Assembly (NCBI GenBank): GCA_041479945.1
Contig: JBGOYZ010000003.1
Span: 1-56,094 of the forward strand
Length of the DNA: 56,094 bases
Reading direction: 5' to 3'
From: Thermoproteota archaeon
Lineage (GTDB): Archaea > Thermoproteota > EX4484-205 > JAAOZO01
Shown: one piece after another, positions 1-56,094 of the stretch
Layout: the number at the start of each line of letters is the position of its first letter
How positions within the stretch are numbered: the first letter of the stretch is position 1
Made by a program: the position numbers and the translations under genes
Notes under the pieces: model-generated
Database searches by the model: none
What the model was told of the DNA's origin: nothing
The model's input: the letters and a program-made list of their open reading frames with translations, nothing else

Positions 1-237
1 CTTCAGGATTGTTATCAGCATATTGATCGTGGTCGTCTTGCCCGCTCCGTTCGGCCCAAGAAACCCGAAGATCTCGCCCTGCTTGACTTCAAATGCCACG
101 TGGTCAACCGCCACGAGATCGTGGTTGAACACCCTAGTCAGGCCATCGGCCCTCATTATGACTCCATCTGCCAAATCCCCATCAGCCGGGCCAACCCTCT
201 GTTCGGCCGTATCAGCTGCGGCAGTTCCGCTTTTCAT
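1..237 (-). CDS. ABC transporter ATP-binding protein, N-terminal fragment (gene continues past the left edge)
   Basis: Not in the ORF track because it runs off the edge. The reverse complement of 1-237 reads [79 protein letters not shown]. It has Walker [10 protein letters not shown] in a typical ABC ATPase N-terminal context. A TATTTAAA box lies at 261-268, about 25 nt upstream of the ATG (235-237). Confidence 0.75.
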
Positions 238-577
238 ATCGGAAACGATATCGGAAGCGATATTTAAACCTGTCTCTCTAAACCGTATCTGAGTATTCGC
301 ATATGTCGCTCATCCGGGTGGAAGTTCAGCGACAGTTGGTGGCGCTAGCGATTCCTCGACTGGGAACTCAACAGCTGAGACCCGGTCTAGCATCTCGTTC
401 TTCTGTCCTCCTCTCAGTGTCAGCACCCTCCACTTTCGCATCATCTTCATCGCGATCGGATCTCTCACCTTTCTCAGTTCATCATCCCCAGACCCTCTAT
501 CGTGATTCACAATTATACAGCCACAAAGATTTTTAAGAGAGAAGATTTGGGCGCGAGATAAAGAGGAGACTGACAGT

Positions 578-2545
578 ATGGAAGTCAAGAGTGGAGGAGC
601 CGAGCTGGAAGCTCTTCCGACGGAAGAGAGAGTGGTGCCAGTTCAGAAGCTATACGACGAGTGGAAGAGGTCGTTGGAGAACCCGGAGGACTACTGGGCC
701 GAACAGGCGAAGGAACTTGACTGGTCCAGGACCTGGGACAAGGTTCTAGATTGGAAACCTCCGTTTGCCAGATGGTTTGTGGGAGCGCTCTTGAACGCCT
801 CCTACAACTGCATCGACAGACACGTCAAGACATGGAGAAGGAACAAGGCAGCGATACTGTGGGAAGGCGAACCTGGCGACACGAGGATCCTGACCTACAA
901 CACCTTGTATCGAGAGGTGAACTCACTTGCCAGCGCGTTGAAGAACCTAGGGGTCCGAAAGGGGGATTTCGTTGCGATGTATATGCCGATGTTGCCCGAG
1001 CTCCCGATCGCGATGTTGGCCTGCTCAAGGATCGGCGCGCCGTTCACGCAAGTCTATTCCGGTTTCAGCGCCGGAGCACTCGCAGAGAGAATGCGAGACA
1101 CTGGGTCAAAGGTCCTGATAACTGCCGACGGTGCTTGGAGGAGGGGCAAGGTCATCGAGCTCAAGAGAACAGTCGACGAGGCCCTCAAGGATTGTCCATC
1201 TGTTGAGAAGGTCATAACGGTGAAGAGGACCGGCCAAGACGTGGCCATGCAAAAGGGGCGAGACGTCTGGTACGCTGACGTCGTCAGGGAAGCACCCGAG
1301 AAGTACGTGGCCCCCGAACCCTTGGAAGCCTCCCACCCGCTTTACGTTCTTTACACTTCGGGAACAACAGCCAAGCCCAAAGGCGTTCAAGTCTGCACGG
1401 GCGGGTATCTCACATACATTTGCTCGACCTTGAAATGGTCTTTCGACGTGAGGGATGACGACGTGTGGTGGTGCTTTGCCGACATAGGCTGGGTCACTGG
1501 ACACAGCTACATAGTCTTCGCACCTCTGGCCCACGGGCTCACTGAAGTGATGTATGAGGGAGCCCCAGACTTTCCCGACCCAGGCAGGCCGTGGAGCATA
1601 ATTGAGAAACACGGCGTCACGAAGTTGTACACCTCACCGACTCTCATTAGACTGCTGATAAAGTACGGGGATGAATGGCCCAAGAAGTTCGACTTGGGTA
1701 GCTTGAAGATGCTCGGAACCGTGGGAGAGCCGATAAACCCGGAGACTTGGAGGTGGTACTATGAGAAGATAGGTGGAAAGCGCTGCCCGATTTCGGACAC
1801 TTGGTGGCAGACGGAGACCGGTGGGTTCCTGATAGCGCCCGCGCCAGGAATCGAACTCGTACCCTTAAAGCCTGGATCAGCAACTCTGCCCCTTCCAAGC
1901 ATAGAACCTGAGATAGTGGACGAAGAGGGGCGTCCCCTTCCGAGAGGGGCGAAGGGCAACCTCGTCATAAAGAAGCCATGGCCTGGCATGCTCATGACCT
2001 TGTTCAAGGAGGACGACAGGTACAGAAAATACTACTGGGAGAGATACCCAAAGGCAAAGTCGCCTCTCTTCTACACGGGAGATTACGCAGTCCAAGACAG
2101 TGAAGGATACTACTGGTTGCTCGGAAGGTCAGACGATGTGATCAAGGTGGCAGGTCATAGGCTGGGAACCATAGAGCTGGAGGATGTGCTAGTTAGCCAT
2201 CCAGCCGTTGCCGAGGCCGCTGTAGCTGGAAAGCCAGATCCCATAAAAGGAGAAGTTCCTGTGTGCTTCGTAGTGCTGAAGGTAGGCTACAAACCGTCGC
2301 CGGAATTGGCTGAGGAACTGAAGCAACACGTGAGGAATGTCATAGGCCCCGTAGCTACGCCTTCCGAAGTTCACCTCGTGCCAATGTTGCCTAAGACGAG
2401 AAGTGGGAAGATCATGAGAAGAGTCATTAGAGCCATCGCTACTGACACCCCAATAGGCGACGCAACTACTCTTGAAGATGAGGCTGCTGTAGGAGAAGTC
2501 ACAAAGGCTCTGGAAGACTTCCGAAGAGCTGTAGCACAGAAGTAG
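578..2545 (+). CDS. acs: Acetyl-CoA synthetase (AMP-forming acetate--CoA ligase)
   Basis: 655 aa. Acyl-adenylate-forming family motifs are present (YTSGTTAKPKG, GWVTGHSY, YYTGDYA, KTRSGKIMRR). N-terminal WF.GA.LN.SYNC.DRH is typical of Acs. A GAGGAG sits about 10 nt upstream of the ATG. Confidence 0.95.
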   Translation: MEVKSGGAELEALPTEERVVPVQKLYDEWKRSLENPEDYWAEQAKELDWSRTWDKVLDWKPPFARWFVGALLNASYNCIDRHVKTWRRNKAAILWEGEPGDTRILTYNTLYREVNSLASALKNLGVRKGDFVAMYMPMLPELPIAMLACSRIGAPFTQVYSGFSAGALAERMRDTGSKVLITADGAWRRGKVIELKRTVDEALKDCPSVEKVITVKRTGQDVAMQKGRDVWYADVVREAPEKYVAPEPLEASHPLYVLYTSGTTAKPKGVQVCTGGYLTYICSTLKWSFDVRDDDVWWCFADIGWVTGHSYIVFAPLAHGLTEVMYEGAPDFPDPGRPWSIIEKHGVTKLYTSPTLIRLLIKYGDEWPKKFDLGSLKMLGTVGEPINPETWRWYYEKIGGKRCPISDTWWQTETGGFLIAPAPGIELVPLKPGSATLPLPSIEPEIVDEEGRPLPRGAKGNLVIKKPWPGMLMTLFKEDDRYRKYYWERYPKAKSPLFYTGDYAVQDSEGYYWLLGRSDDVIKVAGHRLGTIELEDVLVSHPAVAEAAVAGKPDPIKGEVPVCFVVLKVGYKPSPELAEELKQHVRNVIGPVATPSEVHLVPMLPKTRSGKIMRRVIRAIATDTPIGDATTLEDEAAVGEVTKALEDFRRAVAQK

Positions 2546-2598
2546 GAAGGCTGTTGAGACACATCGGTCCGAGTCACGAATGAAGATGGGATGACGAG

Positions 2599-3891
2599 AT
2601 GGCAGAGGAAAAGGTACCGAGCAGATGGATGTTTGTGGTCGCCGGATTCATCATCAACCTATGCCTCGGTACGATATATGCGTGGAGCGTTTTCAGGCCA
2701 GCGCTTCAACAGGCCCCGTACAACCTGACTCCAGCTGAGTCCATAGTTCCATTCAGTGTCTTTCTGCTCGTCTTCGGCGTGACATTCGCTTTTTCGGGCA
2801 GAATGGTGGGCAAGGTCGGACCGAGAAAGCCGGCATTGATTGGCGCTGTGTTGCTGGGGCTCGGCTACCTTCTGTCCTACGGCATAGCACTCGTTCCACC
2901 AGCGACATTGTACATCACAGTATTCGCATTTGGTCTAATTGCGGGCACCGGATGCGGCTTTGCCTACAATCCACCAATCGCTACCGTCAGCAGATGGTTC
3001 CCCACCAAGCCAGGACTACCGCTGGGTCTGACCGTGATGGGCTTCGGCCTGTCGGCTCTCATCACGGCACCTGTCGTCATCTTTCTCAGGGATGCTTACG
3101 GCATCGCAAATACCTTTCTGATCTTGGGGGTAGCGTTTTCGATACTCCTGTCCCTGCTCGGCTCGCTTCTAAAGTTCCCTCCTGCAGACTGGAAGCAAGC
3201 TCCAAGTTCGGCTTCATCATCTAGGAAAGCCTGGGCCGTGAATTCGCTTAACTTTTCAACGGATCAGATGGTCAGGACCACTGTATTCTACCTGACTTGG
3301 TTGATCTACCTCGTAGGAGCTGGTTCTGGGTTGATGGTGATCGGTAATATCGCACAGATTGCCACAGACGTAACAGGGCTGAAGGGAGAACTCGCATGGA
3401 TGGCAACCTTTGCGGTACAGGCTCTCGCCATGGCCAACGCCTTCGGGAGACCGATAATGGGCAAGATATGTGACATGATTGGTCCAAGGGCGACATTGCT
3501 GAGCATGTTGGTGCTGCAACTGGCGTGTTTGCTCGCACTGTTCCCGTACGCGACTTCGCCCGCCTTCCTGTTCTTGGCCGTTGCCATCTTCGGCGCAATG
3601 TTCGGGGGATACCTAGCGGTCATGCCTACAATGGTTTCCTACTTCTTCGGAGCGAAGAACGTGGGGCCCAACTACGGCCTGTATTTCAGCGCTTACGGAG
3701 TCGGAGGCGTGGTACTACCTATGCTGATGTCATCAGTGCTGGGTGCCAACCCAACTTATGGAAACTACGTACAGGGCTTCTACATCACGGCGGGGTTCAC
3801 AGTGGTCGGACTAGTGCTAACGTTGATTATGAAACCCCCTGGCATTGGCCAAGACAAGGTGCCACGACCTGAACAGAGTGCCACGAGCTGA
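2599..3891 (+). CDS. MFS transporter, oxalate/formate antiporter (OFA)-like
   Basis: 430 aa and polytopic, about 12 hydrophobic segments. The N-terminus MFVVAGFIINLCLGTIYAWSVF resembles OFA-family MFS proteins. It lies directly downstream of acs on the same strand. Confidence 0.75.
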   Translation: MAEEKVPSRWMFVVAGFIINLCLGTIYAWSVFRPALQQAPYNLTPAESIVPFSVFLLVFGVTFAFSGRMVGKVGPRKPALIGAVLLGLGYLLSYGIALVPPATLYITVFAFGLIAGTGCGFAYNPPIATVSRWFPTKPGLPLGLTVMGFGLSALITAPVVIFLRDAYGIANTFLILGVAFSILLSLLGSLLKFPPADWKQAPSSASSSRKAWAVNSLNFSTDQMVRTTVFYLTWLIYLVGAGSGLMVIGNIAQIATDVTGLKGELAWMATFAVQALAMANAFGRPIMGKICDMIGPRATLLSMLVLQLACLLALFPYATSPAFLFLAVAIFGAMFGGYLAVMPTMVSYFFGAKNVGPNYGLYFSAYGVGGVVLPMLMSSVLGANPTYGNYVQGFYITAGFTVVGLVLTLIMKPPGIGQDKVPRPEQSATS

Positions 3892-3940
3892 AAAGCAAGT
3901 AGAGGCACTCCGGCAACAGCGGAGGACTACCTTGATGGGC

Positions 3941-6082
3941 CTACTGTCTTGGCTCTATCATGACCTTGACGTCTGCCGCCAAGAGCGGTCCAGGTTTCTC
4001 CGTCGCTCCGTACAGGAACAGCGGGTTGATATCAATATCCGTGATCTCAGGAAAGTCCTCGGATAGCTTCGCGACCCTCAAGATGACCTCAACGACAGCA
4101 TCGAAGTCGCCTGGCTCTTGTCCCCTTATGCCTTGTATCAGGTCGTAAGCTTTCGTTTCCCTCATCATTTCTTTGGCGTCACTGACCGTCAGAGGTGTCA
4201 CTCTGAAGGACACGTCCTTGTACAGCTCGACAAGTGTGCCGCCACTTCCGAAGCTTATCAGTGGGCCGAATGTCGCATCCCTGTGCATTCCGACGAATAG
4301 CTCCCTTCCTTGGGGTAACATCTTTCTGACGGCGATACCTCTTATGTCAGCTCCTCGAACCTTGGCCGAGACACTTCTCGTGATTTCCTCGAAGGCTTTG
4401 CGGACTTGTGACTTGCCAGCCAAGTTCATCTTGATGCCCCCAACATCGACCTTGTGAACAACGTCGGGCGATTCAACCTCCAGCACTACTGGATATCCCA
4501 GTCCCTCGGCCTTCTTGACTGCAGCGGTTGGGTTGGACACTATTATCCTGTCAGGAGTCGGTATCCCGTAGGCTCCTGCAACTGTCGCAGCCTCCGAAGG
4601 CATCAGGACTCTCCTGCCCTCTCGCTTTGCGGGGTCGATGACTGAATTGGCCTTCTCCTTGTCGGCTTTGATCTCCACCTGCTCTCGGTCGCTTCTGTTC
4701 AAGAACCGGAAGCGGTCAAGTAGCTGACCCAATGCTGCCACAGCCTCCTCGGGGGTGACGTAGGCTGGGATACGGTGCTTCACAAGCCGCCTCATCCCGG
4801 TGATACATTCCTCGCCGCCTATGAAGTTGGTCACGATTGGTTTCTGCACCGGAGACGAGCGACTTGCCCTGATTATGGCGTTGGCGACCTCTACTGGGTG
4901 AGTAATGGGAGTGTCGCAGTACACCACGATTATGTTCTTGACATTCTCGTCGCTCAATAGTGTCTGGATAGCTCCTTCGTAGTCTTCAACTCTTGCCATT
5001 CCCGTGAGGTCGATCGGGTTCAGAACGCTACCGAACGGCGGCATGAACTTCCTCACACGCTCGGCTAGGTCGTTCGATAGGCTCATGAGGTTGACATTGA
5101 ATGCCTCAGCAGCGTCGGTGGCCATGATGCCCGCTCCGCCCCCGTTCGTCAATATGACCGTCTCCTCACCCTTCGGTAGAGGCAGCATCGTCAAAGCCGA
5201 TGCCCATTCGAACAGCTCTGAGATAGTCGGGGCTCTTATGACCCCCGCTTGCCTGAAGGCGGCCTCATATGCCGCTTCTGAACCGGCCAAGGATCCTGTG
5301 TGCGAGAGAATGGCTGCCGCGGTCCTTGACGCCTTTCCAGCTTTTAGCGCGACTATTGGCTTGCTCTTGCTGACATTCTTGGCGACTCTGATGAAACGTT
5401 GTCCGTCCATCACGCCCTCTATATATAGAGCTATGACACAAGTGTGCTTGTCTTCACCGAAGAACTGGACGAGGTCAGTCTCATTCACATCTGCCCTGTT
5501 TCCTATGCTTACTAGGTCCGATAATCCAATATCCCTCTGCCTCGTCCACTCAGCCACAACCATCGCAAGCGCTCCGCTCTGGCTTATGAAGCCTATGTCC
5601 CCCTTTATTGGCGGTGACTCGACGAAAGTGGCGTTCATCTTCTTCACTGTGTCTGCTATTCCGACGATGTTAGGTCCGAGAAGACGCATGCCAGCCAGCT
5701 TGCATATCTCGACGATTTCTTCTTCTTCTTGCGCGTTGCCGGCTTCTTTGAAACCACCCGCGATCACCGCCACGGCCTTTACCCGCTTTTCCCCACATTC
5801 CCTCAGCACTTGAGGGACCGCCTTCGCAGGTACCGCGATCACCGCCATATGCACTTCAGAAGGGATATCCTTCACCGAAGGATAGCACTTCAGACCAAGG
5901 ATCTGATGGGCGTTCGGATTCACTGGGAATATTCTTTCCTTGGGAAAACCTCCGACTATCAGATTCTTCACGATTGTGTGCCCCATCTTATGGGGCTCTC
6001 GCGCTGCGCCTATCACCGCAATACTATCAGGCCTGAGGAGCGATAGGAGTTCCTCATAGACACTGCGCGATTCGGTTGACAT
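3941..6082 (-). CDS. acd: Acetate--CoA ligase (ADP-forming), fused alpha/beta subunits
   Basis: 713 aa. It has an N-terminal CoA-binding domain (SIAVIGAAREPHKMGH), a succinyl-CoA-synthetase-like ligase domain (SQSGALA, SHTGSLAG) and a C-terminal ATP-grasp domain. Confidence 0.9.
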   Translation of the reverse strand: MSTESRSVYEELLSLLRPDSIAVIGAAREPHKMGHTIVKNLIVGGFPKERIFPVNPNAHQILGLKCYPSVKDIPSEVHMAVIAVPAKAVPQVLRECGEKRVKAVAVIAGGFKEAGNAQEEEEIVEICKLAGMRLLGPNIVGIADTVKKMNATFVESPPIKGDIGFISQSGALAMVVAEWTRQRDIGLSDLVSIGNRADVNETDLVQFFGEDKHTCVIALYIEGVMDGQRFIRVAKNVSKSKPIVALKAGKASRTAAAILSHTGSLAGSEAAYEAAFRQAGVIRAPTISELFEWASALTMLPLPKGEETVILTNGGGAGIMATDAAEAFNVNLMSLSNDLAERVRKFMPPFGSVLNPIDLTGMARVEDYEGAIQTLLSDENVKNIIVVYCDTPITHPVEVANAIIRASRSSPVQKPIVTNFIGGEECITGMRRLVKHRIPAYVTPEEAVAALGQLLDRFRFLNRSDREQVEIKADKEKANSVIDPAKREGRRVLMPSEAATVAGAYGIPTPDRIIVSNPTAAVKKAEGLGYPVVLEVESPDVVHKVDVGGIKMNLAGKSQVRKAFEEITRSVSAKVRGADIRGIAVRKMLPQGRELFVGMHRDATFGPLISFGSGGTLVELYKDVSFRVTPLTVSDAKEMMRETKAYDLIQGIRGQEPGDFDAVVEVILRVAKLSEDFPEITDIDINPLFLYGATEKPGPLLAADVKVMIEPRQ

Positions 6083-6278
6083 TCGGTTACGGTCAAGTTG
6101 ACGCCTGATAAAGATTGTTTTTGGATCCTATCTAGGAAAATGTGATCCGACATCTTGGGGAAAGCGGACTTGATGGTGGCTCGTGACATGGCACGACTGT
6201 GAGGACCTCGGTGATCCAGTGGAGTCCGGCCAACTCGCACATAAAAAGACATATGCTAGTTCTCGCTGAGTCTCCTCA

Positions 6279-8435
6279 TTGTCCGTCAGCCCCTCATTGG
6301 AAATGGACCCGTTCGAGGACCCGGATTGGGACTACGCCAGGACGATGAAGGTCTTGGTTAGGTCTCCTATCATGGAGTGGTCATCGAGCGTTAGTTCTGT
6401 TCAGGTCCAGATGCCCGACTTGGCCAAGTTCTGGGTCCCCAACCGCAACATGCCTGTAGAGGGACTGACAGTCCTGATTCGGGGGGAGCCATGGAAGGTG
6501 ATGGACGGCGTGGGCATCTCGCTCGAGGATGGCCGAAGGCTGACCCCCTCAACCATTCACTATTCGGTCGGACTAGCGAGGTACGACTACTTAATCGACG
6601 ACGGTTTGATCACAGTGGAGTACGCGCAAGCTGACCCGGGAAGTGCTGGTGCTGGTGGATTGAAGTTGACTCTCACTTTCCCTGACGGCCTGATCGGCGG
6701 ACGAGTAAATCTCTTCTTCTTGGTCGACCTCAGACCGCTGAAGGAAGCTCCTCGGGCCGTGAGCTTGAACCGGAGTCTGAACGGAGGGCTGCTCGCGTCG
6801 TGCTCTGGGGCCAGTCTTGGTTTGTCCTGCGATGGTGAGATTGACAGCTCCAAGGCCTCGGTGTCAACACTGAGCTGGGTCTACAAACAGGGTTACGGGT
6901 TCCGAAGGGTCACCGAGCGGGGGTTGCAGTTCTCACCTGAAGAACGCACGATCAACGTCATGGGCCCCTACGGCGTCAAGATATCGTCCCAGACTCACAC
7001 CCTCATCATCTCTCTATCAGGTACTTGGCCGCTGAACTCGGACACAAAGGACAGGATGCTTGCTTCCTCAGGCGTTACAGCGGCTCAACTCGATGCTGTA
7101 TTGTCTTCCCTCCCCGAACCAAGTGTAGACAAGAAAACAAGGGACGCGCTGTACGGCAGACTGGCAGCGCTCATGTCGTTCGGGATCAGAATCAGAGACA
7201 GCCCCAGCAGAGTCTCAGGAGAGGCCGGAGCTCACTGGTTCAGGGAAGTGTGGTTCAGGGACATCTACGAAGGGCTCTTCTGGAACCTCAGAACGCTGAC
7301 GATCCTCGGTCTGTCACGGTTCATCAGGGATCAGCTCGACCTCGGGTTTGAGTACATGGATGCCAACGGATTGACACCTGACAACTTGACCGCGGTCTCC
7401 GGGACCATACAGGCTTCCTATGGGTCAGTGGACTCAACGCTCCTTTTCCACCGTTTGCTCTTGAACTACGGGGAGACCATCCGGGACGAGCAACTTATGT
7501 CCAGAGGCATCTCTTCCATGCAGAGGTTTGTGCAGGCTCTGGAGAGCAACGCCATTCCGTCTGCAAGGATAGTTGACGGAGCTTTGTTTTCACCTCCTAA
7601 CCACAGTTGGGTAGACAGCAAGTCAGACGTTGAGATTGACGGTATCCACTTGGGTTCGATTCCATGCAGAGTTCCGGGCGAATGGCTTCGCGACATGCTT
7701 TCCGAAGGGTTGTCAGCCCACCAGATCGAGACCATGATGAACGCGCCCAAATTCCTTCTGCCGGAGGTGCAAGCCCTATTCGTGTCGGTCTTGAGGCATG
7801 CAGTGAGGTCAGCGACTGAGCTGAGAACAAGTGTGGGAACACTGGAGCATCATGAGAGACTAGCGACTCAGGCTCTTGAGCGCTACGTGACGAAGACGAA
7901 ACACAGCCTTCCTCCGAACCTAGTCATGGTGAGTGAAACAGACACAAGAGAGGACACCACGCCGTCCTCACCTTCCTTCTCTGCGTTGGCCATGTTCAAG
8001 GACCAGATTCCTCTCGACAGACTGGAGGAAGGTTATTCGCACGCGTGTTCGGAACTCCTCGTCACCAGGAAAATGAAGGTCTTGAGCTTGGAGGTGGCTC
8101 CCTTTGGCATGATCGTCCAGAGAAGGGCACTTGAACCGTATCTCGGAGACAGGCAGTACCACACCAGCGTGACTTGGCCAAGAGATGCTCCATATCTCGC
8201 CGCTGTGATGAGACAACTGGGACGCCGTGATGAGGAGAGAGGACTGCTTCTCAACCACTTGGACGCTTCGGTATCTGAGGTGATACCTTTCTATGTGAAC
8301 GAACTCTACGGTCTGCCTCTGGGCAGGAACCCAAGCCCATCAGGCGCAACCCAAGACCAGTTGATACCCCTGAAGAACCCCGCACAGTTCTGGTCGATTT
8401 GGCACGACCCCTATCTTGAATGGTATCTGTCCTAG
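6279..8435 (+). CDS. Amylo-alpha-1,6-glucosidase / glycogen-debranching-enzyme (GDE_C) family protein
   Basis: 718 aa. Motifs HWFREVWFRDIYEGL and VTWPRDAPYL are typical of the (alpha/alpha)6 GDE C-terminal domain. The start is uncertain: TTG at 6279 or ATG at 6303. An ATAAAAAG box lies at 6241-6248. Confidence 0.7.
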   Translation: MSVSPSLEMDPFEDPDWDYARTMKVLVRSPIMEWSSSVSSVQVQMPDLAKFWVPNRNMPVEGLTVLIRGEPWKVMDGVGISLEDGRRLTPSTIHYSVGLARYDYLIDDGLITVEYAQADPGSAGAGGLKLTLTFPDGLIGGRVNLFFLVDLRPLKEAPRAVSLNRSLNGGLLASCSGASLGLSCDGEIDSSKASVSTLSWVYKQGYGFRRVTERGLQFSPEERTINVMGPYGVKISSQTHTLIISLSGTWPLNSDTKDRMLASSGVTAAQLDAVLSSLPEPSVDKKTRDALYGRLAALMSFGIRIRDSPSRVSGEAGAHWFREVWFRDIYEGLFWNLRTLTILGLSRFIRDQLDLGFEYMDANGLTPDNLTAVSGTIQASYGSVDSTLLFHRLLLNYGETIRDEQLMSRGISSMQRFVQALESNAIPSARIVDGALFSPPNHSWVDSKSDVEIDGIHLGSIPCRVPGEWLRDMLSEGLSAHQIETMMNAPKFLLPEVQALFVSVLRHAVRSATELRTSVGTLEHHERLATQALERYVTKTKHSLPPNLVMVSETDTREDTTPSSPSFSALAMFKDQIPLDRLEEGYSHACSELLVTRKMKVLSLEVAPFGMIVQRRALEPYLGDRQYHTSVTWPRDAPYLAAVMRQLGRRDEERGLLLNHLDASVSEVIPFYVNELYGLPLGRNPSPSGATQDQLIPLKNPAQFWSIWHDPYLEWYLS

Positions 8436-8441
8436 GAAGGT

Positions 8442-8621
8442 CTACTCAGCCTTGACCATCTTCATGCCGCCAGATCTGACCTTCTTGATGATCCTGTAGC
8501 CGCAGTAGGGGCACTTTATCTCTCTCGTGGAGATCATATCTGGGGCAAACACTTCGGAGCAGGATAGGCATTGATACAGTGCCTTCGGTGTCTCCTGCTT
8601 TGCCTCGTTCGGCTGTTCCAT
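8442..8621 (-). CDS. rpoP: DNA-directed RNA polymerase subunit P (Rpo12)
   Basis: Only the last 59 aa of the 183-aa ORF look real: MEQPNEAKQETPKALYQCLSCSEVFAPDMISTREIKCPYCGYRIIKKVRSGGMKMVKAE. This is a CxxC...CxxC zinc ribbon with the size and tail of RpoP. The upstream part of the ORF is antisense to the THUMP gene. ATG is at 8619-8621. Confidence 0.7.
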   Translation of the reverse strand: MEQPNEAKQETPKALYQCLSCSEVFAPDMISTREIKCPYCGYRIIKKVRSGGMKMVKAE

Positions 8622-8648
8622 TAAGGGTCGGACCCGCCAGACTCGGGC

Positions 8649-8656
8649 TATAAATA
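8649..8656. promoter_or_regulatory. Shared TATA box (TATAAATA) in a 64-bp divergent intergenic region
   Basis: TATAAATA lies about 27 nt from the rpoP ATG (8621, minus) and about 29 nt from the THUMP ATG (8686, plus). This is consistent with two leaderless or near-leaderless divergent transcripts. Confidence 0.45.
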
Positions 8657-8685
8657 CTTGGTCCAACTCTGTCGAACCGCGACAG

Positions 8686-9228
8686 ATGGCGGTATTGGTT
8701 GTCACCTGCGGATCAGGTTCAGGTGAGGCTGCTGCAATTGAAGCTATGGATGCCCTGCTTCCCGAGGACCGAGACGCACGCGTGGAGATGACCCGACACG
8801 AGGGGGTGCTTGTCGTCCGGACATCACTGGATCCTTTGCTGGCGCGTTCGTTGTTGTTCTCCTCACTCCCGAGGCGCATATCTAGGGTAGTGCCAATAGA
8901 ACAGGAGTGTAAGCCTGATTTCGGCTCCATAGCTGACGCTGCCTTGACTGTGGCTCGAAGAATGTCCGGCCATTCCTTCGTCGTGAGGTGCAAGACAAGA
9001 GGTTCTGTGTTGAACTCAGACGACCTTGAGGTGACGGTAGGGCAGCATCTATGCCAGAAAACTGGGATGGCAGTGAATCTGAAGAGTCCCGACTTTGTGG
9101 TCTACGTGGAAGTAGTGGACGATTTCGCGGGCGTGGCGGCCCTTCCCTTCAGCCTTCCAATTTCGATGGAGTCAGTGCGAGAGGACATAATCTCTTCGAT
9201 GAGATATATATCGAAGGGTGGCGTTTGA
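8686..9228 (+). CDS. THUMP domain-containing protein
   Basis: 180 aa. The C-terminal half (FVVRCKTRGSVLNSDDLEVTVGQHLCQKTGMAVNLKSPDFVVYVEVVDD) matches the THUMP fold pattern seen in small stand-alone archaeal THUMP proteins. Confidence 0.6.
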   Translation: MAVLVVTCGSGSGEAAAIEAMDALLPEDRDARVEMTRHEGVLVVRTSLDPLLARSLLFSSLPRRISRVVPIEQECKPDFGSIADAALTVARRMSGHSFVVRCKTRGSVLNSDDLEVTVGQHLCQKTGMAVNLKSPDFVVYVEVVDDFAGVAALPFSLPISMESVREDIISSMRYISKGGV

Positions 9229-9246
9229 GCGGGAAAGACAATCCAG

Positions 9247-10380
9247 ATGCCGCAACAGGTGGTGATAGACGGGAGGCCTTTCGACCCGGCCTTCCTGCCT
9301 GAGCAACTCGTCCACAGGGAGCCCCAGCTGAGGGAACTGGAGAGCTATCTCTCTCCGTTGCTGAAAGAACCCCCTCTGGCAGCTAGGGCCTTGATCGTGG
9401 GTCCGAGGGGGAGCGGCAAGACCACAATCTCTAGGCAGTTGGTCAACAGATACTTGGCTGAGAACCCTGAGGCGATGGGGTTCGTGGTCAACTGCAGGGT
9501 CGAAGGCTCGGAGTACAACGTGGCCATGAGAATGTTGATTCAGTCTAGGTTGGCTAGCGGGTTTATCCGTGGTGTATCCAAGGAGGAGATACTAATCTCG
9601 TTCATTGAGTCGCTTTCGGGGGTCAAAGATCCAGTCCTCGTCGTCTTGGACGACGCCGACTCGCTGCTGGTGAAGGGGAGGTCGTATCTGATATCCTCTC
9701 TGCTGAGATCCCACGAGGGGTTCGAGGCGGCTGCTTCAAAGCTGGGCTTCGTCATGACGATGAGATCAGTCGTTGTCGACTCATCGTTTGATGTCGCTGT
9801 GCTTCCAACGGTTAGGCTGACTCCCTATGTTGCTTCCGAGCTGAGAGACATACTGGCAGCAAGAGCTCGAGTAGCGCTTAACCCTAGCTCATATGACGAT
9901 GAGATACTATCAATGATAGCCGATGCTGCACGCACGACCGGCGACGCTAGGTACGCGATAGAGGTCTTGGCCCGCGCCTGCCGGATGGCGGAAGCAACCG
10001 GGTTGGGCAGAGTCCTGCCTGAGCACGTGCGGAGAGGACTGTCGATACTGCCGAACTTTCCCTCCCAGTCAGAGATGTCCTTGCTGAGCGACTTGCAGAG
10101 GGATGTCCTCATGGCGATCGTCAACTGTCTGCAAGGGACAGACGCACCCTTCGTGACAACGGGAGACTTGGAGTCCAGCTACAGGAGATACTGTGAAGGG
10201 CTGAGCAAGGAACCCGTCGCGCACACGAGACTCTGGGAGACGCTGGAGAGCATCGAGAGCTTAGGGCTAATCAAGAAATCCGTGAAGAGCTTCGGGAGGA
10301 GGGGGAGGACTTCCGTAGTTTCCCTGCTCGCCCCAGCGTCCGCACTGCACCAGATGTTGACAAGTGAGATCACAAGGTGA
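9247..10380 (+). CDS. orc1: Orc1/Cdc6 replication initiator (AAA+ with C-terminal winged helix)
   Basis: 377 aa. It has Walker A VGPRGSGKTT, Walker B VVLDDAD and the GDARYAIEVL motif typical of Orc1/Cdc6, plus a C-terminal winged-helix region (LWETLESIESLGLIK). Confidence 0.9.
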   Translation: MPQQVVIDGRPFDPAFLPEQLVHREPQLRELESYLSPLLKEPPLAARALIVGPRGSGKTTISRQLVNRYLAENPEAMGFVVNCRVEGSEYNVAMRMLIQSRLASGFIRGVSKEEILISFIESLSGVKDPVLVVLDDADSLLVKGRSYLISSLLRSHEGFEAAASKLGFVMTMRSVVVDSSFDVAVLPTVRLTPYVASELRDILAARARVALNPSSYDDEILSMIADAARTTGDARYAIEVLARACRMAEATGLGRVLPEHVRRGLSILPNFPSQSEMSLLSDLQRDVLMAIVNCLQGTDAPFVTTGDLESSYRRYCEGLSKEPVAHTRLWETLESIESLGLIKKSVKSFGRRGRTSVVSLLAPASALHQMLTSEITR

Positions 10381-10652
10381 CCCTGGGGCATCGTGACATT
10401 GAGCACTCCCTGCTGGCTTCCCAGACCTTCAGGGTTCTGAGAGTGCTGGCCGACTCAGATGGCTTCGTCAGCATCTCATCGATTTGCAGAGAAGCCAACC
10501 TGAACCACCCGTCCGCCTCACGAGCACTCTCGCTTCTTGAGGCCAAAGGAGTTGTCTCAGAGAAAAGGGTCGGGCGGACTAGGATGTTCAAAGCAAACTA
10601 CAGCGACGAGAGAGTCTCGCTATTCAGGAGACTAGTGGCCTCTGGCTTTTGA
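10377..10652 (+). CDS. Small winged-helix (ArsR/MarR-like) DNA-binding protein, coupled to orc1
   Basis: 91 aa. Its GTG start overlaps the orc1 TGA stop (GTGA). It has an HTH-like core: FRVLRVLADSDGFVSISSICREANLNHPSASRALSLLEAKGVVSEKRVGRTRMF. The 3' end overlaps rfcL convergently by 21 nt. Confidence 0.5.
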   Translation: MTLGHRDIEHSLLASQTFRVLRVLADSDGFVSISSICREANLNHPSASRALSLLEAKGVVSEKRVGRTRMFKANYSDERVSLFRRLVASGF

Positions 10653-11849
10653 CCTAGTGCCTCTAGCTCTCTTCGGTCTGGCGGCCTTCGTGCTGCTTCT
10701 TTCGGAGGGGGCAGGGACAACCTCGACGCACTCAAGCAAAGGAATGATCTGAGATCGGACGACCGCTCTCCGCTCATGGAGTTGCTCTCCTATCTCCTTG
10801 GCCTCAGCCGCTCTCTCCTTCTCCTTGGCCAGGCGAGCCCACCTTTGTGATACCTTGGAGGGCATCTGCAACTTCACCCAAGATGGTCCGCTTCGGCCGC
10901 AGGCCATCAGTCCAACCGATAGAATGTCGAGGATGTAGGGTATGAATGCCCAAATCCTCCCCCTCCTCATCAAGGCCGACAGGTAGTCAGAATCCGCCAC
11001 GGCTCCCGCCAGCACATTCAGCGTGTCAAGATCCTCCGTGAGATTCTCAATGTTTCCGTACACCCAATCTACGAGATCGTCAACCCTCAGGCCAGTGCTG
11101 CTGAGGTGGTTGCGAGCTTCCTGAACGCTCCGCGAGTGCATGGCTCCTCTGATTGCCTCGAATATGCTCTCCTCCTGGGTCCTGTCCTGCAGGATCTGCG
11201 ACACGGTCTCCTCCTCCAGAACCGAACCACTCGAGGCAAGTGCCTCCAGATCAGAGATAGCACTTCTCATGTCGCCGTGTGACTTCTCGGCAATCCTGTC
11301 CAGCGCGCGATCCTCGACGGTCAGAACCTGGGATCTAGCTATCGCACGAAGTCTCTTGATCACGGAATCTCTCCTCAGTCTCTTGAGTTCGAACATCTGA
11401 CTCTTCAGGCGTATCTCACGCAGCGACGGCTTCCATGGGTCATTCGCGGTCAGCACTACTGGGCTGTTGGTACCATCAATCAGCTTCAACACTGCGGCTG
11501 CGCCGCCGATGTCCTGTCTTTGGTGAAGTCCATCTATCTCGTCCAGCAGTATCAGATTTCTCTGACTGTACAGCGACAGGGAGCGTGAGGCCGGGTAGAT
11601 CTCATCCATCAGGACATCCTTCGTCCGAACGTCGCTCGCGTTCAGTTCAATGAGGTTGTACTCGAGCTTCTTCGCGGCAATCTCCACAGTGATGGTCTTA
11701 CCGGTTCCTGGTGGCCCGTACAGCAGCCCAGCCCTCTTCCCGCGTTCAGGGCTCCACTTGCTCAGCCATTGAAGAAACTGCTCACGACTTTCCTCGTTCC
11801 CAACTATCTGGGACCAATCGTCAGGCTTGAACTGTTCTGTCCAGCGCAT
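10632..11849 (-). CDS. rfcL: Replication factor C large subunit
   Basis: 405 aa. The N-terminus W.EKY-type (RWTEQFKP), Walker A GPPGTGKTI, Walker B LLDEIDG and a basic C-terminal tail are typical of archaeal RfcL. Confidence 0.9.
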   Translation of the reverse strand: MRWTEQFKPDDWSQIVGNEESREQFLQWLSKWSPERGKRAGLLYGPPGTGKTITVEIAAKKLEYNLIELNASDVRTKDVLMDEIYPASRSLSLYSQRNLILLDEIDGLHQRQDIGGAAAVLKLIDGTNSPVVLTANDPWKPSLREIRLKSQMFELKRLRRDSVIKRLRAIARSQVLTVEDRALDRIAEKSHGDMRSAISDLEALASSGSVLEEETVSQILQDRTQEESIFEAIRGAMHSRSVQEARNHLSSTGLRVDDLVDWVYGNIENLTEDLDTLNVLAGAVADSDYLSALMRRGRIWAFIPYILDILSVGLMACGRSGPSWVKLQMPSKVSQRWARLAKEKERAAEAKEIGEQLHERRAVVRSQIIPLLECVEVVPAPSERSSTKAARPKRARGTRSKARGH

Positions 11850-11850
11850 C

Positions 11851-12837
11851 TCAACGGGAACCTTTCAGCTGAGCCAGTTTGGCCAGCACCAGTGTGAACT
11901 GAATCTCTGGATCTGCTCCCACCATGAGTCTGTACTCAGTCTCTGCTAGAGTCGAGAGGAGCGACATCTTTGGTTCAGGCGATATGTCCATACTTGAAAT
12001 CCTCCTGTGAAACCTCCTGACCACGTCCTTGGGTTGCACTCCAGATTCGTGAATGATCTTGCCCAGCAGATCGAGCGCCGCAGAGAAATCTCCGGATACT
12101 CCAAGGTCTATGAGTTCATCGACCTTGTCAACGCCGTACACTCCTAGGAACTCCCTCGCCGTCTTTGTGTCCACTCTCTTCTGAGAAGCTGCTATCCCCT
12201 GCGTCAGGTTGATGGCCATCCTCATGTCTCCGTCCGCCCTTTCCACGACCATCTTGAGCGCGTCTTCGTCACAGCGAACCCCTTCTTTCTCAGCAATGTA
12301 GTTCAGCCTCTGCAGGATGATCTCATCCCTCAGCGGCCCGAATCGAAACACAGAGCACCTAGACTGGATGGGCTCTATGATCTTGTACAGCTCATTCGCG
12401 ATCAGTATGAACCGAGTGTTATCGGAGTACTTCTCTAGAGTTCTCCTCAAAGCCTGCATGGCGTCGCTAGTCATGCTGTCTGACTCATCTAGGATGATCA
12501 CCCTGAACGGCACCTCAGCCATGGGTATGGACTTGGCGAACTCCTTGATCCTGATCCTGACAACCTCGATGCCCCTTTCATCTGAAGCGTTCAGCTCGAT
12601 GTAGTTGCCCGAAGGATTGCCGTCGTAGATGTCGTTCACGAGCGCTAACGCTGCAGTTGTCTTGGATGTGCCCGGCGGTCCCACGAAGAGCAGGTGGGGC
12701 ATGTTCTTCGTCGATGCGAAGGTCTTCAGTCTGGACACTATCTCTTCCCTGTCCATCATCTCTCCAAGATTCCTAGGCCTGTATTTCTCGGTCCACACAA
12801 GACCGCGTATGCTCACAAGACTCACCCGAACGAGCAA
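11851..12837 (-). CDS. rfcS: Replication factor C small subunit
   Basis: 328 aa. It has WTEKYRP, Walker A GPPGTSKTT, Walker B ILDESD and the SRC motif (QSRCSVF). There is no intein. The start is uncertain: TTG at 12837 or GTG at 12825. Confidence 0.92.
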   Translation of the reverse strand: MLVRVSLVSIRGLVWTEKYRPRNLGEMMDREEIVSRLKTFASTKNMPHLLFVGPPGTSKTTAALALVNDIYDGNPSGNYIELNASDERGIEVVRIRIKEFAKSIPMAEVPFRVIILDESDSMTSDAMQALRRTLEKYSDNTRFILIANELYKIIEPIQSRCSVFRFGPLRDEIILQRLNYIAEKEGVRCDEDALKMVVERADGDMRMAINLTQGIAASQKRVDTKTAREFLGVYGVDKVDELIDLGVSGDFSAALDLLGKIIHESGVQPKDVVRRFHRRISSMDISPEPKMSLLSTLAETEYRLMVGADPEIQFTLVLAKLAQLKGSR

Positions 12838-13107
12838 GCGTGGAACCCGTTGAAGTTTTAACCATTGCGGCCGGAAACTGACTGAGAGAGGATGCTGAAA
12901 CTGCTACCAATGTCCCAGCGATTGCTTTTCGCAGTGCAGGAACGAGGAAGATTGCATCCTGAGTCGGAGTGACGCGGTCTCGGAGGTGTGTGACCCTGTT
13001 TGGGGCGTCAACTCTCAGGTTTCCACCTTCACACACCGGACTAGTCGTCAAACTGGAAAGTCCTGCAGGTATAGAGTTAAATCAGATTCTCTGCTCAAGA
13101 CCAAGGA

Positions 13108-13665
13108 ATGCTCAAGGCAGAGTCCATTCTCCTCGAGGAGATCATCCAGAGAGGAATGAAGCGTTTGGGAGTGGATCAACGGTTGCAGCAAACGAGAGTG
13201 GTTCCAAGAGAGGACTTCAAGTATTCGTCCTTGCTTGGAGTGGAAATGAAGCTCGAGAATTCAGTGGAAACCGAGGTTCCGCTCTACGTGGCCGAGCAGC
13301 TGTTCGAGGACGGGATGGCAGATCCGGCAGACAAGGCTCTGGACAGCAAAGTCCTGACCATGATAGCTTGGGAAGAAAGACACAAGACGAGCCAGATATC
13401 GAAAGTCCCAGATTCCTTCTATCAACAGCTCGCAATGTTGATTTCGTCCGACAATGTGGCAGAGAAGACGAAGAGGGTGCTGGAGGCCTCAGCTATCGAA
13501 GTGATGGAAGCCAGATTGAAGAAGATACTGACGTACTCGTTGGTACCTTCGCTTCCGCGAGACGTGGTGGCAAACCTCACGCCCGAGGAATCCTATGTGC
13601 TGGAACTGCTGAGGCTTATCACATCCTCTTGGAGAAAGGAGGTGCTAGGACTTGGAAGAGAATAG
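13108..13665 (+). CDS. GINS family DNA replication complex subunit (assignment partly by synteny with mcm)
   Basis: 185 aa, largely helical. It ends 14 nt inside the mcm ORF. gins-mcm adjacency is known in archaea. There is no strong motif, so this is medium-low confidence. Confidence 0.5.
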   Translation: MLKAESILLEEIIQRGMKRLGVDQRLQQTRVVPREDFKYSSLLGVEMKLENSVETEVPLYVAEQLFEDGMADPADKALDSKVLTMIAWEERHKTSQISKVPDSFYQQLAMLISSDNVAEKTKRVLEASAIEVMEARLKKILTYSLVPSLPRDVVANLTPEESYVLELLRLITSSWRKEVLGLGRE

Positions 13666-16600
13666 GGACAAGATTGGTGAGGACTTCGCATCCTTCATCA
13701 GAGGCTTCAGAGGCGAAGAGGGACAACTCACCTACCTAGACCAGCTGAGGGATCTCCCGATCAGGGGAGGTCATTCCCTTGTTGTGGATTTCCAGCACTT
13801 GGTTCAGTACGAAGGGGCTCTGGCGAGTGAGCTCGAGCAGAACCCACGCGAGATGTTCAAGCTGTTCTCCGAGTCCGGCCTCCTAATGCTGACCGAGCTG
13901 GACATGGAATTCGCCAGAAAGGTCCAGAGGTTCAACGTTAGGGTATCCAACTATCAGAGGAAGGTATCGATCAGGAGCCTCAACTCATCATACATTGGCA
14001 AAATGGTGTCAATCACGGGCGTCGTAGTGAGGAGTTCAGAAGTCATGACTCAGCTCAAGACTGGTGCTTTCCGCTGCATGAGTTGTCAGACAGTGACCCC
14101 AGCCGATCAGGTCGGGTCTTTGTACACTACGCCGCGGGCCTGCCCGGTCTGCAACCGATCGGGACTAGGCACTTTCGAGCTGGAGCCCTCCCTATCGACA
14201 TTCGAAGATTTCCAGTCTATCTCACTTCAGGAAAGACCGGAGGACTTGCCAGCAGGCCATATGCCACAGACCTTGGACTTGGCGTTGACGGATGATCTCG
14301 TGAGCTCTGCCAGACCCGGGGACAGGGTAGTCGTGACCGGCATGGTGAACGTGAAACAAAGGGCAGCTGGCTTCGGAAGGTCGAAATCCCGGGTGTTCGA
14401 ACTCTCCTTGGACACGAACCACATAGCCGTGGAGACCGGGGAGCAACTGGAGGCGGAACTCGACGAGGAGTCTATCAGGTCCTTCAGGGCCGATGCCTCC
14501 CAACCGTGGCATTACAAGAAGTTGATTTCATCCATCGCTCCCTCGATTCACGGAATGGAGAACGTCAAGGAGGCGGTGCTCCTTCAGTTGGCGGGGGGGA
14601 ATCCGAAGGAGTTCAGAGATGGAATCAAGGTCAGGGGTGATGTGAATGTTTTGCTGGTTGGTGATCCGGGGTGCTATTCGGGCGACACTAGGTTAGTGCT
14701 GGGAGATGGCTCGATGCCCACGTTCAGGGAACTCGCGGGGATGCTCGGGGTGGAGGCCCCAGGGATCTATCCGGTATCACTCAAGGTCAAGAACAGAACG
14801 GAAGAGCAGGCCACGGCACTGCACATCTACGAGGGTCAGCCAGTCATCGAGATCACTCTCGCCAGCGGACGAAGTATTAGAGCCACTCCCAACAACCCGT
14901 TCTTCACAAGCAAGGGATGGAGACGTGCCGACCAACTCAAAGTTGGAACGAGCATCCGCATGCGAAGACGGATTCACTCTGACATCAAGGATTATCACCC
15001 GACTGCTTGGAAGCTGGTTTCGCGTGACCATTCACGCAATCACGTCGTCTCTGTGCCTGAGGTTGTGGATGAGCGGCTCGCCGCTCTGACAGGTATTCTG
15101 ACCGCAGAAGGTTACGTTGACGGGCCATACAGCATCGCTCTGGCCGTGAACCAACACGAGAAGCAGCTGGCAGCATCAACAGCGCAGACCATCAAGGATC
15201 TGTTCGGCTACGAGCCGAGTGAATCCGTACTGAAAAGAAACGGCAAGAACGGGCGCACTCTAGATCTCATTAGACTGAGAGTCGCCAATCCGCACATCGT
15301 CAAGTGGCTCAACCCCGTGGTCAAAGAGAAGAGGGTTCCCAGCAGCATATTCATGTCTCCCGACAGCGTCGTGGCGAGCTACGTCAGGTGGCTGTTTGAG
15401 GGCGACGGAAACGTCAGAAGCCAGGCCAAGATGCGCGACCGCTACGTGGCCCTTTCTTCCAAGAGCATAGAGTTGCTTCGGGACGTTCAACTTCTCCTGT
15501 TGCGATTCGGAGTTGAGAGCCACATCTATGCCAAGTCGAACAAGAAAGAGTGCTTTGTGCTGCGAATAAGAGACGCGAGGAGCCTGAGGCTCTTCGCACG
15601 CTACATAGGTTTCGTATCGGAAAGAAAGAGAGGTCAGCTGAATGATCTACTGCAAGGCTATTCCAATGGCCGGAGACTTCCTGAGCGATCTGTTATGGAT
15701 CACATCCTGAAGATCGAGAGGAGAGCACCTGAAACTGTCTATGACTTGGAGGTGCCCAAGACGAACTCGCTGATAGTGAACGGGATCATAGGGCACAACA
15801 CGGCCAAGTCGCAACTCCTGAAGTACATTCAGAAGATAGCCCCTCGTGGTCTGTACACTTCAGGTAGGGGCGCAACAGCAGCCGGCTTGACGGCTGCAGC
15901 GATCCGCGACGAGACCGGCGCATTCTCATTGGAGGCGGGCGCGTTGGTGCTCGCGGACAAGGGGCTCGCAGCCATTGATGAGTTCGAGAAGATGCGAGAA
16001 GAGGACAGAGTTGCCATACATGAGGCCATGGAGCAGCAGACCTGTTCTATAGCCAAGGGAGGAATAGTGGCGACTCTGAACGCGAGGACTTCGATCTTGG
16101 CCGCTGCGAACCCACAGTTCGGAAGATACGACCTCAACAGGAACTTCGCGGAGAACGTCAACCTTTCGCCCGTCATATTGTCTAGGTTCGACCTGTACTT
16201 CGTCCTGCGGGACGTGCCCGACGAGACAAGGGACGCCCTGTTGACTGCGCACATAATCGCACAGCACCGTAAGATGGAACGAGCGGCGGAGGCAACGTAC
16301 GACACCATGTATCTGAAAAGATACGTAGCGTACGCGAAGGTGTCCGCGCCAAAGCTCACTGATGAGGCAGCTCAAGCCATATCCAGGTTCTTCCTGGACC
16401 TCAGGAAGTCTGGGGGCGAGTCGTCGATCCACATCACTCCAAGGCAACTTGAATCTCTGATACGAGAGAGCGAAGCCAGGGCCAAGTTGATGCTCAGAGA
16501 CCTCGTGACCAAAGAGGATGTCGAAGTAGTGATCGCGCTTTTCAGATCCTCGCTTTCTCAAGCGGGCCTTGATGTTGAAACAGGGAAAACGGACATAGAC

Positions 16601-16828
16601 ATCCTGATGACAGGGAAGGCCAGGTCTTCATGGGAGAAGCACAACGTCATAGTCAAGATAGCAGAGGACCTTGAGAAGGAGTTCGGTTCGGCCAACATAG
16701 AGGAGGTACTCAAGAGAGCGGAGGGAAAGGGAGTTGATAGGGCCGACGGCAGGCGCATAATAAACGACCTGCTGAGGAACGGATACTTCTACACCCCTGA
16801 TGACGTGTCGTTGAAGAAGACGCGGTGA
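13652..16828 (+). CDS. mcm: Minichromosome maintenance (MCM) replicative helicase, intein-containing precursor
   Basis: 1058 aa. It has an N-terminal Zn motif (CMSCQ...CPVCN). Walker A is split as LLVGDPG|...|TAKSQLL. Walker B is IDEFEKM and the arginine finger is SRFDL. The extein total is 682 aa. GGAGGTG lies 7 nt upstream of the TTG start. Confidence 0.95.
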   Translation: MEENRDKIGEDFASFIRGFRGEEGQLTYLDQLRDLPIRGGHSLVVDFQHLVQYEGALASELEQNPREMFKLFSESGLLMLTELDMEFARKVQRFNVRVSNYQRKVSIRSLNSSYIGKMVSITGVVVRSSEVMTQLKTGAFRCMSCQTVTPADQVGSLYTTPRACPVCNRSGLGTFELEPSLSTFEDFQSISLQERPEDLPAGHMPQTLDLALTDDLVSSARPGDRVVVTGMVNVKQRAAGFGRSKSRVFELSLDTNHIAVETGEQLEAELDEESIRSFRADASQPWHYKKLISSIAPSIHGMENVKEAVLLQLAGGNPKEFRDGIKVRGDVNVLLVGDPGCYSGDTRLVLGDGSMPTFRELAGMLGVEAPGIYPVSLKVKNRTEEQATALHIYEGQPVIEITLASGRSIRATPNNPFFTSKGWRRADQLKVGTSIRMRRRIHSDIKDYHPTAWKLVSRDHSRNHVVSVPEVVDERLAALTGILTAEGYVDGPYSIALAVNQHEKQLAASTAQTIKDLFGYEPSESVLKRNGKNGRTLDLIRLRVANPHIVKWLNPVVKEKRVPSSIFMSPDSVVASYVRWLFEGDGNVRSQAKMRDRYVALSSKSIELLRDVQLLLLRFGVESHIYAKSNKKECFVLRIRDARSLRLFARYIGFVSERKRGQLNDLLQGYSNGRRLPERSVMDHILKIERRAPETVYDLEVPKTNSLIVNGIIGHNTAKSQLLKYIQKIAPRGLYTSGRGATAAGLTAAAIRDETGAFSLEAGALVLADKGLAAIDEFEKMREEDRVAIHEAMEQQTCSIAKGGIVATLNARTSILAAANPQFGRYDLNRNFAENVNLSPVILSRFDLYFVLRDVPDETRDALLTAHIIAQHRKMERAAEATYDTMYLKRYVAYAKVSAPKLTDEAAQAISRFFLDLRKSGGESSIHITPRQLESLIRESEARAKLMLRDLVTKEDVEVVIALFRSSLSQAGLDVETGKTDIDILMTGKARSSWEKHNVIVKIAEDLEKEFGSANIEEVLKRAEGKGVDRADGRRIINDLLRNGYFYTPDDVSLKKTR
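14672..15799 (+). mobile_element. Intein with LAGLIDADG homing-endonuclease domain inside the MCM Walker A loop
   Basis: 376 codons. It starts with Cys (CYSGDTRLVLGDGS) and ends GIIGHN, followed by Thr+1 (TAKSQLL). Two LAGLIDADG-type blocks are present (LTGILTAEGYVDG and VRWLFEGDGNV). Removing it restores GDPGTAKSQLL. Confidence 0.9.
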
Positions 16829-16838
16829 AAAGGAAGCG

Positions 16839-19037
16839 GTGAGAGTTCAGGACCTGCCGATAAGCGAGCCCGCCAAGTCAGCGCTCTCCACTTCATTCGG
16901 CTTGGATTCTCTCTACCCCATTCAGGAGGAGGCCATCAAAGCCGGAGTATTGGATGGAGTGGACGTACTGCTGTCTGCGCCGACGGCTTCCGGCAAGACC
17001 CTCGTCCCGCTAATCGTGACGCTGCAGGAGATGGAAAGAAGCCCCAGCAAGGTCGTGTACATGGTTCCGCTCAGGGCACTAGCGTATGAGAAGCTCCTGG
17101 AATTCAAGGTCGCCTCGAAACTGGTTAGGCCTAGTGGCAGAAACCCGAGGGTGGGCATAAGCACTGGCGACTATGATTCACCCACAGAGGGGATGAGGTA
17201 CTACGATGTGGTCATATGCACCTTCGAGAAGATGGACTCAATACTGCGCCACAGACCGAGTTGGCTGCGGGACATATCGACAGTGGTGTTTGACGAGATT
17301 CACCTGATCCACTCTGCCGACAGGGGTCCAGTAGTCGAGATGCTCGTGGCCTCGGCCGGCAAGTTGTTGCCAGAAGCACAGAAGCTGGCGCTCAGTGCTA
17401 CTGTCTCGAACGACGAAGAGATAGCTTCTTGGATGGGCTGCAAACTGGTAAGGAGCGACTGGCGCCCAGTGCCACTACACGAGGGCGTCTACTACGGCAA
17501 CACGATCTCGTTCCCCGACAGGCAGGAGGAAGTGGAGAGCAAGTTTGGGGATGAGATGATGGATCTAGCTGACCACGCGATGTCGGACGGAGGACAGATA
17601 CTCTTCTTCACACCCACCAGAAAGCAGGCCGTGTCGTTGGCCAACAAGTTAGCTCCTGTGACCTCGCTGTCGCGAAGCCCGTCACAGGTCAAGGAACTTG
17701 AGAAACTGGCCAGCCTCATGATGCAGGTCGAGGAAAGCAGCCCGGTCGGAATTCAGCTGTCGGCCTTGGTTAGAAAGGGGGTGGCATTCCATCACGCTGG
17801 TCTCCCAACCTCTCAGAGAAGGCTAGTCGAGGACGGTTTCAGACACGGGGCTATCGGAACAATAGCGGCTACTCCGACGCTCGCAGCAGGCGTCAACCTT
17901 CCCGCGAGGTATGTCTGTGTCACGTCCATTCACAGGTACAGTTCAGGTTTCGGCTCTCGGGAGATATCCACGATGGAGTACAAACAGATGGCAGGCAGAG
18001 CTGGTCGGCCGCAGTTCGACAAGTACGGCGTTGCCTTGATAAGGGCAGGAAGCGAAAGGGACGCCGAGACCCTGGAGGAGAACTACATCAGTGCTCCCGT
18101 CGAACCCATCAAGTCAATGCTTGGCCAGAGCGACTTTTTCTCATCGGCGACTCTGTCTTCGGTCGCATCAGGCGTTGCGACGGGAATGAATGATGTTCAG
18201 AGTCTTTTCTCGAACACACTGCTGGCCAGGCAAAGGGGTACCAAGTACGTTGACTGGAGAATCAAGCAGATGGTCAAGTATCTGGTTGACATCGGTGTAG
18301 CTGAACTGGATGGAGATGAGTTGAAGGCAACAAAGCTCGGGAGACGGGTCTCCGAGCTCTACATCCTTCCTGAGACGGCAGCTTCCATAATGGATCGTGC
18401 CGCAAGGCCTCCGCCGGATTTCACTGACGTGACGATCATGCACCTGGTGGTGGGCACCCCTGACATGAACCCGACGCTGATATCAACGCAACGTGACATG
18501 GAGATCGTCGGGGAATTCCTCCAGCAACACGCTAGGGAATTGTTCTCGCCTGATTCGGAGTCATCAGCGTTCGATGAGGCAAAGACGGTGATGGCTCTCA
18601 AGATGTGGGCCGAAGAGGCGGCCTTCGACGTGATCTATGAGAGACTAGGTGTGGAGCCCGGAGACTTACATGTGGTGAACGAGAAGGCGACTTGGCTACT
18701 CTATGCCGCCTCGGAACTCACAGGCTTCACCGGATCCAAGGAAGTTTCAGCAATGGCTGCTCTGATGAGCAAGAGAGTGAAGTTCGGAATAAAGCGGGAA
18801 CTCTTGGACCTAGTATCTCTTACTGGGATCGGCAGGGCAAGAGCGAGGAGCCTGTTCAAGGCAGGATTCAAGAACAGGTCCGACCTAACCAAAGCGTCAG
18901 TGGAACGGCTATCCCTCGTGCCGGGAATCGGGTCGAGGTTGGCCTTGTCCCTAAAGAAACAGGTCGGCGGCCTCATCAAGGACAAGGACCTCAAATCCGG
19001 CAGTTATGAACAGAGGAAGCTGTTCCGGTCCGACTAG
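16839..19037 (+). CDS. hel308: Ski2-like DNA helicase Hel308
   Basis: 732 aa. It has SF2 motifs SAPTASGKTL, DEIH and SAT, plus HHAGL. The C-terminal ratchet/HhH-like region (LTGIGRARARSLFKAGF) is typical of archaeal Hel308. Confidence 0.85.
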   Translation: MRVQDLPISEPAKSALSTSFGLDSLYPIQEEAIKAGVLDGVDVLLSAPTASGKTLVPLIVTLQEMERSPSKVVYMVPLRALAYEKLLEFKVASKLVRPSGRNPRVGISTGDYDSPTEGMRYYDVVICTFEKMDSILRHRPSWLRDISTVVFDEIHLIHSADRGPVVEMLVASAGKLLPEAQKLALSATVSNDEEIASWMGCKLVRSDWRPVPLHEGVYYGNTISFPDRQEEVESKFGDEMMDLADHAMSDGGQILFFTPTRKQAVSLANKLAPVTSLSRSPSQVKELEKLASLMMQVEESSPVGIQLSALVRKGVAFHHAGLPTSQRRLVEDGFRHGAIGTIAATPTLAAGVNLPARYVCVTSIHRYSSGFGSREISTMEYKQMAGRAGRPQFDKYGVALIRAGSERDAETLEENYISAPVEPIKSMLGQSDFFSSATLSSVASGVATGMNDVQSLFSNTLLARQRGTKYVDWRIKQMVKYLVDIGVAELDGDELKATKLGRRVSELYILPETAASIMDRAARPPPDFTDVTIMHLVVGTPDMNPTLISTQRDMEIVGEFLQQHARELFSPDSESSAFDEAKTVMALKMWAEEAAFDVIYERLGVEPGDLHVVNEKATWLLYAASELTGFTGSKEVSAMAALMSKRVKFGIKRELLDLVSLTGIGRARARSLFKAGFKNRSDLTKASVERLSLVPGIGSRLALSLKKQVGGLIKDKDLKSGSYEQRKLFRSD

Positions 19038-19135
19038 CGCTCGACGGCTAGAGTGTTCAATACAGGGATGTTTAGCGTTCCTCTTTTATCCGAAGTCCCC
19101 CTTCCCCAAGATGTAACGGCCGGTGTAGAAACCAG

Positions 19136-19921
19136 TTGAGCGAATTTGACGCGTTAGGCAAGTTGATAGGGGCGCCAGCCAAGGACTACTTTGGCAGGGA
19201 GATAGGGAAGGTCATCTGCTGTTCGCACGATGGCACTGGCGACATCAAGAGGGTTATCGTATCGAAGTCTGACGGCAACATCGAGGAGTACGACAGGAAG
19301 GACTTGGAGGTCAGCTCATCTGAAGTGGTTGTGAGGGACATGCTCATCTTTTCGGCGAGGTCACTGCGAAAGGAGATTGAGGTCAACTTCAGAAGAGTGC
19401 AAGCACTTGAGGAACTCAAGAAGAACAGTAAGATGCACCAGAGAGTGTACGACGAACTGAAGGCCGAATTCGAGAAGGAATTGGCCTCCCTCAGCGAGGA
19501 GAAGAAAACGTTGGCCGACTTGGCGGATTCAAGGAGAGATGACGTGGCAAAGAGGCTCATGGCGTTGGAGAAGGTCAGGGCTACTGTAGAGGTGCAGGCA
19601 ATGTCCGGTGAAATAGACGAGAACATCTACAGGCTAGCCTTGAGCGAGATAAAATCGGCCATAGACAGGTCAACAAAGGAACTGGACGACCTAGAAAGGG
19701 AACTGAGTTTCCTGGATGTAGACTTCGAGCCGAAGCAGCAGACCGAACTCTACTTGGAGCCGACTTCCTACAAGCCAGTTCAGGGCAACTCTATTCCACA
19801 GGTTCAAGAAAACCCTGTTCCGCAGGAGCAGAGTTCTGGCACAATTCCAGGGTTCTCCTCCGAGACACCGATGGGCCTAGCTGAGGATGTGTCAGGTCCA
19901 CTGCACGTCAGGCGAGTCTAG
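19136..19921 (+). CDS. cdvA: CdvA-like cell-division protein (PRC-barrel-like N-domain, coiled coil, Pro/Gln-rich tail)
   Basis: 261 aa. The N-terminus LIGAPAKDYFGREIGKVI...DGTGDIKRVIV resembles the CdvA N-terminal barrel. A long heptad-rich segment follows, then a low-complexity tail. TTG start. Confidence 0.5.
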   Translation: MSEFDALGKLIGAPAKDYFGREIGKVICCSHDGTGDIKRVIVSKSDGNIEEYDRKDLEVSSSEVVVRDMLIFSARSLRKEIEVNFRRVQALEELKKNSKMHQRVYDELKAEFEKELASLSEEKKTLADLADSRRDDVAKRLMALEKVRATVEVQAMSGEIDENIYRLALSEIKSAIDRSTKELDDLERELSFLDVDFEPKQQTELYLEPTSYKPVQGNSIPQVQENPVPQEQSSGTIPGFSSETPMGLAEDVSGPLHVRRV

Positions 19922-20189
19922 CCTCATACCAGTAAGGTTCGCACTGTCACAGATAGCCCCCGGGTCACTAGAGATGACGCGCAGTCTCTGACTGTTGCTT
20001 CAGTTGTCTGCATGATACCAACCCGGCATCTTGCAGATCCTTTGATCGTCAGGAATCACGAACCTCTGAGCCTGACCTAACTTTAAGTCGTTCTCTCCTC
20101 AAGATGTCGGGCAGCATCAAGATGGTAAAGACGGGGGATCCAGAGACGGCCGAGTTCCAGATTGCAGAGGGAATGTGGTCTGATCTACC

Positions 20190-20960
20190 ATGAGATCTGC
20201 TCATCACATTCACGTCGGAACCTGCGGGTTCTCTGGTTCGATGGGCTCATACTTCAAGCGCTTCGGTGCGGTCGAAATACAACAGACCTTCTACTCCCTG
20301 CCTAGAATAGACACGGCCTCCAGATGGGCGAGAGCGGCTCCGGAAGGATTCATCTTCACCATGAAGGCTTGGCAGGGCATAACCCATGATGCTTCTAGCC
20401 CCACATGGAAGAAGTCGAAAATGCCACCCGGATTCGACCTGAGCAGGTTCGGGCACTTCAGGCCGACGGACGAGGTCTTCGCTGCTTGGGACGCGACAAG
20501 GAAGTTCGCGAGAGAACTGGGCGCTTCCTTCATTGTGATCCAATCTCCCCGTTTTTTTGGAATGAGCGCTCAGAACGAGGTGAATCTGGAGAGCTTCTTC
20601 ACGACCATAGAAAGAGGAGGCCTGACGATCGGTTGGGAGCCAAGAGGGACTTGGTCGGACGATCAAACCAGGTTGCGCAGGATCTTCTCAAGGCTGAACA
20701 TAGTGCACATCGTCGACCCATTCTGGGACATACCTTTGTCGGACCTGCCTCTTTCGTATTTCAAGCTGCACGGGAGAGGAAAGCGACTCACCTACAGGTC
20801 CGACTACACTGATGACAACCTGCACGACTTGGCCAAACTGACTGTGGAAAGATCAAAGTTAGGCCCAATCTACATAATGTTCAACGTGGTGGAGATGAGG
20901 AACATCGCTGATAGGTTCCTAGACCTGCTGGACGAAGTCGCGCCTGGCTCGGCTGGTTAA
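20190..20960 (+). CDS. DUF72 (UPF0759) family protein
   Basis: 256 aa. N-terminal HVGTCGFS...YF..FGAVEIQQTFY matches the DUF72 signature. Confidence 0.65.
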   Translation: MRSAHHIHVGTCGFSGSMGSYFKRFGAVEIQQTFYSLPRIDTASRWARAAPEGFIFTMKAWQGITHDASSPTWKKSKMPPGFDLSRFGHFRPTDEVFAAWDATRKFARELGASFIVIQSPRFFGMSAQNEVNLESFFTTIERGGLTIGWEPRGTWSDDQTRLRRIFSRLNIVHIVDPFWDIPLSDLPLSYFKLHGRGKRLTYRSDYTDDNLHDLAKLTVERSKLGPIYIMFNVVEMRNIADRFLDLLDEVAPGSAG

Positions 20961-20973
20961 CCCAGCTCAGGAG

Positions 20974-22380
20974 CTACTGAATCCACCTCTTCCTCCCAAG
21001 GGTGAATTCGTCTATCTCTCTGTGTCCCTCAACCGTGACAGTCCTTGGGGAAAGCGCTCCTTTGCTCAGAACTCTTGCTTTTCTGAACTTCTCTACGACA
21101 TCATCTGACAAGCCTGCGCTGAACTTGTCCGAGCTGATGTAGCTGCGAAGCATGTCCTCGACCTCAGTCACGCCCCTTTTGACCACAGCCATCCATCTGC
21201 CGTTCTTGATAAACGGTCCCGACACAATGCTTGGGTTCAACCGTTGCTTCGCCAAGAACGCCTCTGAGTTGCTGTAATCGAACGCGCTGGGCCCATTGCG
21301 GAGGATAGACGCAGGCAATACATCGTCTTCAAGAGCGAAGAAGATCAAGACCTCCTTCGATTCATCCGTCCAGTTGCCGGATCTGATCACATTGAAGCCA
21401 GTCCGAGACAGTTCCGTTTCGATCTTTCTCCTGATCCTGTGAACTTGCCCCCAAAGGACATCAGGCGGAGCGTCCCAAGGTGAGACCCGGACGCATATCA
21501 CGTCGAGACCAGACCCCGACACTGATTTGGACTTGAGCCCCGTTCTTGATTGAGAGAAGAAAGACTCCGAAGGTCGGGCAACAAAGGCCCTTGAAGCCCA
21601 GACGAGATCAGCCAAGTGATCTACCGAGACGGACGAAGCCACATTTCTTTCCCTGTCGACGGGGTCTATGACAACAAAGTCGGATCTGAATGCGCTCGCA
21701 ATCTGTCTTGGCTCTTGGTCCGCGGTCAGGCCTTTCAAATCTACTACGAGGGGTAGCTTCAGCTCGGCGAGTTTGTCAAGTAAGTCCATGAACCCGCCGG
21801 ACCATAGTGTCAGTAGCTCGCTCAGAAACCCACTGAATCCTTCGACCCTTATCTCGGCTCCGTAGACGCCGATACCCTTGAGAAATGCCTTGAAGATCCT
21901 GGCCTGATCTTTCGTCGAAGGGTTGAAGTTTTCGTTCACGAACTGCGTGTGGTATATCGTCCTGTCCGTCGCGGACAGCCAGTTTGGTGGTGTGGCCTTG
22001 TAGCATGGTACAAAGTCCACGTCAACGCTCTTGAACCTGACCGTCGCGTAAGGGTGCTCTGCATACCGGAGCGTGACTCTTCTCTCTCCGAATGCTCTTC
22101 TTGCCTCGCCTATGACTATTTCGCCCATCCGTTGCTTGTCGTAGCTCGGCGGGAACAGAATGAACACATCAGCGTCTACGTCCGACCTGATCCAAGTATC
22201 CTTCTGCAGCGATCCCTGAAGGGTGACTTCAAGCGATGGGTCGACTTTAGACAAGGCCCGCTTCATCACATCGATGGCTTCACTCACGATGCCCATGATT
22301 CGCTCTCTTTCCTCTGGAGCAGGCTTGATCTTGAGCAACACTTTCCTCAGGATCTCATCATGAGTTGTCAAAGAGGGCAC
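20974..22380 (-). CDS. cca: CCA-adding enzyme (class I archaeal tRNA nucleotidyltransferase)
   Basis: 468 aa. The N-terminal head domain has GS...KDTW..SDVDADVFILFP (the polymerase-beta-type catalytic carboxylates). Size and layout are typical of archaeal Cca. Confidence 0.85.
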   Translation of the reverse strand: MPSLTTHDEILRKVLLKIKPAPEERERIMGIVSEAIDVMKRALSKVDPSLEVTLQGSLQKDTWIRSDVDADVFILFPPSYDKQRMGEIVIGEARRAFGERRVTLRYAEHPYATVRFKSVDVDFVPCYKATPPNWLSATDRTIYHTQFVNENFNPSTKDQARIFKAFLKGIGVYGAEIRVEGFSGFLSELLTLWSGGFMDLLDKLAELKLPLVVDLKGLTADQEPRQIASAFRSDFVVIDPVDRERNVASSVSVDHLADLVWASRAFVARPSESFFSQSRTGLKSKSVSGSGLDVICVRVSPWDAPPDVLWGQVHRIRRKIETELSRTGFNVIRSGNWTDESKEVLIFFALEDDVLPASILRNGPSAFDYSNSEAFLAKQRLNPSIVSGPFIKNGRWMAVVKRGVTEVEDMLRSYISSDKFSAGLSDDVVEKFRKARVLSKGALSPRTVTVEGHREIDEFTLGRKRWIQ

Positions 22381-22387
22381 ACCTGAC

Positions 22388-22951
22388 CTAGCCGGAGGAC
22401 TCGCAGAGCGTTTCGTACACCGGGCCTCTCGGGGTGAGCGTGCTTCTCTTCAGCCTGACAGGGCTGGTCAGCGATTCTCCGATGTCAGCATCCACCAGCG
22501 ACTCAAGCTTCGGGGTCAGGTTCTCTTTCCCGAAGAGCGACCTCGCCCTTGCCACTGTCAGATGAGGCTTGAACGATTCACGTTGATCTACTTCCACCCC
22601 TGATTCGATACCCATTCTCAGGGCGGCGCTTGCGTACCTCTCCAGATCCTCCTTGCCCTTCGTAACTCCCACCCATACCACCCTCGCCTTTCTCGGTCCC
22701 GGGAACGCTCCGACGCCCCGCAGACAGATGGTCAGAGGAGGCAACTTGGTGGAGGCTAGCCGACGGCACAGGAAGCTTCTCTGATTGTCGTCGATCTCGC
22801 CGAAGAAAGCCATTGTGAAATGCAGATTCCCAGGCTCAACGAACTTGAGGTCTGCTCCCGCAGTCATCAGAATATTCTGAATCCCCTTGATTTTGGCCCT
22901 TACCGTCTCATCCGTCAGGTCCAAGGACATGAACGCTCTCAAGTGGCTCAT
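22388..22951 (-). CDS. thpR: RNA 2',3'-cyclic phosphodiesterase (2H family, ThpR/LigT)
   Basis: 187 aa with two H-x-T-x motifs (HFTMAF and HLTVAR). Confidence 0.85.
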   Translation of the reverse strand: MSHLRAFMSLDLTDETVRAKIKGIQNILMTAGADLKFVEPGNLHFTMAFFGEIDDNQRSFLCRRLASTKLPPLTICLRGVGAFPGPRKARVVWVGVTKGKEDLERYASAALRMGIESGVEVDQRESFKPHLTVARARSLFGKENLTPKLESLVDADIGESLTSPVRLKRSTLTPRGPVYETLCESSG

Positions 22952-23037
22952 TATCGGTTCGGTTCCGCTGCTTTAAATCGTTTCTTTGTCGCCGACAAGC
23001 TTATCTCGGAAGAGAAAAGCCCGAAGTTCACGAACCA

Positions 23038-23634
23038 TTGTCAAGGCCTCCGGAGAAAACAAACGAGGAGACAACTTCTCTAGTTCTGATCGCTGGCCTG
23101 CCGGGTGCAGGCAAGACGACCGTTGCGAAGATCCTGGCTGAGAAGGGACTGCCAGTGCTCTCGATGGGCGATGTCATGAGAGAAGAGGCAAGACGACGAG
23201 GCAAGCCAGATGACATTGACTCGATGAGGGGGTTCATGGTCCAGCTGAGGAAGGAACGCGGTGAAACGGTCGTGGCTGAGCTCGTCATCGGGAAACTGAG
23301 AGGAATCAGCTGGCCCCTGGTAGTCATCGACGGTCTCAGGTCCGAGGAAGAGCTTGAGGCTTTCAGACGAGTTGCGGGTAGAGTACTGCTGATACTGGTG
23401 GCCTCGGATCTCCAGCATAGGTTTCAGAGGCTTTCGAAGAGGGCGCGGCCCGATGATCCGAAAAAGGTGGAGGATCTGAGGAGGAGAGATGACACCGAAC
23501 TGACGGTAGGTCTGGAGAAGCTGATGTCCAGAGAAGGCGTCAGGATCACAAACGACGGGGATATAGAGTCTCTCAAGAGAAAGACGGTCGAACTGTTCAG
23601 AAAGCAGGGCTCAATCTATGACGTATTCGGCTAG
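23038..23634 (+). CDS. P-loop nucleotide/nucleoside kinase-like protein (UPF0200 / dephospho-CoA-kinase-like fold)
   Basis: 198 aa. Walker A is GLPGAGKTT. The architecture is short and adenylate-kinase-like, with a lid-like RRRDD segment. The substrate cannot be inferred. TTG start; the 3' end overlaps rnz convergently. Confidence 0.5.
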   Translation: MSRPPEKTNEETTSLVLIAGLPGAGKTTVAKILAEKGLPVLSMGDVMREEARRRGKPDDIDSMRGFMVQLRKERGETVVAELVIGKLRGISWPLVVIDGLRSEEELEAFRRVAGRVLLILVASDLQHRFQRLSKRARPDDPKKVEDLRRRDDTELTVGLEKLMSREGVRITNDGDIESLKRKTVELFRKQGSIYDVFG

Positions 23635-24531
23635 GTCCTGCGCGACTTCCACATTCTTGAAGGTCTTCCTAGCTTCCTCAAGCAAGGGTTCCGCATTCTG
23701 GTATCTCGCGCTGATGTGAGTCAGTATCAACTGCCTTACTCCGGCCATGGAGGCCACTTTGGCCGCATCGGCCGCCAGAGCGTGCATCACCTTCTTTGCC
23801 GACTCAGCCCTTGATGACTCGAAGGTCGCCTCGTGGATCAAGATGTCAACCCCCTTTGAGAACCCGACCACTTCCTCGGAGAAGGCAGTGTCGCCCGTGT
23901 AGACGATCTTGAACCCCGGGCGGGGTGGTCCCACGACGTCTTCGGGTTTTACGGTCTTGCCCCTGACCGTGACCGCCTTCCCCTTGGTGAGAACTGTTCT
24001 CAATGGCCCAGGAGGGACTCCCAGTCTCTTGGCCACCTCCTCGTCGAACTTTCCGGGCCTGTCCTTCTCCTCAAACTTGAACGCCCAAGATTCCACCGAG
24101 TGTCGTGATTTGGTGGCGAGGATCCGGTAGTCCTTTCCCTCTACAACCAACCCAGGCCTGACTATCTCGACTGAACTCACTGGGAAGTCAACGTTGTCCT
24201 CATATATCGTGGGCAGCAGACAGCTCAGGAAGGCGTTCAGTCCGGTTGGTCCATATACTGACAGCGGATCTTCCCTGCCGAGCAGATCCATCGTCATCAG
24301 CAGGCCGGGCAGGCCGAGGACATGATCTCCGTGGAGATGTGTGATGAACACCTTAGCCACCTTCATCGGGCTTATTCCCGCTTTGATCATGTTGTTCTGA
24401 GTCCCCTCACCGACATCAAGTAGCATCACCTCTCCCTTCCACTGCAGGGCGACTGAGGAGAGTCCCCTATCGCCAGTGGGAACGCCGGCGGATGTGCCAA
24501 GGAACACCAGTTTACCTCTCATGCCAATCAT
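23611..24531 (-). CDS. rnz: Ribonuclease Z (tRNA 3' endonuclease)
   Basis: 306 aa. It has the metallo-beta-lactamase motif HLHGDH and the N-terminus LVFLGTSAGVPT..R. An ATGA overlap joins it to the upstream methyltransferase gene. Confidence 0.85.
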   Translation of the reverse strand: MIGMRGKLVFLGTSAGVPTGDRGLSSVALQWKGEVMLLDVGEGTQNNMIKAGISPMKVAKVFITHLHGDHVLGLPGLLMTMDLLGREDPLSVYGPTGLNAFLSCLLPTIYEDNVDFPVSSVEIVRPGLVVEGKDYRILATKSRHSVESWAFKFEEKDRPGKFDEEVAKRLGVPPGPLRTVLTKGKAVTVRGKTVKPEDVVGPPRPGFKIVYTGDTAFSEEVVGFSKGVDILIHEATFESSRAESAKKVMHALAADAAKVASMAGVRQLILTHISARYQNAEPLLEEARKTFKNVEVAQDLAEYVID

Positions 24532-25556
24532 CTCCGCGCGACTGCGAACACCCTAGTGAGGGAGTCGTGCACCCTTATTTCATCCTTGCTGACAAGTTTG
24601 AGCCCTGCGTTCCTGACCATGTCAGCCACCGACTCTCCAGAGGGATAGACCAACGATAAGCACCCGTTTGTTGGCAATGCGTCCCTCGAGAACTCCACCA
24701 GATCTTGATATGTCTCACTCACGAGCCGGTCCTTGACCATTGGCGACAGTATGCCGTACGGCGGGTCAGTAATGATCGCATCTGCTTTCATGAAGGGGCA
24801 CTTCTGCGCGTCGCCCACCGCAAGATGGAAATCGCTGTAGCCGAACTTGTTCAGGTTGGCCCGAGCACCCTTGATCATCGAAATCTTGAAGTCCAGGCCT
24901 AGACTCGTTGCGCCCAGTTCGCAGGCTTCGATCAGCATGCCACCCGCTCCACAGAACGGGTCTAGCACTATGTCGCCTCGCCTGACCCTCGCTAGGTTGA
25001 CCAGCACTCTGCAGAACTCGGGTTGCAGTGTCGAATGGTGCGAGAAGGGCTTCACCTCGTTCCTGTGGGCCGGAAGCACCTTGCGGGCAGTGGGAACGAT
25101 TCTCACGCCCAAGACAGCCCCATCAGGCGCGACGAGCATCACGAAGGTTCTTTCAGGATTGACCAGTCTGACCTTGGCCTGCATCGCCCCAGCCAGCAAT
25201 CCGCCGATCTCGCTCACGAGGGGGTTCACCGACTCAGCTGGCACAGCTGCACCTACTCTCTTCACGACCAGCTTGAATGACTGGGTCTTGGGGGTAGGCA
25301 TACCTCTCCGTATCTCCTTCGAGATATCCCCTGCGCCGCCCCTTGAGAAGGTCAGTTCCTCACACATGAACTGAGACAACGAAAGCCTAGCCGCCGCGCG
25401 CGAGGCTGAGCCACTATCTGCGCTGAACCTAAGGACACCCTGAATTCCTGGTCTCATCTCGAAGGCGGCTCCTTCGGCTTCCATCGCACCCTCCAACTCA
25501 CTGACTGGCAACCTCCCGTAGCCCTGCGCAAAGGCGACGAAGAGAGATTCCGTCAT
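24528..25556 (-). CDS. THUMP-domain SAM-dependent tRNA methyltransferase (Trm11/TrmG10-like, guanine-N2)
   Basis: 342 aa. It has an N-terminal THUMP-like region, SAM motif I LDPFCGAGGMLIEA and catalytic DPPYG. An ATGA overlap joins it to prs upstream. Confidence 0.7.
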   Translation of the reverse strand: MTESLFVAFAQGYGRLPVSELEGAMEAEGAAFEMRPGIQGVLRFSADSGSASRAAARLSLSQFMCEELTFSRGGAGDISKEIRRGMPTPKTQSFKLVVKRVGAAVPAESVNPLVSEIGGLLAGAMQAKVRLVNPERTFVMLVAPDGAVLGVRIVPTARKVLPAHRNEVKPFSHHSTLQPEFCRVLVNLARVRRGDIVLDPFCGAGGMLIEACELGATSLGLDFKISMIKGARANLNKFGYSDFHLAVGDAQKCPFMKADAIITDPPYGILSPMVKDRLVSETYQDLVEFSRDALPTNGCLSLVYPSGESVADMVRNAGLKLVSKDEIRVHDSLTRVFAVARR

Positions 25557-26434
25557 GGAAACTCCTTCTTCACTGATTCGGCGACCGATTGTGCAACTGA
25601 GTATCTCGTGAACTTGCTTTCGATCGTGTCCGAGGCAAAGATGAAACTCACTCCAGCCTCTGTCATTTTCTGCTCGGCTTCATGGGCAAACAGACCATGC
25701 ACACAGCCTGCTTCGATCCTCTCAAAGCCGGCCGACCTCAGCAGTTCTGCGGCTTTCACGATAGTGCCTCCCGAGCTTATCATGTCGTCGAAGAGAACCG
25801 CGACCGGACTAGTTCTCGGCACGCTTCCGATCTTTGCCGTCACACTCCCAGTGGCCAGGTCTCTGGATTTCTCTATCCAGCCGAAGTCGACCGAGAGTCT
25901 AGTCGCCAGGTCCTTTGCATCCGGTAACCTCTTCTCATCGGGAGCTACCACAACACAGTCTCCCCGGTTCCTCAAGAACTCAGCAGTGTCCTCCGCAGGC
26001 AACACTGGGTGGCAAGGCACGCTGAAAAAGGAAAGTGACTCTTCACTATGCGGTTCGACGATGAAGATCCCGCTGACCCCACACGTTTCAAGGTTCCGTG
26101 CAATCAGCTCTGCGGTGAGTGCCTCGCCTGGCAGGAACTTCCTATCCTGTCTCGAGTAGGCCATGTACGGGACAACTGCAACTATGTTCCTCACGCCGAG
26201 GCCTCTGGCTGCAGAAGCCATCTGAAGCAGGATCATCAAGTTCTCTGCCTGAGGAGAACACAGGGACTGTACGAGGATCAGTTCGTCGCCCTTGGCCGCC
26301 TCCTCCAATCTCACGTAGGTTTCACCGTCAGGAAAGTGCCTGCAGGTGACTCCTATCGTCTCTATGCCGAGCTTTTGAGCAAGTGATACACCCAGTGAGG
26401 TTGAGGACGGACCTACTGCCAGTTTTACTGCCAT
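25553..26434 (-). CDS. prs: Ribose-phosphate pyrophosphokinase
   Basis: 293 aa with a PRPP-binding loop (VLFDDMISSGGT) and an archaeal Prs-type N-terminal domain. Confidence 0.9.
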   Translation of the reverse strand: MAVKLAVGPSSTSLGVSLAQKLGIETIGVTCRHFPDGETYVRLEEAAKGDELILVQSLCSPQAENLMILLQMASAARGLGVRNIVAVVPYMAYSRQDRKFLPGEALTAELIARNLETCGVSGIFIVEPHSEESLSFFSVPCHPVLPAEDTAEFLRNRGDCVVVAPDEKRLPDAKDLATRLSVDFGWIEKSRDLATGSVTAKIGSVPRTSPVAVLFDDMISSGGTIVKAAELLRSAGFERIEAGCVHGLFAHEAEQKMTEAGVSFIFASDTIESKFTRYSVAQSVAESVKKEFP

Positions 26435-26485
26435 CTGCTTCCACTCTGTGACTTTCTCGTATTAACCCTATTGGCCGTTGACACA

Positions 26486-27574
26486 TCAATACAATATAGA
26501 TGCCGAAGAGACGGTCGGATTACCCACGATTGGTATGGCGGTTCCACAGTCCGGACATGAGTTGTCCTCAGTGAGGTTGACCGCATCTACGAACATGCCA
26601 TGTCTGGAGATCAGCAGCTTCCCACAGTTGTGACAGTATGTGCTCTCTGTCTTATGGCCTGGCACGTTGCCCGCGTAGACATATCGCAACCCCTCCTTCT
26701 TTGCGATCTCCAAGCCCTCTTCTATCAGCTTCAGCGGTGTCGCGGGGACATCGAACATCTTGTAAGAAGGGAAGAATCTGAGCAGATGAAACGGAACGAA
26801 CGGGCCTAGTTCATCTCTCACCCACCCTACAAGTTTGACAAGGTCCTGCGTAGATTCGCCGTACTTGGGAACTATCAGATCCGTGACTTCCACGTGAACA
26901 CCTTTCTCCTTCATCCCCTTCAGTGTCTGGAATATGTGGTCGGTGCTCGGAACGCCCATCTTCTGCAGGTAGAACTGTTTGTTCCCATTGCCCTTGAGAT
27001 CCACGGTCGCCGCATCCAGATGCGGATGGACAAAATCGAGTGCTTCGGCCGTCATTGAACCGTTCGTCACCATTGTGTTCTTCATGCCCTTCTTGTGGGC
27101 TAGTTTGGCCGTTTCCGCGACGAATTCGATGTTCATGGTGGGCTCGGTGTAAGTATAGCTTATTGATGTCGCACCTAGCTTGGCTGCATCTCTGACGACC
27201 TGTTCGGGTGTCCTATCCCTCCCTGAAATCTCCTTGCTCTGCGATATGTCACTATTGCAGCAGAAGCAGCATCGGTAGTTGCACCCGACGGTCGCTATCG
27301 AATACGCTGTCGACCCAGGATAGAAGTGAAAAAGAGGCTTCTTCTCGATCGGGTCGAGGTTTTCTGCGATGAGTCTGCCGTAGTTCAGACTGTAAAGTTT
27401 CCCGTCCACATTCTTCCTAACGTAGCAGAAGCCGAGGCCTCCTCGTCGGATCCGGCATCTTCTGAAGCATACCTGGCATTCCACGTCCCCATCCAGGCGT
27501 TTGTAGAGGGAGGCTTCAATCAAAGTCTGGATCAATTGTGAGAAGGGAGATTTAAAGCGAATCTGAGTCTCCAT
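26486..27574 (-). CDS. Radical SAM enzyme, AmmeMemoRadiSam-type (PFL-activase-like) with C-terminal zinc ribbon
   Basis: It has CxxxCxxC (GCNYRCCFCCN), an N-terminal Cys cluster (CQVCFRRCRI..G..GFC) and a C-terminal CHNCG...CPDCG. The first 75 aa or so of the 437-aa ORF look non-coding. The start is set at ATG 27574 (METQIRF), with 27598 as an alternative. Confidence 0.65.
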   Translation of the reverse strand: METQIRFKSPFSQLIQTLIEASLYKRLDGDVECQVCFRRCRIRRGGLGFCYVRKNVDGKLYSLNYGRLIAENLDPIEKKPLFHFYPGSTAYSIATVGCNYRCCFCCNSDISQSKEISGRDRTPEQVVRDAAKLGATSISYTYTEPTMNIEFVAETAKLAHKKGMKNTMVTNGSMTAEALDFVHPHLDAATVDLKGNGNKQFYLQKMGVPSTDHIFQTLKGMKEKGVHVEVTDLIVPKYGESTQDLVKLVGWVRDELGPFVPFHLLRFFPSYKMFDVPATPLKLIEEGLEIAKKEGLRYVYAGNVPGHKTESTYCHNCGKLLISRHGMFVDAVNLTEDNSCPDCGTAIPIVGNPTVSSASILY

Positions 27575-27619
27575 CGGGAACGAAAGGATTAAGCGCATGC
27601 GGGGTGTTGGCAACAGGGC

Positions 27620-28702
27620 TTGTGGAAGCTGACCCGCCCCGACGCGATCAGTGCCACACGCGACGAAAAGGTCAGGCACGCCCTCGGAAGGTACCTCAGG
27701 GTCGCCGGAGGGAAACTCCCTGCCAAGTACATGATAGCAAGGACTATTGGCATTGACCTTGCTCCCGCCGCAGGTCTCGATGAGATGTTGTCCGAACACT
27801 CCAAGGCCATGAAGAGGTTCAGGGAACTTGAGAACTCCGTCCGCGGGCAGACAGATCTGGACTCAGTCTCGCACCCCAATCTCTTAGATCTGAAGCTAGC
27901 AACAGCTGGGAAGCTCATGGAGGAGTGCACGCTGTGCGAACGAAGGTGTCGAGTGAACAGACTCGCCGGGGAGCGTGGTGTGTGCAAGGCCGGTACTGAT
28001 ATGGTCGTTTCCTCGATGTTCAACCACTACGGCGAGGAGCCCGAATTAGTGCCGAGCTTCACAGTGTTCACAATGGGGTGTTCCTTCCACTGTCTGCATT
28101 GCCAGAACTACACAATCTCGCAGTGGCTGGAGAGGGGCATGGAAATGTGCCCCGAAGACGTTGCTACAGAAGTGGACAATGCCAGAAGAAATGGATCCAG
28201 AAACCTGAACTGCGTGGGCGGGAACCCTGACCAGTACCTTTGGTCTTGGCTCAAGGTCTTCGGATTGCTGAGCGAGAGCATCCCCGTCGTCTGGAACTCG
28301 AACGCTTACTACTCTGCGGATCAGGCTGAACTATTGGACGGGGTAGCGGATGTCTATCTGCTGGACTTCAAGTATGGTAATGATGACTGTGCCAAGGACA
28401 TCTCCGGTGTCGATCACTATCTCGATGCAGTGACTAGGAATCACATGAGGGCGAAAGCGGCAGGCGAGATGATAGTGAGAGTCTTGGTGCTTCCTAACCA
28501 CTTGGATTGCTGCTTGAAGGGCATCTTGGAGTGGATATCAGACAACTTGGGCAGGTCGACTAGGGTCAATCTGATGTGGCAGTACAGGCCAGAATGGAAA
28601 GCTTTCGACCGAAAGGACCTGAGCAGGAGGTTGACCAGATCTGAGATGATGAGGTCGCTTCACATGGCAAAGGCTGCTGGTCTTGAGAACGTGATTACGT
28701 GA
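27620..28702 (+). CDS. Radical SAM enzyme, PflX-like (putative glycyl-radical-activase-like family)
   Basis: 360 aa. It has CTLCERRCRVNRLAGERGVCKAG followed by CxxxCxxC (GCSFHCLHCQN). The start is uncertain: TTG at 27620 or ATG at 27731. Confidence 0.6.
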   Translation: MWKLTRPDAISATRDEKVRHALGRYLRVAGGKLPAKYMIARTIGIDLAPAAGLDEMLSEHSKAMKRFRELENSVRGQTDLDSVSHPNLLDLKLATAGKLMEECTLCERRCRVNRLAGERGVCKAGTDMVVSSMFNHYGEEPELVPSFTVFTMGCSFHCLHCQNYTISQWLERGMEMCPEDVATEVDNARRNGSRNLNCVGGNPDQYLWSWLKVFGLLSESIPVVWNSNAYYSADQAELLDGVADVYLLDFKYGNDDCAKDISGVDHYLDAVTRNHMRAKAAGEMIVRVLVLPNHLDCCLKGILEWISDNLGRSTRVNLMWQYRPEWKAFDRKDLSRRLTRSEMMRSLHMAKAAGLENVIT

Positions 28703-28715
28703 TCGTCCGGGTTCC

Positions 28716-29225
28716 TCAGTAGGTTATCCCTACTCTGCTGTACATTTCCTTCGGAGACTTCACGTCAGAAACTAGGTTCACGAAATCCGCCCTGTTGATA
28801 AGCGCAGGAGGAGCGTACCTCCCAGTTATCACTATGTCAGTATCGTCGGGAGACTCGTCAAGCAATGATATCACCTCGCTCACATCTACAAGGCCCGTAG
28901 CTGCAGCCAGGTTTATTTCATCCAATACGAGCAGATGAGGCTTCTCGACGAGCTTCTTCTTGGCGAACGCAAGCCCCTCCCTTGCCCTTTTCTTGTCGTC
29001 CTCGCTCGGGTTTTTCAGATCCACCCAGTTCGGCGACCCGAACAGATAGGACTCATACAGAGGAGCGAGCTTCTCAGCTATCAGATGCTCACCGATCTGA
29101 TCCCAGCCTTTCATGAAGAAGATGACCACTGCCTTCTTCCCGTGCCCAACCGTCCTCATAGCTAGGCCTATCGCATTCGTGGTCTTGCCGGCACCGGAGC
29201 CAGTGTACAGGAACACCTTTCCCAT
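28716..29225 (-). CDS. cobO: Cob(I)yrinic acid a,c-diamide / cob(I)alamin adenosyltransferase (CobA/CobO/BtuR family)
   Basis: 169 aa. The N-terminus GKVFLYTGSGAGKTTNAIGLAMR (P-loop) and LDEI are typical of CobA-type adenosyltransferases. It lies 6 nt downstream of the nrdJ stop. Confidence 0.85.
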   Translation of the reverse strand: MGKVFLYTGSGAGKTTNAIGLAMRTVGHGKKAVVIFFMKGWDQIGEHLIAEKLAPLYESYLFGSPNWVDLKNPSEDDKKRAREGLAFAKKKLVEKPHLLVLDEINLAAATGLVDVSEVISLLDESPDDTDIVITGRYAPPALINRADFVNLVSDVKSPKEMYSRVGITY

Positions 29226-29231
29226 TGTCCC

Positions 29232-32200
29232 TCACGCCACCGGACAGAAGCTCCAGCCACAGTCCATGCAGACGCCACATCCCCCTTCCATGGATATCCT
29301 AGTGCTTCCACACGAGGGACACTTGTCGTGATTGCCACCTGACAGTGGGACACCGGTGTTTTCGTTGACGGTGGGTTGGCCCATTCTCGTGCCAACTGGC
29401 GTGACGTTTACGGGCTGAGCTGGTGCGGTAATTTCCGGCTCTATGCCAGCCTTCTTCATCAACTCGATAGTCCTGTTCTTGACCATCACGGCATATCCTC
29501 CTTTCTTCGAGGAAGGGGCTACCAAGACTTGCCCTGGCCTCGACCCATCGCGATAGACGGTCACCCCCTTGATTCCAAGCCTGTGTGCGAACAGGTAGGC
29601 CTTGAAGACGTCTGGGACTCCTACCCACGAGGGCATGTTTATCGTCTTGCTCACAGCAGCAGCGATCCACTTCGCGAACGCGGCTTGTGCCCTGAGGTGA
29701 TCCCACCAAGGTATGTCAAGTGCCGTTTGGAACACAGCTTTGAAGTCATCCGGCATGCCGTCGATTCCCTGAAGCGAACCGCCGTTGTCGCTGATGTCCT
29801 TGAGTAGCTTCTCGGAGTAGCTCTCAGCCAGCTTCAGCCTCTTGTCAAACTCTTCGTCTGTGTAGTAGAAGTTGCCGACGGTGACACGCTTTTCGTAGGC
29901 CAACGCATATGCCGGCTCTATGCCCGATGATGTATCTGCGATCATCGATATCGAGCCAGTTGGAGCGATTGTTGTGCACTCTGCGTTCCTGATGCCATCT
30001 TCTCCTATCTTCTTCACGAGGACTTCCCAGTCCATCTTCCATTCCTCCCTGTGATAGTAACCCTCGATCGGGAGTTCCCCGTTCCTATAGGCTGAGCTTG
30101 AGAAGAGAGGGAACGGACCCCTCCGCCCTGAAACCTCGGTTGACTCCCACATGGCCCAGTACGACAGGTACTCGGCTACCTTCTCCATGAACTCAAACCC
30201 AGCTTCGCTGTTGTAGGGAACATCCAAAGCAAAGAGGACATCCGCCAGGCCCATGACTCCAAGGCCGACCTTTCGTGTACGCTTGGTAGCTCTCTCGATT
30301 GCTGGGAACGGGAATCTGTTCACATCGATGACGTTGTCTAGGAACTTGAGTGCCACAAGAATGCTTTCTTTGAAGTGATCCCAATCAAAACTCTTCTTTC
30401 CTTCTTCGTTCTCTTTGATGAAGGCATACAGATTCAGAGACCCGAGATTACATGACTCGTAGGCGTACAAGGGTTCCTCCCCGCAGTTATGAACGACCAA
30501 CCCGTTTGCGACGAAGCTGTGGGTCTCGGGCTCCTTGAGGTCGAAGACGGTTTCGTACCCGACTCGTCTTATCTCCTTCACGCTGGTGACGTATTCCTGT
30601 CTGTTTGAATTCCTCCTCTTGTCATCTATCCACTGCCTGAGCTTGTTCTGCTTCTTCCGGATCAGGAACCCGATCTCCCGCGCAAATGCGTCCCTGCTTT
30701 GCCCATCGATTGACAACTCATGGTAGGCCATGCACTCATACTCCTTCCTGCCCCCGTGACCATCCGGCAGGAAACGGACTTGTTTGCCTCTTCTGTTGAA
30801 GTAGATCCTAGACACTATGCCGAAGTTGAGCAGAAGTAGCTGAACCTGTTCCAGGAGTTGTCTTGAGACGCTTGTCAGGCGCACAGAGCAGCTCTTGTTC
30901 TTGGTGATGTTGATGTGCCCATCAGCGGTGAACAGTCCCTGGAGAAAGCCCCTCTGCAATTCCTTGGAGCCGCGAAACACCAACTCAGGTGCCTGAAGCT
31001 TGTTCCCATCAGGAAACGCCGGCTCCAGCTCGCCATAGAGTCTCTTAGATGTGATGTAGAGGCAGTCCTGTCTTGGATTGTCATTGATCCTTACGGGGCT
31101 GCCCGTCAGTTTGGCCACAGCCTTGGCCATCATGGGAGCGATCTCCTTATCCTCGCCATAGAATCTCAGGTACACCCTTTGGCCGCTGATGTCACCATCC
31201 CCGACAGTCCAGCCGACCGTTCTGCCAGCTTCCAGTGTACCGAACTCACCAAAGCCTCCGACTCCAGACTGTAGATACAAGACATCGTTGTGCGTCAGTT
31301 CGCAGAGAGGTTTCCAGCCATCTTGCGTGCGGAACTTATGGTCTGATGTGGCCTTGATCCGGTATCCATGTCGGGTCTGCACCTCATAGACGAGCTTCGT
31401 ACCACTGCACACGACATCAGCAACATCCTTCAGTTCCGTTCCCGAAGCCTGATACGCTCTGCTCTTGTGTTTCATGCCGTAAGGATAAACCATGACTGGG
31501 GCCGGTCCGACTCTCGCATCAGTGACCGCTCTAATGGACATTTGATGGTCATACAGGTCCGCGATCCTGATCATCCCCCTGTCGGTTGACACCCTGCTGT
31601 TCCCCACGATGCAGGGGTTCGTGCTTGTTATGGGCCCGAGAACACCATTCATGACATTCCTCTTGTTCATGTTGTCGAAGAACACTACTCCAGGGTCGCC
31701 GTTCTTCCATGCCTGTTTTGCGATAGTCTCGAAGAGCCTCGCCGGATCGATTCTCTCTGCCACTTTTCCGTTCCTCGGATTGACTAACGGATAGGGCTCG
31801 TTCTTCGCAAGGGAATCCCAGAAGCCCTCTTTCACCATGACCGAGATGTTGAAGTTCTCGAACCTACCCGGCTCGGACTTGCATAGGATGAAGGACTCTA
31901 TGTCGGGATGATCTATGTCGAGTATTCCCATGTTCGCCCCTCTTCTGCGCCCACCCTGTCGCACGACATCCGTCACCGTGTCGATAATCCGCATGAAGGA
32001 AACGGGGCCACTTGCCACACCGGATGTGGTGAATACGATGTCACCGGTTGGCCTCAACCCAGAGTAGTTCAGACCGATTCCTCCGCCACTCTTGAAGATC
32101 ACAGCGGAGTCCGTGGCCGCTGTCATTATCGATTCTATGTCATCCTCAATGGACAACACAAAGCAGGCAGACAGCTGGCCCAGCAAGGTTCCCGCGTTGA

Positions 32201-32990
32201 ACAGGGTTGGAGAGTTGGGTAGAAACCTCCTCGTTGCCATCATAGAGTAGTATTCGCTGAACTCACGTGCATGGGAGTCGAACTCACCCCTGAGCACGCC
32301 GTCCCAGAACTCAGTCCAGCTCTTCTTCATCTTCCCTTCTTCGTTCAGCTCGTCGTACAGCTCCTTCATGCGTTCAAGGTGGTACTTGTTCCAGGTGAAC
32401 TCATACTCACCGCTGGGTCCCTTGAGCCCCACCTTGCCGTCCCAGTCGACGGCCTTCCACATCTCTGGTTCCCGGGCCTGCTGATCGCCGGCCTTCGAGA
32501 AGATCGTCACGTCATGCAGTATATCAGGGATCACGATCAGGGCGGCAATCCTCTTGAACATCAGCTTCGGTCCTTCGATGAAGTTACCTTCACTGTCCTT
32601 CTGAAGGTACCTGGCGGCCAGAAGTCTGAGTGAATTCACGGAGAAATCTTTGTCCACCTCGTCGAGGGGCTCTTTCTTCAGTGTCCCCTCCTTCTCTTCC
32701 CTTATCTTCTCCCTCTCCTTCCTGTAGATTATGTAGGACCTTGCTACCTCAAACAGATCCTGCTTGACGAGTTCCATCTCGACTATGTCTTGGATTTCCT
32801 CCACGGAGGGGACCTTCCCAGAGGAATGCAGCCCCTCTATCACCTTGAGCACACTCGAGAGAACAGACTTCAGCTTCCTCTCGTCGTACTGCCTCTCGTC
32901 CAGCATGGCCCTCCTTATGGCGCGCTCAATCCTAGAAGGGTCGAAACCTACGACTGTTCCGTCACGTTTGATAACCTTCCTTTCGCTCAT
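29232..32990 (-). CDS. nrdJ: Adenosylcobalamin-dependent ribonucleotide reductase (class II), intein-containing precursor
   Basis: 1252 aa. It has an N-terminal ATP-cone (VIKRDGTVVGFDPSRIERAIRRAM). The catalytic motif is split as STNP|...|CGEEPL. A C-terminal Cys-rich zinc finger is present (CPSCGS...CGVCMDCG). The extein total is 876 aa. Confidence 0.95.
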   Translation of the reverse strand: MSERKVIKRDGTVVGFDPSRIERAIRRAMLDERQYDERKLKSVLSSVLKVIEGLHSSGKVPSVEEIQDIVEMELVKQDLFEVARSYIIYRKEREKIREEKEGTLKKEPLDEVDKDFSVNSLRLLAARYLQKDSEGNFIEGPKLMFKRIAALIVIPDILHDVTIFSKAGDQQAREPEMWKAVDWDGKVGLKGPSGEYEFTWNKYHLERMKELYDELNEEGKMKKSWTEFWDGVLRGEFDSHAREFSEYYSMMATRRFLPNSPTLFNAGTLLGQLSACFVLSIEDDIESIMTAATDSAVIFKSGGGIGLNYSGLRPTGDIVFTTSGVASGPVSFMRIIDTVTDVVRQGGRRRGANMGILDIDHPDIESFILCKSEPGRFENFNISVMVKEGFWDSLAKNEPYPLVNPRNGKVAERIDPARLFETIAKQAWKNGDPGVVFFDNMNKRNVMNGVLGPITSTNPCIVGNSRVSTDRGMIRIADLYDHQMSIRAVTDARVGPAPVMVYPYGMKHKSRAYQASGTELKDVADVVCSGTKLVYEVQTRHGYRIKATSDHKFRTQDGWKPLCELTHNDVLYLQSGVGGFGEFGTLEAGRTVGWTVGDGDISGQRVYLRFYGEDKEIAPMMAKAVAKLTGSPVRINDNPRQDCLYITSKRLYGELEPAFPDGNKLQAPELVFRGSKELQRGFLQGLFTADGHINITKNKSCSVRLTSVSRQLLEQVQLLLLNFGIVSRIYFNRRGKQVRFLPDGHGGRKEYECMAYHELSIDGQSRDAFAREIGFLIRKKQNKLRQWIDDKRRNSNRQEYVTSVKEIRRVGYETVFDLKEPETHSFVANGLVVHNCGEEPLYAYESCNLGSLNLYAFIKENEEGKKSFDWDHFKESILVALKFLDNVIDVNRFPFPAIERATKRTRKVGLGVMGLADVLFALDVPYNSEAGFEFMEKVAEYLSYWAMWESTEVSGRRGPFPLFSSSAYRNGELPIEGYYHREEWKMDWEVLVKKIGEDGIRNAECTTIAPTGSISMIADTSSGIEPAYALAYEKRVTVGNFYYTDEEFDKRLKLAESYSEKLLKDISDNGGSLQGIDGMPDDFKAVFQTALDIPWWDHLRAQAAFAKWIAAAVSKTINMPSWVGVPDVFKAYLFAHRLGIKGVTVYRDGSRPGQVLVAPSSKKGGYAVMVKNRTIELMKKAGIEPEITAPAQPVNVTPVGTRMGQPTVNENTGVPLSGGNHDKCPSCGSTRISMEGGCGVCMDCGWSFCPVA
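30486..31613 (-). mobile_element. Intein with LAGLIDADG homing-endonuclease domain inside the NrdJ NPCGE active-site motif
   Basis: 376 codons (aa 460-835). It starts CIVGNSRV and ends GLVVHN, followed by Cys+1 (CGEEPL). The LAGLIDADG-type blocks are GWTVGDGDIS and LQGLFTADGHI. Removing it restores TNPCGE. Confidence 0.9.
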
Positions 32991-33337
32991 GCGATCAGGT
33001 GATGGCTTCCCTCAGGCCTTTCGTTCTTAACGGTTTCCATGTCACTGTAACCGAGCTTAAAACACGGAGGGGCGATCCTCCTTCAGAACATTAGAGGCCC
33101 GACGCCGAGTGTCGGCAGACGAAATGGGACAGAATCTCGCCTATCGAGCTCAGATGTCCGGAATTATGGAAGGGGCTCATGGACCCGTCAGACTACACAA
33201 ATGTAGTGTTGGAGGAGGTCGGCAGCTTCGATGCCGAGAAATGCCCATACTTTCAAGTCGGTCGCCGAGATCGTGACTGCACCACGACCCGCTATAGCAA
33301 CAAAGGATTAAAACGACATAGCCTTCGACCTAGGCAA

Positions 33338-33429
33338 GGGGTCGTCGTCTAGAGACGCAGTCGGACAACTTGGTCTAGGATACCAGCCTGGGGCGCTGGA
33401 GACCTCGGGTTCAAATCCCGACGACCCCA
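33338..33429 (+). tRNA. tRNA-Pro (anticodon GGG at 33390-33392) with a 16-nt non-canonical intron in the D-loop
   Basis: Acceptor GGGGUCG/CGACCCC plus A73. Anticodon arm is CCAGC-CUGGGGC-GCUGG and T arm is UCGGG-UUCAAAU-CCCGA. The 92-nt gene is 16 nt too long between positions 8 and 26. No CCA is encoded. See the finding for the BHB fold. Confidence 0.85.
33353..33368 (+). other. Predicted tRNA-Pro intron (between tRNA positions 15 and 16)
   Basis: The 4-bp helix 33347-33350:33363-33366 is flanked by 3-nt bulges AGA and AAC. An inner helix GAC/GUC is also present. Excision leaves a 76-nt cloverleaf. Confidence 0.65.
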
Positions 33430-33634
33430 TGTGATCATGGATCTTACATGCTCGCCCATCTCTCTCACTAATCTCCGCGCGCGGTTGTGATCTACATGGG
33501 AACGTCAAGCTTGAAGCTGCATTGGGGAGAGCTTCTACAACGGAGAACGCGGCAATCCGAGAAACGAGAAGTGTCGCCCCCTCAATAGCGTTAAAAGCAA
33601 CAAGCTCTTCGAGGCACGCTGATCTCCGCGGGCA

Positions 33635-34540
33635 ATGGAAGTGCGTGTTCAAGCCCATCGTGGCAAGCTCTTCTCGATACTGGAGGCCCTGTTGGTGACC
33701 TTCCTGTGGTCCTCGTCTTATGTCTTGATCAAGATCGCCCTAGTTGAAGTGACTCCCATGCTGTTCGCTGCCATCAGGTACTCAATGGCATCTATCATTC
33801 TGATCGCTGTGAATGTCGTGTCAACGCGAAACGAGAGTTGGAGATTGACCAAGAACGACATCCTCCTACTGGTCGCGGCCGGTTTCTTCGGGTACACTGT
33901 CGCGCAAGGTCTTCAGATAGTCGGGTTGTTGTATCTTCCAGCAACGATGGTCACTCTCGTTCTGAACTTCACCCCAGTCTTCGTCCTCCTGATGGAGGCG
34001 GTGCTACTCAGGGAGGTACCGACATCGGTCCAAGTCATAGGCGTGTTCACCGCGTTGTCGGGGGCATTGCTGTACTTCAGTGGTCAGATCGGGCCGGCTA
34101 ATCCGGCCGGGATAGCTCTCGTGCTAGTGTCGGGTATCGGTTGGGCAGCTTACTTGATAATACTCAGACGCATTCAGAGATCTGGCACCATCTCCTCAAT
34201 GAGACTCACTGGGATCACGATGACCGTCGGTACGCTGGGCATCGTGGCTCTGGTTCCCTTCTTCGAGCCGTTCCGTGTACCGAGCATCTCTGCGATGTTG
34301 ATTCTCGTGTGGCTCAGCGTCGTGAACACAGCGTTGGCTTTCTACCTGTGGAACCAAGTTCTTCGTTTCCTCAGGGCATATGAGCTGTCGATCCTGCAGA
34401 ACAGCATGCTCGTGCAAATAGCGATACTCTCCTTCATCTTTCTGGGAGAGTCCGTAACCTGGGCAATGATGGCTGGGATGATTCTCGTCCTTGTCGGAAT
34501 AGTGTTGGTCCAGGTGACATCCGTGAGAAAGCGACGATAG
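33635..34540 (+). CDS. DMT superfamily (EamA-like) transporter
   Basis: 301 aa, about 10 TM segments, with two EamA-like repeats (LWSSSYVLIKIAL...; GIGWAAYLIILRR...). Confidence 0.8.
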   Translation: MEVRVQAHRGKLFSILEALLVTFLWSSSYVLIKIALVEVTPMLFAAIRYSMASIILIAVNVVSTRNESWRLTKNDILLLVAAGFFGYTVAQGLQIVGLLYLPATMVTLVLNFTPVFVLLMEAVLLREVPTSVQVIGVFTALSGALLYFSGQIGPANPAGIALVLVSGIGWAAYLIILRRIQRSGTISSMRLTGITMTVGTLGIVALVPFFEPFRVPSISAMLILVWLSVVNTALAFYLWNQVLRFLRAYELSILQNSMLVQIAILSFIFLGESVTWAMMAGMILVLVGIVLVQVTSVRKRR

Positions 34541-34590
34541 TGCGACTGGGACTGGTTCATCACGTGCGCAATGACTGGTCCCTCACGGCG

Positions 34591-35316
34591 TCACTTGTCT
34601 GCTCTTTCACTGAACTGTCGTGCCAGTTTCCTGACCGTCGTGGTGTGAAGCCTTTCGTGCCAGACAAACCTCCTGAGCACTTTCCTGGCGGTCCATCCTT
34701 CCGGCTGGTGTGTTCCCGTCCATTCTCCTGGTTGATGATAGCTTACTTGGCAATTCATCTCCTCATCAGATAGGTTGAGCAGTCTCATGATCGACAACTC
34801 ATCTGCGACCTCCAAAAAAGTCAGGGGCCATTCCTCGAACCTCCTCGGTTTGATCCTCTCCATGTAGAACAGAGAGCATTCTGCCACATGTTCTGCGATG
34901 CGCTTGATGTTTCTCGGCGTGGTCGCATCAGGCTTCCATTCCAAGGAATCCTTGGGTTGGCCCGAGTACAGACTTATGAGATCTTCTCTTGCGTATTTCA
35001 TGAAGCGGATGCAGCGGTTCACCTCCTCCCTGTCCAGGGATATCAGGTCTGCCTCAAACAGCGCCTGACTGTCACCTAGGTTCACTGGCCAATTGCCCCT
35101 CACGATTTCGGCCACTTCTGTCTCGACGCCATACGCGTCTTCCGTGATCGGCTCGCCATGCTTGTGCAGCCATTCAAGGAACTCTCTGATCTTGAGCGGG
35201 GTCTTTGTCACAGCACCATCGAATGTGGGCGCTCTGCTGTAGCAGCCAGGCAGTTCCCGAACGAATACCTGCGTTGAACCATCGGGCCCTACTTCACACA
35301 ACAAGTGGTATTTCAT
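34591..35316 (-). CDS. HicB-like (UPF0150) N-domain fused to a DinB-family helical-bundle domain
   Basis: The N-terminus MKYHLLCEVGPDGSTQVFVRELPGCYSRAPTFDGAV resembles the HicB/UPF0150 fold. The C-terminus (IAEHVAECSLFYM...RFVWHERLHT) is DinB-like with a His-rich metal triad pattern. The start is set at ATG 35316 rather than the ORF-track 35376. Confidence 0.45.
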   Translation of the reverse strand: MKYHLLCEVGPDGSTQVFVRELPGCYSRAPTFDGAVTKTPLKIREFLEWLHKHGEPITEDAYGVETEVAEIVRGNWPVNLGDSQALFEADLISLDREEVNRCIRFMKYAREDLISLYSGQPKDSLEWKPDATTPRNIKRIAEHVAECSLFYMERIKPRRFEEWPLTFLEVADELSIMRLLNLSDEEMNCQVSYHQPGEWTGTHQPEGWTARKVLRRFVWHERLHTTTVRKLARQFSERADK

Positions 35317-35588
35317 GCGCTTTGAGCGAGGACAAGAGACGTCTGGTAATAAGCTTGGGTAGTCAACGCACGCCACTCAGGTTCGCACGATCCTCCATTT
35401 CCGTCCCGTGCTCTCGCCGCGATGGCAAGAATCTACTCGGGAGTCGTTTCTTGGCAAGGCTTCGGGCATTATGCGATCCTTGATGCTTCCGAGAGGACAT
35501 TCACTCACGGTGTGTGCAAACGTGGAGATCTGATGAGTCGTCCCAATCAACCTTTAAAGTCATCAGGTCGAAAAGTGCACTGTGATCC

Positions 35589-36389
35589 TTGTTGCCCGAC
35601 CAGTTGGTGCAGACAATGATCCTCGGCTTGATTCAGGGCCTGGCGGAATGGCTTCCGATCTCAAGCACTGCGCACCTGAAAATAGTTGAGCATTTCTTGG
35701 GCTTTGCAGCCACACCACTGTTCAACGTAGCTTTGCACGTTGGAACACTGGTCGTGGTCGTGTTCTATTTCAGGAAGGAGGTCGGAGACATCCTCTTGGC
35801 CCTAGTGCACGTGGATTTCAGGTCAGAACGTGGCCATCTGATACCTCTGATGGTCGTGGCTACGATTCCCACGGCAATCATCGGCCTGCTTTACGTGCAG
35901 TTCCTCGAAGATGTGTTGCAGACGATGCTCGCAATAGGGATTGCTCTTCTCGCGGGTGCTACAATGGTCTACATCTCGAAAAACGGAAGGGAAAACACGG
36001 ATGTGATAACCTACAGGACAGCTCTCACAATAGGTGCAACTCAAGGCCTTGCAGTATTCCCAGGGCTCTCAAGAAGCGGTGTGACCGTCTCGACGGCGTT
36101 GCTGCTCGGTCTGAAAAGGGAAGAGGCATTCAAATTCTCCTTCCTCCTCTCGATTCCAGCCATACTCGGAGACCTGATAGTGGAGGTCTACAAACAACGC
36201 GGTCAACTGGCCGTCCAGAGCATAGGTTCTGTTGAGCTTCTGGCGGGAGTGGTCGTGGCCATGATTGCGGGCTACCTCGCGATTGAGCTTGTTTCGAGGA
36301 TAGTGGAAAGCAAGAGATTTCACTATTTCGCCTTCTACACTTGGCTGCTCGGAATAGCGTTGATAGCTCTCACGCTCGGCGGCTTCTAA
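35589..36389 (+). CDS. uppP: Undecaprenyl-diphosphate phosphatase (BacA/UppP family)
   Basis: 266 aa, polytopic, with LIQGLAEWLPISSTAHL and PGLSRSG motifs. CTTTAAAG lies about 30 nt upstream of the TTG start. Confidence 0.9.
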   Translation: MLPDQLVQTMILGLIQGLAEWLPISSTAHLKIVEHFLGFAATPLFNVALHVGTLVVVVFYFRKEVGDILLALVHVDFRSERGHLIPLMVVATIPTAIIGLLYVQFLEDVLQTMLAIGIALLAGATMVYISKNGRENTDVITYRTALTIGATQGLAVFPGLSRSGVTVSTALLLGLKREEAFKFSFLLSIPAILGDLIVEVYKQRGQLAVQSIGSVELLAGVVVAMIAGYLAIELVSRIVESKRFHYFAFYTWLLGIALIALTLGGF

Positions 36390-36524
36390 CACTTGAACTC
36401 ACCTGACAAGAACGCCTTCAGGACGACAGTATCGAGAGAATCACCGGCTGTCCGGGCGGGAATCTCGCATTATCCAGACAACCACTAAGATTATTAACGC
36501 CTGTCACCCAAGCACTTCCGGACA

Positions 36525-36746
36525 TTGTCCTCAGCGAAGTTCTGCCCTGAGTGCGGGGGTGAAATGACGTACGACCCCGCCATCAAGGTGTACATCTGCA
36601 CCAGCTGTGGAAGGATGTACACGCAGAGCCAGCTGATCGAAGCAAAGGAACGATTGTACTCATCCCTGAGCGATGAGGACGAGAAGAGAAGGAAGAAGCG
36701 GAAGGACGTCCTGAAGTGGTACTTGTCAGACAAGGAAGAGAAGTGA
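36525..36746 (+). CDS. Small zinc-ribbon protein with a basic/acidic helical tail
   Basis: 73 aa. It has CPECGG...CTSCG followed by a charged tail (DEDEKRRKKRKD). TTG start, with TTATTAA at 36491-36497. Confidence 0.4.
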   Translation: MSSAKFCPECGGEMTYDPAIKVYICTSCGRMYTQSQLIEAKERLYSSLSDEDEKRRKKRKDVLKWYLSDKEEK

Positions 36747-37592
36747 CTAGGCCTCGTGGGCTAGTCCGACCAGTTCACCAATTGAAATACCCCTTTCGTC
36801 CAGGTATTGAGACATCCCCTGCTTGATTCTGCCGAAGACTTGAAGGTCCTCGGAAGCGGTCCCTACCTGAACGGCCGTGGCACCCGCCAGCATCAATTCG
36901 ACCGCATCGTCCCAATCTGACACCCCACCCGCTCCCACAAGCGGTTTCCTAGTAGTCTCATACAGCTCGTACAGCAGTCCCACAACCACTGGGTGCAGAG
37001 CATGCCCTGATAGACCCCCGAACTTGTTCGACAGGACGGGCTTCCCAGCAGAGACATCGATTGCCATTGCTCGCATGGTATTGGAGACGACAAACCCGTC
37101 CACGAAGTCCAGCTCTTGCACCAACGAGGTACAATCTGATCTGATCGGTGGCAACTTGACGAACACAGGCTTTGGACAGGCAGCCTTTGTCTCCCGAGCT
37201 ATCCTCCTCACCATCTCTGGGTCAGCGGCGACCTCGTATCCCAATCTGCTCGCATGAGGGCAGGAGAGGTTGATCTCAATTGCGCTCGCTACAGAACTCA
37301 TCTTCCTCGCCATCAACTTGGCCCCGATGTCGTCCGCTGGGGCGATACTAGCTATGACCGGCACACCTAGGTCAGTCAGCTCACCCAACTCCTCCGCGAC
37401 AGCCTCGTACCCGGGATTGGGTAAGCCCATTGCGTTTATCGCGCCGCAGTCTAGCTTGACGTATGTTGGATTCTCGTGACCTTCCTTGGGCTCTATCGTC
37501 GCAGATTTTGACACGACCGCACCAGCACCGGCCGTCGCCACCTTCCTGAGCAGGGATGCCGCATTGCCCAGCACACCCGATGCGTTCATCAA
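36747..37592 (-). CDS. pyrD: Dihydroorotate dehydrogenase, class 1B catalytic subunit (5' end anomalous, see finding)
   Basis: PyrD motifs are present: NASGVLG, NAMGLPNPG, INLSCPH, GGLSG and VGTA. Homology continues upstream of the first canonical start codon (LEVELAGLKLRNP at 37593-37631). Confidence 0.88.
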   Translation of the reverse strand: MMNASGVLGNAASLLRKVATAGAGAVVSKSATIEPKEGHENPTYVKLDCGAINAMGLPNPGYEAVAEELGELTDLGVPVIASIAPADDIGAKLMARKMSSVASAIEINLSCPHASRLGYEVAADPEMVRRIARETKAACPKPVFVKLPPIRSDCTSLVQELDFVDGFVVSNTMRAMAIDVSAGKPVLSNKFGGLSGHALHPVVVGLLYELYETTRKPLVGAGGVSDWDDAVELMLAGATAVQVGTASEDLQVFGRIKQGMSQYLDERGISIGELVGLAHEA

Positions 37593-37627
37593 TGGGTTAC
37601 GCAGCTTGAGTCCAGCTAGCTCGACTT

Positions 37628-38947
37628 CTAGGCTGGTCGTCTCCTCAGCACCTCCCCTTTGGGTTTCTCTGTGACATAGCCATCTTCATATGTTATCATC
37701 CCTCTGACCATTGTCATCTTCACCCTGCCGACCAACTCCTCCCCCTCGAACAGAGAGTATTTGGCTTTGCTGAAGAACAACTCCGGATTTACTGTCCACG
37801 TTTCGTTCGGGTCAACTACGGTGATGTTTGCCAAGAAGCCTGAGGCTATTCTGCCGTTGTAAGTGAGCCCAAACCTGCGCGAGGGGTTCCTTGTCATGCA
37901 CCTGAGAACTTCAACCAGCCCGAGTTGTTCGGCCTTCGCCATCTTGAGCACTGCAGACAGGGCCGTCTCTAGGCCCGGGGTGCCAGAAGGTATCTTGTCA
38001 TAGTCTTCTTGGTCCTTCTCGACTTGGAGGTGGGGGGCGTGGTCGCTGACCACCACTGAGATCAATCCGTGGTTGACGCCTCCTCTCAGGGCCTCTACAT
38101 CGCGCGCGCTCCTCAGCGGTGGATTCACTTTTGCCGCCCCGCCACGGGATCGGGTATCCACGTCGGTTTTCGAAAGATGGTGGACTGTGGCCTCGGCGCT
38201 GGTCGTTTTCGACTTGAGACGCTCACTCAGGGCTTCTAGTCCCTCCTTGGTTGTGACGTGGGCAAAATGCAGGTCGCATTCGCCGAACGAGTCTACGGTC
38301 TTCTCGATCGCTAGGAGTTCGCATCGGGATGGTCTCACCTCCCCGTGCATCGCAGCCCCCCTCAAGTCTTCGCCGAAAGACGCTCTACTCTGCCCTATGC
38401 AGTCTTCATCCTCAGCATGAACGTACAGGGTTAGGCCCGCCTGCTTCAGCTCTGTCGCACCCATACCGGGCATTCCTTCAAACAGACTTGACAGGTTCTC
38501 AGGGTATAACTTCATCGAGAATGCTCCGTCTGATCCCATCTTTCTCACCCCATCCAAGGAGTCTGGCAGACTGCAGTGAAACCCAACGTCACAGAAGATC
38601 CGATTCTGAGCTACCTCAATGGCCCCTGCAAACCGCTCGGGCGAATCCAACGGAGGGATAGTGTTCGGCATTGCGATAATAGTGGAGAACCCTCCTGCCA
38701 CGGCTGCTCTGGTCCCACTCTCGAAGTCTTCCTTCGCTTTCTCGCCGAAGTCTCTCAAGTGTGTATGAACATCGACCAATCCCGGCAGCACCCAGAGACT
38801 GCCGAAATCCAGGTGCTCTGCGCTCGACGGAATTTCGCTTGAGGACTTGACGTCGGAGATCCTGTCCCCGCGTAACACCACAGCGCCATCGTAGAACTCT
38901 CCGTCAACGAACAACTTGCCAGAGACGGCTAGGTCGGGCTGTGTCAA
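37628..38947 (-). CDS. pyrC: Dihydroorotase
   Basis: 439 aa. It is an amidohydrolase with DVHTHLRD and SDHAPH. Its TTG start overlaps the pyrK stop (TTGA). Confidence 0.9.
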   Translation of the reverse strand: MTQPDLAVSGKLFVDGEFYDGAVVLRGDRISDVKSSSEIPSSAEHLDFGSLWVLPGLVDVHTHLRDFGEKAKEDFESGTRAAVAGGFSTIIAMPNTIPPLDSPERFAGAIEVAQNRIFCDVGFHCSLPDSLDGVRKMGSDGAFSMKLYPENLSSLFEGMPGMGATELKQAGLTLYVHAEDEDCIGQSRASFGEDLRGAAMHGEVRPSRCELLAIEKTVDSFGECDLHFAHVTTKEGLEALSERLKSKTTSAEATVHHLSKTDVDTRSRGGAAKVNPPLRSARDVEALRGGVNHGLISVVVSDHAPHLQVEKDQEDYDKIPSGTPGLETALSAVLKMAKAEQLGLVEVLRCMTRNPSRRFGLTYNGRIASGFLANITVVDPNETWTVNPELFFSKAKYSLFEGEELVGRVKMTMVRGMITYEDGYVTEKPKGEVLRRRPA

Positions 38948-39744
38948 CCTAGTTCTACTCTCCTGCCGAACTTGTCTCTGGTCTTGGATCCGAAGTCACT
39001 CGCGACCAAGACAGATCCGGAAATGATCGGGCCATCCTTGCAGACCAGTTGTCCACCCGGGTCCAAGACGCAAGATCCGCAAACCCCGTCAGCGCACTTG
39101 ATGATCCTCACAAGCGAGGCCTCGGAGTAGATGCCGAGTTTCTCCGAAACCCTGACAACGGCTTTCATCATGGGTTCAGGTCCTGCGGTAAGGACAACTC
39201 TCGCCTTGTTATCACTCAGCATCTCCTCGACGTAGTCCGTCACTTTCCCTTGGCGCCCGAGTGACCCATCCTCCGTGGTGAAGATGGCGGCGGACGCGAG
39301 CTTCCGGAACTCCTCCGTATAGCAGAGCCTCTGGGAGTTTCTCGCACCGATCAGGACCATGCCTGGTCTGCCGCTGTCGGCCAGTTCCTGAGTAGCCATA
39401 AGAAGTGGAGCCGCCCCTGTCCCTCCGCCTATCAACAGGAAGGGGCCCTCCCTTCCAAGGGAAAAGGGATTTCCATATGGTCCCCTCAGAAAACATCGGC
39501 TACCGGGTTCCAATGACACAAGGGCTGAGCTGGTAGGACCAACATCCTCAACCACGAACTCCGCATAGTTGCTGCGACAGACAGACGGACTGAGAGGGAT
39601 CTCGCCGTGCCCGGGCAGCCACAACATGAAGTACTGACCAGCATTGCAGGACACTTGTTCATGCAACACAAGACTCATGATCCGGAGATCCGACGCGAAT
39701 TCCTTGTTCTTGGCGAGTTCAGCCTCCACATAGTACCTGCCCAT
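38944..39744 (-). CDS. pyrK: Dihydroorotate dehydrogenase electron-transfer subunit
   Basis: 266 aa. It has an FNR-like FAD/NAD fold (GGGTGAAPL) and a C-terminal 2Fe-2S Cys cluster (C.DGVCGSC...C). Confidence 0.88.
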   Translation of the reverse strand: MGRYYVEAELAKNKEFASDLRIMSLVLHEQVSCNAGQYFMLWLPGHGEIPLSPSVCRSNYAEFVVEDVGPTSSALVSLEPGSRCFLRGPYGNPFSLGREGPFLLIGGGTGAAPLLMATQELADSGRPGMVLIGARNSQRLCYTEEFRKLASAAIFTTEDGSLGRQGKVTDYVEEMLSDNKARVVLTAGPEPMMKAVVRVSEKLGIYSEASLVRIIKCADGVCGSCVLDPGGQLVCKDGPIISGSVLVASDFGSKTRDKFGRRVELG

Positions 39745-39747
39745 TTG

Positions 39748-40221
39748 CTACTCGACCAAGTGCGCTGATATTTCGTCCGCAGGTAGAATCGTCCTGCAGT
39801 AGACACATCTCAGGACGACAGGGTTCTTGGATTCCACGCTGAGCTTCGGCACTATGGGCTCATCTCGTTTGTTTGAGATACACATCATGTTAGGGCATTT
39901 CACGAGACCTTCGACGACGTCGGGAGGGCTTGGCCTGTGTTTCTCCTTGACTTCGTAGTTCGAGACTATGTCAACCGAGGCGTCAGGCGCGATAAGTGCG
40001 ATCAACTGGGTTTGTTTGGACCCCACTGTCATGTCCTCGATTTTGACCAAGTCCTTCTTGCCCAACTTCCCACTGGGAACGTTCATCAGGATGGTAGCGA
40101 TGTGACCCTCGGTTCCCTTTATCCCAAGTATCCTAAGCACCTGTAAGGCTTTCCCAGCGGGGATATGGTCTATCACAGTGCCGTTCCTGATCTTGGCTAC
40201 TCTCAGTTCCTCTTGTGGCAT
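39748..40221 (-). CDS. pyrI: Aspartate carbamoyltransferase regulatory subunit
   Basis: 157 aa. It has the N-terminus LRVAKIRNGTVIDHI and a C-terminal Zn domain (C.N..C...C.YC). Confidence 0.92.
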   Translation of the reverse strand: MPQEELRVAKIRNGTVIDHIPAGKALQVLRILGIKGTEGHIATILMNVPSGKLGKKDLVKIEDMTVGSKQTQLIALIAPDASVDIVSNYEVKEKHRPSPPDVVEGLVKCPNMMCISNKRDEPIVPKLSVESKNPVVLRCVYCRTILPADEISAHLVE

Positions 40222-40225
40222 CCTC

Positions 40226-41140
40226 TCACCCGAGTATTATGTTCAAGAGTGCCATCCTCACGAATACCCCTCGCTTGGCCTGCTCGAAGTACCTAGCCTG
40301 CGGATACTTGTCAACTGCTGGCGAGAGTTCGTCGACCCTCGGGAGCGCATGGAGGACTATGCTCTGCTTCTTCATCTTTTGCACAGAGTCCTCGCCGAAG
40401 GTATATGACCCCTTCACGCGTTCGTACTCCAAGAGATCTCCAAAGCGCTCCTTCTGGATCCTAGTCAGGTAAATCACGTCTACCTTCTCAATGACCCCAT
40501 CGAGTGACGTCTCTTCTTCGAACCTGACTTTGGCGGAAGAGAGAGAAAGCTTTGTCTCCTCAGTTGCTCTCAATCGTTCGGGGGAAACCAAGTGGATTAC
40601 GTCCGGGCGGAACAAGCTCAAGCCTCTCAGTAGTGACGAGGCCACTCTTGCATGTCTCAGGTCCCCGACGACAGCGTACTTCAGACCGTCAATCTTGCCG
40701 AATGATTTCAACACCTCATAGAGGTCTATCATGGTCTGAGTCGGGTGATACATCGTTCCCTCTCCGGCGTTTATCACTGGGCTGGTACACACATCAGACG
40801 CAAACCTAGACGCCCCCTCAACGGAATGCCTGATGACTATGATGTCGGAATAGAAGTCCAACATCCTGACCGTGTCAGCGAAGTTCTCACCCTTTGCCGC
40901 CGAAGTCATTGCGGATTCTAGGAAGGTCATCACCCTACCACCGAGTCTGTTCATCGCCGATTCGAAGCTGAGCCTAGTTCTGGTGCTTGGCTCAAAGAAG
41001 GCGAGTGCCATCATCTTGCCATCCAGTGAGTGCGATACATCGACGCTGTGGCTCTCTATCTGGTCGGCCACTTCGAAAAGATGCTCCAATTCCCTCCTAG
41101 AAAGATCGGTAATGTCCACTATGTCCTTGATGTCGGACAT
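40226..41140 (-). CDS. pyrB: Aspartate carbamoyltransferase catalytic subunit
   Basis: Motifs STRTR, HPTQ and HALP are present. The start is set at ATG 41140 (MSDIKDI), directly preceded by AGGAGG. The ORF-track start 41191 would overlap pyrE. Confidence 0.92.
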   Translation of the reverse strand: MSDIKDIVDITDLSRRELEHLFEVADQIESHSVDVSHSLDGKMMALAFFEPSTRTRLSFESAMNRLGGRVMTFLESAMTSAAKGENFADTVRMLDFYSDIIVIRHSVEGASRFASDVCTSPVINAGEGTMYHPTQTMIDLYEVLKSFGKIDGLKYAVVGDLRHARVASSLLRGLSLFRPDVIHLVSPERLRATEETKLSLSSAKVRFEEETSLDGVIEKVDVIYLTRIQKERFGDLLEYERVKGSYTFGEDSVQKMKKQSIVLHALPRVDELSPAVDKYPQARYFEQAKRGVFVRMALLNIILG

Positions 41141-41165
41141 CCTCCTATCGCTGGGCCGGACTGAA

Positions 41166-41774
41166 TTAAACACTTGCCCCCTCTGACCCAAGGTACGCGG
41201 TTATCTTGTCACGCTGTTCGGTTGGCATTGCCCCACCCGCAGCCAACCGGTCGATGGCGCTCAAGACATCTATGGCGGATCTGGCCACGATTCCGTTCTC
41301 AGCGAGGAATCTCTTCCCCCCTTGGAGCCTGTCGAAAAGAACGTAGGCCGATCCGATCTCGGCGCCCTTGTCCCTCAGCGCCCGCGCCGCGTGCAGCACG
41401 TTCCCACCGGTCGTCAGGACATCGTCAACAATCACGAACTTGTTCGATTTCCTGACCTCCCCTTCGACCAGTTCGCCCGTTCCATGCGTCTTCGCCTCCT
41501 TCCTTACATAAACAAACGGGACGGACATCTTGCTGGCCAGTGCTGCTCCCAGCGGTATGCCCGAGAGTTCGACTGAGGCGATTCCGACTCCCTTTTGTTC
41601 GTTCTGTGAGATCATGGAATCGAGTTCGCCTAGGGCCATGCTGAACAGCTCAACATGCGAGGGCAGAACACGCAGATTCACGTAGTAGGGGCTCTTCTTT
41701 TGCGATGACAGGGTGAATTCTCCGAACCTTATCATACCAGCTTCGGAGATGCCGCGAAGAAGCTCCCACTTCAT
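41166..41774 (-). CDS. pyrE: Orotate phosphoribosyltransferase
   Basis: 202 aa with a PRPP loop (VIVDDVLTTGG). An ATGA overlap joins it to the pyrF stop. Confidence 0.92.
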   Translation of the reverse strand: MKWELLRGISEAGMIRFGEFTLSSQKKSPYYVNLRVLPSHVELFSMALGELDSMISQNEQKGVGIASVELSGIPLGAALASKMSVPFVYVRKEAKTHGTGELVEGEVRKSNKFVIVDDVLTTGGNVLHAARALRDKGAEIGSAYVLFDRLQGGKRFLAENGIVARSAIDVLSAIDRLAAGGAMPTEQRDKITAYLGSEGASV

Positions 41775-42493
41775 CCTCTCAGCGCCTTCCTCTGTTCCTC
41801 AACTGCTGCGCGTGCGGCGGCCACCGGGTCTTGACTCGCGTATATCGCCCTCCCCACTATTTCGTAGTCCGCCCCTGCCCGTATGGCAGAGCCGAAGGGC
41901 GCACCCTGTGCACCGACGCCTGGCGAGATGATCAGCATGCCACTGGGGATCTTTTTCCTCACCTCAGCGAGAACGGTCGGTCGCGTGGCTGGCGCGATTA
42001 TGCCATCGGGATCGAGCGAGATCGCCTCGCTGATTATGTCCGTGAGTACCTTGTCTATTATCCTCTCCGAGCCTTTGTGTGACATGCTGACTAGGACTAG
42101 GATTCCCTTGCCGAGCCTGACAGCTGTTTCCTTTGCACCGTCCAGACCGCCCTCGCGGCCTATGAATCCGTGGGAGATGACCGCGTCGATACCGGATCTG
42201 AACAGTATCTCGCAGGTCAATGCGTTCACGTGCGATACATCGGCCAACTTCGCGTCAGCAATGAATACAAAGTCGTCACTTCTGTCCTCAAGTTCTTTCC
42301 TAAGATCCTTGAGTGATGTAGTGAGAAGGAAGGGGATTCCCAGTTTTATCCCCACAAGGTAGTCCTTCAATCTGTTGGAGGTGTCCTTCAGGGTCTCTAC
42401 TCCATCTTCACCGGCCACATCTAGGGCGAGCACAAGCCTGGACCCTTTCCTTTTCGAGATCAGGCTTATCTTGGTCGCGAAACCTCCAGGCAT
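41771..42493 (-). CDS. pyrF: Orotidine 5'-phosphate decarboxylase
   Basis: Motifs LVLALDV, ADAKLADV and VGRAIY are present. The start is set at ATG 42493 (MPGGFATK), with the ORF-track 42559 as an alternative. Confidence 0.85.
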   Translation of the reverse strand: MPGGFATKISLISKRKGSRLVLALDVAGEDGVETLKDTSNRLKDYLVGIKLGIPFLLTTSLKDLRKELEDRSDDFVFIADAKLADVSHVNALTCEILFRSGIDAVISHGFIGREGGLDGAKETAVRLGKGILVLVSMSHKGSERIIDKVLTDIISEAISLDPDGIIAPATRPTVLAEVRKKIPSGMLIISPGVGAQGAPFGSAIRAGADYEIVGRAIYASQDPVAAARAAVEEQRKALRG

Positions 42494-42638
42494 TGCTGAC
42501 GACAGGACTTGTGCGTGTCGTAATAACTCTTGACCCCAGCGCTTCCAACAACTTGGCATTCCTCTCAGTGTTTTCCGCCGGAGAAGAATGAGAACTGCTT
42601 AAATAGAGCACTCCTGAATCTGCACCAGATCGCTCGTC

Positions 42639-43025
42639 ATGAGAAAAGCGCGAGTTTCCGCGGCAACGACACAGCAAGCAACTGGCCTCGAGGCCATACT
42701 CCGCATCATAATGGACGGCAAGGTGAACATTGCCGAATCGAAGATAGACCAGTTGCCAGTTTCGAATGACGAGTTCACAAACGGTTACAGGGACGCACTT
42801 CGGGGAATCGTCAATTCGCTAAAAACGAACGACCACAGGAGCTTCGTGCACAGACTCAGAAAAGACAAGGGTTTCCTGAAGAACGAGATCGCGAGGCTCA
42901 GGGAGACCGAGGCCTCACATCTGTGCACGGAGTGGGATCTCGGTTACTTCAAGTGTTGGGTCTCCTATCTTCAGGGACTCCTCACTAAGCCCCTACAAAC
43001 TGTGAAAGAAGAGACTGTAGAGTAG
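42639..43025 (+). CDS. Hypothetical protein (helical, no recognised domain)
   Basis: 128-aa ORF with CTTAAATAG about 35 nt upstream. No motif was recognised. Confidence 0.35.
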   Translation: MRKARVSAATTQQATGLEAILRIIMDGKVNIAESKIDQLPVSNDEFTNGYRDALRGIVNSLKTNDHRSFVHRLRKDKGFLKNEIARLRETEASHLCTEWDLGYFKCWVSYLQGLLTKPLQTVKEETVE

Positions 43026-43301
43026 TATCCAAGCGAAAAGCACAGAGAAGAAGAATATCCCTATCCCAATAGTATATAGCTTGTTCTTGCCACCGATCAA
43101 TTCCACCCTGTGTTTGCCCAGCAGACTGGCTGTGATGAGGTAGGTTGCGAGATAGGCGAATATGGACATCGAGGCAGCCGTGAGTAGCCCACCCATGAAT
43201 GGCCTCCAGAAGGCTGCAAGTAGCATGCCCCATCCGATACCTACGGCAGCCCTCCCCCAGTAGATCGCCTTCTGAAGCTTTTTCTCCTCGTCCTCAGTCA
43301 A
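42993..43301 (-). CDS. Small integral membrane protein (about 3 TM segments)
   Basis: 102 aa. An acidic N-terminus is followed by three hydrophobic segments. It overlaps the preceding ORF convergently by 33 nt. Confidence 0.4.
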   Translation of the reverse strand: MTEDEEKKLQKAIYWGRAAVGIGWGMLLAAFWRPFMGGLLTAASMSIFAYLATYLITASLLGKHRVELIGGKNKLYTIGIGIFFFSVLFAWILLYSLFFHSL

Positions 43302-43307
43302 TCTCGA

Positions 43308-45197
43308 TTGACCACCAGAATGCAGAGAAGACCCCCATCAAGGCTTGAGGTCAGGTTGTTGGCATCTGAGCTTGACCGATATTTGAGCGGAGCTCGGGTC
43401 TCCAACATCTACAGCAACACGGAGCTCGGATTGACCCTTTTAAAGCTGAACGGATCTGATGGGCCTCGCAGGCTTCTCCACGAAAGAGGCCTAAGGGCTT
43501 GTCTGACGGAGTTCCGATATCCCGCCGAAAAGTCACCGCATCCGCAGTTGCGAACTGCTCGACGATTGTTGCGAGGATCAAGAGTACAGAGAGTCGAGCA
43601 AGAAGGTTTTGACCGAGTGATCTCAATCGAATTGAGTACGCCTAAGGGTTCCAGCCTCAAACTTGTGCTTGAGATGCTCTCTGGAGGGGTCTTCGTGATA
43701 CTGGATTCAGAAGGGAAAGTCAGGTTCACAACCGAGAAGAAGGTGATGAGGGACAGGTCAATCCTCCTAGGCGAGGAATACCGCCTGCCTCCTCAGACCT
43801 ACCCATCCCCTCTCCTTGCCAACAAAGAGGAACTGCTCAGGATATTGAACGAAGAATCCGTCGTAAAGCCAGCTCTAGCAACTAGGTTGGGGCTAGGCAA
43901 TCTCTCCGACTTGATCTGTCTCAATGCAGGGATTGACCCAGAGGCGATCCCGACTTCGTTGTCTCCGGAAGACACCCACAAACTCTTGGATGCGATCAGA
44001 CAGACAGTCGAGTCGCTGAAACTCGCACCCACGGTCTACTCAGACGGCCCGAATCCCATAGAATACTCATTGGTGCCTTTGCCGAACCCTCCCTCACAGA
44101 CCTCCGAGAGGTTCGACACAGTATCTGAGGCAATGGACTGGTACTACTCCATAGGCGGCAAGATGAGAATCGTCGCTCCGTCCAAACCGAACCGGAGACT
44201 AGCTTCTCTGAAGAAGACCGCTGAGGAACTCCTTCAGCAGTCAGCGCAACTCAAGGAAATCGCTGAGATGATCATGGCTGACGCAGCGAAGTTCGACCGT
44301 GTACTGTCGCTAGCCAAGCAGGGCACGAAGGGCGCGATCGAGGCGGGGATCAACGTAAAGGAGATAGACTACAGGGAAAGAACGGCCAAGGTTCTCATGG
44401 GAGGTCGCGAAGCCCAGCTCGACATCACGAGGTCAGCGGCAGCCAACGCATCCGTACTGTTCAGCAGGTCAAAGGAGCTGAGGTCGAGGGCCGGTGAACT
44501 CATGGCGGAGGCGGAATCCACGAAGGTGGAACAGAAAGTGAAAGAAGTCGAACTGAAGAGGGTCAGGAAGATGGCATGGTACGAGAAATTCAGGTGGGCC
44601 GTTCTATCCAGCTCCAGAAAGCTCCTGCTGGGTAAAGATGCCATCACCAACGAGATCCTTGTGAAGAAACACACGGACGAGAACACGCAGGTCTTCCACT
44701 CGGACTTCGCAGGTTCTCCGTTCGCGGTCGCTTGGCCGCCTGGGGAGATGACCGAAGGCGAGATTCAAGAAGCTGCAGGAATCACTGCATCCTACACATC
44801 GAAGGCATGGGAGATGGGCTTCTCCTCTCTCGATGTCTACTGGGTTCGAGCATCACAGCTGAGCAAGTCTCCGCCGTCGGGGACATTCTTGACGAAGGGG
44901 GCTTTCTTCGTCTCTGGGGAGAAAAACTTCATCAGAGGTGCGAATCTGGGAATCGCTTTGGGCGCCGAATTGAAGGAGAACAAGCTCTATGTCACGACAA
45001 TGCCCCCCAATGCAGATGCTCACATTCCTCGGTGCATACTGGCTCCGGGCAGACACACGAACTCTGAGGTTTCGAGGAGGCTGGCGAAGATGTTGGCAGA
45101 TCGCTATTCTGTCAAGATTACGGCAGAGGTCAGCGATGCTATCAGGGAAAGGATGCCGGACAAGAAGAGCGACATCATCGCAGTCAAAGGCTTATGA
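43308..45197 (+). CDS. NFACT-family protein (archaeal Rqc2/RqcH/FbpA homologue)
   Basis: 629 aa. It has an N-terminal NFACT-N-like region, a central coiled coil and a C-terminal NFACT-R/DUF814-like segment (VFHSDFAGSPFAV). The start is TTG 43308 or ATG 43320. Confidence 0.7.
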   Translation: MTTRMQRRPPSRLEVRLLASELDRYLSGARVSNIYSNTELGLTLLKLNGSDGPRRLLHERGLRACLTEFRYPAEKSPHPQLRTARRLLRGSRVQRVEQEGFDRVISIELSTPKGSSLKLVLEMLSGGVFVILDSEGKVRFTTEKKVMRDRSILLGEEYRLPPQTYPSPLLANKEELLRILNEESVVKPALATRLGLGNLSDLICLNAGIDPEAIPTSLSPEDTHKLLDAIRQTVESLKLAPTVYSDGPNPIEYSLVPLPNPPSQTSERFDTVSEAMDWYYSIGGKMRIVAPSKPNRRLASLKKTAEELLQQSAQLKEIAEMIMADAAKFDRVLSLAKQGTKGAIEAGINVKEIDYRERTAKVLMGGREAQLDITRSAAANASVLFSRSKELRSRAGELMAEAESTKVEQKVKEVELKRVRKMAWYEKFRWAVLSSSRKLLLGKDAITNEILVKKHTDENTQVFHSDFAGSPFAVAWPPGEMTEGEIQEAAGITASYTSKAWEMGFSSLDVYWVRASQLSKSPPSGTFLTKGAFFVSGEKNFIRGANLGIALGAELKENKLYVTTMPPNADAHIPRCILAPGRHTNSEVSRRLAKMLADRYSVKITAEVSDAIRERMPDKKSDIIAVKGL

Positions 45198-45625
45198 AAC
45201 CCAACTTGCAGGGCCCGGATCTCATGAAGATCGAGTACGGCCGTCTCTTCCTGCTGCTGGCCACGTTCTTCTTAGCTGATCTTTCTTGTACCATCTTCTC
45301 CTTAGTGTGGGGCATCCCGCGAACGCTACCCTCAAACTGGGCGTTCCTCATCTCGCTAGCGGTAACGCACTTCATCGTGTCCTTCGCGTGCACCTACGGG
45401 ATCAAAGACAAGGGCTTCGCGATGGGTTCGGCCATCCTATCTGCCGCCTTAGCCTACGTGCTGTTCTGCGCGGTGTCGATTGACATCGACTTGCTGGCCA
45501 GATCGGCCGTCCCTCTAGCTTCCTTGGAACTGGGTGCACTTGCGGGTGCCATGCCAAGCCGGTTGTCAACGCGTGCAAAGGCCCCCGAGTTGTTGCCACC
45601 GCCCCCTTCTCCGTTTCCGGCCTGA
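45194..45625 (+). CDS. Membrane protein (about 4 TM segments, Pro-rich tail)
   Basis: 143 aa. Its ATG overlaps the NFACT TGA stop (ATGA). It is hydrophobic, with the tail PELLPPPPSPFPA. Confidence 0.4.
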   Translation: MKPNLQGPDLMKIEYGRLFLLLATFFLADLSCTIFSLVWGIPRTLPSNWAFLISLAVTHFIVSFACTYGIKDKGFAMGSAILSAALAYVLFCAVSIDIDLLARSAVPLASLELGALAGAMPSRLSTRAKAPELLPPPPSPFPA

Positions 45626-45687
45626 CAGGCTCCGCTTCTGGTCTTGCGTGAGGGGTTTTAACCGGGCCTGCCTGCACACTGACAGGC

Positions 45688-46374
45688 ATGGTGACTGTTG
45701 CCGCAGTATCCGACGTGCATTCTCCACTGTACCTGAGGGAGTTCTTGGCCAACGTGGGTCTCAGGGTGAGGGAATGCAGCCTTTTCCTCCTAGCAGGGGA
45801 CATGATCCTGCGGTCCAGGGTCAGCCAACTGGCGCCTGTTCTCCGGGGCATCAACAGGGCGTTTTCCGGACAGATCATCGCCACGCTCGGAAACGAGGAA
45901 CACGACGCGGTCAAGGACTCTCTCATGAAGGAGTATCAGCAAGTGCGCTGGCTCGATGACTCGGACATCGTGCTGGAGATAGAGGGCAGAAAGGTCAGAA
46001 TAGTTGGGACGAGAGGGTCGCTGGCTGAGCCGACAAGCTGGCAGAAGGCGCATCTCCCTGACATCTTAGAGGTGTACTCGAGACGAGTTCAGTTGATCCG
46101 GGGCCTGTTGGAAAGAAGGAATGGCGATGACACCGTGGTTCTGCTGTCTCACTATGCCCCGGTCCGGGCCACGACGCAGGGTGAGCGCGAGCACATCCTC
46201 CCCGTGTTGACTGATCCAAGGATGGAGAAGGTGGTCAAGGAAACCTCCCCGGACATCGTGATTCACGGCCACGCGCACAATGCCACAACGCTCTCAGCGA
46301 ACGTCTACGGGGCGCGAGTCTTCAACGTGGCCTTCCCTGCCAAGAGGTCAACGACCATCATCGACTTGTGGTGA
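45688..46374 (+). CDS. Metallophosphoesterase (calcineurin-like)
   Basis: 228 aa with motifs VSDVHSP, LAGD, GNEEH and HGHAH. Confidence 0.75.
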   Translation: MVTVAAVSDVHSPLYLREFLANVGLRVRECSLFLLAGDMILRSRVSQLAPVLRGINRAFSGQIIATLGNEEHDAVKDSLMKEYQQVRWLDDSDIVLEIEGRKVRIVGTRGSLAEPTSWQKAHLPDILEVYSRRVQLIRGLLERRNGDDTVVLLSHYAPVRATTQGEREHILPVLTDPRMEKVVKETSPDIVIHGHAHNATTLSANVYGARVFNVAFPAKRSTTIIDLW

Positions 46375-46422
46375 GCAGCGTGCGAACACTCATTTACCCA
46401 CCTGTCGCACTAGTAGCTGCTC

Positions 46423-47196
46423 ATGGGCGAGAGAATATCACCAGACCAATATGTGCGCGTCATCTTTGAGGGAGGGAAGTCCTCGATCCAGAAGGTGGGG
46501 AAGGACTCCATACACACTCATCACGGGTTTGTCAAGCTCGACGACTCATTGGAGTATGGCGCCTCAGTTTCGACTAATACAAACAGAAGAATTGTCCTGT
46601 TGAAGCCCGTCCTGGCGGACTTCCTGCAAGTCATGTCGAGGAGGACGCAGATCCTGTACCCCAAAGAGTTGGGCTACATTTTGATTTCCTTGGGGATAGA
46701 AGCTGGATCCAAGATATTGGATGCAGGCACAGGCAGCGGAGCATCAGCTGCACTGATGGCGAACTTCGTCGGGCCAGGAGGCCATGTGCTCTCCATAGAC
46801 ACCAACCAAGAATCGCTGGACATAGCAGCCAGAAACCTGAAGTCGCTCGGATTGGACGCCACGGTCGAGCTCAAGCTTGGGGACGTAGTGGCGGGGATCG
46901 GGCAGAGGGAGGTGTTCGACGCAGCTGTCATGGATCTGCCCTCCCCTTGGGAGGCAGTTCAATCGTACTACGATAGTCTGAAGCCCTCGGCGAGGGTGGT
47001 GGCAGTCGTGCCCACGTACAACCAGCTTGAGAAGATAGTCGAAGCTTTCGAGCAGGGCGGCTTCGTCGTTCTTGAGACAGTTGACATCATGTCTCAGGGC
47101 ATAAAGGTGAAGAGGGGAGCGGTGAGACCGATGCCGTTGGCTAGGAGTCACAACGCCTTCTTGGTCGTGGCCGCAAAATCAGTGGCAAAAGGTTAA
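46423..47196 (+). CDS. trmI: tRNA (adenine-N1)-methyltransferase TrmI (Trm61/Gcd14 family)
   Basis: 257 aa. It has an N-terminal beta domain, TQILYPKE, SAM motif ILDAGTGSGA and MDLPSPWE. Confidence 0.75.
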   Translation: MGERISPDQYVRVIFEGGKSSIQKVGKDSIHTHHGFVKLDDSLEYGASVSTNTNRRIVLLKPVLADFLQVMSRRTQILYPKELGYILISLGIEAGSKILDAGTGSGASAALMANFVGPGGHVLSIDTNQESLDIAARNLKSLGLDATVELKLGDVVAGIGQREVFDAAVMDLPSPWEAVQSYYDSLKPSARVVAVVPTYNQLEKIVEAFEQGGFVVLETVDIMSQGIKVKRGAVRPMPLARSHNAFLVVAAKSVAKG

Positions 47197-47223
47197 AACA
47201 GACACAAGCGCGGAACGGTTGCC

Positions 47224-47802
47224 ATGGCAGCTCAGAAGGAGCAAAGATCAAACCTAGACCTGATTGGCAACGCCTTCCTCTACCTGTCCCTGCTCGGGTT
47301 CATGGGCGGGATGGTGATTCTGGGCGTGACTGCGTTCTTCGAGAACGACCTCTTGCTTTATGGTTCTCACATAGCCCTGCTCTTGGCTGTGCTTGTGCCC
47401 TGTTTTCCGTTAGCATCGAAGGAGCCGTACGAGAGGTTTCTGAGCAGAGGCGCTGGAGGACTCCTGATAGTGGCTGCAGTTGCCGCAGTCCAGTTCGCCT
47501 TCCTTCCGAGCTTGAAGCTTTCCACGCTTCTCACAGTTGCTGTCCTGGCTGTGGTCTTCGTGATCGGCTGGGCTAGGACAGTGCCGAGCCAAGACAAGAC
47601 GGGCCTAGGGTTCAGGTTGCTGGAGCTGATAGGCGCGGGCCTGACGGCATTTGGTGCGCTGCTAGAGCCGATACTAGTGAAGTTGGGAGTTGCCAGTGGA
47701 GAGGGGCTAGGACTATACGGGATCGCACCCATGCTAGTGGGTCTAGCCGTACTGTTGTACGTGAGGTTCTTCTCCAAGCAACAAGGACAGTCAAAGGCCT
47801 AA
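47224..47802 (+). CDS. Membrane protein (about 6 TM segments)
   Basis: 192 aa and strongly hydrophobic. No motif was recognised. Confidence 0.4.
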   Translation: MAAQKEQRSNLDLIGNAFLYLSLLGFMGGMVILGVTAFFENDLLLYGSHIALLLAVLVPCFPLASKEPYERFLSRGAGGLLIVAAVAAVQFAFLPSLKLSTLLTVAVLAVVFVIGWARTVPSQDKTGLGFRLLELIGAGLTAFGALLEPILVKLGVASGEGLGLYGIAPMLVGLAVLLYVRFFSKQQGQSKA

Positions 47803-47879
47803 AACACACACGCTTTCAGCAGAATGGAGGCCAGGAGCTCGCGCTCCTAAACTTGAGTGTCGTTATAGAGCTAGTTCCG

Positions 47880-48200
47880 TCTCCGGCAAGCTTAATTAGC
47901 GATACGCCCGTTCGTGATTACCGTCCCGCGAGGGTAGGTCGGGTACAGGCCCTTTGCATGGTGGGGCAACCTTCCGTGTGTTGGGTCTGCATAAATGAGA
48001 ACGTCTACCTGAGGACACCTAGGTCCTACAGGACTGGGCGCAGAAACTGTTGGGAAGGTGGCCGCTCGGAGGGAGTCGCTCTCAGGAGTGCTTGGGCACC
48101 GTTCCTCGATGTCGTCTGAAACCCGAGCGATCGAGGTCGGGATAACCCGGGAACCTGAACCCAGTTCGCGGGGCCTTCCTTTTTCTGTCGTCTTCTTCCA
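47880..48200 (-). ncRNA. rnpB: Candidate RNase P RNA (ends approximate)
   Basis: This 440-bp region has no credible ORF. The minus-strand RNA carries RNase-P-like conserved blocks in the right order. These are AGGAAGGCCCCGC (48168-48180, CR-I-like), GGUGCCCAAG (48091-48100), CAACAG (48047-48052) and CACGAACGGGCGUAUC (47901-47916, CR-V-like). GCCC/GGGC can form a P4-like pairing. I could not fold P1-P3 by hand. Confidence 0.5.
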
Positions 48201-48242
48201 GTCTGAAACCGTTTTATCTTCCAAGCCCAGACTGCAGCAAGA

Positions 48243-49484
48243 TTGGTGAGAGTCTACGCTGATCTGCACCTCCACTCCAAGTACAGCGCAGCCACAAGCT
48301 TGAGCATGGACTTGGAGCATATAGCGTATTACTCCAAGTTCAAGGGACTGGGGATCGCAGCAACAGGAGACGTCCTGCACCCGAGGTGGAGGTCCGAGTT
48401 GCGCCAGAAGCTCGTTGACGTCGGAGGATTGTTCGTTCTCGTCGATAGACCAGAGGGCCCACTCTTCGCACTATCGGGAGAGGTCAGCACAATCTACAAG
48501 GACGGTGATAGCGTGAAGAGGCTCCACCACGTCGTACTCTATCCCTCACTTGATGACGCGGACTCCGCCGCCGAGGTGCTTGCCGAGTACGGCAATCTTC
48601 AATCGGACGGTCGTCCTATTCTGTCGTTGAGTTCAGAGGGCCTGCTGTCCGAGCTCAGGCGCATCAGCGACCGGATCGAGCTCTTCCCGGCTCACATCTG
48701 GACCCCTCATTACAGCCTCTTTGGGATGCATGGGTACGACTCAGTGCAGTCTGCTTTCGGCTCAATGTCAGGCGAGGTTCACGCGCTTGAGACCGGGCTG
48801 TCATCTGACCCCGAGATGAACTGGACGCTTTCCTCGCTTGACCAGTACCTGCTTGTGTCCAACTCAGACTCTCATTCTCCGTACCCGTGGCGCATGGGCA
48901 GGGAGGCCAACCTGTTTGAACTGTCCTCTCTGGACTATGAGTGCGTGTTGCAGGCCTTGAGAAAGAAGGGCCCCTCTCGCCTGCTCATGACCGTAGAAAC
49001 CTATCCTGAGTACGGGAAGTATCACTGGCCGGGGCATAGGAACTGCAATGTAAGTGTCTCGCCCGAGGAGTTCACGAAGCTCAAGGGTATCTGCCCAAAG
49101 TGCGGGAAGAGGCTCACAACCGGCGTTGATCTTGAAGTCCAGAATAGAGCTGACAGGCCAAGGGGTTTCAGACCAGCAGGGGCTGCTGATTTCGTGAGAG
49201 TGATCCCGCTCTCTGAGATCTTGGCCTACTCGATGGGCTCCACGGTCTCATCAGGGAAAGTGTGGAACCAGTTCAGGGCTCTGGTCGACCGGTTTGGGAA
49301 CGAGTTCTCCGTGCTTATAGACGCGAACCTCACTGAGCTGGGCGAAGTGGCTGGAAAGGATCTCGCTGCTGTGATACAGAGAATGAGGTCGGGAAAGCTG
49401 GCGGTCAAGCCGGGTTACGACGGCGTGTACGGTGAGCTGAGGTCTGAAGGTGAGGGCAGGCACTCTCTAAGTCAGTTCATCTGA
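48243..49484 (+). CDS. PHP-domain endonuclease, EndoQ-like
   Basis: 413 aa. The N-terminus VYADLHLHSKYSAATS is a PHP metal site. It also has NSDSHSP and a CPKCG zinc motif. Size and layout match endonuclease Q family members. TTTTATCT lies about 25 nt upstream. Confidence 0.55.
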   Translation: MVRVYADLHLHSKYSAATSLSMDLEHIAYYSKFKGLGIAATGDVLHPRWRSELRQKLVDVGGLFVLVDRPEGPLFALSGEVSTIYKDGDSVKRLHHVVLYPSLDDADSAAEVLAEYGNLQSDGRPILSLSSEGLLSELRRISDRIELFPAHIWTPHYSLFGMHGYDSVQSAFGSMSGEVHALETGLSSDPEMNWTLSSLDQYLLVSNSDSHSPYPWRMGREANLFELSSLDYECVLQALRKKGPSRLLMTVETYPEYGKYHWPGHRNCNVSVSPEEFTKLKGICPKCGKRLTTGVDLEVQNRADRPRGFRPAGAADFVRVIPLSEILAYSMGSTVSSGKVWNQFRALVDRFGNEFSVLIDANLTELGEVAGKDLAAVIQRMRSGKLAVKPGYDGVYGELRSEGEGRHSLSQFI

Positions 49485-50811
49485 AGTCCGCTATTCTCAG
49501 AGGCACCAAGTCCTTTGGCAGATACGAGAGAGCTCTTGGAGATGGCCTGGTTCCGAGTTCAACGGCCCGCTCAGTGGAGTCTTGAGCTATCTGAACTACT
49601 GAAGCTCCACTGATCCTACCCAGTGCGCCGGTCGTGGCTTCTCTCTCTGAGAACAGCTTGGTCTCATCAGTTCTTATGCTAGGTCCACTCAGTAGGATCG
49701 GCACAGGTTCGCCAGTGTGCATGCCCCGATCGCACGGGGTTGTGTGGTCGCCGGTTATCATCACTGTGGCAGATCCCGCGTAGGCTTCTGCAAGATACGA
49801 CAGATTGTCGTTGAACAGCGAGATGAAGCCCGATTTGCCGACCGGATCGCCCTTGTGAGAGAAGTTGTCCGTCGCCTTCACATGCATGAACACGAAGTCG
49901 TACCTATCGAGCGCTTTCGTGGATGCCTCGACCTTGCCCCTCAGGTTCGTGTCTGGCATGCCGTTTGCGCCCGGGACCTCAATCAGTTTCATGCCGACTG
50001 CCTTCGCAACACCCTTGTACAGAGCTCCTCCAGCGATCGCGCAGGCACTCATTCCATGCTTCTCCTCAAATGGTGTCAGTCTCTTGGCCACTCCTGCGCC
50101 CCTGACAAGCATGGCGTTCGCTTGGGGAAGGCCGGATTTCTTTCTCCTCAGGTTGACTTCCGCCTTGCTGAGTGCCTCAATCGCTTTGACCTCATACCTG
50201 TTCACAATACCCGCCAGCTTGGAGGCGCCCTTGATGTCCTCAGCTTCTTCCACAGGTTGACACTTCAGCAATGGCTTACCATCCGCGTGAGGGTCATTGT
50301 CAGTGACCTGGTGAGAAAGCCCTTGACCACTGATTATCATAGCCAACCTGTGCTCTACAAGCGGTACCAATCTGAACGCGCTTCCGTCTATCTCTGGTAT
50401 CACCTCGTTGAGCATCTTCGCCAGCGCGCTCGTCTCTTGGGATGATATCCTGCCCGCTCTTCGGTCTACTACGGTGGCCCTGTCTTCGCCAAGCTCCACG
50501 GTTGCCATGTTTGCCCTGAAGGCTATCTCGCCTTCCTTCAGCTCAACGCCCTCACCGGAGGCCTCTATGGGCCCTCTCCCGAAGTACTCCGTCTTCAGGT
50601 CGTAGCCAAAGATTGTCAGGTGGGACGTATCGCTGCTGGGAGGGACTCCAGGCGATATCGGATCCATCAGTCCCTGAGCTCCCCTTGCCTTGAGCTTCGC
50701 GATGTTTGATTGACTTGCTGCCTCCAAGGGGGTTCTGCCCCTCAGTTCAGAGTATGCATGATCTCCGAGGCCATCCAACACAATGAGAAGGAACGGCATG
50801 TTGTCCTTCAT
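49477..50811 (-). CDS. apgM: 2,3-bisphosphoglycerate-independent phosphoglycerate mutase, archaeal type
   Basis: 444 aa. The N-terminus LLIVLDGLGD and the motifs GDHTTP and FMHVKATD are typical of ApgM. Confidence 0.85.
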   Translation of the reverse strand: MKDNMPFLLIVLDGLGDHAYSELRGRTPLEAASQSNIAKLKARGAQGLMDPISPGVPPSSDTSHLTIFGYDLKTEYFGRGPIEASGEGVELKEGEIAFRANMATVELGEDRATVVDRRAGRISSQETSALAKMLNEVIPEIDGSAFRLVPLVEHRLAMIISGQGLSHQVTDNDPHADGKPLLKCQPVEEAEDIKGASKLAGIVNRYEVKAIEALSKAEVNLRRKKSGLPQANAMLVRGAGVAKRLTPFEEKHGMSACAIAGGALYKGVAKAVGMKLIEVPGANGMPDTNLRGKVEASTKALDRYDFVFMHVKATDNFSHKGDPVGKSGFISLFNDNLSYLAEAYAGSATVMITGDHTTPCDRGMHTGEPVPILLSGPSIRTDETKLFSEREATTGALGRISGASVVQIAQDSTERAVELGTRPSPRALSYLPKDLVPLRIADFR

Positions 50812-50888
50812 GTATGATGAAGCCTAATCGTGGCTGTCTTGATAAGGCTGTCTCCAAAGTCAGCCTCTCAGCGACTTTCAGAGTTACC

Positions 50889-51821
50889 CTATGACTTCTC
50901 GACTAGGTCTTTGAGACCCTTGAACCTGTTCCTGACTGTAACTTCGGTCACGTTCGCGGCCTCGGCTATCTGTTTCTGGGTGACTGATGTAATCCCGAGG
51001 TTGAGGGTTGCCATGTACATCGCTGCTGCCACAAGCCCCATCGGATCCTTCCCGGATGTGGTCTTTTGCCTCTTAGCCTCGGTGAGTATCTTCTCTGTCT
51101 CGCGCTCAATCTCCGGTCCCAACTTGAGCTTCGAGGCAACCTTCGATATGTACAGCATTGGGTCGCTGATCGGCATCTTGTCGCCTTCCATAGCCCTTAG
51201 GATGTTTCTGTATGCTCTGGCCACTTCTTTCTTCCTCAGTCCGGCCTTGGTAGCAACTTCCTTGAGAGTCCTCGGCACCTCACTGCTCCTACAGGCTGCA
51301 TACACAACTGCTGCCGCCATTGAACTTATGGGCCTGCCCTTTACGAGGCCCATCTCAAGGGCCTGCCTGTAGATGCTCGCAGCTCTGGTGACGATTGGCT
51401 TGCCGATGTTGAGCTGATCCGCGAGGTGACTGATGTGTCTCATCGCAGCCATGAGGTTCCGCTCGTTTGCGCTCATGGCACGGCCTCTCTCCTGCCAGAC
51501 CCTCATCCTCTGAGCTCTGCTGATCTCTTCGCTCGTCATGCCTCTGCCAGAGGCGCTCTTCGTGCCGAACTCCAACGCTGTTGTGAAACCCAAGTCGTGT
51601 ATGAGTGGCGTCAGTGGGCTTCCGGCCCTGTCCCTCTTTTCACTTTCCTCGTCGCCGAATTCTCTCCATTCCTGACCCATGTCGTACACTTTCGACAGAA
51701 CGAAGCCGCACTTGCTGCAATACACTTCGCCGCTCTTTTCATCAGTAACTAGCTCAATCGACCCGCAGTTCGGGCATATGTTCCTCTGAAGCGCCCGTTC
51801 CCACTTGCTTTCCATTTCCAT
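50889..51821 (-). CDS. tfb: Transcription initiation factor IIB (TFB)
   Basis: 310 aa. It has an N-terminal Zn ribbon (CPNCGS...CSKCG) and two cyclin-fold repeats. Confidence 0.92.
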   Translation of the reverse strand: MEMESKWERALQRNICPNCGSIELVTDEKSGEVYCSKCGFVLSKVYDMGQEWREFGDEESEKRDRAGSPLTPLIHDLGFTTALEFGTKSASGRGMTSEEISRAQRMRVWQERGRAMSANERNLMAAMRHISHLADQLNIGKPIVTRAASIYRQALEMGLVKGRPISSMAAAVVYAACRSSEVPRTLKEVATKAGLRKKEVARAYRNILRAMEGDKMPISDPMLYISKVASKLKLGPEIERETEKILTEAKRQKTTSGKDPMGLVAAAMYMATLNLGITSVTQKQIAEAANVTEVTVRNRFKGLKDLVEKS

Positions 51822-52019
51822 CGCCTCACGATATCTTAATAACTACTGGCAACAGCTCGTCAAGGATGCCTATTTAAGTGTTCCGTACGTTTTTTCTTAT
51901 AAACGTTCCCTCTACCCTTCCGCGATGCCCCAACTGGCGGCTTGACTGTGGGGACCTTCTTCACTCTGCAGAGGTACTGTAGGATAGCCCGGGAGAGATT
52001 CGAACTCTCGTTGACGGGT

Positions 52020-52041
52020 CTCTTCTCTCCTTTGGGGAGAA
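52020..52041 (-). other. Predicted tRNA-Gln intron 3 (22 nt, canonical 37/38 position)
   Basis: It follows CUCUGG (positions 32-37). It has an inner hairpin UCUCC-CCAAA-GGAGA. The BHB is relaxed: the central helix CUCU:GAAG has one C-A mismatch. Confidence 0.7.
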
Positions 52042-52057
52042 CCAGAGCCCGCTATCC

Positions 52058-52072
52058 TTGGCCGGATTTCCT
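52058..52072 (-). other. Predicted tRNA-Gln intron 2 (15 nt, between tRNA positions 21 and 22)
   Basis: BHB: helix GGUC:GGCC is flanked by bulges AAA and AAG, with a small inner hairpin. Confidence 0.6.
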
Positions 52073-52084
52073 TTGACCGCTAGA

Positions 52085-52101
52085 CTCGGCGGCTATGGCC
52101 T
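52085..52101 (-). other. Predicted tRNA-Gln intron 1 (17 nt, between tRNA positions 10 and 11)
   Basis: BHB: helix CGGU:GCCG is flanked by bulges CAA and AGU, with an inner GGC/GCC hairpin. Confidence 0.65.
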
Positions 52102-52379
52102 TGACCGGGCTATTCCGGGCCATCCATGTGATCGTTGTCGTAGGGGTATTTCTCCCTTGTGGGCGCAACCGAAACCCCCCGATTGGTCAGCCTGCGACTC
52201 TTCACGCTCGGCTTCCGGACACTCGTGGTTCGGTTGTCGATCGTCTGCTACTGGGAGTCGTGCCATCAGAATGCTCAACAGGAGCTGAGAACACTATTCC
52301 AAGACTTATCTTCCCGAGAAGCCCTGACGCAACCATGCGGAGACATAGGTCACCGCGAGAGGGCGATCTGAATGGTGTA

Positions 52380-53885
52380 ATGGTTCACCCTGATGAGATG
52401 AGGATCGCTGAGTTGAACGCGGTCCAGCTGGGGGTGTCGAGCCTCGCGCTGATGGAAAAGGCCGGCTCCGCTGTTGCTGATGCCGTAGCCAGATTGACTA
52501 GGTCAGGCAGAGTTCTCGTTGTCTGTGGGCCGGGGAAGAATGGAGGTGATGGCCTCGTGGTGGCAAGAAGACTTCTCGAACGTGGCTATCCGGTGGTTGT
52601 GTTGCTCGCTGTACCTCCTGGATCCCTAGCGGCGGATGAAACCAAGCTGAACTGGAACAGGTACTCGCAACTGGAAGGCACTCACATCGCCACGGACCAA
52701 GAAGGATGGCTGGAGAGGGCAAGACTGGAGATGCGCAGGAGCAAGACGATAGTTGACGCTCTGTTCGGAACCGGGATAAGGGGTGAGATCTCGGGAGACG
52801 CGGCTGCCGTCATTGACCTCATTAGCTCATCGAGGAAGCCGATAGTCTCCGTCGATACTCCCTCTGGGCTGGATCCGTTCACTGGCACTGCCTCTTCGAA
52901 GGTAGTGCATGCACACGCCACCGTGACTTTCCATGCCATGAAGAAAGGGCTGGCGTCTAGGCCCGACCTCACTGGCAAGGTTTCTGTGGTTGACATCGGC
53001 ATGCCGAGGTCCGCCTCACTTTTCGTCAATCGGGAGGACGTAGTCTCGGCGCTGCCCGCAAGAGATCGGTTCACACACAAGGGTGATTATGGAGTCGTCT
53101 TGGTTGTTGGAGGCAGTGAGCTCTATTCAGGTGCTCCTGCCTTGGCTGCCCTCGCAGCGCTCAGAACAGGGGCGGGATTGTCACTGGTAGCTTCGCCCGA
53201 ATCCGTCGCTTCGTCAATCAGATCGATGTCGCCGGATCTGATCGTGAGGAGCCTGCCCGGCGAAAGGCTAAGTTCGGGTCATCTGAACTTGCTCAAGGCC
53301 GAACTGGACAGAGCGACGGTCGTTGCCGTCGGGCCAGGAATGGGCAGAGCTGAGGATTCCCTTAGGGGTATTCTAGAGATCGTTGAGCGAGTCCTTGCGG
53401 AAGGAAAAAGGCTTGTCGTTGATGCTGACGCTCTGGGCATCAGCGGGCAGCTTGTTGCGACCGCGTCTCCGAAGTCGGTGATTTTGACGCCCCACGCGGG
53501 AGAGTTCAAGAAACTCACGGGAAAGGAGGTAGGGCCTCAGTGGCCTGAGAGAGTGAATGAAGTCAAAGAGTTTGCCAAGTCACGCAACTGCACCGTGATC
53601 CTAAAGGGATACCACACGGTGATCTCCGATGGGTCCGTGGTCAAGGTGAATAGGGGAGGTAATCCTGGGATGTCAAAGGGGGGGACTGGAGACATCTTGA
53701 CTGGCGTTGTATCAGGTCTGCTGGCTCAAGGATCAGGCGCCTTGCAGGCTGCTTGTGCTGCCCCTCACATCTGCGGCGAGGCCGCTGACAGGCTCTTCAC
53801 ATCAAAGGGCTTTCACTACACTGCCTCAGATCTCCTGACAGCCCTTCCGGAAGTACTGAAGGAATATGACAGATATTCAGATTGA
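52380..53885 (+). CDS. nnr: Bifunctional NAD(P)H-hydrate repair enzyme (epimerase and ADP-dependent dehydratase)
   Basis: It has a YjeF_N domain (LMEKAGSAVA, GPGKNGGDG) and a carbohydrate-kinase-like C domain (GPGMG, GGTGDILTG). The ORF-track N-terminus (52095-52379) overlaps tRNA-Gln and looks spurious. The start is ATG 52380 or 52335. Confidence 0.85.
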   Translation: MVHPDEMRIAELNAVQLGVSSLALMEKAGSAVADAVARLTRSGRVLVVCGPGKNGGDGLVVARRLLERGYPVVVLLAVPPGSLAADETKLNWNRYSQLEGTHIATDQEGWLERARLEMRRSKTIVDALFGTGIRGEISGDAAAVIDLISSSRKPIVSVDTPSGLDPFTGTASSKVVHAHATVTFHAMKKGLASRPDLTGKVSVVDIGMPRSASLFVNREDVVSALPARDRFTHKGDYGVVLVVGGSELYSGAPALAALAALRTGAGLSLVASPESVASSIRSMSPDLIVRSLPGERLSSGHLNLLKAELDRATVVAVGPGMGRAEDSLRGILEIVERVLAEGKRLVVDADALGISGQLVATASPKSVILTPHAGEFKKLTGKEVGPQWPERVNEVKEFAKSRNCTVILKGYHTVISDGSVVKVNRGGNPGMSKGGTGDILTGVVSGLLAQGSGALQAACAAPHICGEAADRLFTSKGFHYTASDLLTALPEVLKEYDRYSD

Positions 53886-55011
53886 TGTCGCCGGGATTCC
53901 TCCGATAGAGGAGAGGTACGATCTGCGGCATCTAACGACCTTCGTCCCGAACAAGGGAACGCCGATTCACAACTGGTTCTACTACAAGGAAGGTTTTGCC
54001 AGAGAGTTCGTGGTCGCGAGCCTAGAATGGATGGGTGTCAGCAATGGCACGATACTGGATCCATTCGTAGGGTCCGGGACCACCGTCCTGACCGCCCGAG
54101 AGGTGGGCATGAGTTCGGTCGGCGTGGACGTTTCGCCTTTGATGATACTCGTGAGCCGCGTGAAGTGTCAGGACTACGATGTAGATTCACTCTCCGAGTC
54201 TGCAACCGAGATCTTCTCGGCGAAGTTCGCCAGGCCTGATCTCTCTGTGGTGCCGAGAGAAGTCAGAAGATACTTCAGCAAGTATGCCTTAGAGGACATT
54301 GTCTTCCTCAGGTCTCTGATAGCCCGGGTTCAGGATCAGAAGGTCAGGGACTTTCTCCATGTCCTGCTCATGTCTTCGGCGATCAAGGCATCATATGCGT
54401 ACAAGGACGGGGCCATCCTCAGGGTCCGGAAGAGACACACGCCCCCATTCAGGAAGTTCTTCAGGGCAAAGACGAAGAGAGCGATAAAGGAGCTTCAGCG
54501 GTTCAAGCCGCTTGGGTCAGAACCGACTCTCTACGTGGGGGACGCTAGGAGGCTGGACTTCTTAGATGACTCCTCAGTCGACTGCATAGTCACCTCGCCA
54601 CCCTATCTCAACAAGATAGAATACACGAGAGTGTACGGAATAGAGTACTCGCTCTTCCTGCCGGATGTAGCTCAGGCTCCAATGCGGTCGTTCATCGGTC
54701 TGGATGTCAAACCCGACAAGCAGCTGTTCCCTTCGTTGCCGCCCGTGGCAAACGCCTACTTTACCGACCTGAGAAGTGCACTTGCCGAGATGTGGCGGGT
54801 CATGAAAGACGGATCAAAAGCCACCATACTGATCGCCGGAGGTGTGTTCCCAACCGGTGTGGTGGACTCCGACATCTACCTGTGCTCTCTGGCCGTGGAA
54901 TTGGGCTTCAAGGTAGACAGGGTACTCGCCCTCAACAGAAGAGTTGCGACCCGGGATCGGGTCGTCAAGATAGGTGAAGCTCGGGAGAGCGCAGTGATAC
55001 TGTCAAAGTGA
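53866..55011 (+). CDS. SAM-dependent DNA methyltransferase (amino-MTase with SPPY motif IV; N4-C or N6-A)
   Basis: 381 aa. Motif I DPFVGSGTT lies near the N-terminus and motif IV TSPPYLNKIEY about 180 aa later, which is an alpha-like order. No adjacent restriction endonuclease was recognised. Confidence 0.65.
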   Translation: MTDIQIDVAGIPPIEERYDLRHLTTFVPNKGTPIHNWFYYKEGFAREFVVASLEWMGVSNGTILDPFVGSGTTVLTAREVGMSSVGVDVSPLMILVSRVKCQDYDVDSLSESATEIFSAKFARPDLSVVPREVRRYFSKYALEDIVFLRSLIARVQDQKVRDFLHVLLMSSAIKASYAYKDGAILRVRKRHTPPFRKFFRAKTKRAIKELQRFKPLGSEPTLYVGDARRLDFLDDSSVDCIVTSPPYLNKIEYTRVYGIEYSLFLPDVAQAPMRSFIGLDVKPDKQLFPSLPPVANAYFTDLRSALAEMWRVMKDGSKATILIAGGVFPTGVVDSDIYLCSLAVELGFKVDRVLALNRRVATRDRVVKIGEARESAVILSK

Positions 55012-55290
55012 ATTGGTCCCAGAGGTCTGTGCCTTGAGCCACATGAGGAAACCCTTGACCTCGTCTGGAAGTGCTGCTGGCTTCAATCTGTACGTTTGGA
55101 CTCCCCCCAGCGCCTCCTGCTCAACCACGCCGCATTTCATCAGGATCTCAAGCCGGCCCTTGGTAGTGCGCGGGTAGGCACCTATCTTCCTAGAGAGTGA
55201 ATACAGCGTCAGGGGATTTCCGTGGTCCAGCTCCATCAGGATCTTTAGGTTGTTCTCATCTCCAATGACCTCCAGCCAGTCTGTCCTCAA
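55003..55290 (-). CDS. Small winged-helix (ArsR-like) protein coupled to an Orc1/Cdc6-like gene
   Basis: 95 aa. Its TTG start overlaps the upstream TGA stop (TTGA). The core LKILMELDHGNPLTLYSLSRKIGAYPRTTKGRLEILMKCGVVEQE has the same architecture as the 10377-10652 product. Confidence 0.5.
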   Translation of the reverse strand: MRTDWLEVIGDENNLKILMELDHGNPLTLYSLSRKIGAYPRTTKGRLEILMKCGVVEQEALGGVQTYRLKPAALPDEVKGFLMWLKAQTSGTNSL

Positions 55291-56094
55291 CTCTTGCTCG
55301 CCAAGTAGTTCTTGATCACACTGAGCGGAGGAGAGACGAGTGCCACCTTTGTTTCGCCACCCTCGACCAACAGATCCACAATCCCCTCAAACTCAAGTCT
55401 TCTAACGAGCGCAACCTCTTGCTCATTGTCAGCGCCGATCTCCGAGAGGGAGAAGTATGCCATTTCACCGGCGGACGAGACATCTGCAATCCTCTTGAGA
55501 ATCCTCTTGATCTCAGGAGGCCATCCGGCGAGCGCATCCGGCCTCAGGATCGGTTCTATTCTGGTCTGCGCGACTCTCACGCTCTCAGGGGTGACGCGCC
55601 GAGATCCCTCCCAATCAGCTTCTCTTCCGGACGCGAGCAGTAGCTCAAGGCCGTATCTTGCCGACCCATACCCGAACTTGGTCGCCATCCTGCTCGCCAG
55701 TACTATTTCCTCTGCACCGATTGCCCCGGTAGCGAAGGCTTCCTCGCTCCTGCCCGAGAGGATCTGTCGCATCTGCTCATACCCGTACGGGAGATATGGC
55801 AGCCTCGTCCTCCAAACATAATTCCGTATCCAAGCCTCTAGGAAACTGGATGAGAAATCCTCTATTCCCACCAGTATGAAGAACACTCGGCCCTTGCCTT
55901 GCTCGTGGTACTTCAGCATGTCGTACACCAGACTGGTCTTGCCCTTTGTGATCCTAGTGAATGAGTCAAAATCGTCGAGGGCAATCAACGCACGCTGTCC
56001 TCTGTGTTCCAAGTAGTCTTGGACCGCGGTCACCAGTTCGCCAGCGCCATACCCGCGGGTTGACATCCCAGGTATTATCTTCATTGAAATCATC
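55287..56094 (-). CDS. Orc1/Cdc6-family AAA+ paralogue, C-terminal part (N-terminus with Walker A lies beyond the right edge)
   Basis: It has Walker B ALDDFD, the sensor region FILVG and the GSARYGLELL motif (compare GDARYAIEVL in orc1), plus a C-terminal winged-helix-like domain. No Walker A precedes Walker B within the window, so the gene is truncated by the edge. Confidence 0.6.
   Translation of the reverse strand, partial: MISMKIIPGMSTRGYGAGELVTAVQDYLEHRGQRALIALDDFDSFTRITKGKTSLVYDMLKYHEQGKGRVFFILVGIEDFSSSFLEAWIRNYVWRTRLPYLPYGYEQMRQILSGRSEEAFATGAIGAEEIVLASRMATKFGYGSARYGLELLLASGREADWEGSRRVTPESVRVAQTRIEPILRPDALAGWPPEIKRILKRIADVSSAGEMAYFSLSEIGADNEQEVALVRRLEFEGIVDLLVEGGETKVALVSPPLSVIKNYLASKS

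Follow-up and report, generated by a model that had tools for sequence, protein, structure and literature searches.

The window, a 56,094-nucleotide stretch of DNA from a Thermoproteota archaeon, carries on its plus strand a 92-nt tRNA-Pro(GGG) gene (33338-33429) that, according to direct reading and a script, bears an intron. We conclude that the 16-nt intron, located at position 15/16 of the tRNA, is very probably removed through a relaxed HBh' motif by the splicing endonuclease EndA together with the ligase RtcB. The gene is orthologous to tRNA-Pro(GGG) genes across the phylum. In the draft assembly of the window genome (1.33 Mb, 111 contigs, 91% complete), neither ARAGORN nor a T-arm scan revealed another tRNA-Pro gene for any proline isoacceptor.

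Gene anatomy and the intron motif

Exon 1 (33338-33352, plus strand, as are all features of this gene) comprises the 5' strand of the acceptor stem, U8 and C9, the 5' strand of the D stem (G10-U13), A14 and G15. Exon 2 (33369-33429) was delimited by reading and by ARAGORN and contains the remaining D loop, the 3' strand of the D stem, the anticodon arm, the variable loop, the T arm, the 3' strand of the acceptor stem and A73. Between them lie the 16 nt of the intron (33353-33368), which are missing from intronless orthologues. With G1 at 33338, the acceptor stem consists of seven perfect base pairs (GGGGUCG/CGACCCC). The anticodon arm reads CCAGC-CUGGGGC-GCUGG, the T arm UCGGG-UUCAAAU-CCCGA, and the variable loop has 5 nt with C48 as its last base. 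The anticodon GGG was located at 33390-33392 both by ARAGORN and by direct reading. Thus, the identity features of a tRNA-Pro are present, namely a cloverleaf, an anticodon of the NGG type, G37 and the discriminator A73. CCA is not encoded.

Standard tRNA finders do not report this gene. Both ARAGORN and Rfam report solely a 73-nt tRNA at this locus (33357-33429, plus strand), and the agreement of the two programs speaks for an intronless 73-nt tRNA-Pro as the real gene, even if its Rfam score of 30.2 bits is just above the threshold of 29 bits. We nevertheless give this reading next to no credence and regard the call as a decoy with a false gene boundary. Two of its seven acceptor pairs are mismatched (C-C and A-C), and its D stem forms two of four pairs. 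Intronless orthologues reach 61.1 and 56.9 bits in Rfam, about twice the score of the decoy. Furthermore, the decoy was not recovered in genes of the same genus or of genus g6, where the intron-bearing orthologues L002, L003 and L013 gave no Rfam match above threshold. The decoy leaves out 15 upstream nucleotides that do not vary between two genera and with which the intronless genes also begin. Finally, a putative TATA/BRE-like, A/T-rich promoter box, AAAGGATTAAAA, can be read at 33302-33313 on the plus strand, from -36 to -25 relative to G1, and a similar box (AAAGAATTAAAA or AAAGTTTTTAAAC) is found at about the same distance 5' of exon 1 in the same-genus and g6 orthologues. A promoter-like box 25 to 36 nt in front of G1 fits a transcription start near 33338 and not at 33357, where the decoy begins. 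The annotation is therefore corrected here. Since the finders give a wrong 73-nt gene at this locus and miss the orthologues entirely, the tRNA complements of the class will be undercounted.

The 92-nt gene contains a bulge-helix-type motif around the intron. Its central helix H pairs the exonic D-stem strand G10-U13 (33347-33350) with the intronic strand GGAC (G26-C29, 33363-33366), which mimics the 3' strand of the D stem, GGAU. The four base pairs are G-C, U-A, C-G and U-G. On its 5' side the helix is flanked by the bulge A-G|A (33351-33353; AG|A or AG|G in orthologues) and on its 3' side by the bulge A-A|C (33367-33369; AA|C, AG|C or AU|C in orthologues). An inner helix h' (33354-33362) of GAC (33354-33356) and GUC (33360-33362) closes the loop GCA; it was identified by reading and is backed by covariation. 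The local minimum free energy fold of 33345-33375 is exactly this HBh' structure. According to the script, the inner helix has 3 bp and the outer helix 0 bp, which places the motif outside the strict hBHBh' definition. Because the outer helix is missing, we assign the motif to the relaxed HBh' type, which is an established class (PMC5829648).

As a rule, archaeal EndA cleaves each bulge between residues 2 and 3 (PMC4307357). Applied to this locus, the rule predicts cuts after G15 (33352) and after 33368, so that exactly 33353-33368 would be removed. When these 16 nt were excised in silico, ARAGORN recognised the resulting 76-nt molecule as a clean cloverleaf tRNA-Pro(GGG) with 7/7 acceptor pairs, a D stem of 4 bp and the D arm GUCU-AGCUUGGUCUA-GGAU. 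The first-pass annotation, made from the sequence alone, had described a 92-nt gene with intact acceptor, anticodon and T arms and a 16-nt excess in the D region, and both reading and script bear this out. Likewise, the GUCU/GGAC helix of 4 bp, the AGA and AAC bulges, the GAC/GUC helix and the GCA triloop that it had proposed recur in reading, script and local fold. Its view of the motif as relaxed agrees with the outer helix of 0 bp and the HBh' class, and the mature tRNA of 76 nt with a GUCU...GGAU D arm that it had foreseen corresponds to the in-silico product, which folds as tRNA-Pro(GGG).

The motif alone is weak evidence, since a loosely defined BHB-like motif appeared somewhere in the first 45 nt in 62% of shuffles, and it is the comparative data that carry the case. 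In a register-specific shuffle test, a 4-bp helix combined with an inner helix of at least 3 bp occurred in 0.05% of shuffled inserts. The stability of the local hairpin is not above that of shuffled sequence (z = +1.17), and when the entire 92-mer is folded, the structure of minimum free energy is another one, which does not contain the motif.

Orthologues, conservation and environmental DNA

When 60 relatives were searched, the gene matched over its full length in the own genus (g1) and in one further genus, g6. Elsewhere, the matches begin precisely at gene position 32, where exon 2 starts. In intronless orthologues the predicted joint is unbroken: GGGGTCGTCGTCTAG is followed directly by CTTGGTCTAGGA in L011, with small changes in L012, L015, L025 and others. 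In L011 and L012, both from the sister genus g2, and in many other members of the phylum, GTCTAG abuts CTTGG or TTTGG. L011 shares 73 of 76 positions with the predicted splice product, and the three differences all fall in exon 2, none of them at the joint. These data support the first-pass annotation in its placement of a 16-nt intron at 33353-33368 (position 15/16), since the predicted product exists as a continuous gene in intronless orthologues. The 3' junction is confirmed from unrelated data as well. Metagenome contigs that carry tRNA-Pro genes of other organisms align solely from 33369 on, and their unaligned upstream ends read ...GTAGTCTAG, ...GGGGCCGTAGTCTAG or ...GTCCAG, that is, exon 1 abutting exon 2.

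Within the class, which is represented by a single order, an insert of 14-17 nt is present at the same site in 18 of 26 genomes. These are both genomes of the own genus g1 and 16 of the 17 genomes of g6; the lone g6 genome without the insert is a 0.6-Mb bin that is 70% complete. A further 375 genomes sampled from the phylum yielded no such insert; one extra pattern match among them proved to be a coincidence of the flanks. The 15 nt of exon 1 are invariant in all 18 intron-bearing genes and identical in the intronless L011, and the compared stretch of exon 2 is the same in the 18 genes save for one D-loop base in G010 (L020). While the flanking exons stay fixed, the inserts diverge in sequence and vary in length from 14 to 17 nt.

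The motif is kept in the varying inserts. In an alignment with 13 distinct sequences, the HBh' pairs are retained in 96.5% of cells, compared with 19-49% in registers slid by 1-3 columns. As the aligned sequences are kin, shuffle statistics overstate the effect and the slid-register control is the fairer one. The central helix is paired in 98% of cells among the 13 distinct sequences, and the changes occur on the intron side only. There, the strand variants GGAC, GGGC, GGAU and AGGC all pair with GUCU, and GGGA, seen in one genome, leaves one mismatch. Compensatory changes were found in two of the three inner-helix pairs (GC/AU/UA and UA/CG/UG).

The same DNA recurs in the environment. Metagenomes of sediment, wetland and peat, which stem from 18 studies (2019-2025), contain positions 32500-34500 of the window almost letter for letter, which indicates that the organism is widespread in such habitats. 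Three independent metagenome runs (2019, 2020 and 2024) provided contigs of 20-27 kb that span 33250-33520. Across this region they have no indel and two substitutions, neither of which lies in the gene, so that the 92-nt gene is unchanged.

These observations bear on two further readings of the locus. If the insert could not be spliced, the locus would be a decaying pseudogene, and a motif that is relaxed for want of an outer helix, in a local fold of no unusual stability, would be in line with such decay. However, both exons are strongly conserved in 18 genomes, whereas the insert changes in sequence but retains the pairing. Three independent environmental samples contain the identical gene, which is also the sole tRNA-Pro gene seen in the assembly, and the genome encodes matching enzymes (see below). 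We therefore consider a pseudogene very unlikely. It is extremely unlikely, in our judgment, that the mature tRNA keeps the 16 nt and thus has a larger D loop with an extra hairpin. Although the inner hairpin could exist as an extension of the D loop, the covarying central helix uses the 5' strand of the D stem and hence competes with the D stem itself, which makes sense only in a transient precursor. In addition, the bulge geometry and the junctions fit the endonuclease rule exactly, and the insert is missing in sister lineages. An intron that is spliced from a functional precursor remains our preferred explanation.

Splicing enzymes and the proposed pathway

Removal of a relaxed D-loop intron makes particular demands on the endonuclease. 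Cleavage of a D-loop intron depends on the Crenarchaea-specific loop and its K44 (PMC3241643), and a loop-bearing (alpha-beta)2 EndA splices a relaxed HBh' D-loop intron, which loop-less enzymes handle poorly (PMC5829648). A heterotetrameric or epsilon-type EndA had been named beforehand as the enzyme to look for, and indeed we found an alpha and beta pair of the heterotetramer type with the specificity loop. The window genome contains two tRNA_int_endo genes. EndA alpha (contig C1, 184 aa) has both Pfam domains, and the catalytic residues Tyr, His and Lys are all present. Among solved structures, the best relative of EndA alpha is the Aeropyrum pernix heterotetramer's catalytic subunit (3P1Z_B, E 5e-43), to which it aligns ungapped through the Crenarchaea-specific loop, with Lys40 opposite APE K44. 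EndA beta (contig C17, at most 218 aa) keeps the Tyr and the Lys and has Ala in place of the catalytic His, which marks it as a structural beta subunit. An RtcB ligase gene is present as well (564 bits). Judged by these predicted genes, the host should possess a heterotetramer-type EndA able to cut relaxed motifs, together with the ligase.

The nearest relatives of EndA alpha, at 59-67% identity, come from MAGs labelled Brockarchaeota, Thaumarchaeota/Nitrososphaera and Thermoproteota, and also ex4484_205. The EndA beta gene (window genome G000, contig C17, 11012-11859, L032) lies directly downstream of two intron-bearing tRNA genes of 90-97 nt. The longest beta open frame overlaps the second of these tRNA genes, and the true start of beta is therefore further in.

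We propose the following pathway for tRNA-Pro(GGG). Transcription of the apparently single-copy gene would yield a precursor of 92 nt or more, in which the D-stem 5' strand G10-U13 would pair with the intron strand GGAC as a substitute for its true D-stem partner. The resulting 4-bp central helix of the relaxed HBh' motif would be propped by the 3-bp inner hairpin. EndA, composed of the catalytic alpha subunit with its Crenarchaea-specific loop and the structural beta subunit, would cut after G15 (33352) and after A31 (33368). RtcB would then join G15 to C16, the true D stem GUCU/GGAU would form and CCA would be added. We infer both cleavage and ligation, as well as the exact bonds involved, from the sequence.

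Intron turnover, archaeosine and known systems

The tRNA-Pro(GGG) gene occurs in several intron states within the class. It has no intron in g2 and the 15/16 intron only in g1 and part of g6. A subset of g6 (L013, L014, L016, L017, L020, L023, L024 and L026) combines the 15/16 intron with a second intron of 17-20 nt that lies inside the anticodon at 34/35 and has a full hBHBh' motif, with an inner helix of 3-4 bp and an outer helix of 2 bp. In g3, the nearest other genus, the gene (G003, L113:133-248) has no 15/16 intron and contains a 17-nt T-loop intron at 58/59 as well as a further insert of about 19-22 nt, with approximate borders, where the anticodon stem meets the variable loop. Several intron states of one tRNA in one class form a compact natural series for the study of intron gain and loss.

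We saw no sign that the intron spreads within a genome, as the pattern of the intron design matches once per class genome, with one extra match in a tRNA-Gly gene of G006. This tRNA-Gly(GCC) gene of G006, a member of g4, lies on the minus strand of L115 at about 75-165, encodes CCA and has 19 nt of the same design inserted at 15/16, with the elements AG|A, a GUA/UAC hairpin, GGAU and AA|U. The tRNA-Gln gene in the window has motif-supported introns after position 10 and after about position 20, plus one in the anticodon loop, and none at 15/16. The intron search of ARAGORN also called a tRNA-Ser(GGA) with a 153-nt intron at 1835-2080 on the minus strand of the window; this call is probably spurious, since it has no Rfam match. 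The upstream neighbour of the tRNA-Pro gene (29232-32990, minus strand) encodes the 1252-aa large subunit of a class II-like ribonucleotide reductase, which is interrupted by an intein with a LAGLIDADG endonuclease domain.

The intron directly follows G15, which ArcTGT replaces with the precursor of archaeosine (PMC6313347). A full-length gene of the TGT family (about 260 bits) is present in all examined genomes of g2 (3/3), g3 (1/1), g4 (1/1) and g5 (2/2). No ArcTGT was detected in g1 (0/2) or g6 (0/17) with the Pfam model and a protein search using the ArcTGT of G002, nor in the window genome by tblastn (best E 1.7). Among phylum genomes that are at least 90% complete, 80 of 91 have ArcTGT; the remaining 11 are the window genome and ten genomes of g6, and all 78 sampled genomes of this completeness outside the class have the gene. 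The two genera in which no ArcTGT was detected, g1 and g6, are also the only two whose tRNA-Pro(GGG) was found to have the 15/16 intron. Of the five genomes checked for true QueC, G002 alone showed it, alongside its ArcTGT; G000, G001, G012 (g6) and the ArcTGT-positive G003 gave none.

In an RtcB tree, g1 falls within its family as the sister of g3 (support 100/97) and is separated from g6 (100/100), in agreement with the GTDB families. Since tree and taxonomy separate g1 and g6, two independent losses of ArcTGT, each coinciding with the 15/16 intron, are most parsimonious. The co-distribution of ArcTGT loss and intron amounts to at most two events. Mechanistically, ArcTGT has to flip out G15 and might therefore conflict with a splice site at the G15-C16 bond. 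That the 15/16 intron was fixed or kept only where the archaeosine modification of G15 had been lost, in the sense of a causal link, appears unlikely to us. A strict incompatibility of ArcTGT and a 15/16 intron was rejected, because G006, a bin with 7% contamination, has ArcTGT together with its tRNA-Gly(GCC) 15/16 intron. The co-distribution nonetheless offers a low-cost way into the question of whether tRNA modification enzymes limit the positions of introns.

Non-canonical BHB-type introns, including those in the D arm and D loop, have been known since 2003 and were biochemically verified in Aeropyrum, Sulfolobus and Methanopyrus. The 15/16 intron of tRNA-Pro(GGG) is a well-supported example of this known phenomenon and not a new kind of element. 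Our literature search retrieved no paper linking the Brockarchaeota/EX4484-205 group to tRNA introns as a topic, and position 15/16 is not named in a review's list of intron positions, though that list ends in "etc.".

The Methanopyrus kandleri pre-tRNA-Glu(UUC) has a similar intron at 20b/21 (PMC5829648). It is likewise a short D-loop intron with a relaxed HBh' motif, and it is removed efficiently by the loop-bearing (alpha-beta)2 EndA of M. kandleri. In contrast, the intron described here sits at 15/16 in tRNA-Pro(GGG) and is not accompanied by a second intron at 37/38. Moreover, M. kandleri is a hyperthermophilic euryarchaeon, whereas the present host belongs to the Thermoproteota and comes from sediment, wetland and peat. 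The pre-tRNA-Thr(UGU) of A. pernix (PMC3241643) is comparable in its D-loop intron, in the heterotetrameric EndA and in the alpha loop, where the Lys of our alpha subunit stands opposite K44. The A. pernix intron is described as a canonical, strict BHB, while that of the window has no outer helix and its splicing is predicted. The D-arm introns of Sulfolobus tokodaii tRNA-Glu and the multi-intron tRNA genes of Thermoproteales (PMC4307357, PMC4090602, PMC4033280) share the non-canonical positions, the short introns and the cleavage between bulge residues 2 and 3. The lineage of the window differs from these and, by the relatives of its EndA, is probably the Brockarchaeota/EX4484-205 group. Heavily interrupted tRNA genes, combined with a loop-bearing EndA of the heterotetramer type, are thereby extended to an uncultured class of Thermoproteota.

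Follow-up and report, generated by a model that had tools for sequence, protein, structure and literature searches.

Transfer RNA genes carrying multiple introns at non-canonical positions are documented in Crenarchaeota and Thaumarchaeota, and tRNAscan-SE 2.0 offers a bulge-helix-bulge (BHB) model specific to Thaumarchaeota (PMC8450103). A census of 217 archaeal genomes with tRNAscan-SE 2.0 placed every three-intron gene (16/16) in Thermoproteales and none in the 11 Thaumarchaeota genomes (PMC8450103, Supplementary Table S7). The tRNA-Pro(UGG) of Pyrobaculum is reported to have introns at 25/26, 37/38, and 56/57 (Sugahara 2007/2008, cited in PMC4090602), and a multi-intron tRNA-Gln(CUG) together with a heterotetrameric endonuclease has been reported from Caldiarchaeum subterraneum (PMC3082918). 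Splicing endonucleases of the (alpha-beta)2 type are described as widespread in TACK lineages (PMC5829648). In the split and permuted tRNAs of Nanoarchaeum equitans, Cyanidioschyzon merolae, and Thermofilum pendens, sequence outside the mature tRNA pairs within the precursor and enables splicing; in those precursors it is the two flanks that base-pair, and the BHB that they create lets EndA cut them away. Flank pairing is described only for such split or permuted tRNAs in the reviews and tool papers that we searched, and we found in this literature no leader element of the kind described below.

We analysed an archaeal stretch of 56,094 nucleotides (the window), in which a tRNA-Gln(CUG) gene of 127 nt lies on the minus strand (51985-52111) and comprises four exons and three introns, all given here on that strand. 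Exon 1 (n1-10 of the precursor, 52102-52111) supplies tRNA positions 1-10, i.e., the acceptor 5' strand, U8, C9, and A10, and is the same in the intron-free relative L013. Intron 1 (n11-27, 17 nt, 52085-52101) sits at site 10/11 and has the relaxed HBh' motif, with the central helix H = C5G6G7U8:G22C23C24G25, the bulges CA/A and AG/U (slash at the cut), and the inner hairpin GGC/GCC. Exon 2 (n28-39, 52073-52084) provides nucleotides 11-13 of the D-stem 5' strand and the D-loop, and intron 2 (n40-54, 15 nt, 52058-52072) separates the last D-loop nucleotide from G22 (site 21/22) with an HBh' motif of H = G34G35U36C37:G49G50C51C52 and bulges AA/A and AA/G; neither of these two introns has an outer helix. 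Exon 3 (n55-70, 52042-52057) comprises the D-stem 3' strand, A26, the anticodon stem 5' strand, and C32-G37 with the anticodon CUG. Intron 3 (n71-92, 22 nt, 52020-52041), at the canonical 37/38 site, is of the hBHBh' form, in which the anticodon stem is the outer helix, H contains one C.A mismatch, and the inner hairpin is UCUCC/GGAGA. Exon 4 (n93-127, 51985-52019) holds A38, the anticodon stem 3' strand, a variable region of 4 nt, the T arm, the acceptor 3' strand, and A73, and no 3' CCA is encoded in the gene (51985-52111).

Re-reading of the strand upheld most of what an earlier, sequence-only reading had proposed for this gene: the orientation, the sequence, and the start at A1 = 52111, as well as three insertions of 17, 15, and 22 nt with the helices and bulges given above. 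Removal of n11-27, n40-54, and n71-92 yields exactly the 73 nt that it had written, AGCCCGG UC AUCU AGCGGUCAA GGAU A GCGGG CUCUGGA CCCGU CAAC GAGAG UUCGAAU CUCUC CCGGGCU A, which ARAGORN identifies as tRNA-Gln(ctg) and which has the expected U8, A14, and G18G19 along with the T-loop UUCGAAU. Its account of the stems needs correction in two places, as the D-stem is not fully Watson-Crick (U13.G22 is a wobble) and the anticodon stem, described as perfect, includes a G27.U43 wobble. That the gene model and its junctions are real is held here with high confidence, and it is only slightly less probable that the locus functions as a tRNA-Gln(CUG) gene with three BHB introns, at 10/11, 21/22, and 37/38, that would be spliced by protein at these junctions. 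From established archaeal splicing, a broad-specificity endonuclease of the (alpha-beta)2 type would cut between the second and third nucleotides of each 3-nt bulge, leaving the exons to be joined by an RtcB-type ligase; neither EndA nor RtcB was found among the ORFs of the 56-kb window.

The nearest relatives of the TFB encoded next to the tRNA gene (97-60% amino acid identity) come from metagenome-assembled genomes (MAGs) labelled Nitrososphaerota, Thaumarchaeota, Brockarchaeota, or Thermoproteota, with no Thermoproteales among them, and orthologs of the tRNA-Gln gene occur in Nitrososphaeria and Bathyarchaeia. The window encodes CdvA, two Cdc6/Orc1 proteins, RFC, MCM, and further archaeal replication genes, and Thermoproteales are not known to have the Cdv system. 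Judged from its gene content and relatives, the host is not a member of Thermoproteales; the link to Thermoproteales-type archaea drawn in the sequence-only reading does not hold for this host, whose nearest relatives carry Nitrososphaerota, Thaumarchaeota, and Brockarchaeota labels.

A search with the 3' 25-mer of the gene gave more than 119 genome contigs, nearly all of them Bathyarchaeia MAGs, and 101 of the genes obtained in this way are intron-free tRNA-Gln genes of 73 nt with the anticodon CUG or UUG. The first 26 nt (AGCCCGGTCATCTAGCGGTCAAGGAT) and the last 27 nt of intron-free L013 are identical to the predicted spliced product, and L013 scores 53.5 bits (E = 4e-11) on the Rfam tRNA model (RF00005) in evalue mode; the gathering mode missed L013 as well, a filter artefact. 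The closest public relative (L237, labelled uncultured Nitrososphaerota archaeon) was reached via the adjacent TFB gene, the two TFB proteins being 97% identical, and its orthologous tRNA gene is also 127 nt long and lies 163 nt upstream of TFB in the same arrangement as in the window. The two tRNA genes differ at 10 positions, nine in the introns (mostly in hairpin loops) and one in an exon (Fisher p = 0.002), and the sole exon change converts U13.G22 into C13-G22, a stem-improving pair; in the flanking DNA, identity drops to about 70%. A syntenic tRNA gene upstream of TFB was seen only in L237 and, more remotely, in L243, and the ortholog in L238 is located elsewhere in the locus.

Scanning for insertions at 10/11 added another 119 contigs, mostly from Nitrososphaeria and Bathyarchaeia, and intron sites were tabulated for 150 distinct tRNA-Gln genes. 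Site 10/11 is occupied in 96 genes by 86 different intron sequences of 14-33 nt (H 4/4 in 95, h' of at least 3 in 87), site 21/22 in 38 genes (H 4/4 in 38/38, h' of at least 2 in 35), and site 37/38 in 43 genes (H 3/4 in 33 and 4/4 in 9, with the outer helix in 43/43). All three sites are occupied in 28 distinct genes, every one with the anticodon CUG (28/28), and the majority of them are in MAGs labelled Nitrososphaeraceae or Nitrosocosmicus, where the introns share the bulge consensus of the window gene, (G/C)(G/A)A and A(A/G/C)U at site 1 and AAA and A(A/U/G)G at site 2. Spliced alignment gives the same three-insertion layout for two Bathyarchaeia genes (L138 and L146). Some Bathyarchaeia genes have, by spliced alignment, an apparent fourth insertion in the T arm. 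Comparison among relatives showed that the layout and the predicted exons are conserved and that the intron sequences are variable or absent.

The gene resembles the multi-intron tRNAs of Thermoproteales in having up to three BHB introns at canonical and non-canonical sites, in the relaxed HBh' form, and in being missed by simple gene finders. It differs from them in host lineage, in the sites 10/11 and 21/22, in the leader element beside the 5'-most intron, and in a three-site layout that is stable over many genomes of one isoacceptor rather than a recent spread of introns. To the introns of Thaumarchaeota and Aigarchaeota it is closer, belonging to the same broad clade and, in the case of Caldiarchaeum, to the same isoacceptor, and a heterotetrameric EndA would be expected; however, the published Thaumarchaeota census lists no three-intron gene in 11 genomes, whereas 28 distinct three-site genes were found here. 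Our literature search for a three-intron tRNA in Nitrososphaera found no paper. Multi-intron tRNAs as such are known, and it is the stable three-intron gene outside Thermoproteales that appears to be under-reported. The occurrence of three-intron tRNA genes thus extends beyond Thermoproteales, with tRNA-Gln(CUG) keeping the same three introns in many Nitrososphaeria-labelled genomes and their relatives.

Three nucleotides upstream of +1 lies the element GGCCCGG (positions -10 to -4; 52115-52121, minus strand), which nearly copies the acceptor 5' strand and is the complement of the acceptor 3' strand, CCGGGCU. A longer complementary stretch, GGAUGGCCCGG (52115-52125), is possible, with a 3' partner composed of the acceptor 3' strand, A73, and the trailer UCC (CCGGGCUAUCC; 51982-51992, minus strand). 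The H of intron 1 pairs the intron nucleotides GCCG with C5G6G7U8 and takes three nucleotides of the acceptor stem; because it uses C5-G7 (and U8), it competes with the G+C-rich acceptor stem of 7 bp. The leader element offers a hypothesis for the resulting puzzle of how a weak BHB helix of 4 bp could form while a strong acceptor stem holds its exon strand. As in split and permuted tRNAs, sequence outside the mature tRNA would pair within the precursor and enable splicing; unlike in those tRNAs, the partner of the leader is the acceptor 3' strand of the mature tRNA, no BHB arises at the mature ends, and the effect would be indirect, through release of the 5' strand.

We scored leaders for complementarity to CCGGGCU over 7 positions, allowing G.U pairs. 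Among genes with a 10/11 intron the site is 7/7 in 65/98 and 6/7 in the remaining 33, and among genes without this intron it is 7/7 in 2/104, most being at the chance level of 5/7, although these counts and their p-values overstate independence because the compared genes are phylogenetically related. Where mature sequences are equal, the site is present only in the intron-bearing genes. Outside the site the leader shows no conservation, and most spacers measure 1-5 nt. Substitutions at the internal positions 2-6 of the site are all C-to-U, which keeps a U.G pair, and pair-breaking substitutions are confined to its two ends. The association of the leader element with the 10/11 intron is well supported by these sequence comparisons. 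Extension of the helix into the trailer (1.25 versus 1.15 in the permutation control) is not counted as evidence because it is not above the control. Two structural interpretations of the element were considered and rejected. The leader copy is not the true exon 1, as its use would place A8 or another non-U at position 8 and mismatch the D-stem, and also since the spacer varies from 0 to 26 nt with no flanking BHB. Nor is the leader helix a BHB that excises the tRNA ends, for at the mature ends H is 0/4 and the duplex is continuous, without bulges. Some 40 nt upstream, the sequence shows an A/T-rich box, common to L237 and L238, which would put the transcription start near -11.

In the minimum-energy fold of the window precursor with leader and trailer, GGAUGGCCCGG pairs with CCGGGCUAUCC and the real 5' strand is free; when the leader is left out, the predicted fold has the normal acceptor stem and lacks the intron-1 helix. 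Partition-function folding was performed on 97-98 genes with the leader native, complemented, or removed. With a native leader of 40 nt, the mean probability was 0.48 for the intron-1 helix and 0.22 for the true acceptor stem, as against 0.20 and 0.44 with the leader site complemented and 0.05 and 0.91 with the leader removed. Across 12 combinations of transcript ends, the corresponding means ranged over 0.43-0.56 and 0.07-0.39 with the native leader and over 0.15-0.21 and 0.49-0.66 with the site complemented. For the window gene, the effect was 0.32 versus 0.00 in precursors that lack a trailer or whose leader begins 4 nt or more upstream of the site, and it vanished if the transcript begins exactly at the site and retains at least 3 nt of trailer. 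The predicted effect of the leader is nil in some Nitrososphaeraceae genes, such as L137.

These folds suggest a mechanism in which GGCCCGG would pair with the acceptor 3' strand as a stand-in for the 5' strand, and the real acceptor 5' strand, thereby freed, would form the BHB of intron 1; once splicing is complete, the true acceptor stem has to be restored and the leader cleaved off by RNase P. We place the probability that the leader acts as a decoy and would free the 5' strand for the intron-1 BHB at roughly 0.45-0.5. A switch back to the true stem driven by thermodynamics after splicing was considered and is not supported by nearest-neighbour folding: in silico, the leader helix often still outcompetes the true acceptor stem in the spliced product.

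The predicted persistence of the helix after splicing, and its predicted length of up to 11 bp with leader and trailer, covering A73 and the trailer, would also suit a different function, namely that the pairing of the leader with the 3' end blocks RNase P or tRNase Z until splicing has occurred, protects the 3' end, or serves as a processing stem, without promoting any BHB. This explanation seems unlikely to us, as the element is specific to genes whose intron borrows from the acceptor and is absent from genes that are intron-free or have other introns only, and the mature ends offer no BHB (H 0/4). Moreover, a function in ordering the processing steps is compatible with the decoy and not opposed to it.

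A second family with an acceptor-borrowing intron was found among 58 candidates for other intron-containing tRNAs in the collected loci. The tRNA-Ala(UGC) gene of L142 has an intron at 9/10, and because its BHB takes C4-G7 for H and G1-G3 for h, the entire acceptor 5' strand is engaged. Scans of genomes and metagenomes gave seven distinct tRNA-Ala(UGC) genes with the 9/10 intron, and in 6/7 a leader site able to pair with the gene's own 3' strand CCGGUCC lies 6-10 nt upstream of +1, although the independent observations are few because a homologous leader is shared by 5/6 of the positives. The sites read GGGCCG(U/C/A), GGAUCGG, and GGACUG; in the latter two, the changes G3-to-A, C4-to-U, and C5-to-U keep the pairs with U70, G69, and G68, so that identity with the tRNA-Ala 5' strand is lost and pairing is kept. 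The leader element is not obligatory, because the L257/L258 lineage has the tRNA-Ala intron and no leader site.

These observations bear on whether the leader copy is a relic of intron acquisition, for instance a duplication left at a site of integration or recombination, with no role in processing. Integration of mobile elements into archaeal tRNA genes does leave duplicated tRNA fragments (PMC3293823), the majority of leader sites reproduce AGCCCGG exactly or nearly so, and the intron-bearing tRNA-Ala lineage lacking the site would fit such an origin. However, the site is retained at 6-7 of 7 positions in 98/98 intron-bearing genes of Nitrososphaeria and Bathyarchaeia, although their leaders are very divergent and the flanks unconserved, its internal substitutions are solely pair-preserving, and the tRNA-Ala sites GGATCGG and GGACTG are complementary to the 3' strand and not identical to the 5' strand. 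We consider a relic improbable, to about the same degree as a function of the helix apart from BHB promotion. The broader form of the decoy reading is that acceptor-borrowing introns carry a dedicated leader which mimics the acceptor 5' strand, would license recognition by the endonuclease, and would enforce splicing before maturation of the 5' end, making it a cis-acting RNA switch general in Nitrososphaeria, Bathyarchaeia, and their relatives; we offer this generalization tentatively, at somewhat short of an even chance. If true, the leader decoy would give gene finders a usable signature and would exemplify control over the order of processing by an RNA element acting in cis.

The junctions themselves were evaluated by BHB scoring in nine registers per intron, each register being scored for a central helix H of 4 bp, bulges of 3 nt with the cut behind the second nucleotide, and the flanking helices h' (inner) and h (outer). 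For all three introns the BHB geometry was present at shift 0 only, i.e., at the cuts proposed in the sequence-only reading, and the orthologs agree. The scores at shift 0 were H 4/4 and h' 3 for intron 1, H 4/4 and h' 2 for intron 2, and H 3/4, h' 5, and h 5 for intron 3, and shuffled introns matched them in 8e-4, 3e-4, and 5e-5 of trials, respectively. The geometry by itself is weak evidence because loose BHB-like motifs are abundant in the precursor (31 at a lax threshold); it counts because it coincides with the junctions that the cloverleaf requires, together with the comparative evidence. At the junction of intron 2, four positions are equivalent by sequence owing to a CAA repeat, and the BHB register alone fixes it.

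For intron 1, shifting both cuts by one nucleotide in the 5' direction (9/10 and n26/n27) would give G10, as in most relatives, in place of A10, and the product, AGCCCGGTCGTCTAG..., would match many intron-free orthologs exactly (L035 and L055, for example). Nevertheless, this register retains only 1/4 of the central-helix pairs and no inner helix, the orthologs with G10 obtain it from the canonical register (after the second bulge nucleotide), and A10, which pairs with U25, is found in intron-free or single-intron genes (L013, L080), which together make the earlier cut very improbable. Still less credible is a decayed pseudogene, or three chance insertions with coincidental BHB-like folds and no functional tRNA, for although neither ARAGORN nor Rfam calls the unspliced locus and those 31 loose motifs exist, the exons join into a perfect cloverleaf, L237 has kept them with one stem-improving change against nine intron changes (mostly in hairpin loops), 28 distinct orthologs have intact BHB geometry at the three sites, and no second tRNA-Gln gene is present in the 56-kb window.

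That gene callers often miss such genes, as the sequence-only reading had warned, is borne out here: the unspliced gene has no match to the Rfam tRNA model at the gathering threshold or at E<=10, and ARAGORN gives no call even with its intron options, so the check with that tool which had been suggested fails to recover tRNA-Gln. None of the three-intron orthologs tested with ARAGORN was found either. We rate the missing ARAGORN and Rfam calls as uninformative, since they say nothing on function. Because simple tools miss these genes or misplace their ends, MAG annotations and completeness checks based on the tRNA complement will undercount tRNAs in these lineages. The nnr ORF had been described as running across the tRNA gene; it is indeed over-extended, its YjeF_N domain beginning only at residue 118, but the overlap is merely 17 nt and on the opposite strand.

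The window contains two tRNA genes, tRNA-Gln(CUG) and tRNA-Pro(GGG), each with a non-canonical intron. The tRNA-Pro(GGG) gene, which like the leader element was absent from the sequence-only reading, is 92 nt long (33338-33429, plus strand) and has an intron of 16 nt (33353-33368) at site 15/16, with H 4/4 and h' 3. Both ARAGORN and Rfam wrongly put its 5' end at 33357, and both tRNA genes of the 56-kb window are hence either missed or mis-annotated by standard tools.

A second intron-containing gene in the window encodes tRNA-Pro(GGG) (33338-33429, plus strand, 92 nt), and it is interrupted by a non-canonical intron of 16 nt (33353-33368, plus strand) at position 15/16, whose bulge-helix-bulge (BHB) motif has a fully paired central helix (4/4) and an inner helix of 3 bp. 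Both ARAGORN and Rfam placed the 5' end of this gene at 33357, a start that leaves the acceptor stem mismatched and scores only 30.2 bits. No copy of the acceptor strand was found in the tRNA-Pro(GGG) leader, which is as expected because the BHB of this intron uses D-stem rather than acceptor nucleotides.

The normal, intron-free tRNA-Gln ortholog of L013 (queried as 1-500) went unreported in the gathering mode of Rfam and reached 53.5 bits in evalue mode, which indicates that real tRNAs in short queries can be lost to the default filters. A further case of mis-annotation within the tRNA-Gln(CUG) gene family is the single-intron ortholog at L080 (777-868), labelled tRNA-Pro(tgg) by ARAGORN. 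The tRNA-Gln genes of four Bathyarchaeia MAG loci (L185, L205, L174, and L194) are 151-157 nt long and appear to carry four insertions, approximately at 10/11, in the D-arm/anticodon-stem region, in the 37/38 region, and in the T arm near 53/54; if true, they would surpass the highest published number of introns in a single tRNA gene, which is three.

An encoded CCA directly follows the tRNA-Gln gene in many loci of Bathyarchaeia and Nitrososphaeria (e.g., L016, L024, and L135). In these loci, the acceptor copy in the leader is often preceded by (G)GU, so that the leader helix can extend over A73 and CCA. The tRNA-Gln gene of the window does not encode CCA; UCC is found instead directly 3' of it and of its closest relative, L237. 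The window also carries a cluster of tRNA-maturation genes (20974-25556, minus strand) comprising a CCA-adding enzyme (20974-22380), a LigT-like 2H phosphoesterase of the 2'-5' RNA ligase family (22388-22951), an RNase Z-like metallo-beta-lactamase (23611-24531), and a Trm11-like UPF0020 methyltransferase (24528-25556). Neither a splicing endonuclease nor RtcB was found among the window ORFs.

The longest ORF of nnr (NAD(P)HX epimerase/dehydratase; 52095-53885, plus strand) overlaps the tRNA-Gln gene only at 52095-52111, on the opposite strand. Its 5' end is over-extended, and the true start probably lies near 52380 because the YjeF_N domain begins only at residue 118.

CdvA (19136-19921, plus), two Cdc6/Orc1 genes (9247-10380, plus; 55287-56093, minus), the small and large RFC subunits, MCM, and a Hel308-like helicase make up a gene neighbourhood for replication and cell division of the kind that typifies TACK archaea. 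Inteins with a LAGLIDADG homing-endonuclease domain reside in both the ribonucleotide reductase large subunit (29232-32990, minus) and MCM (13652-16828, plus).
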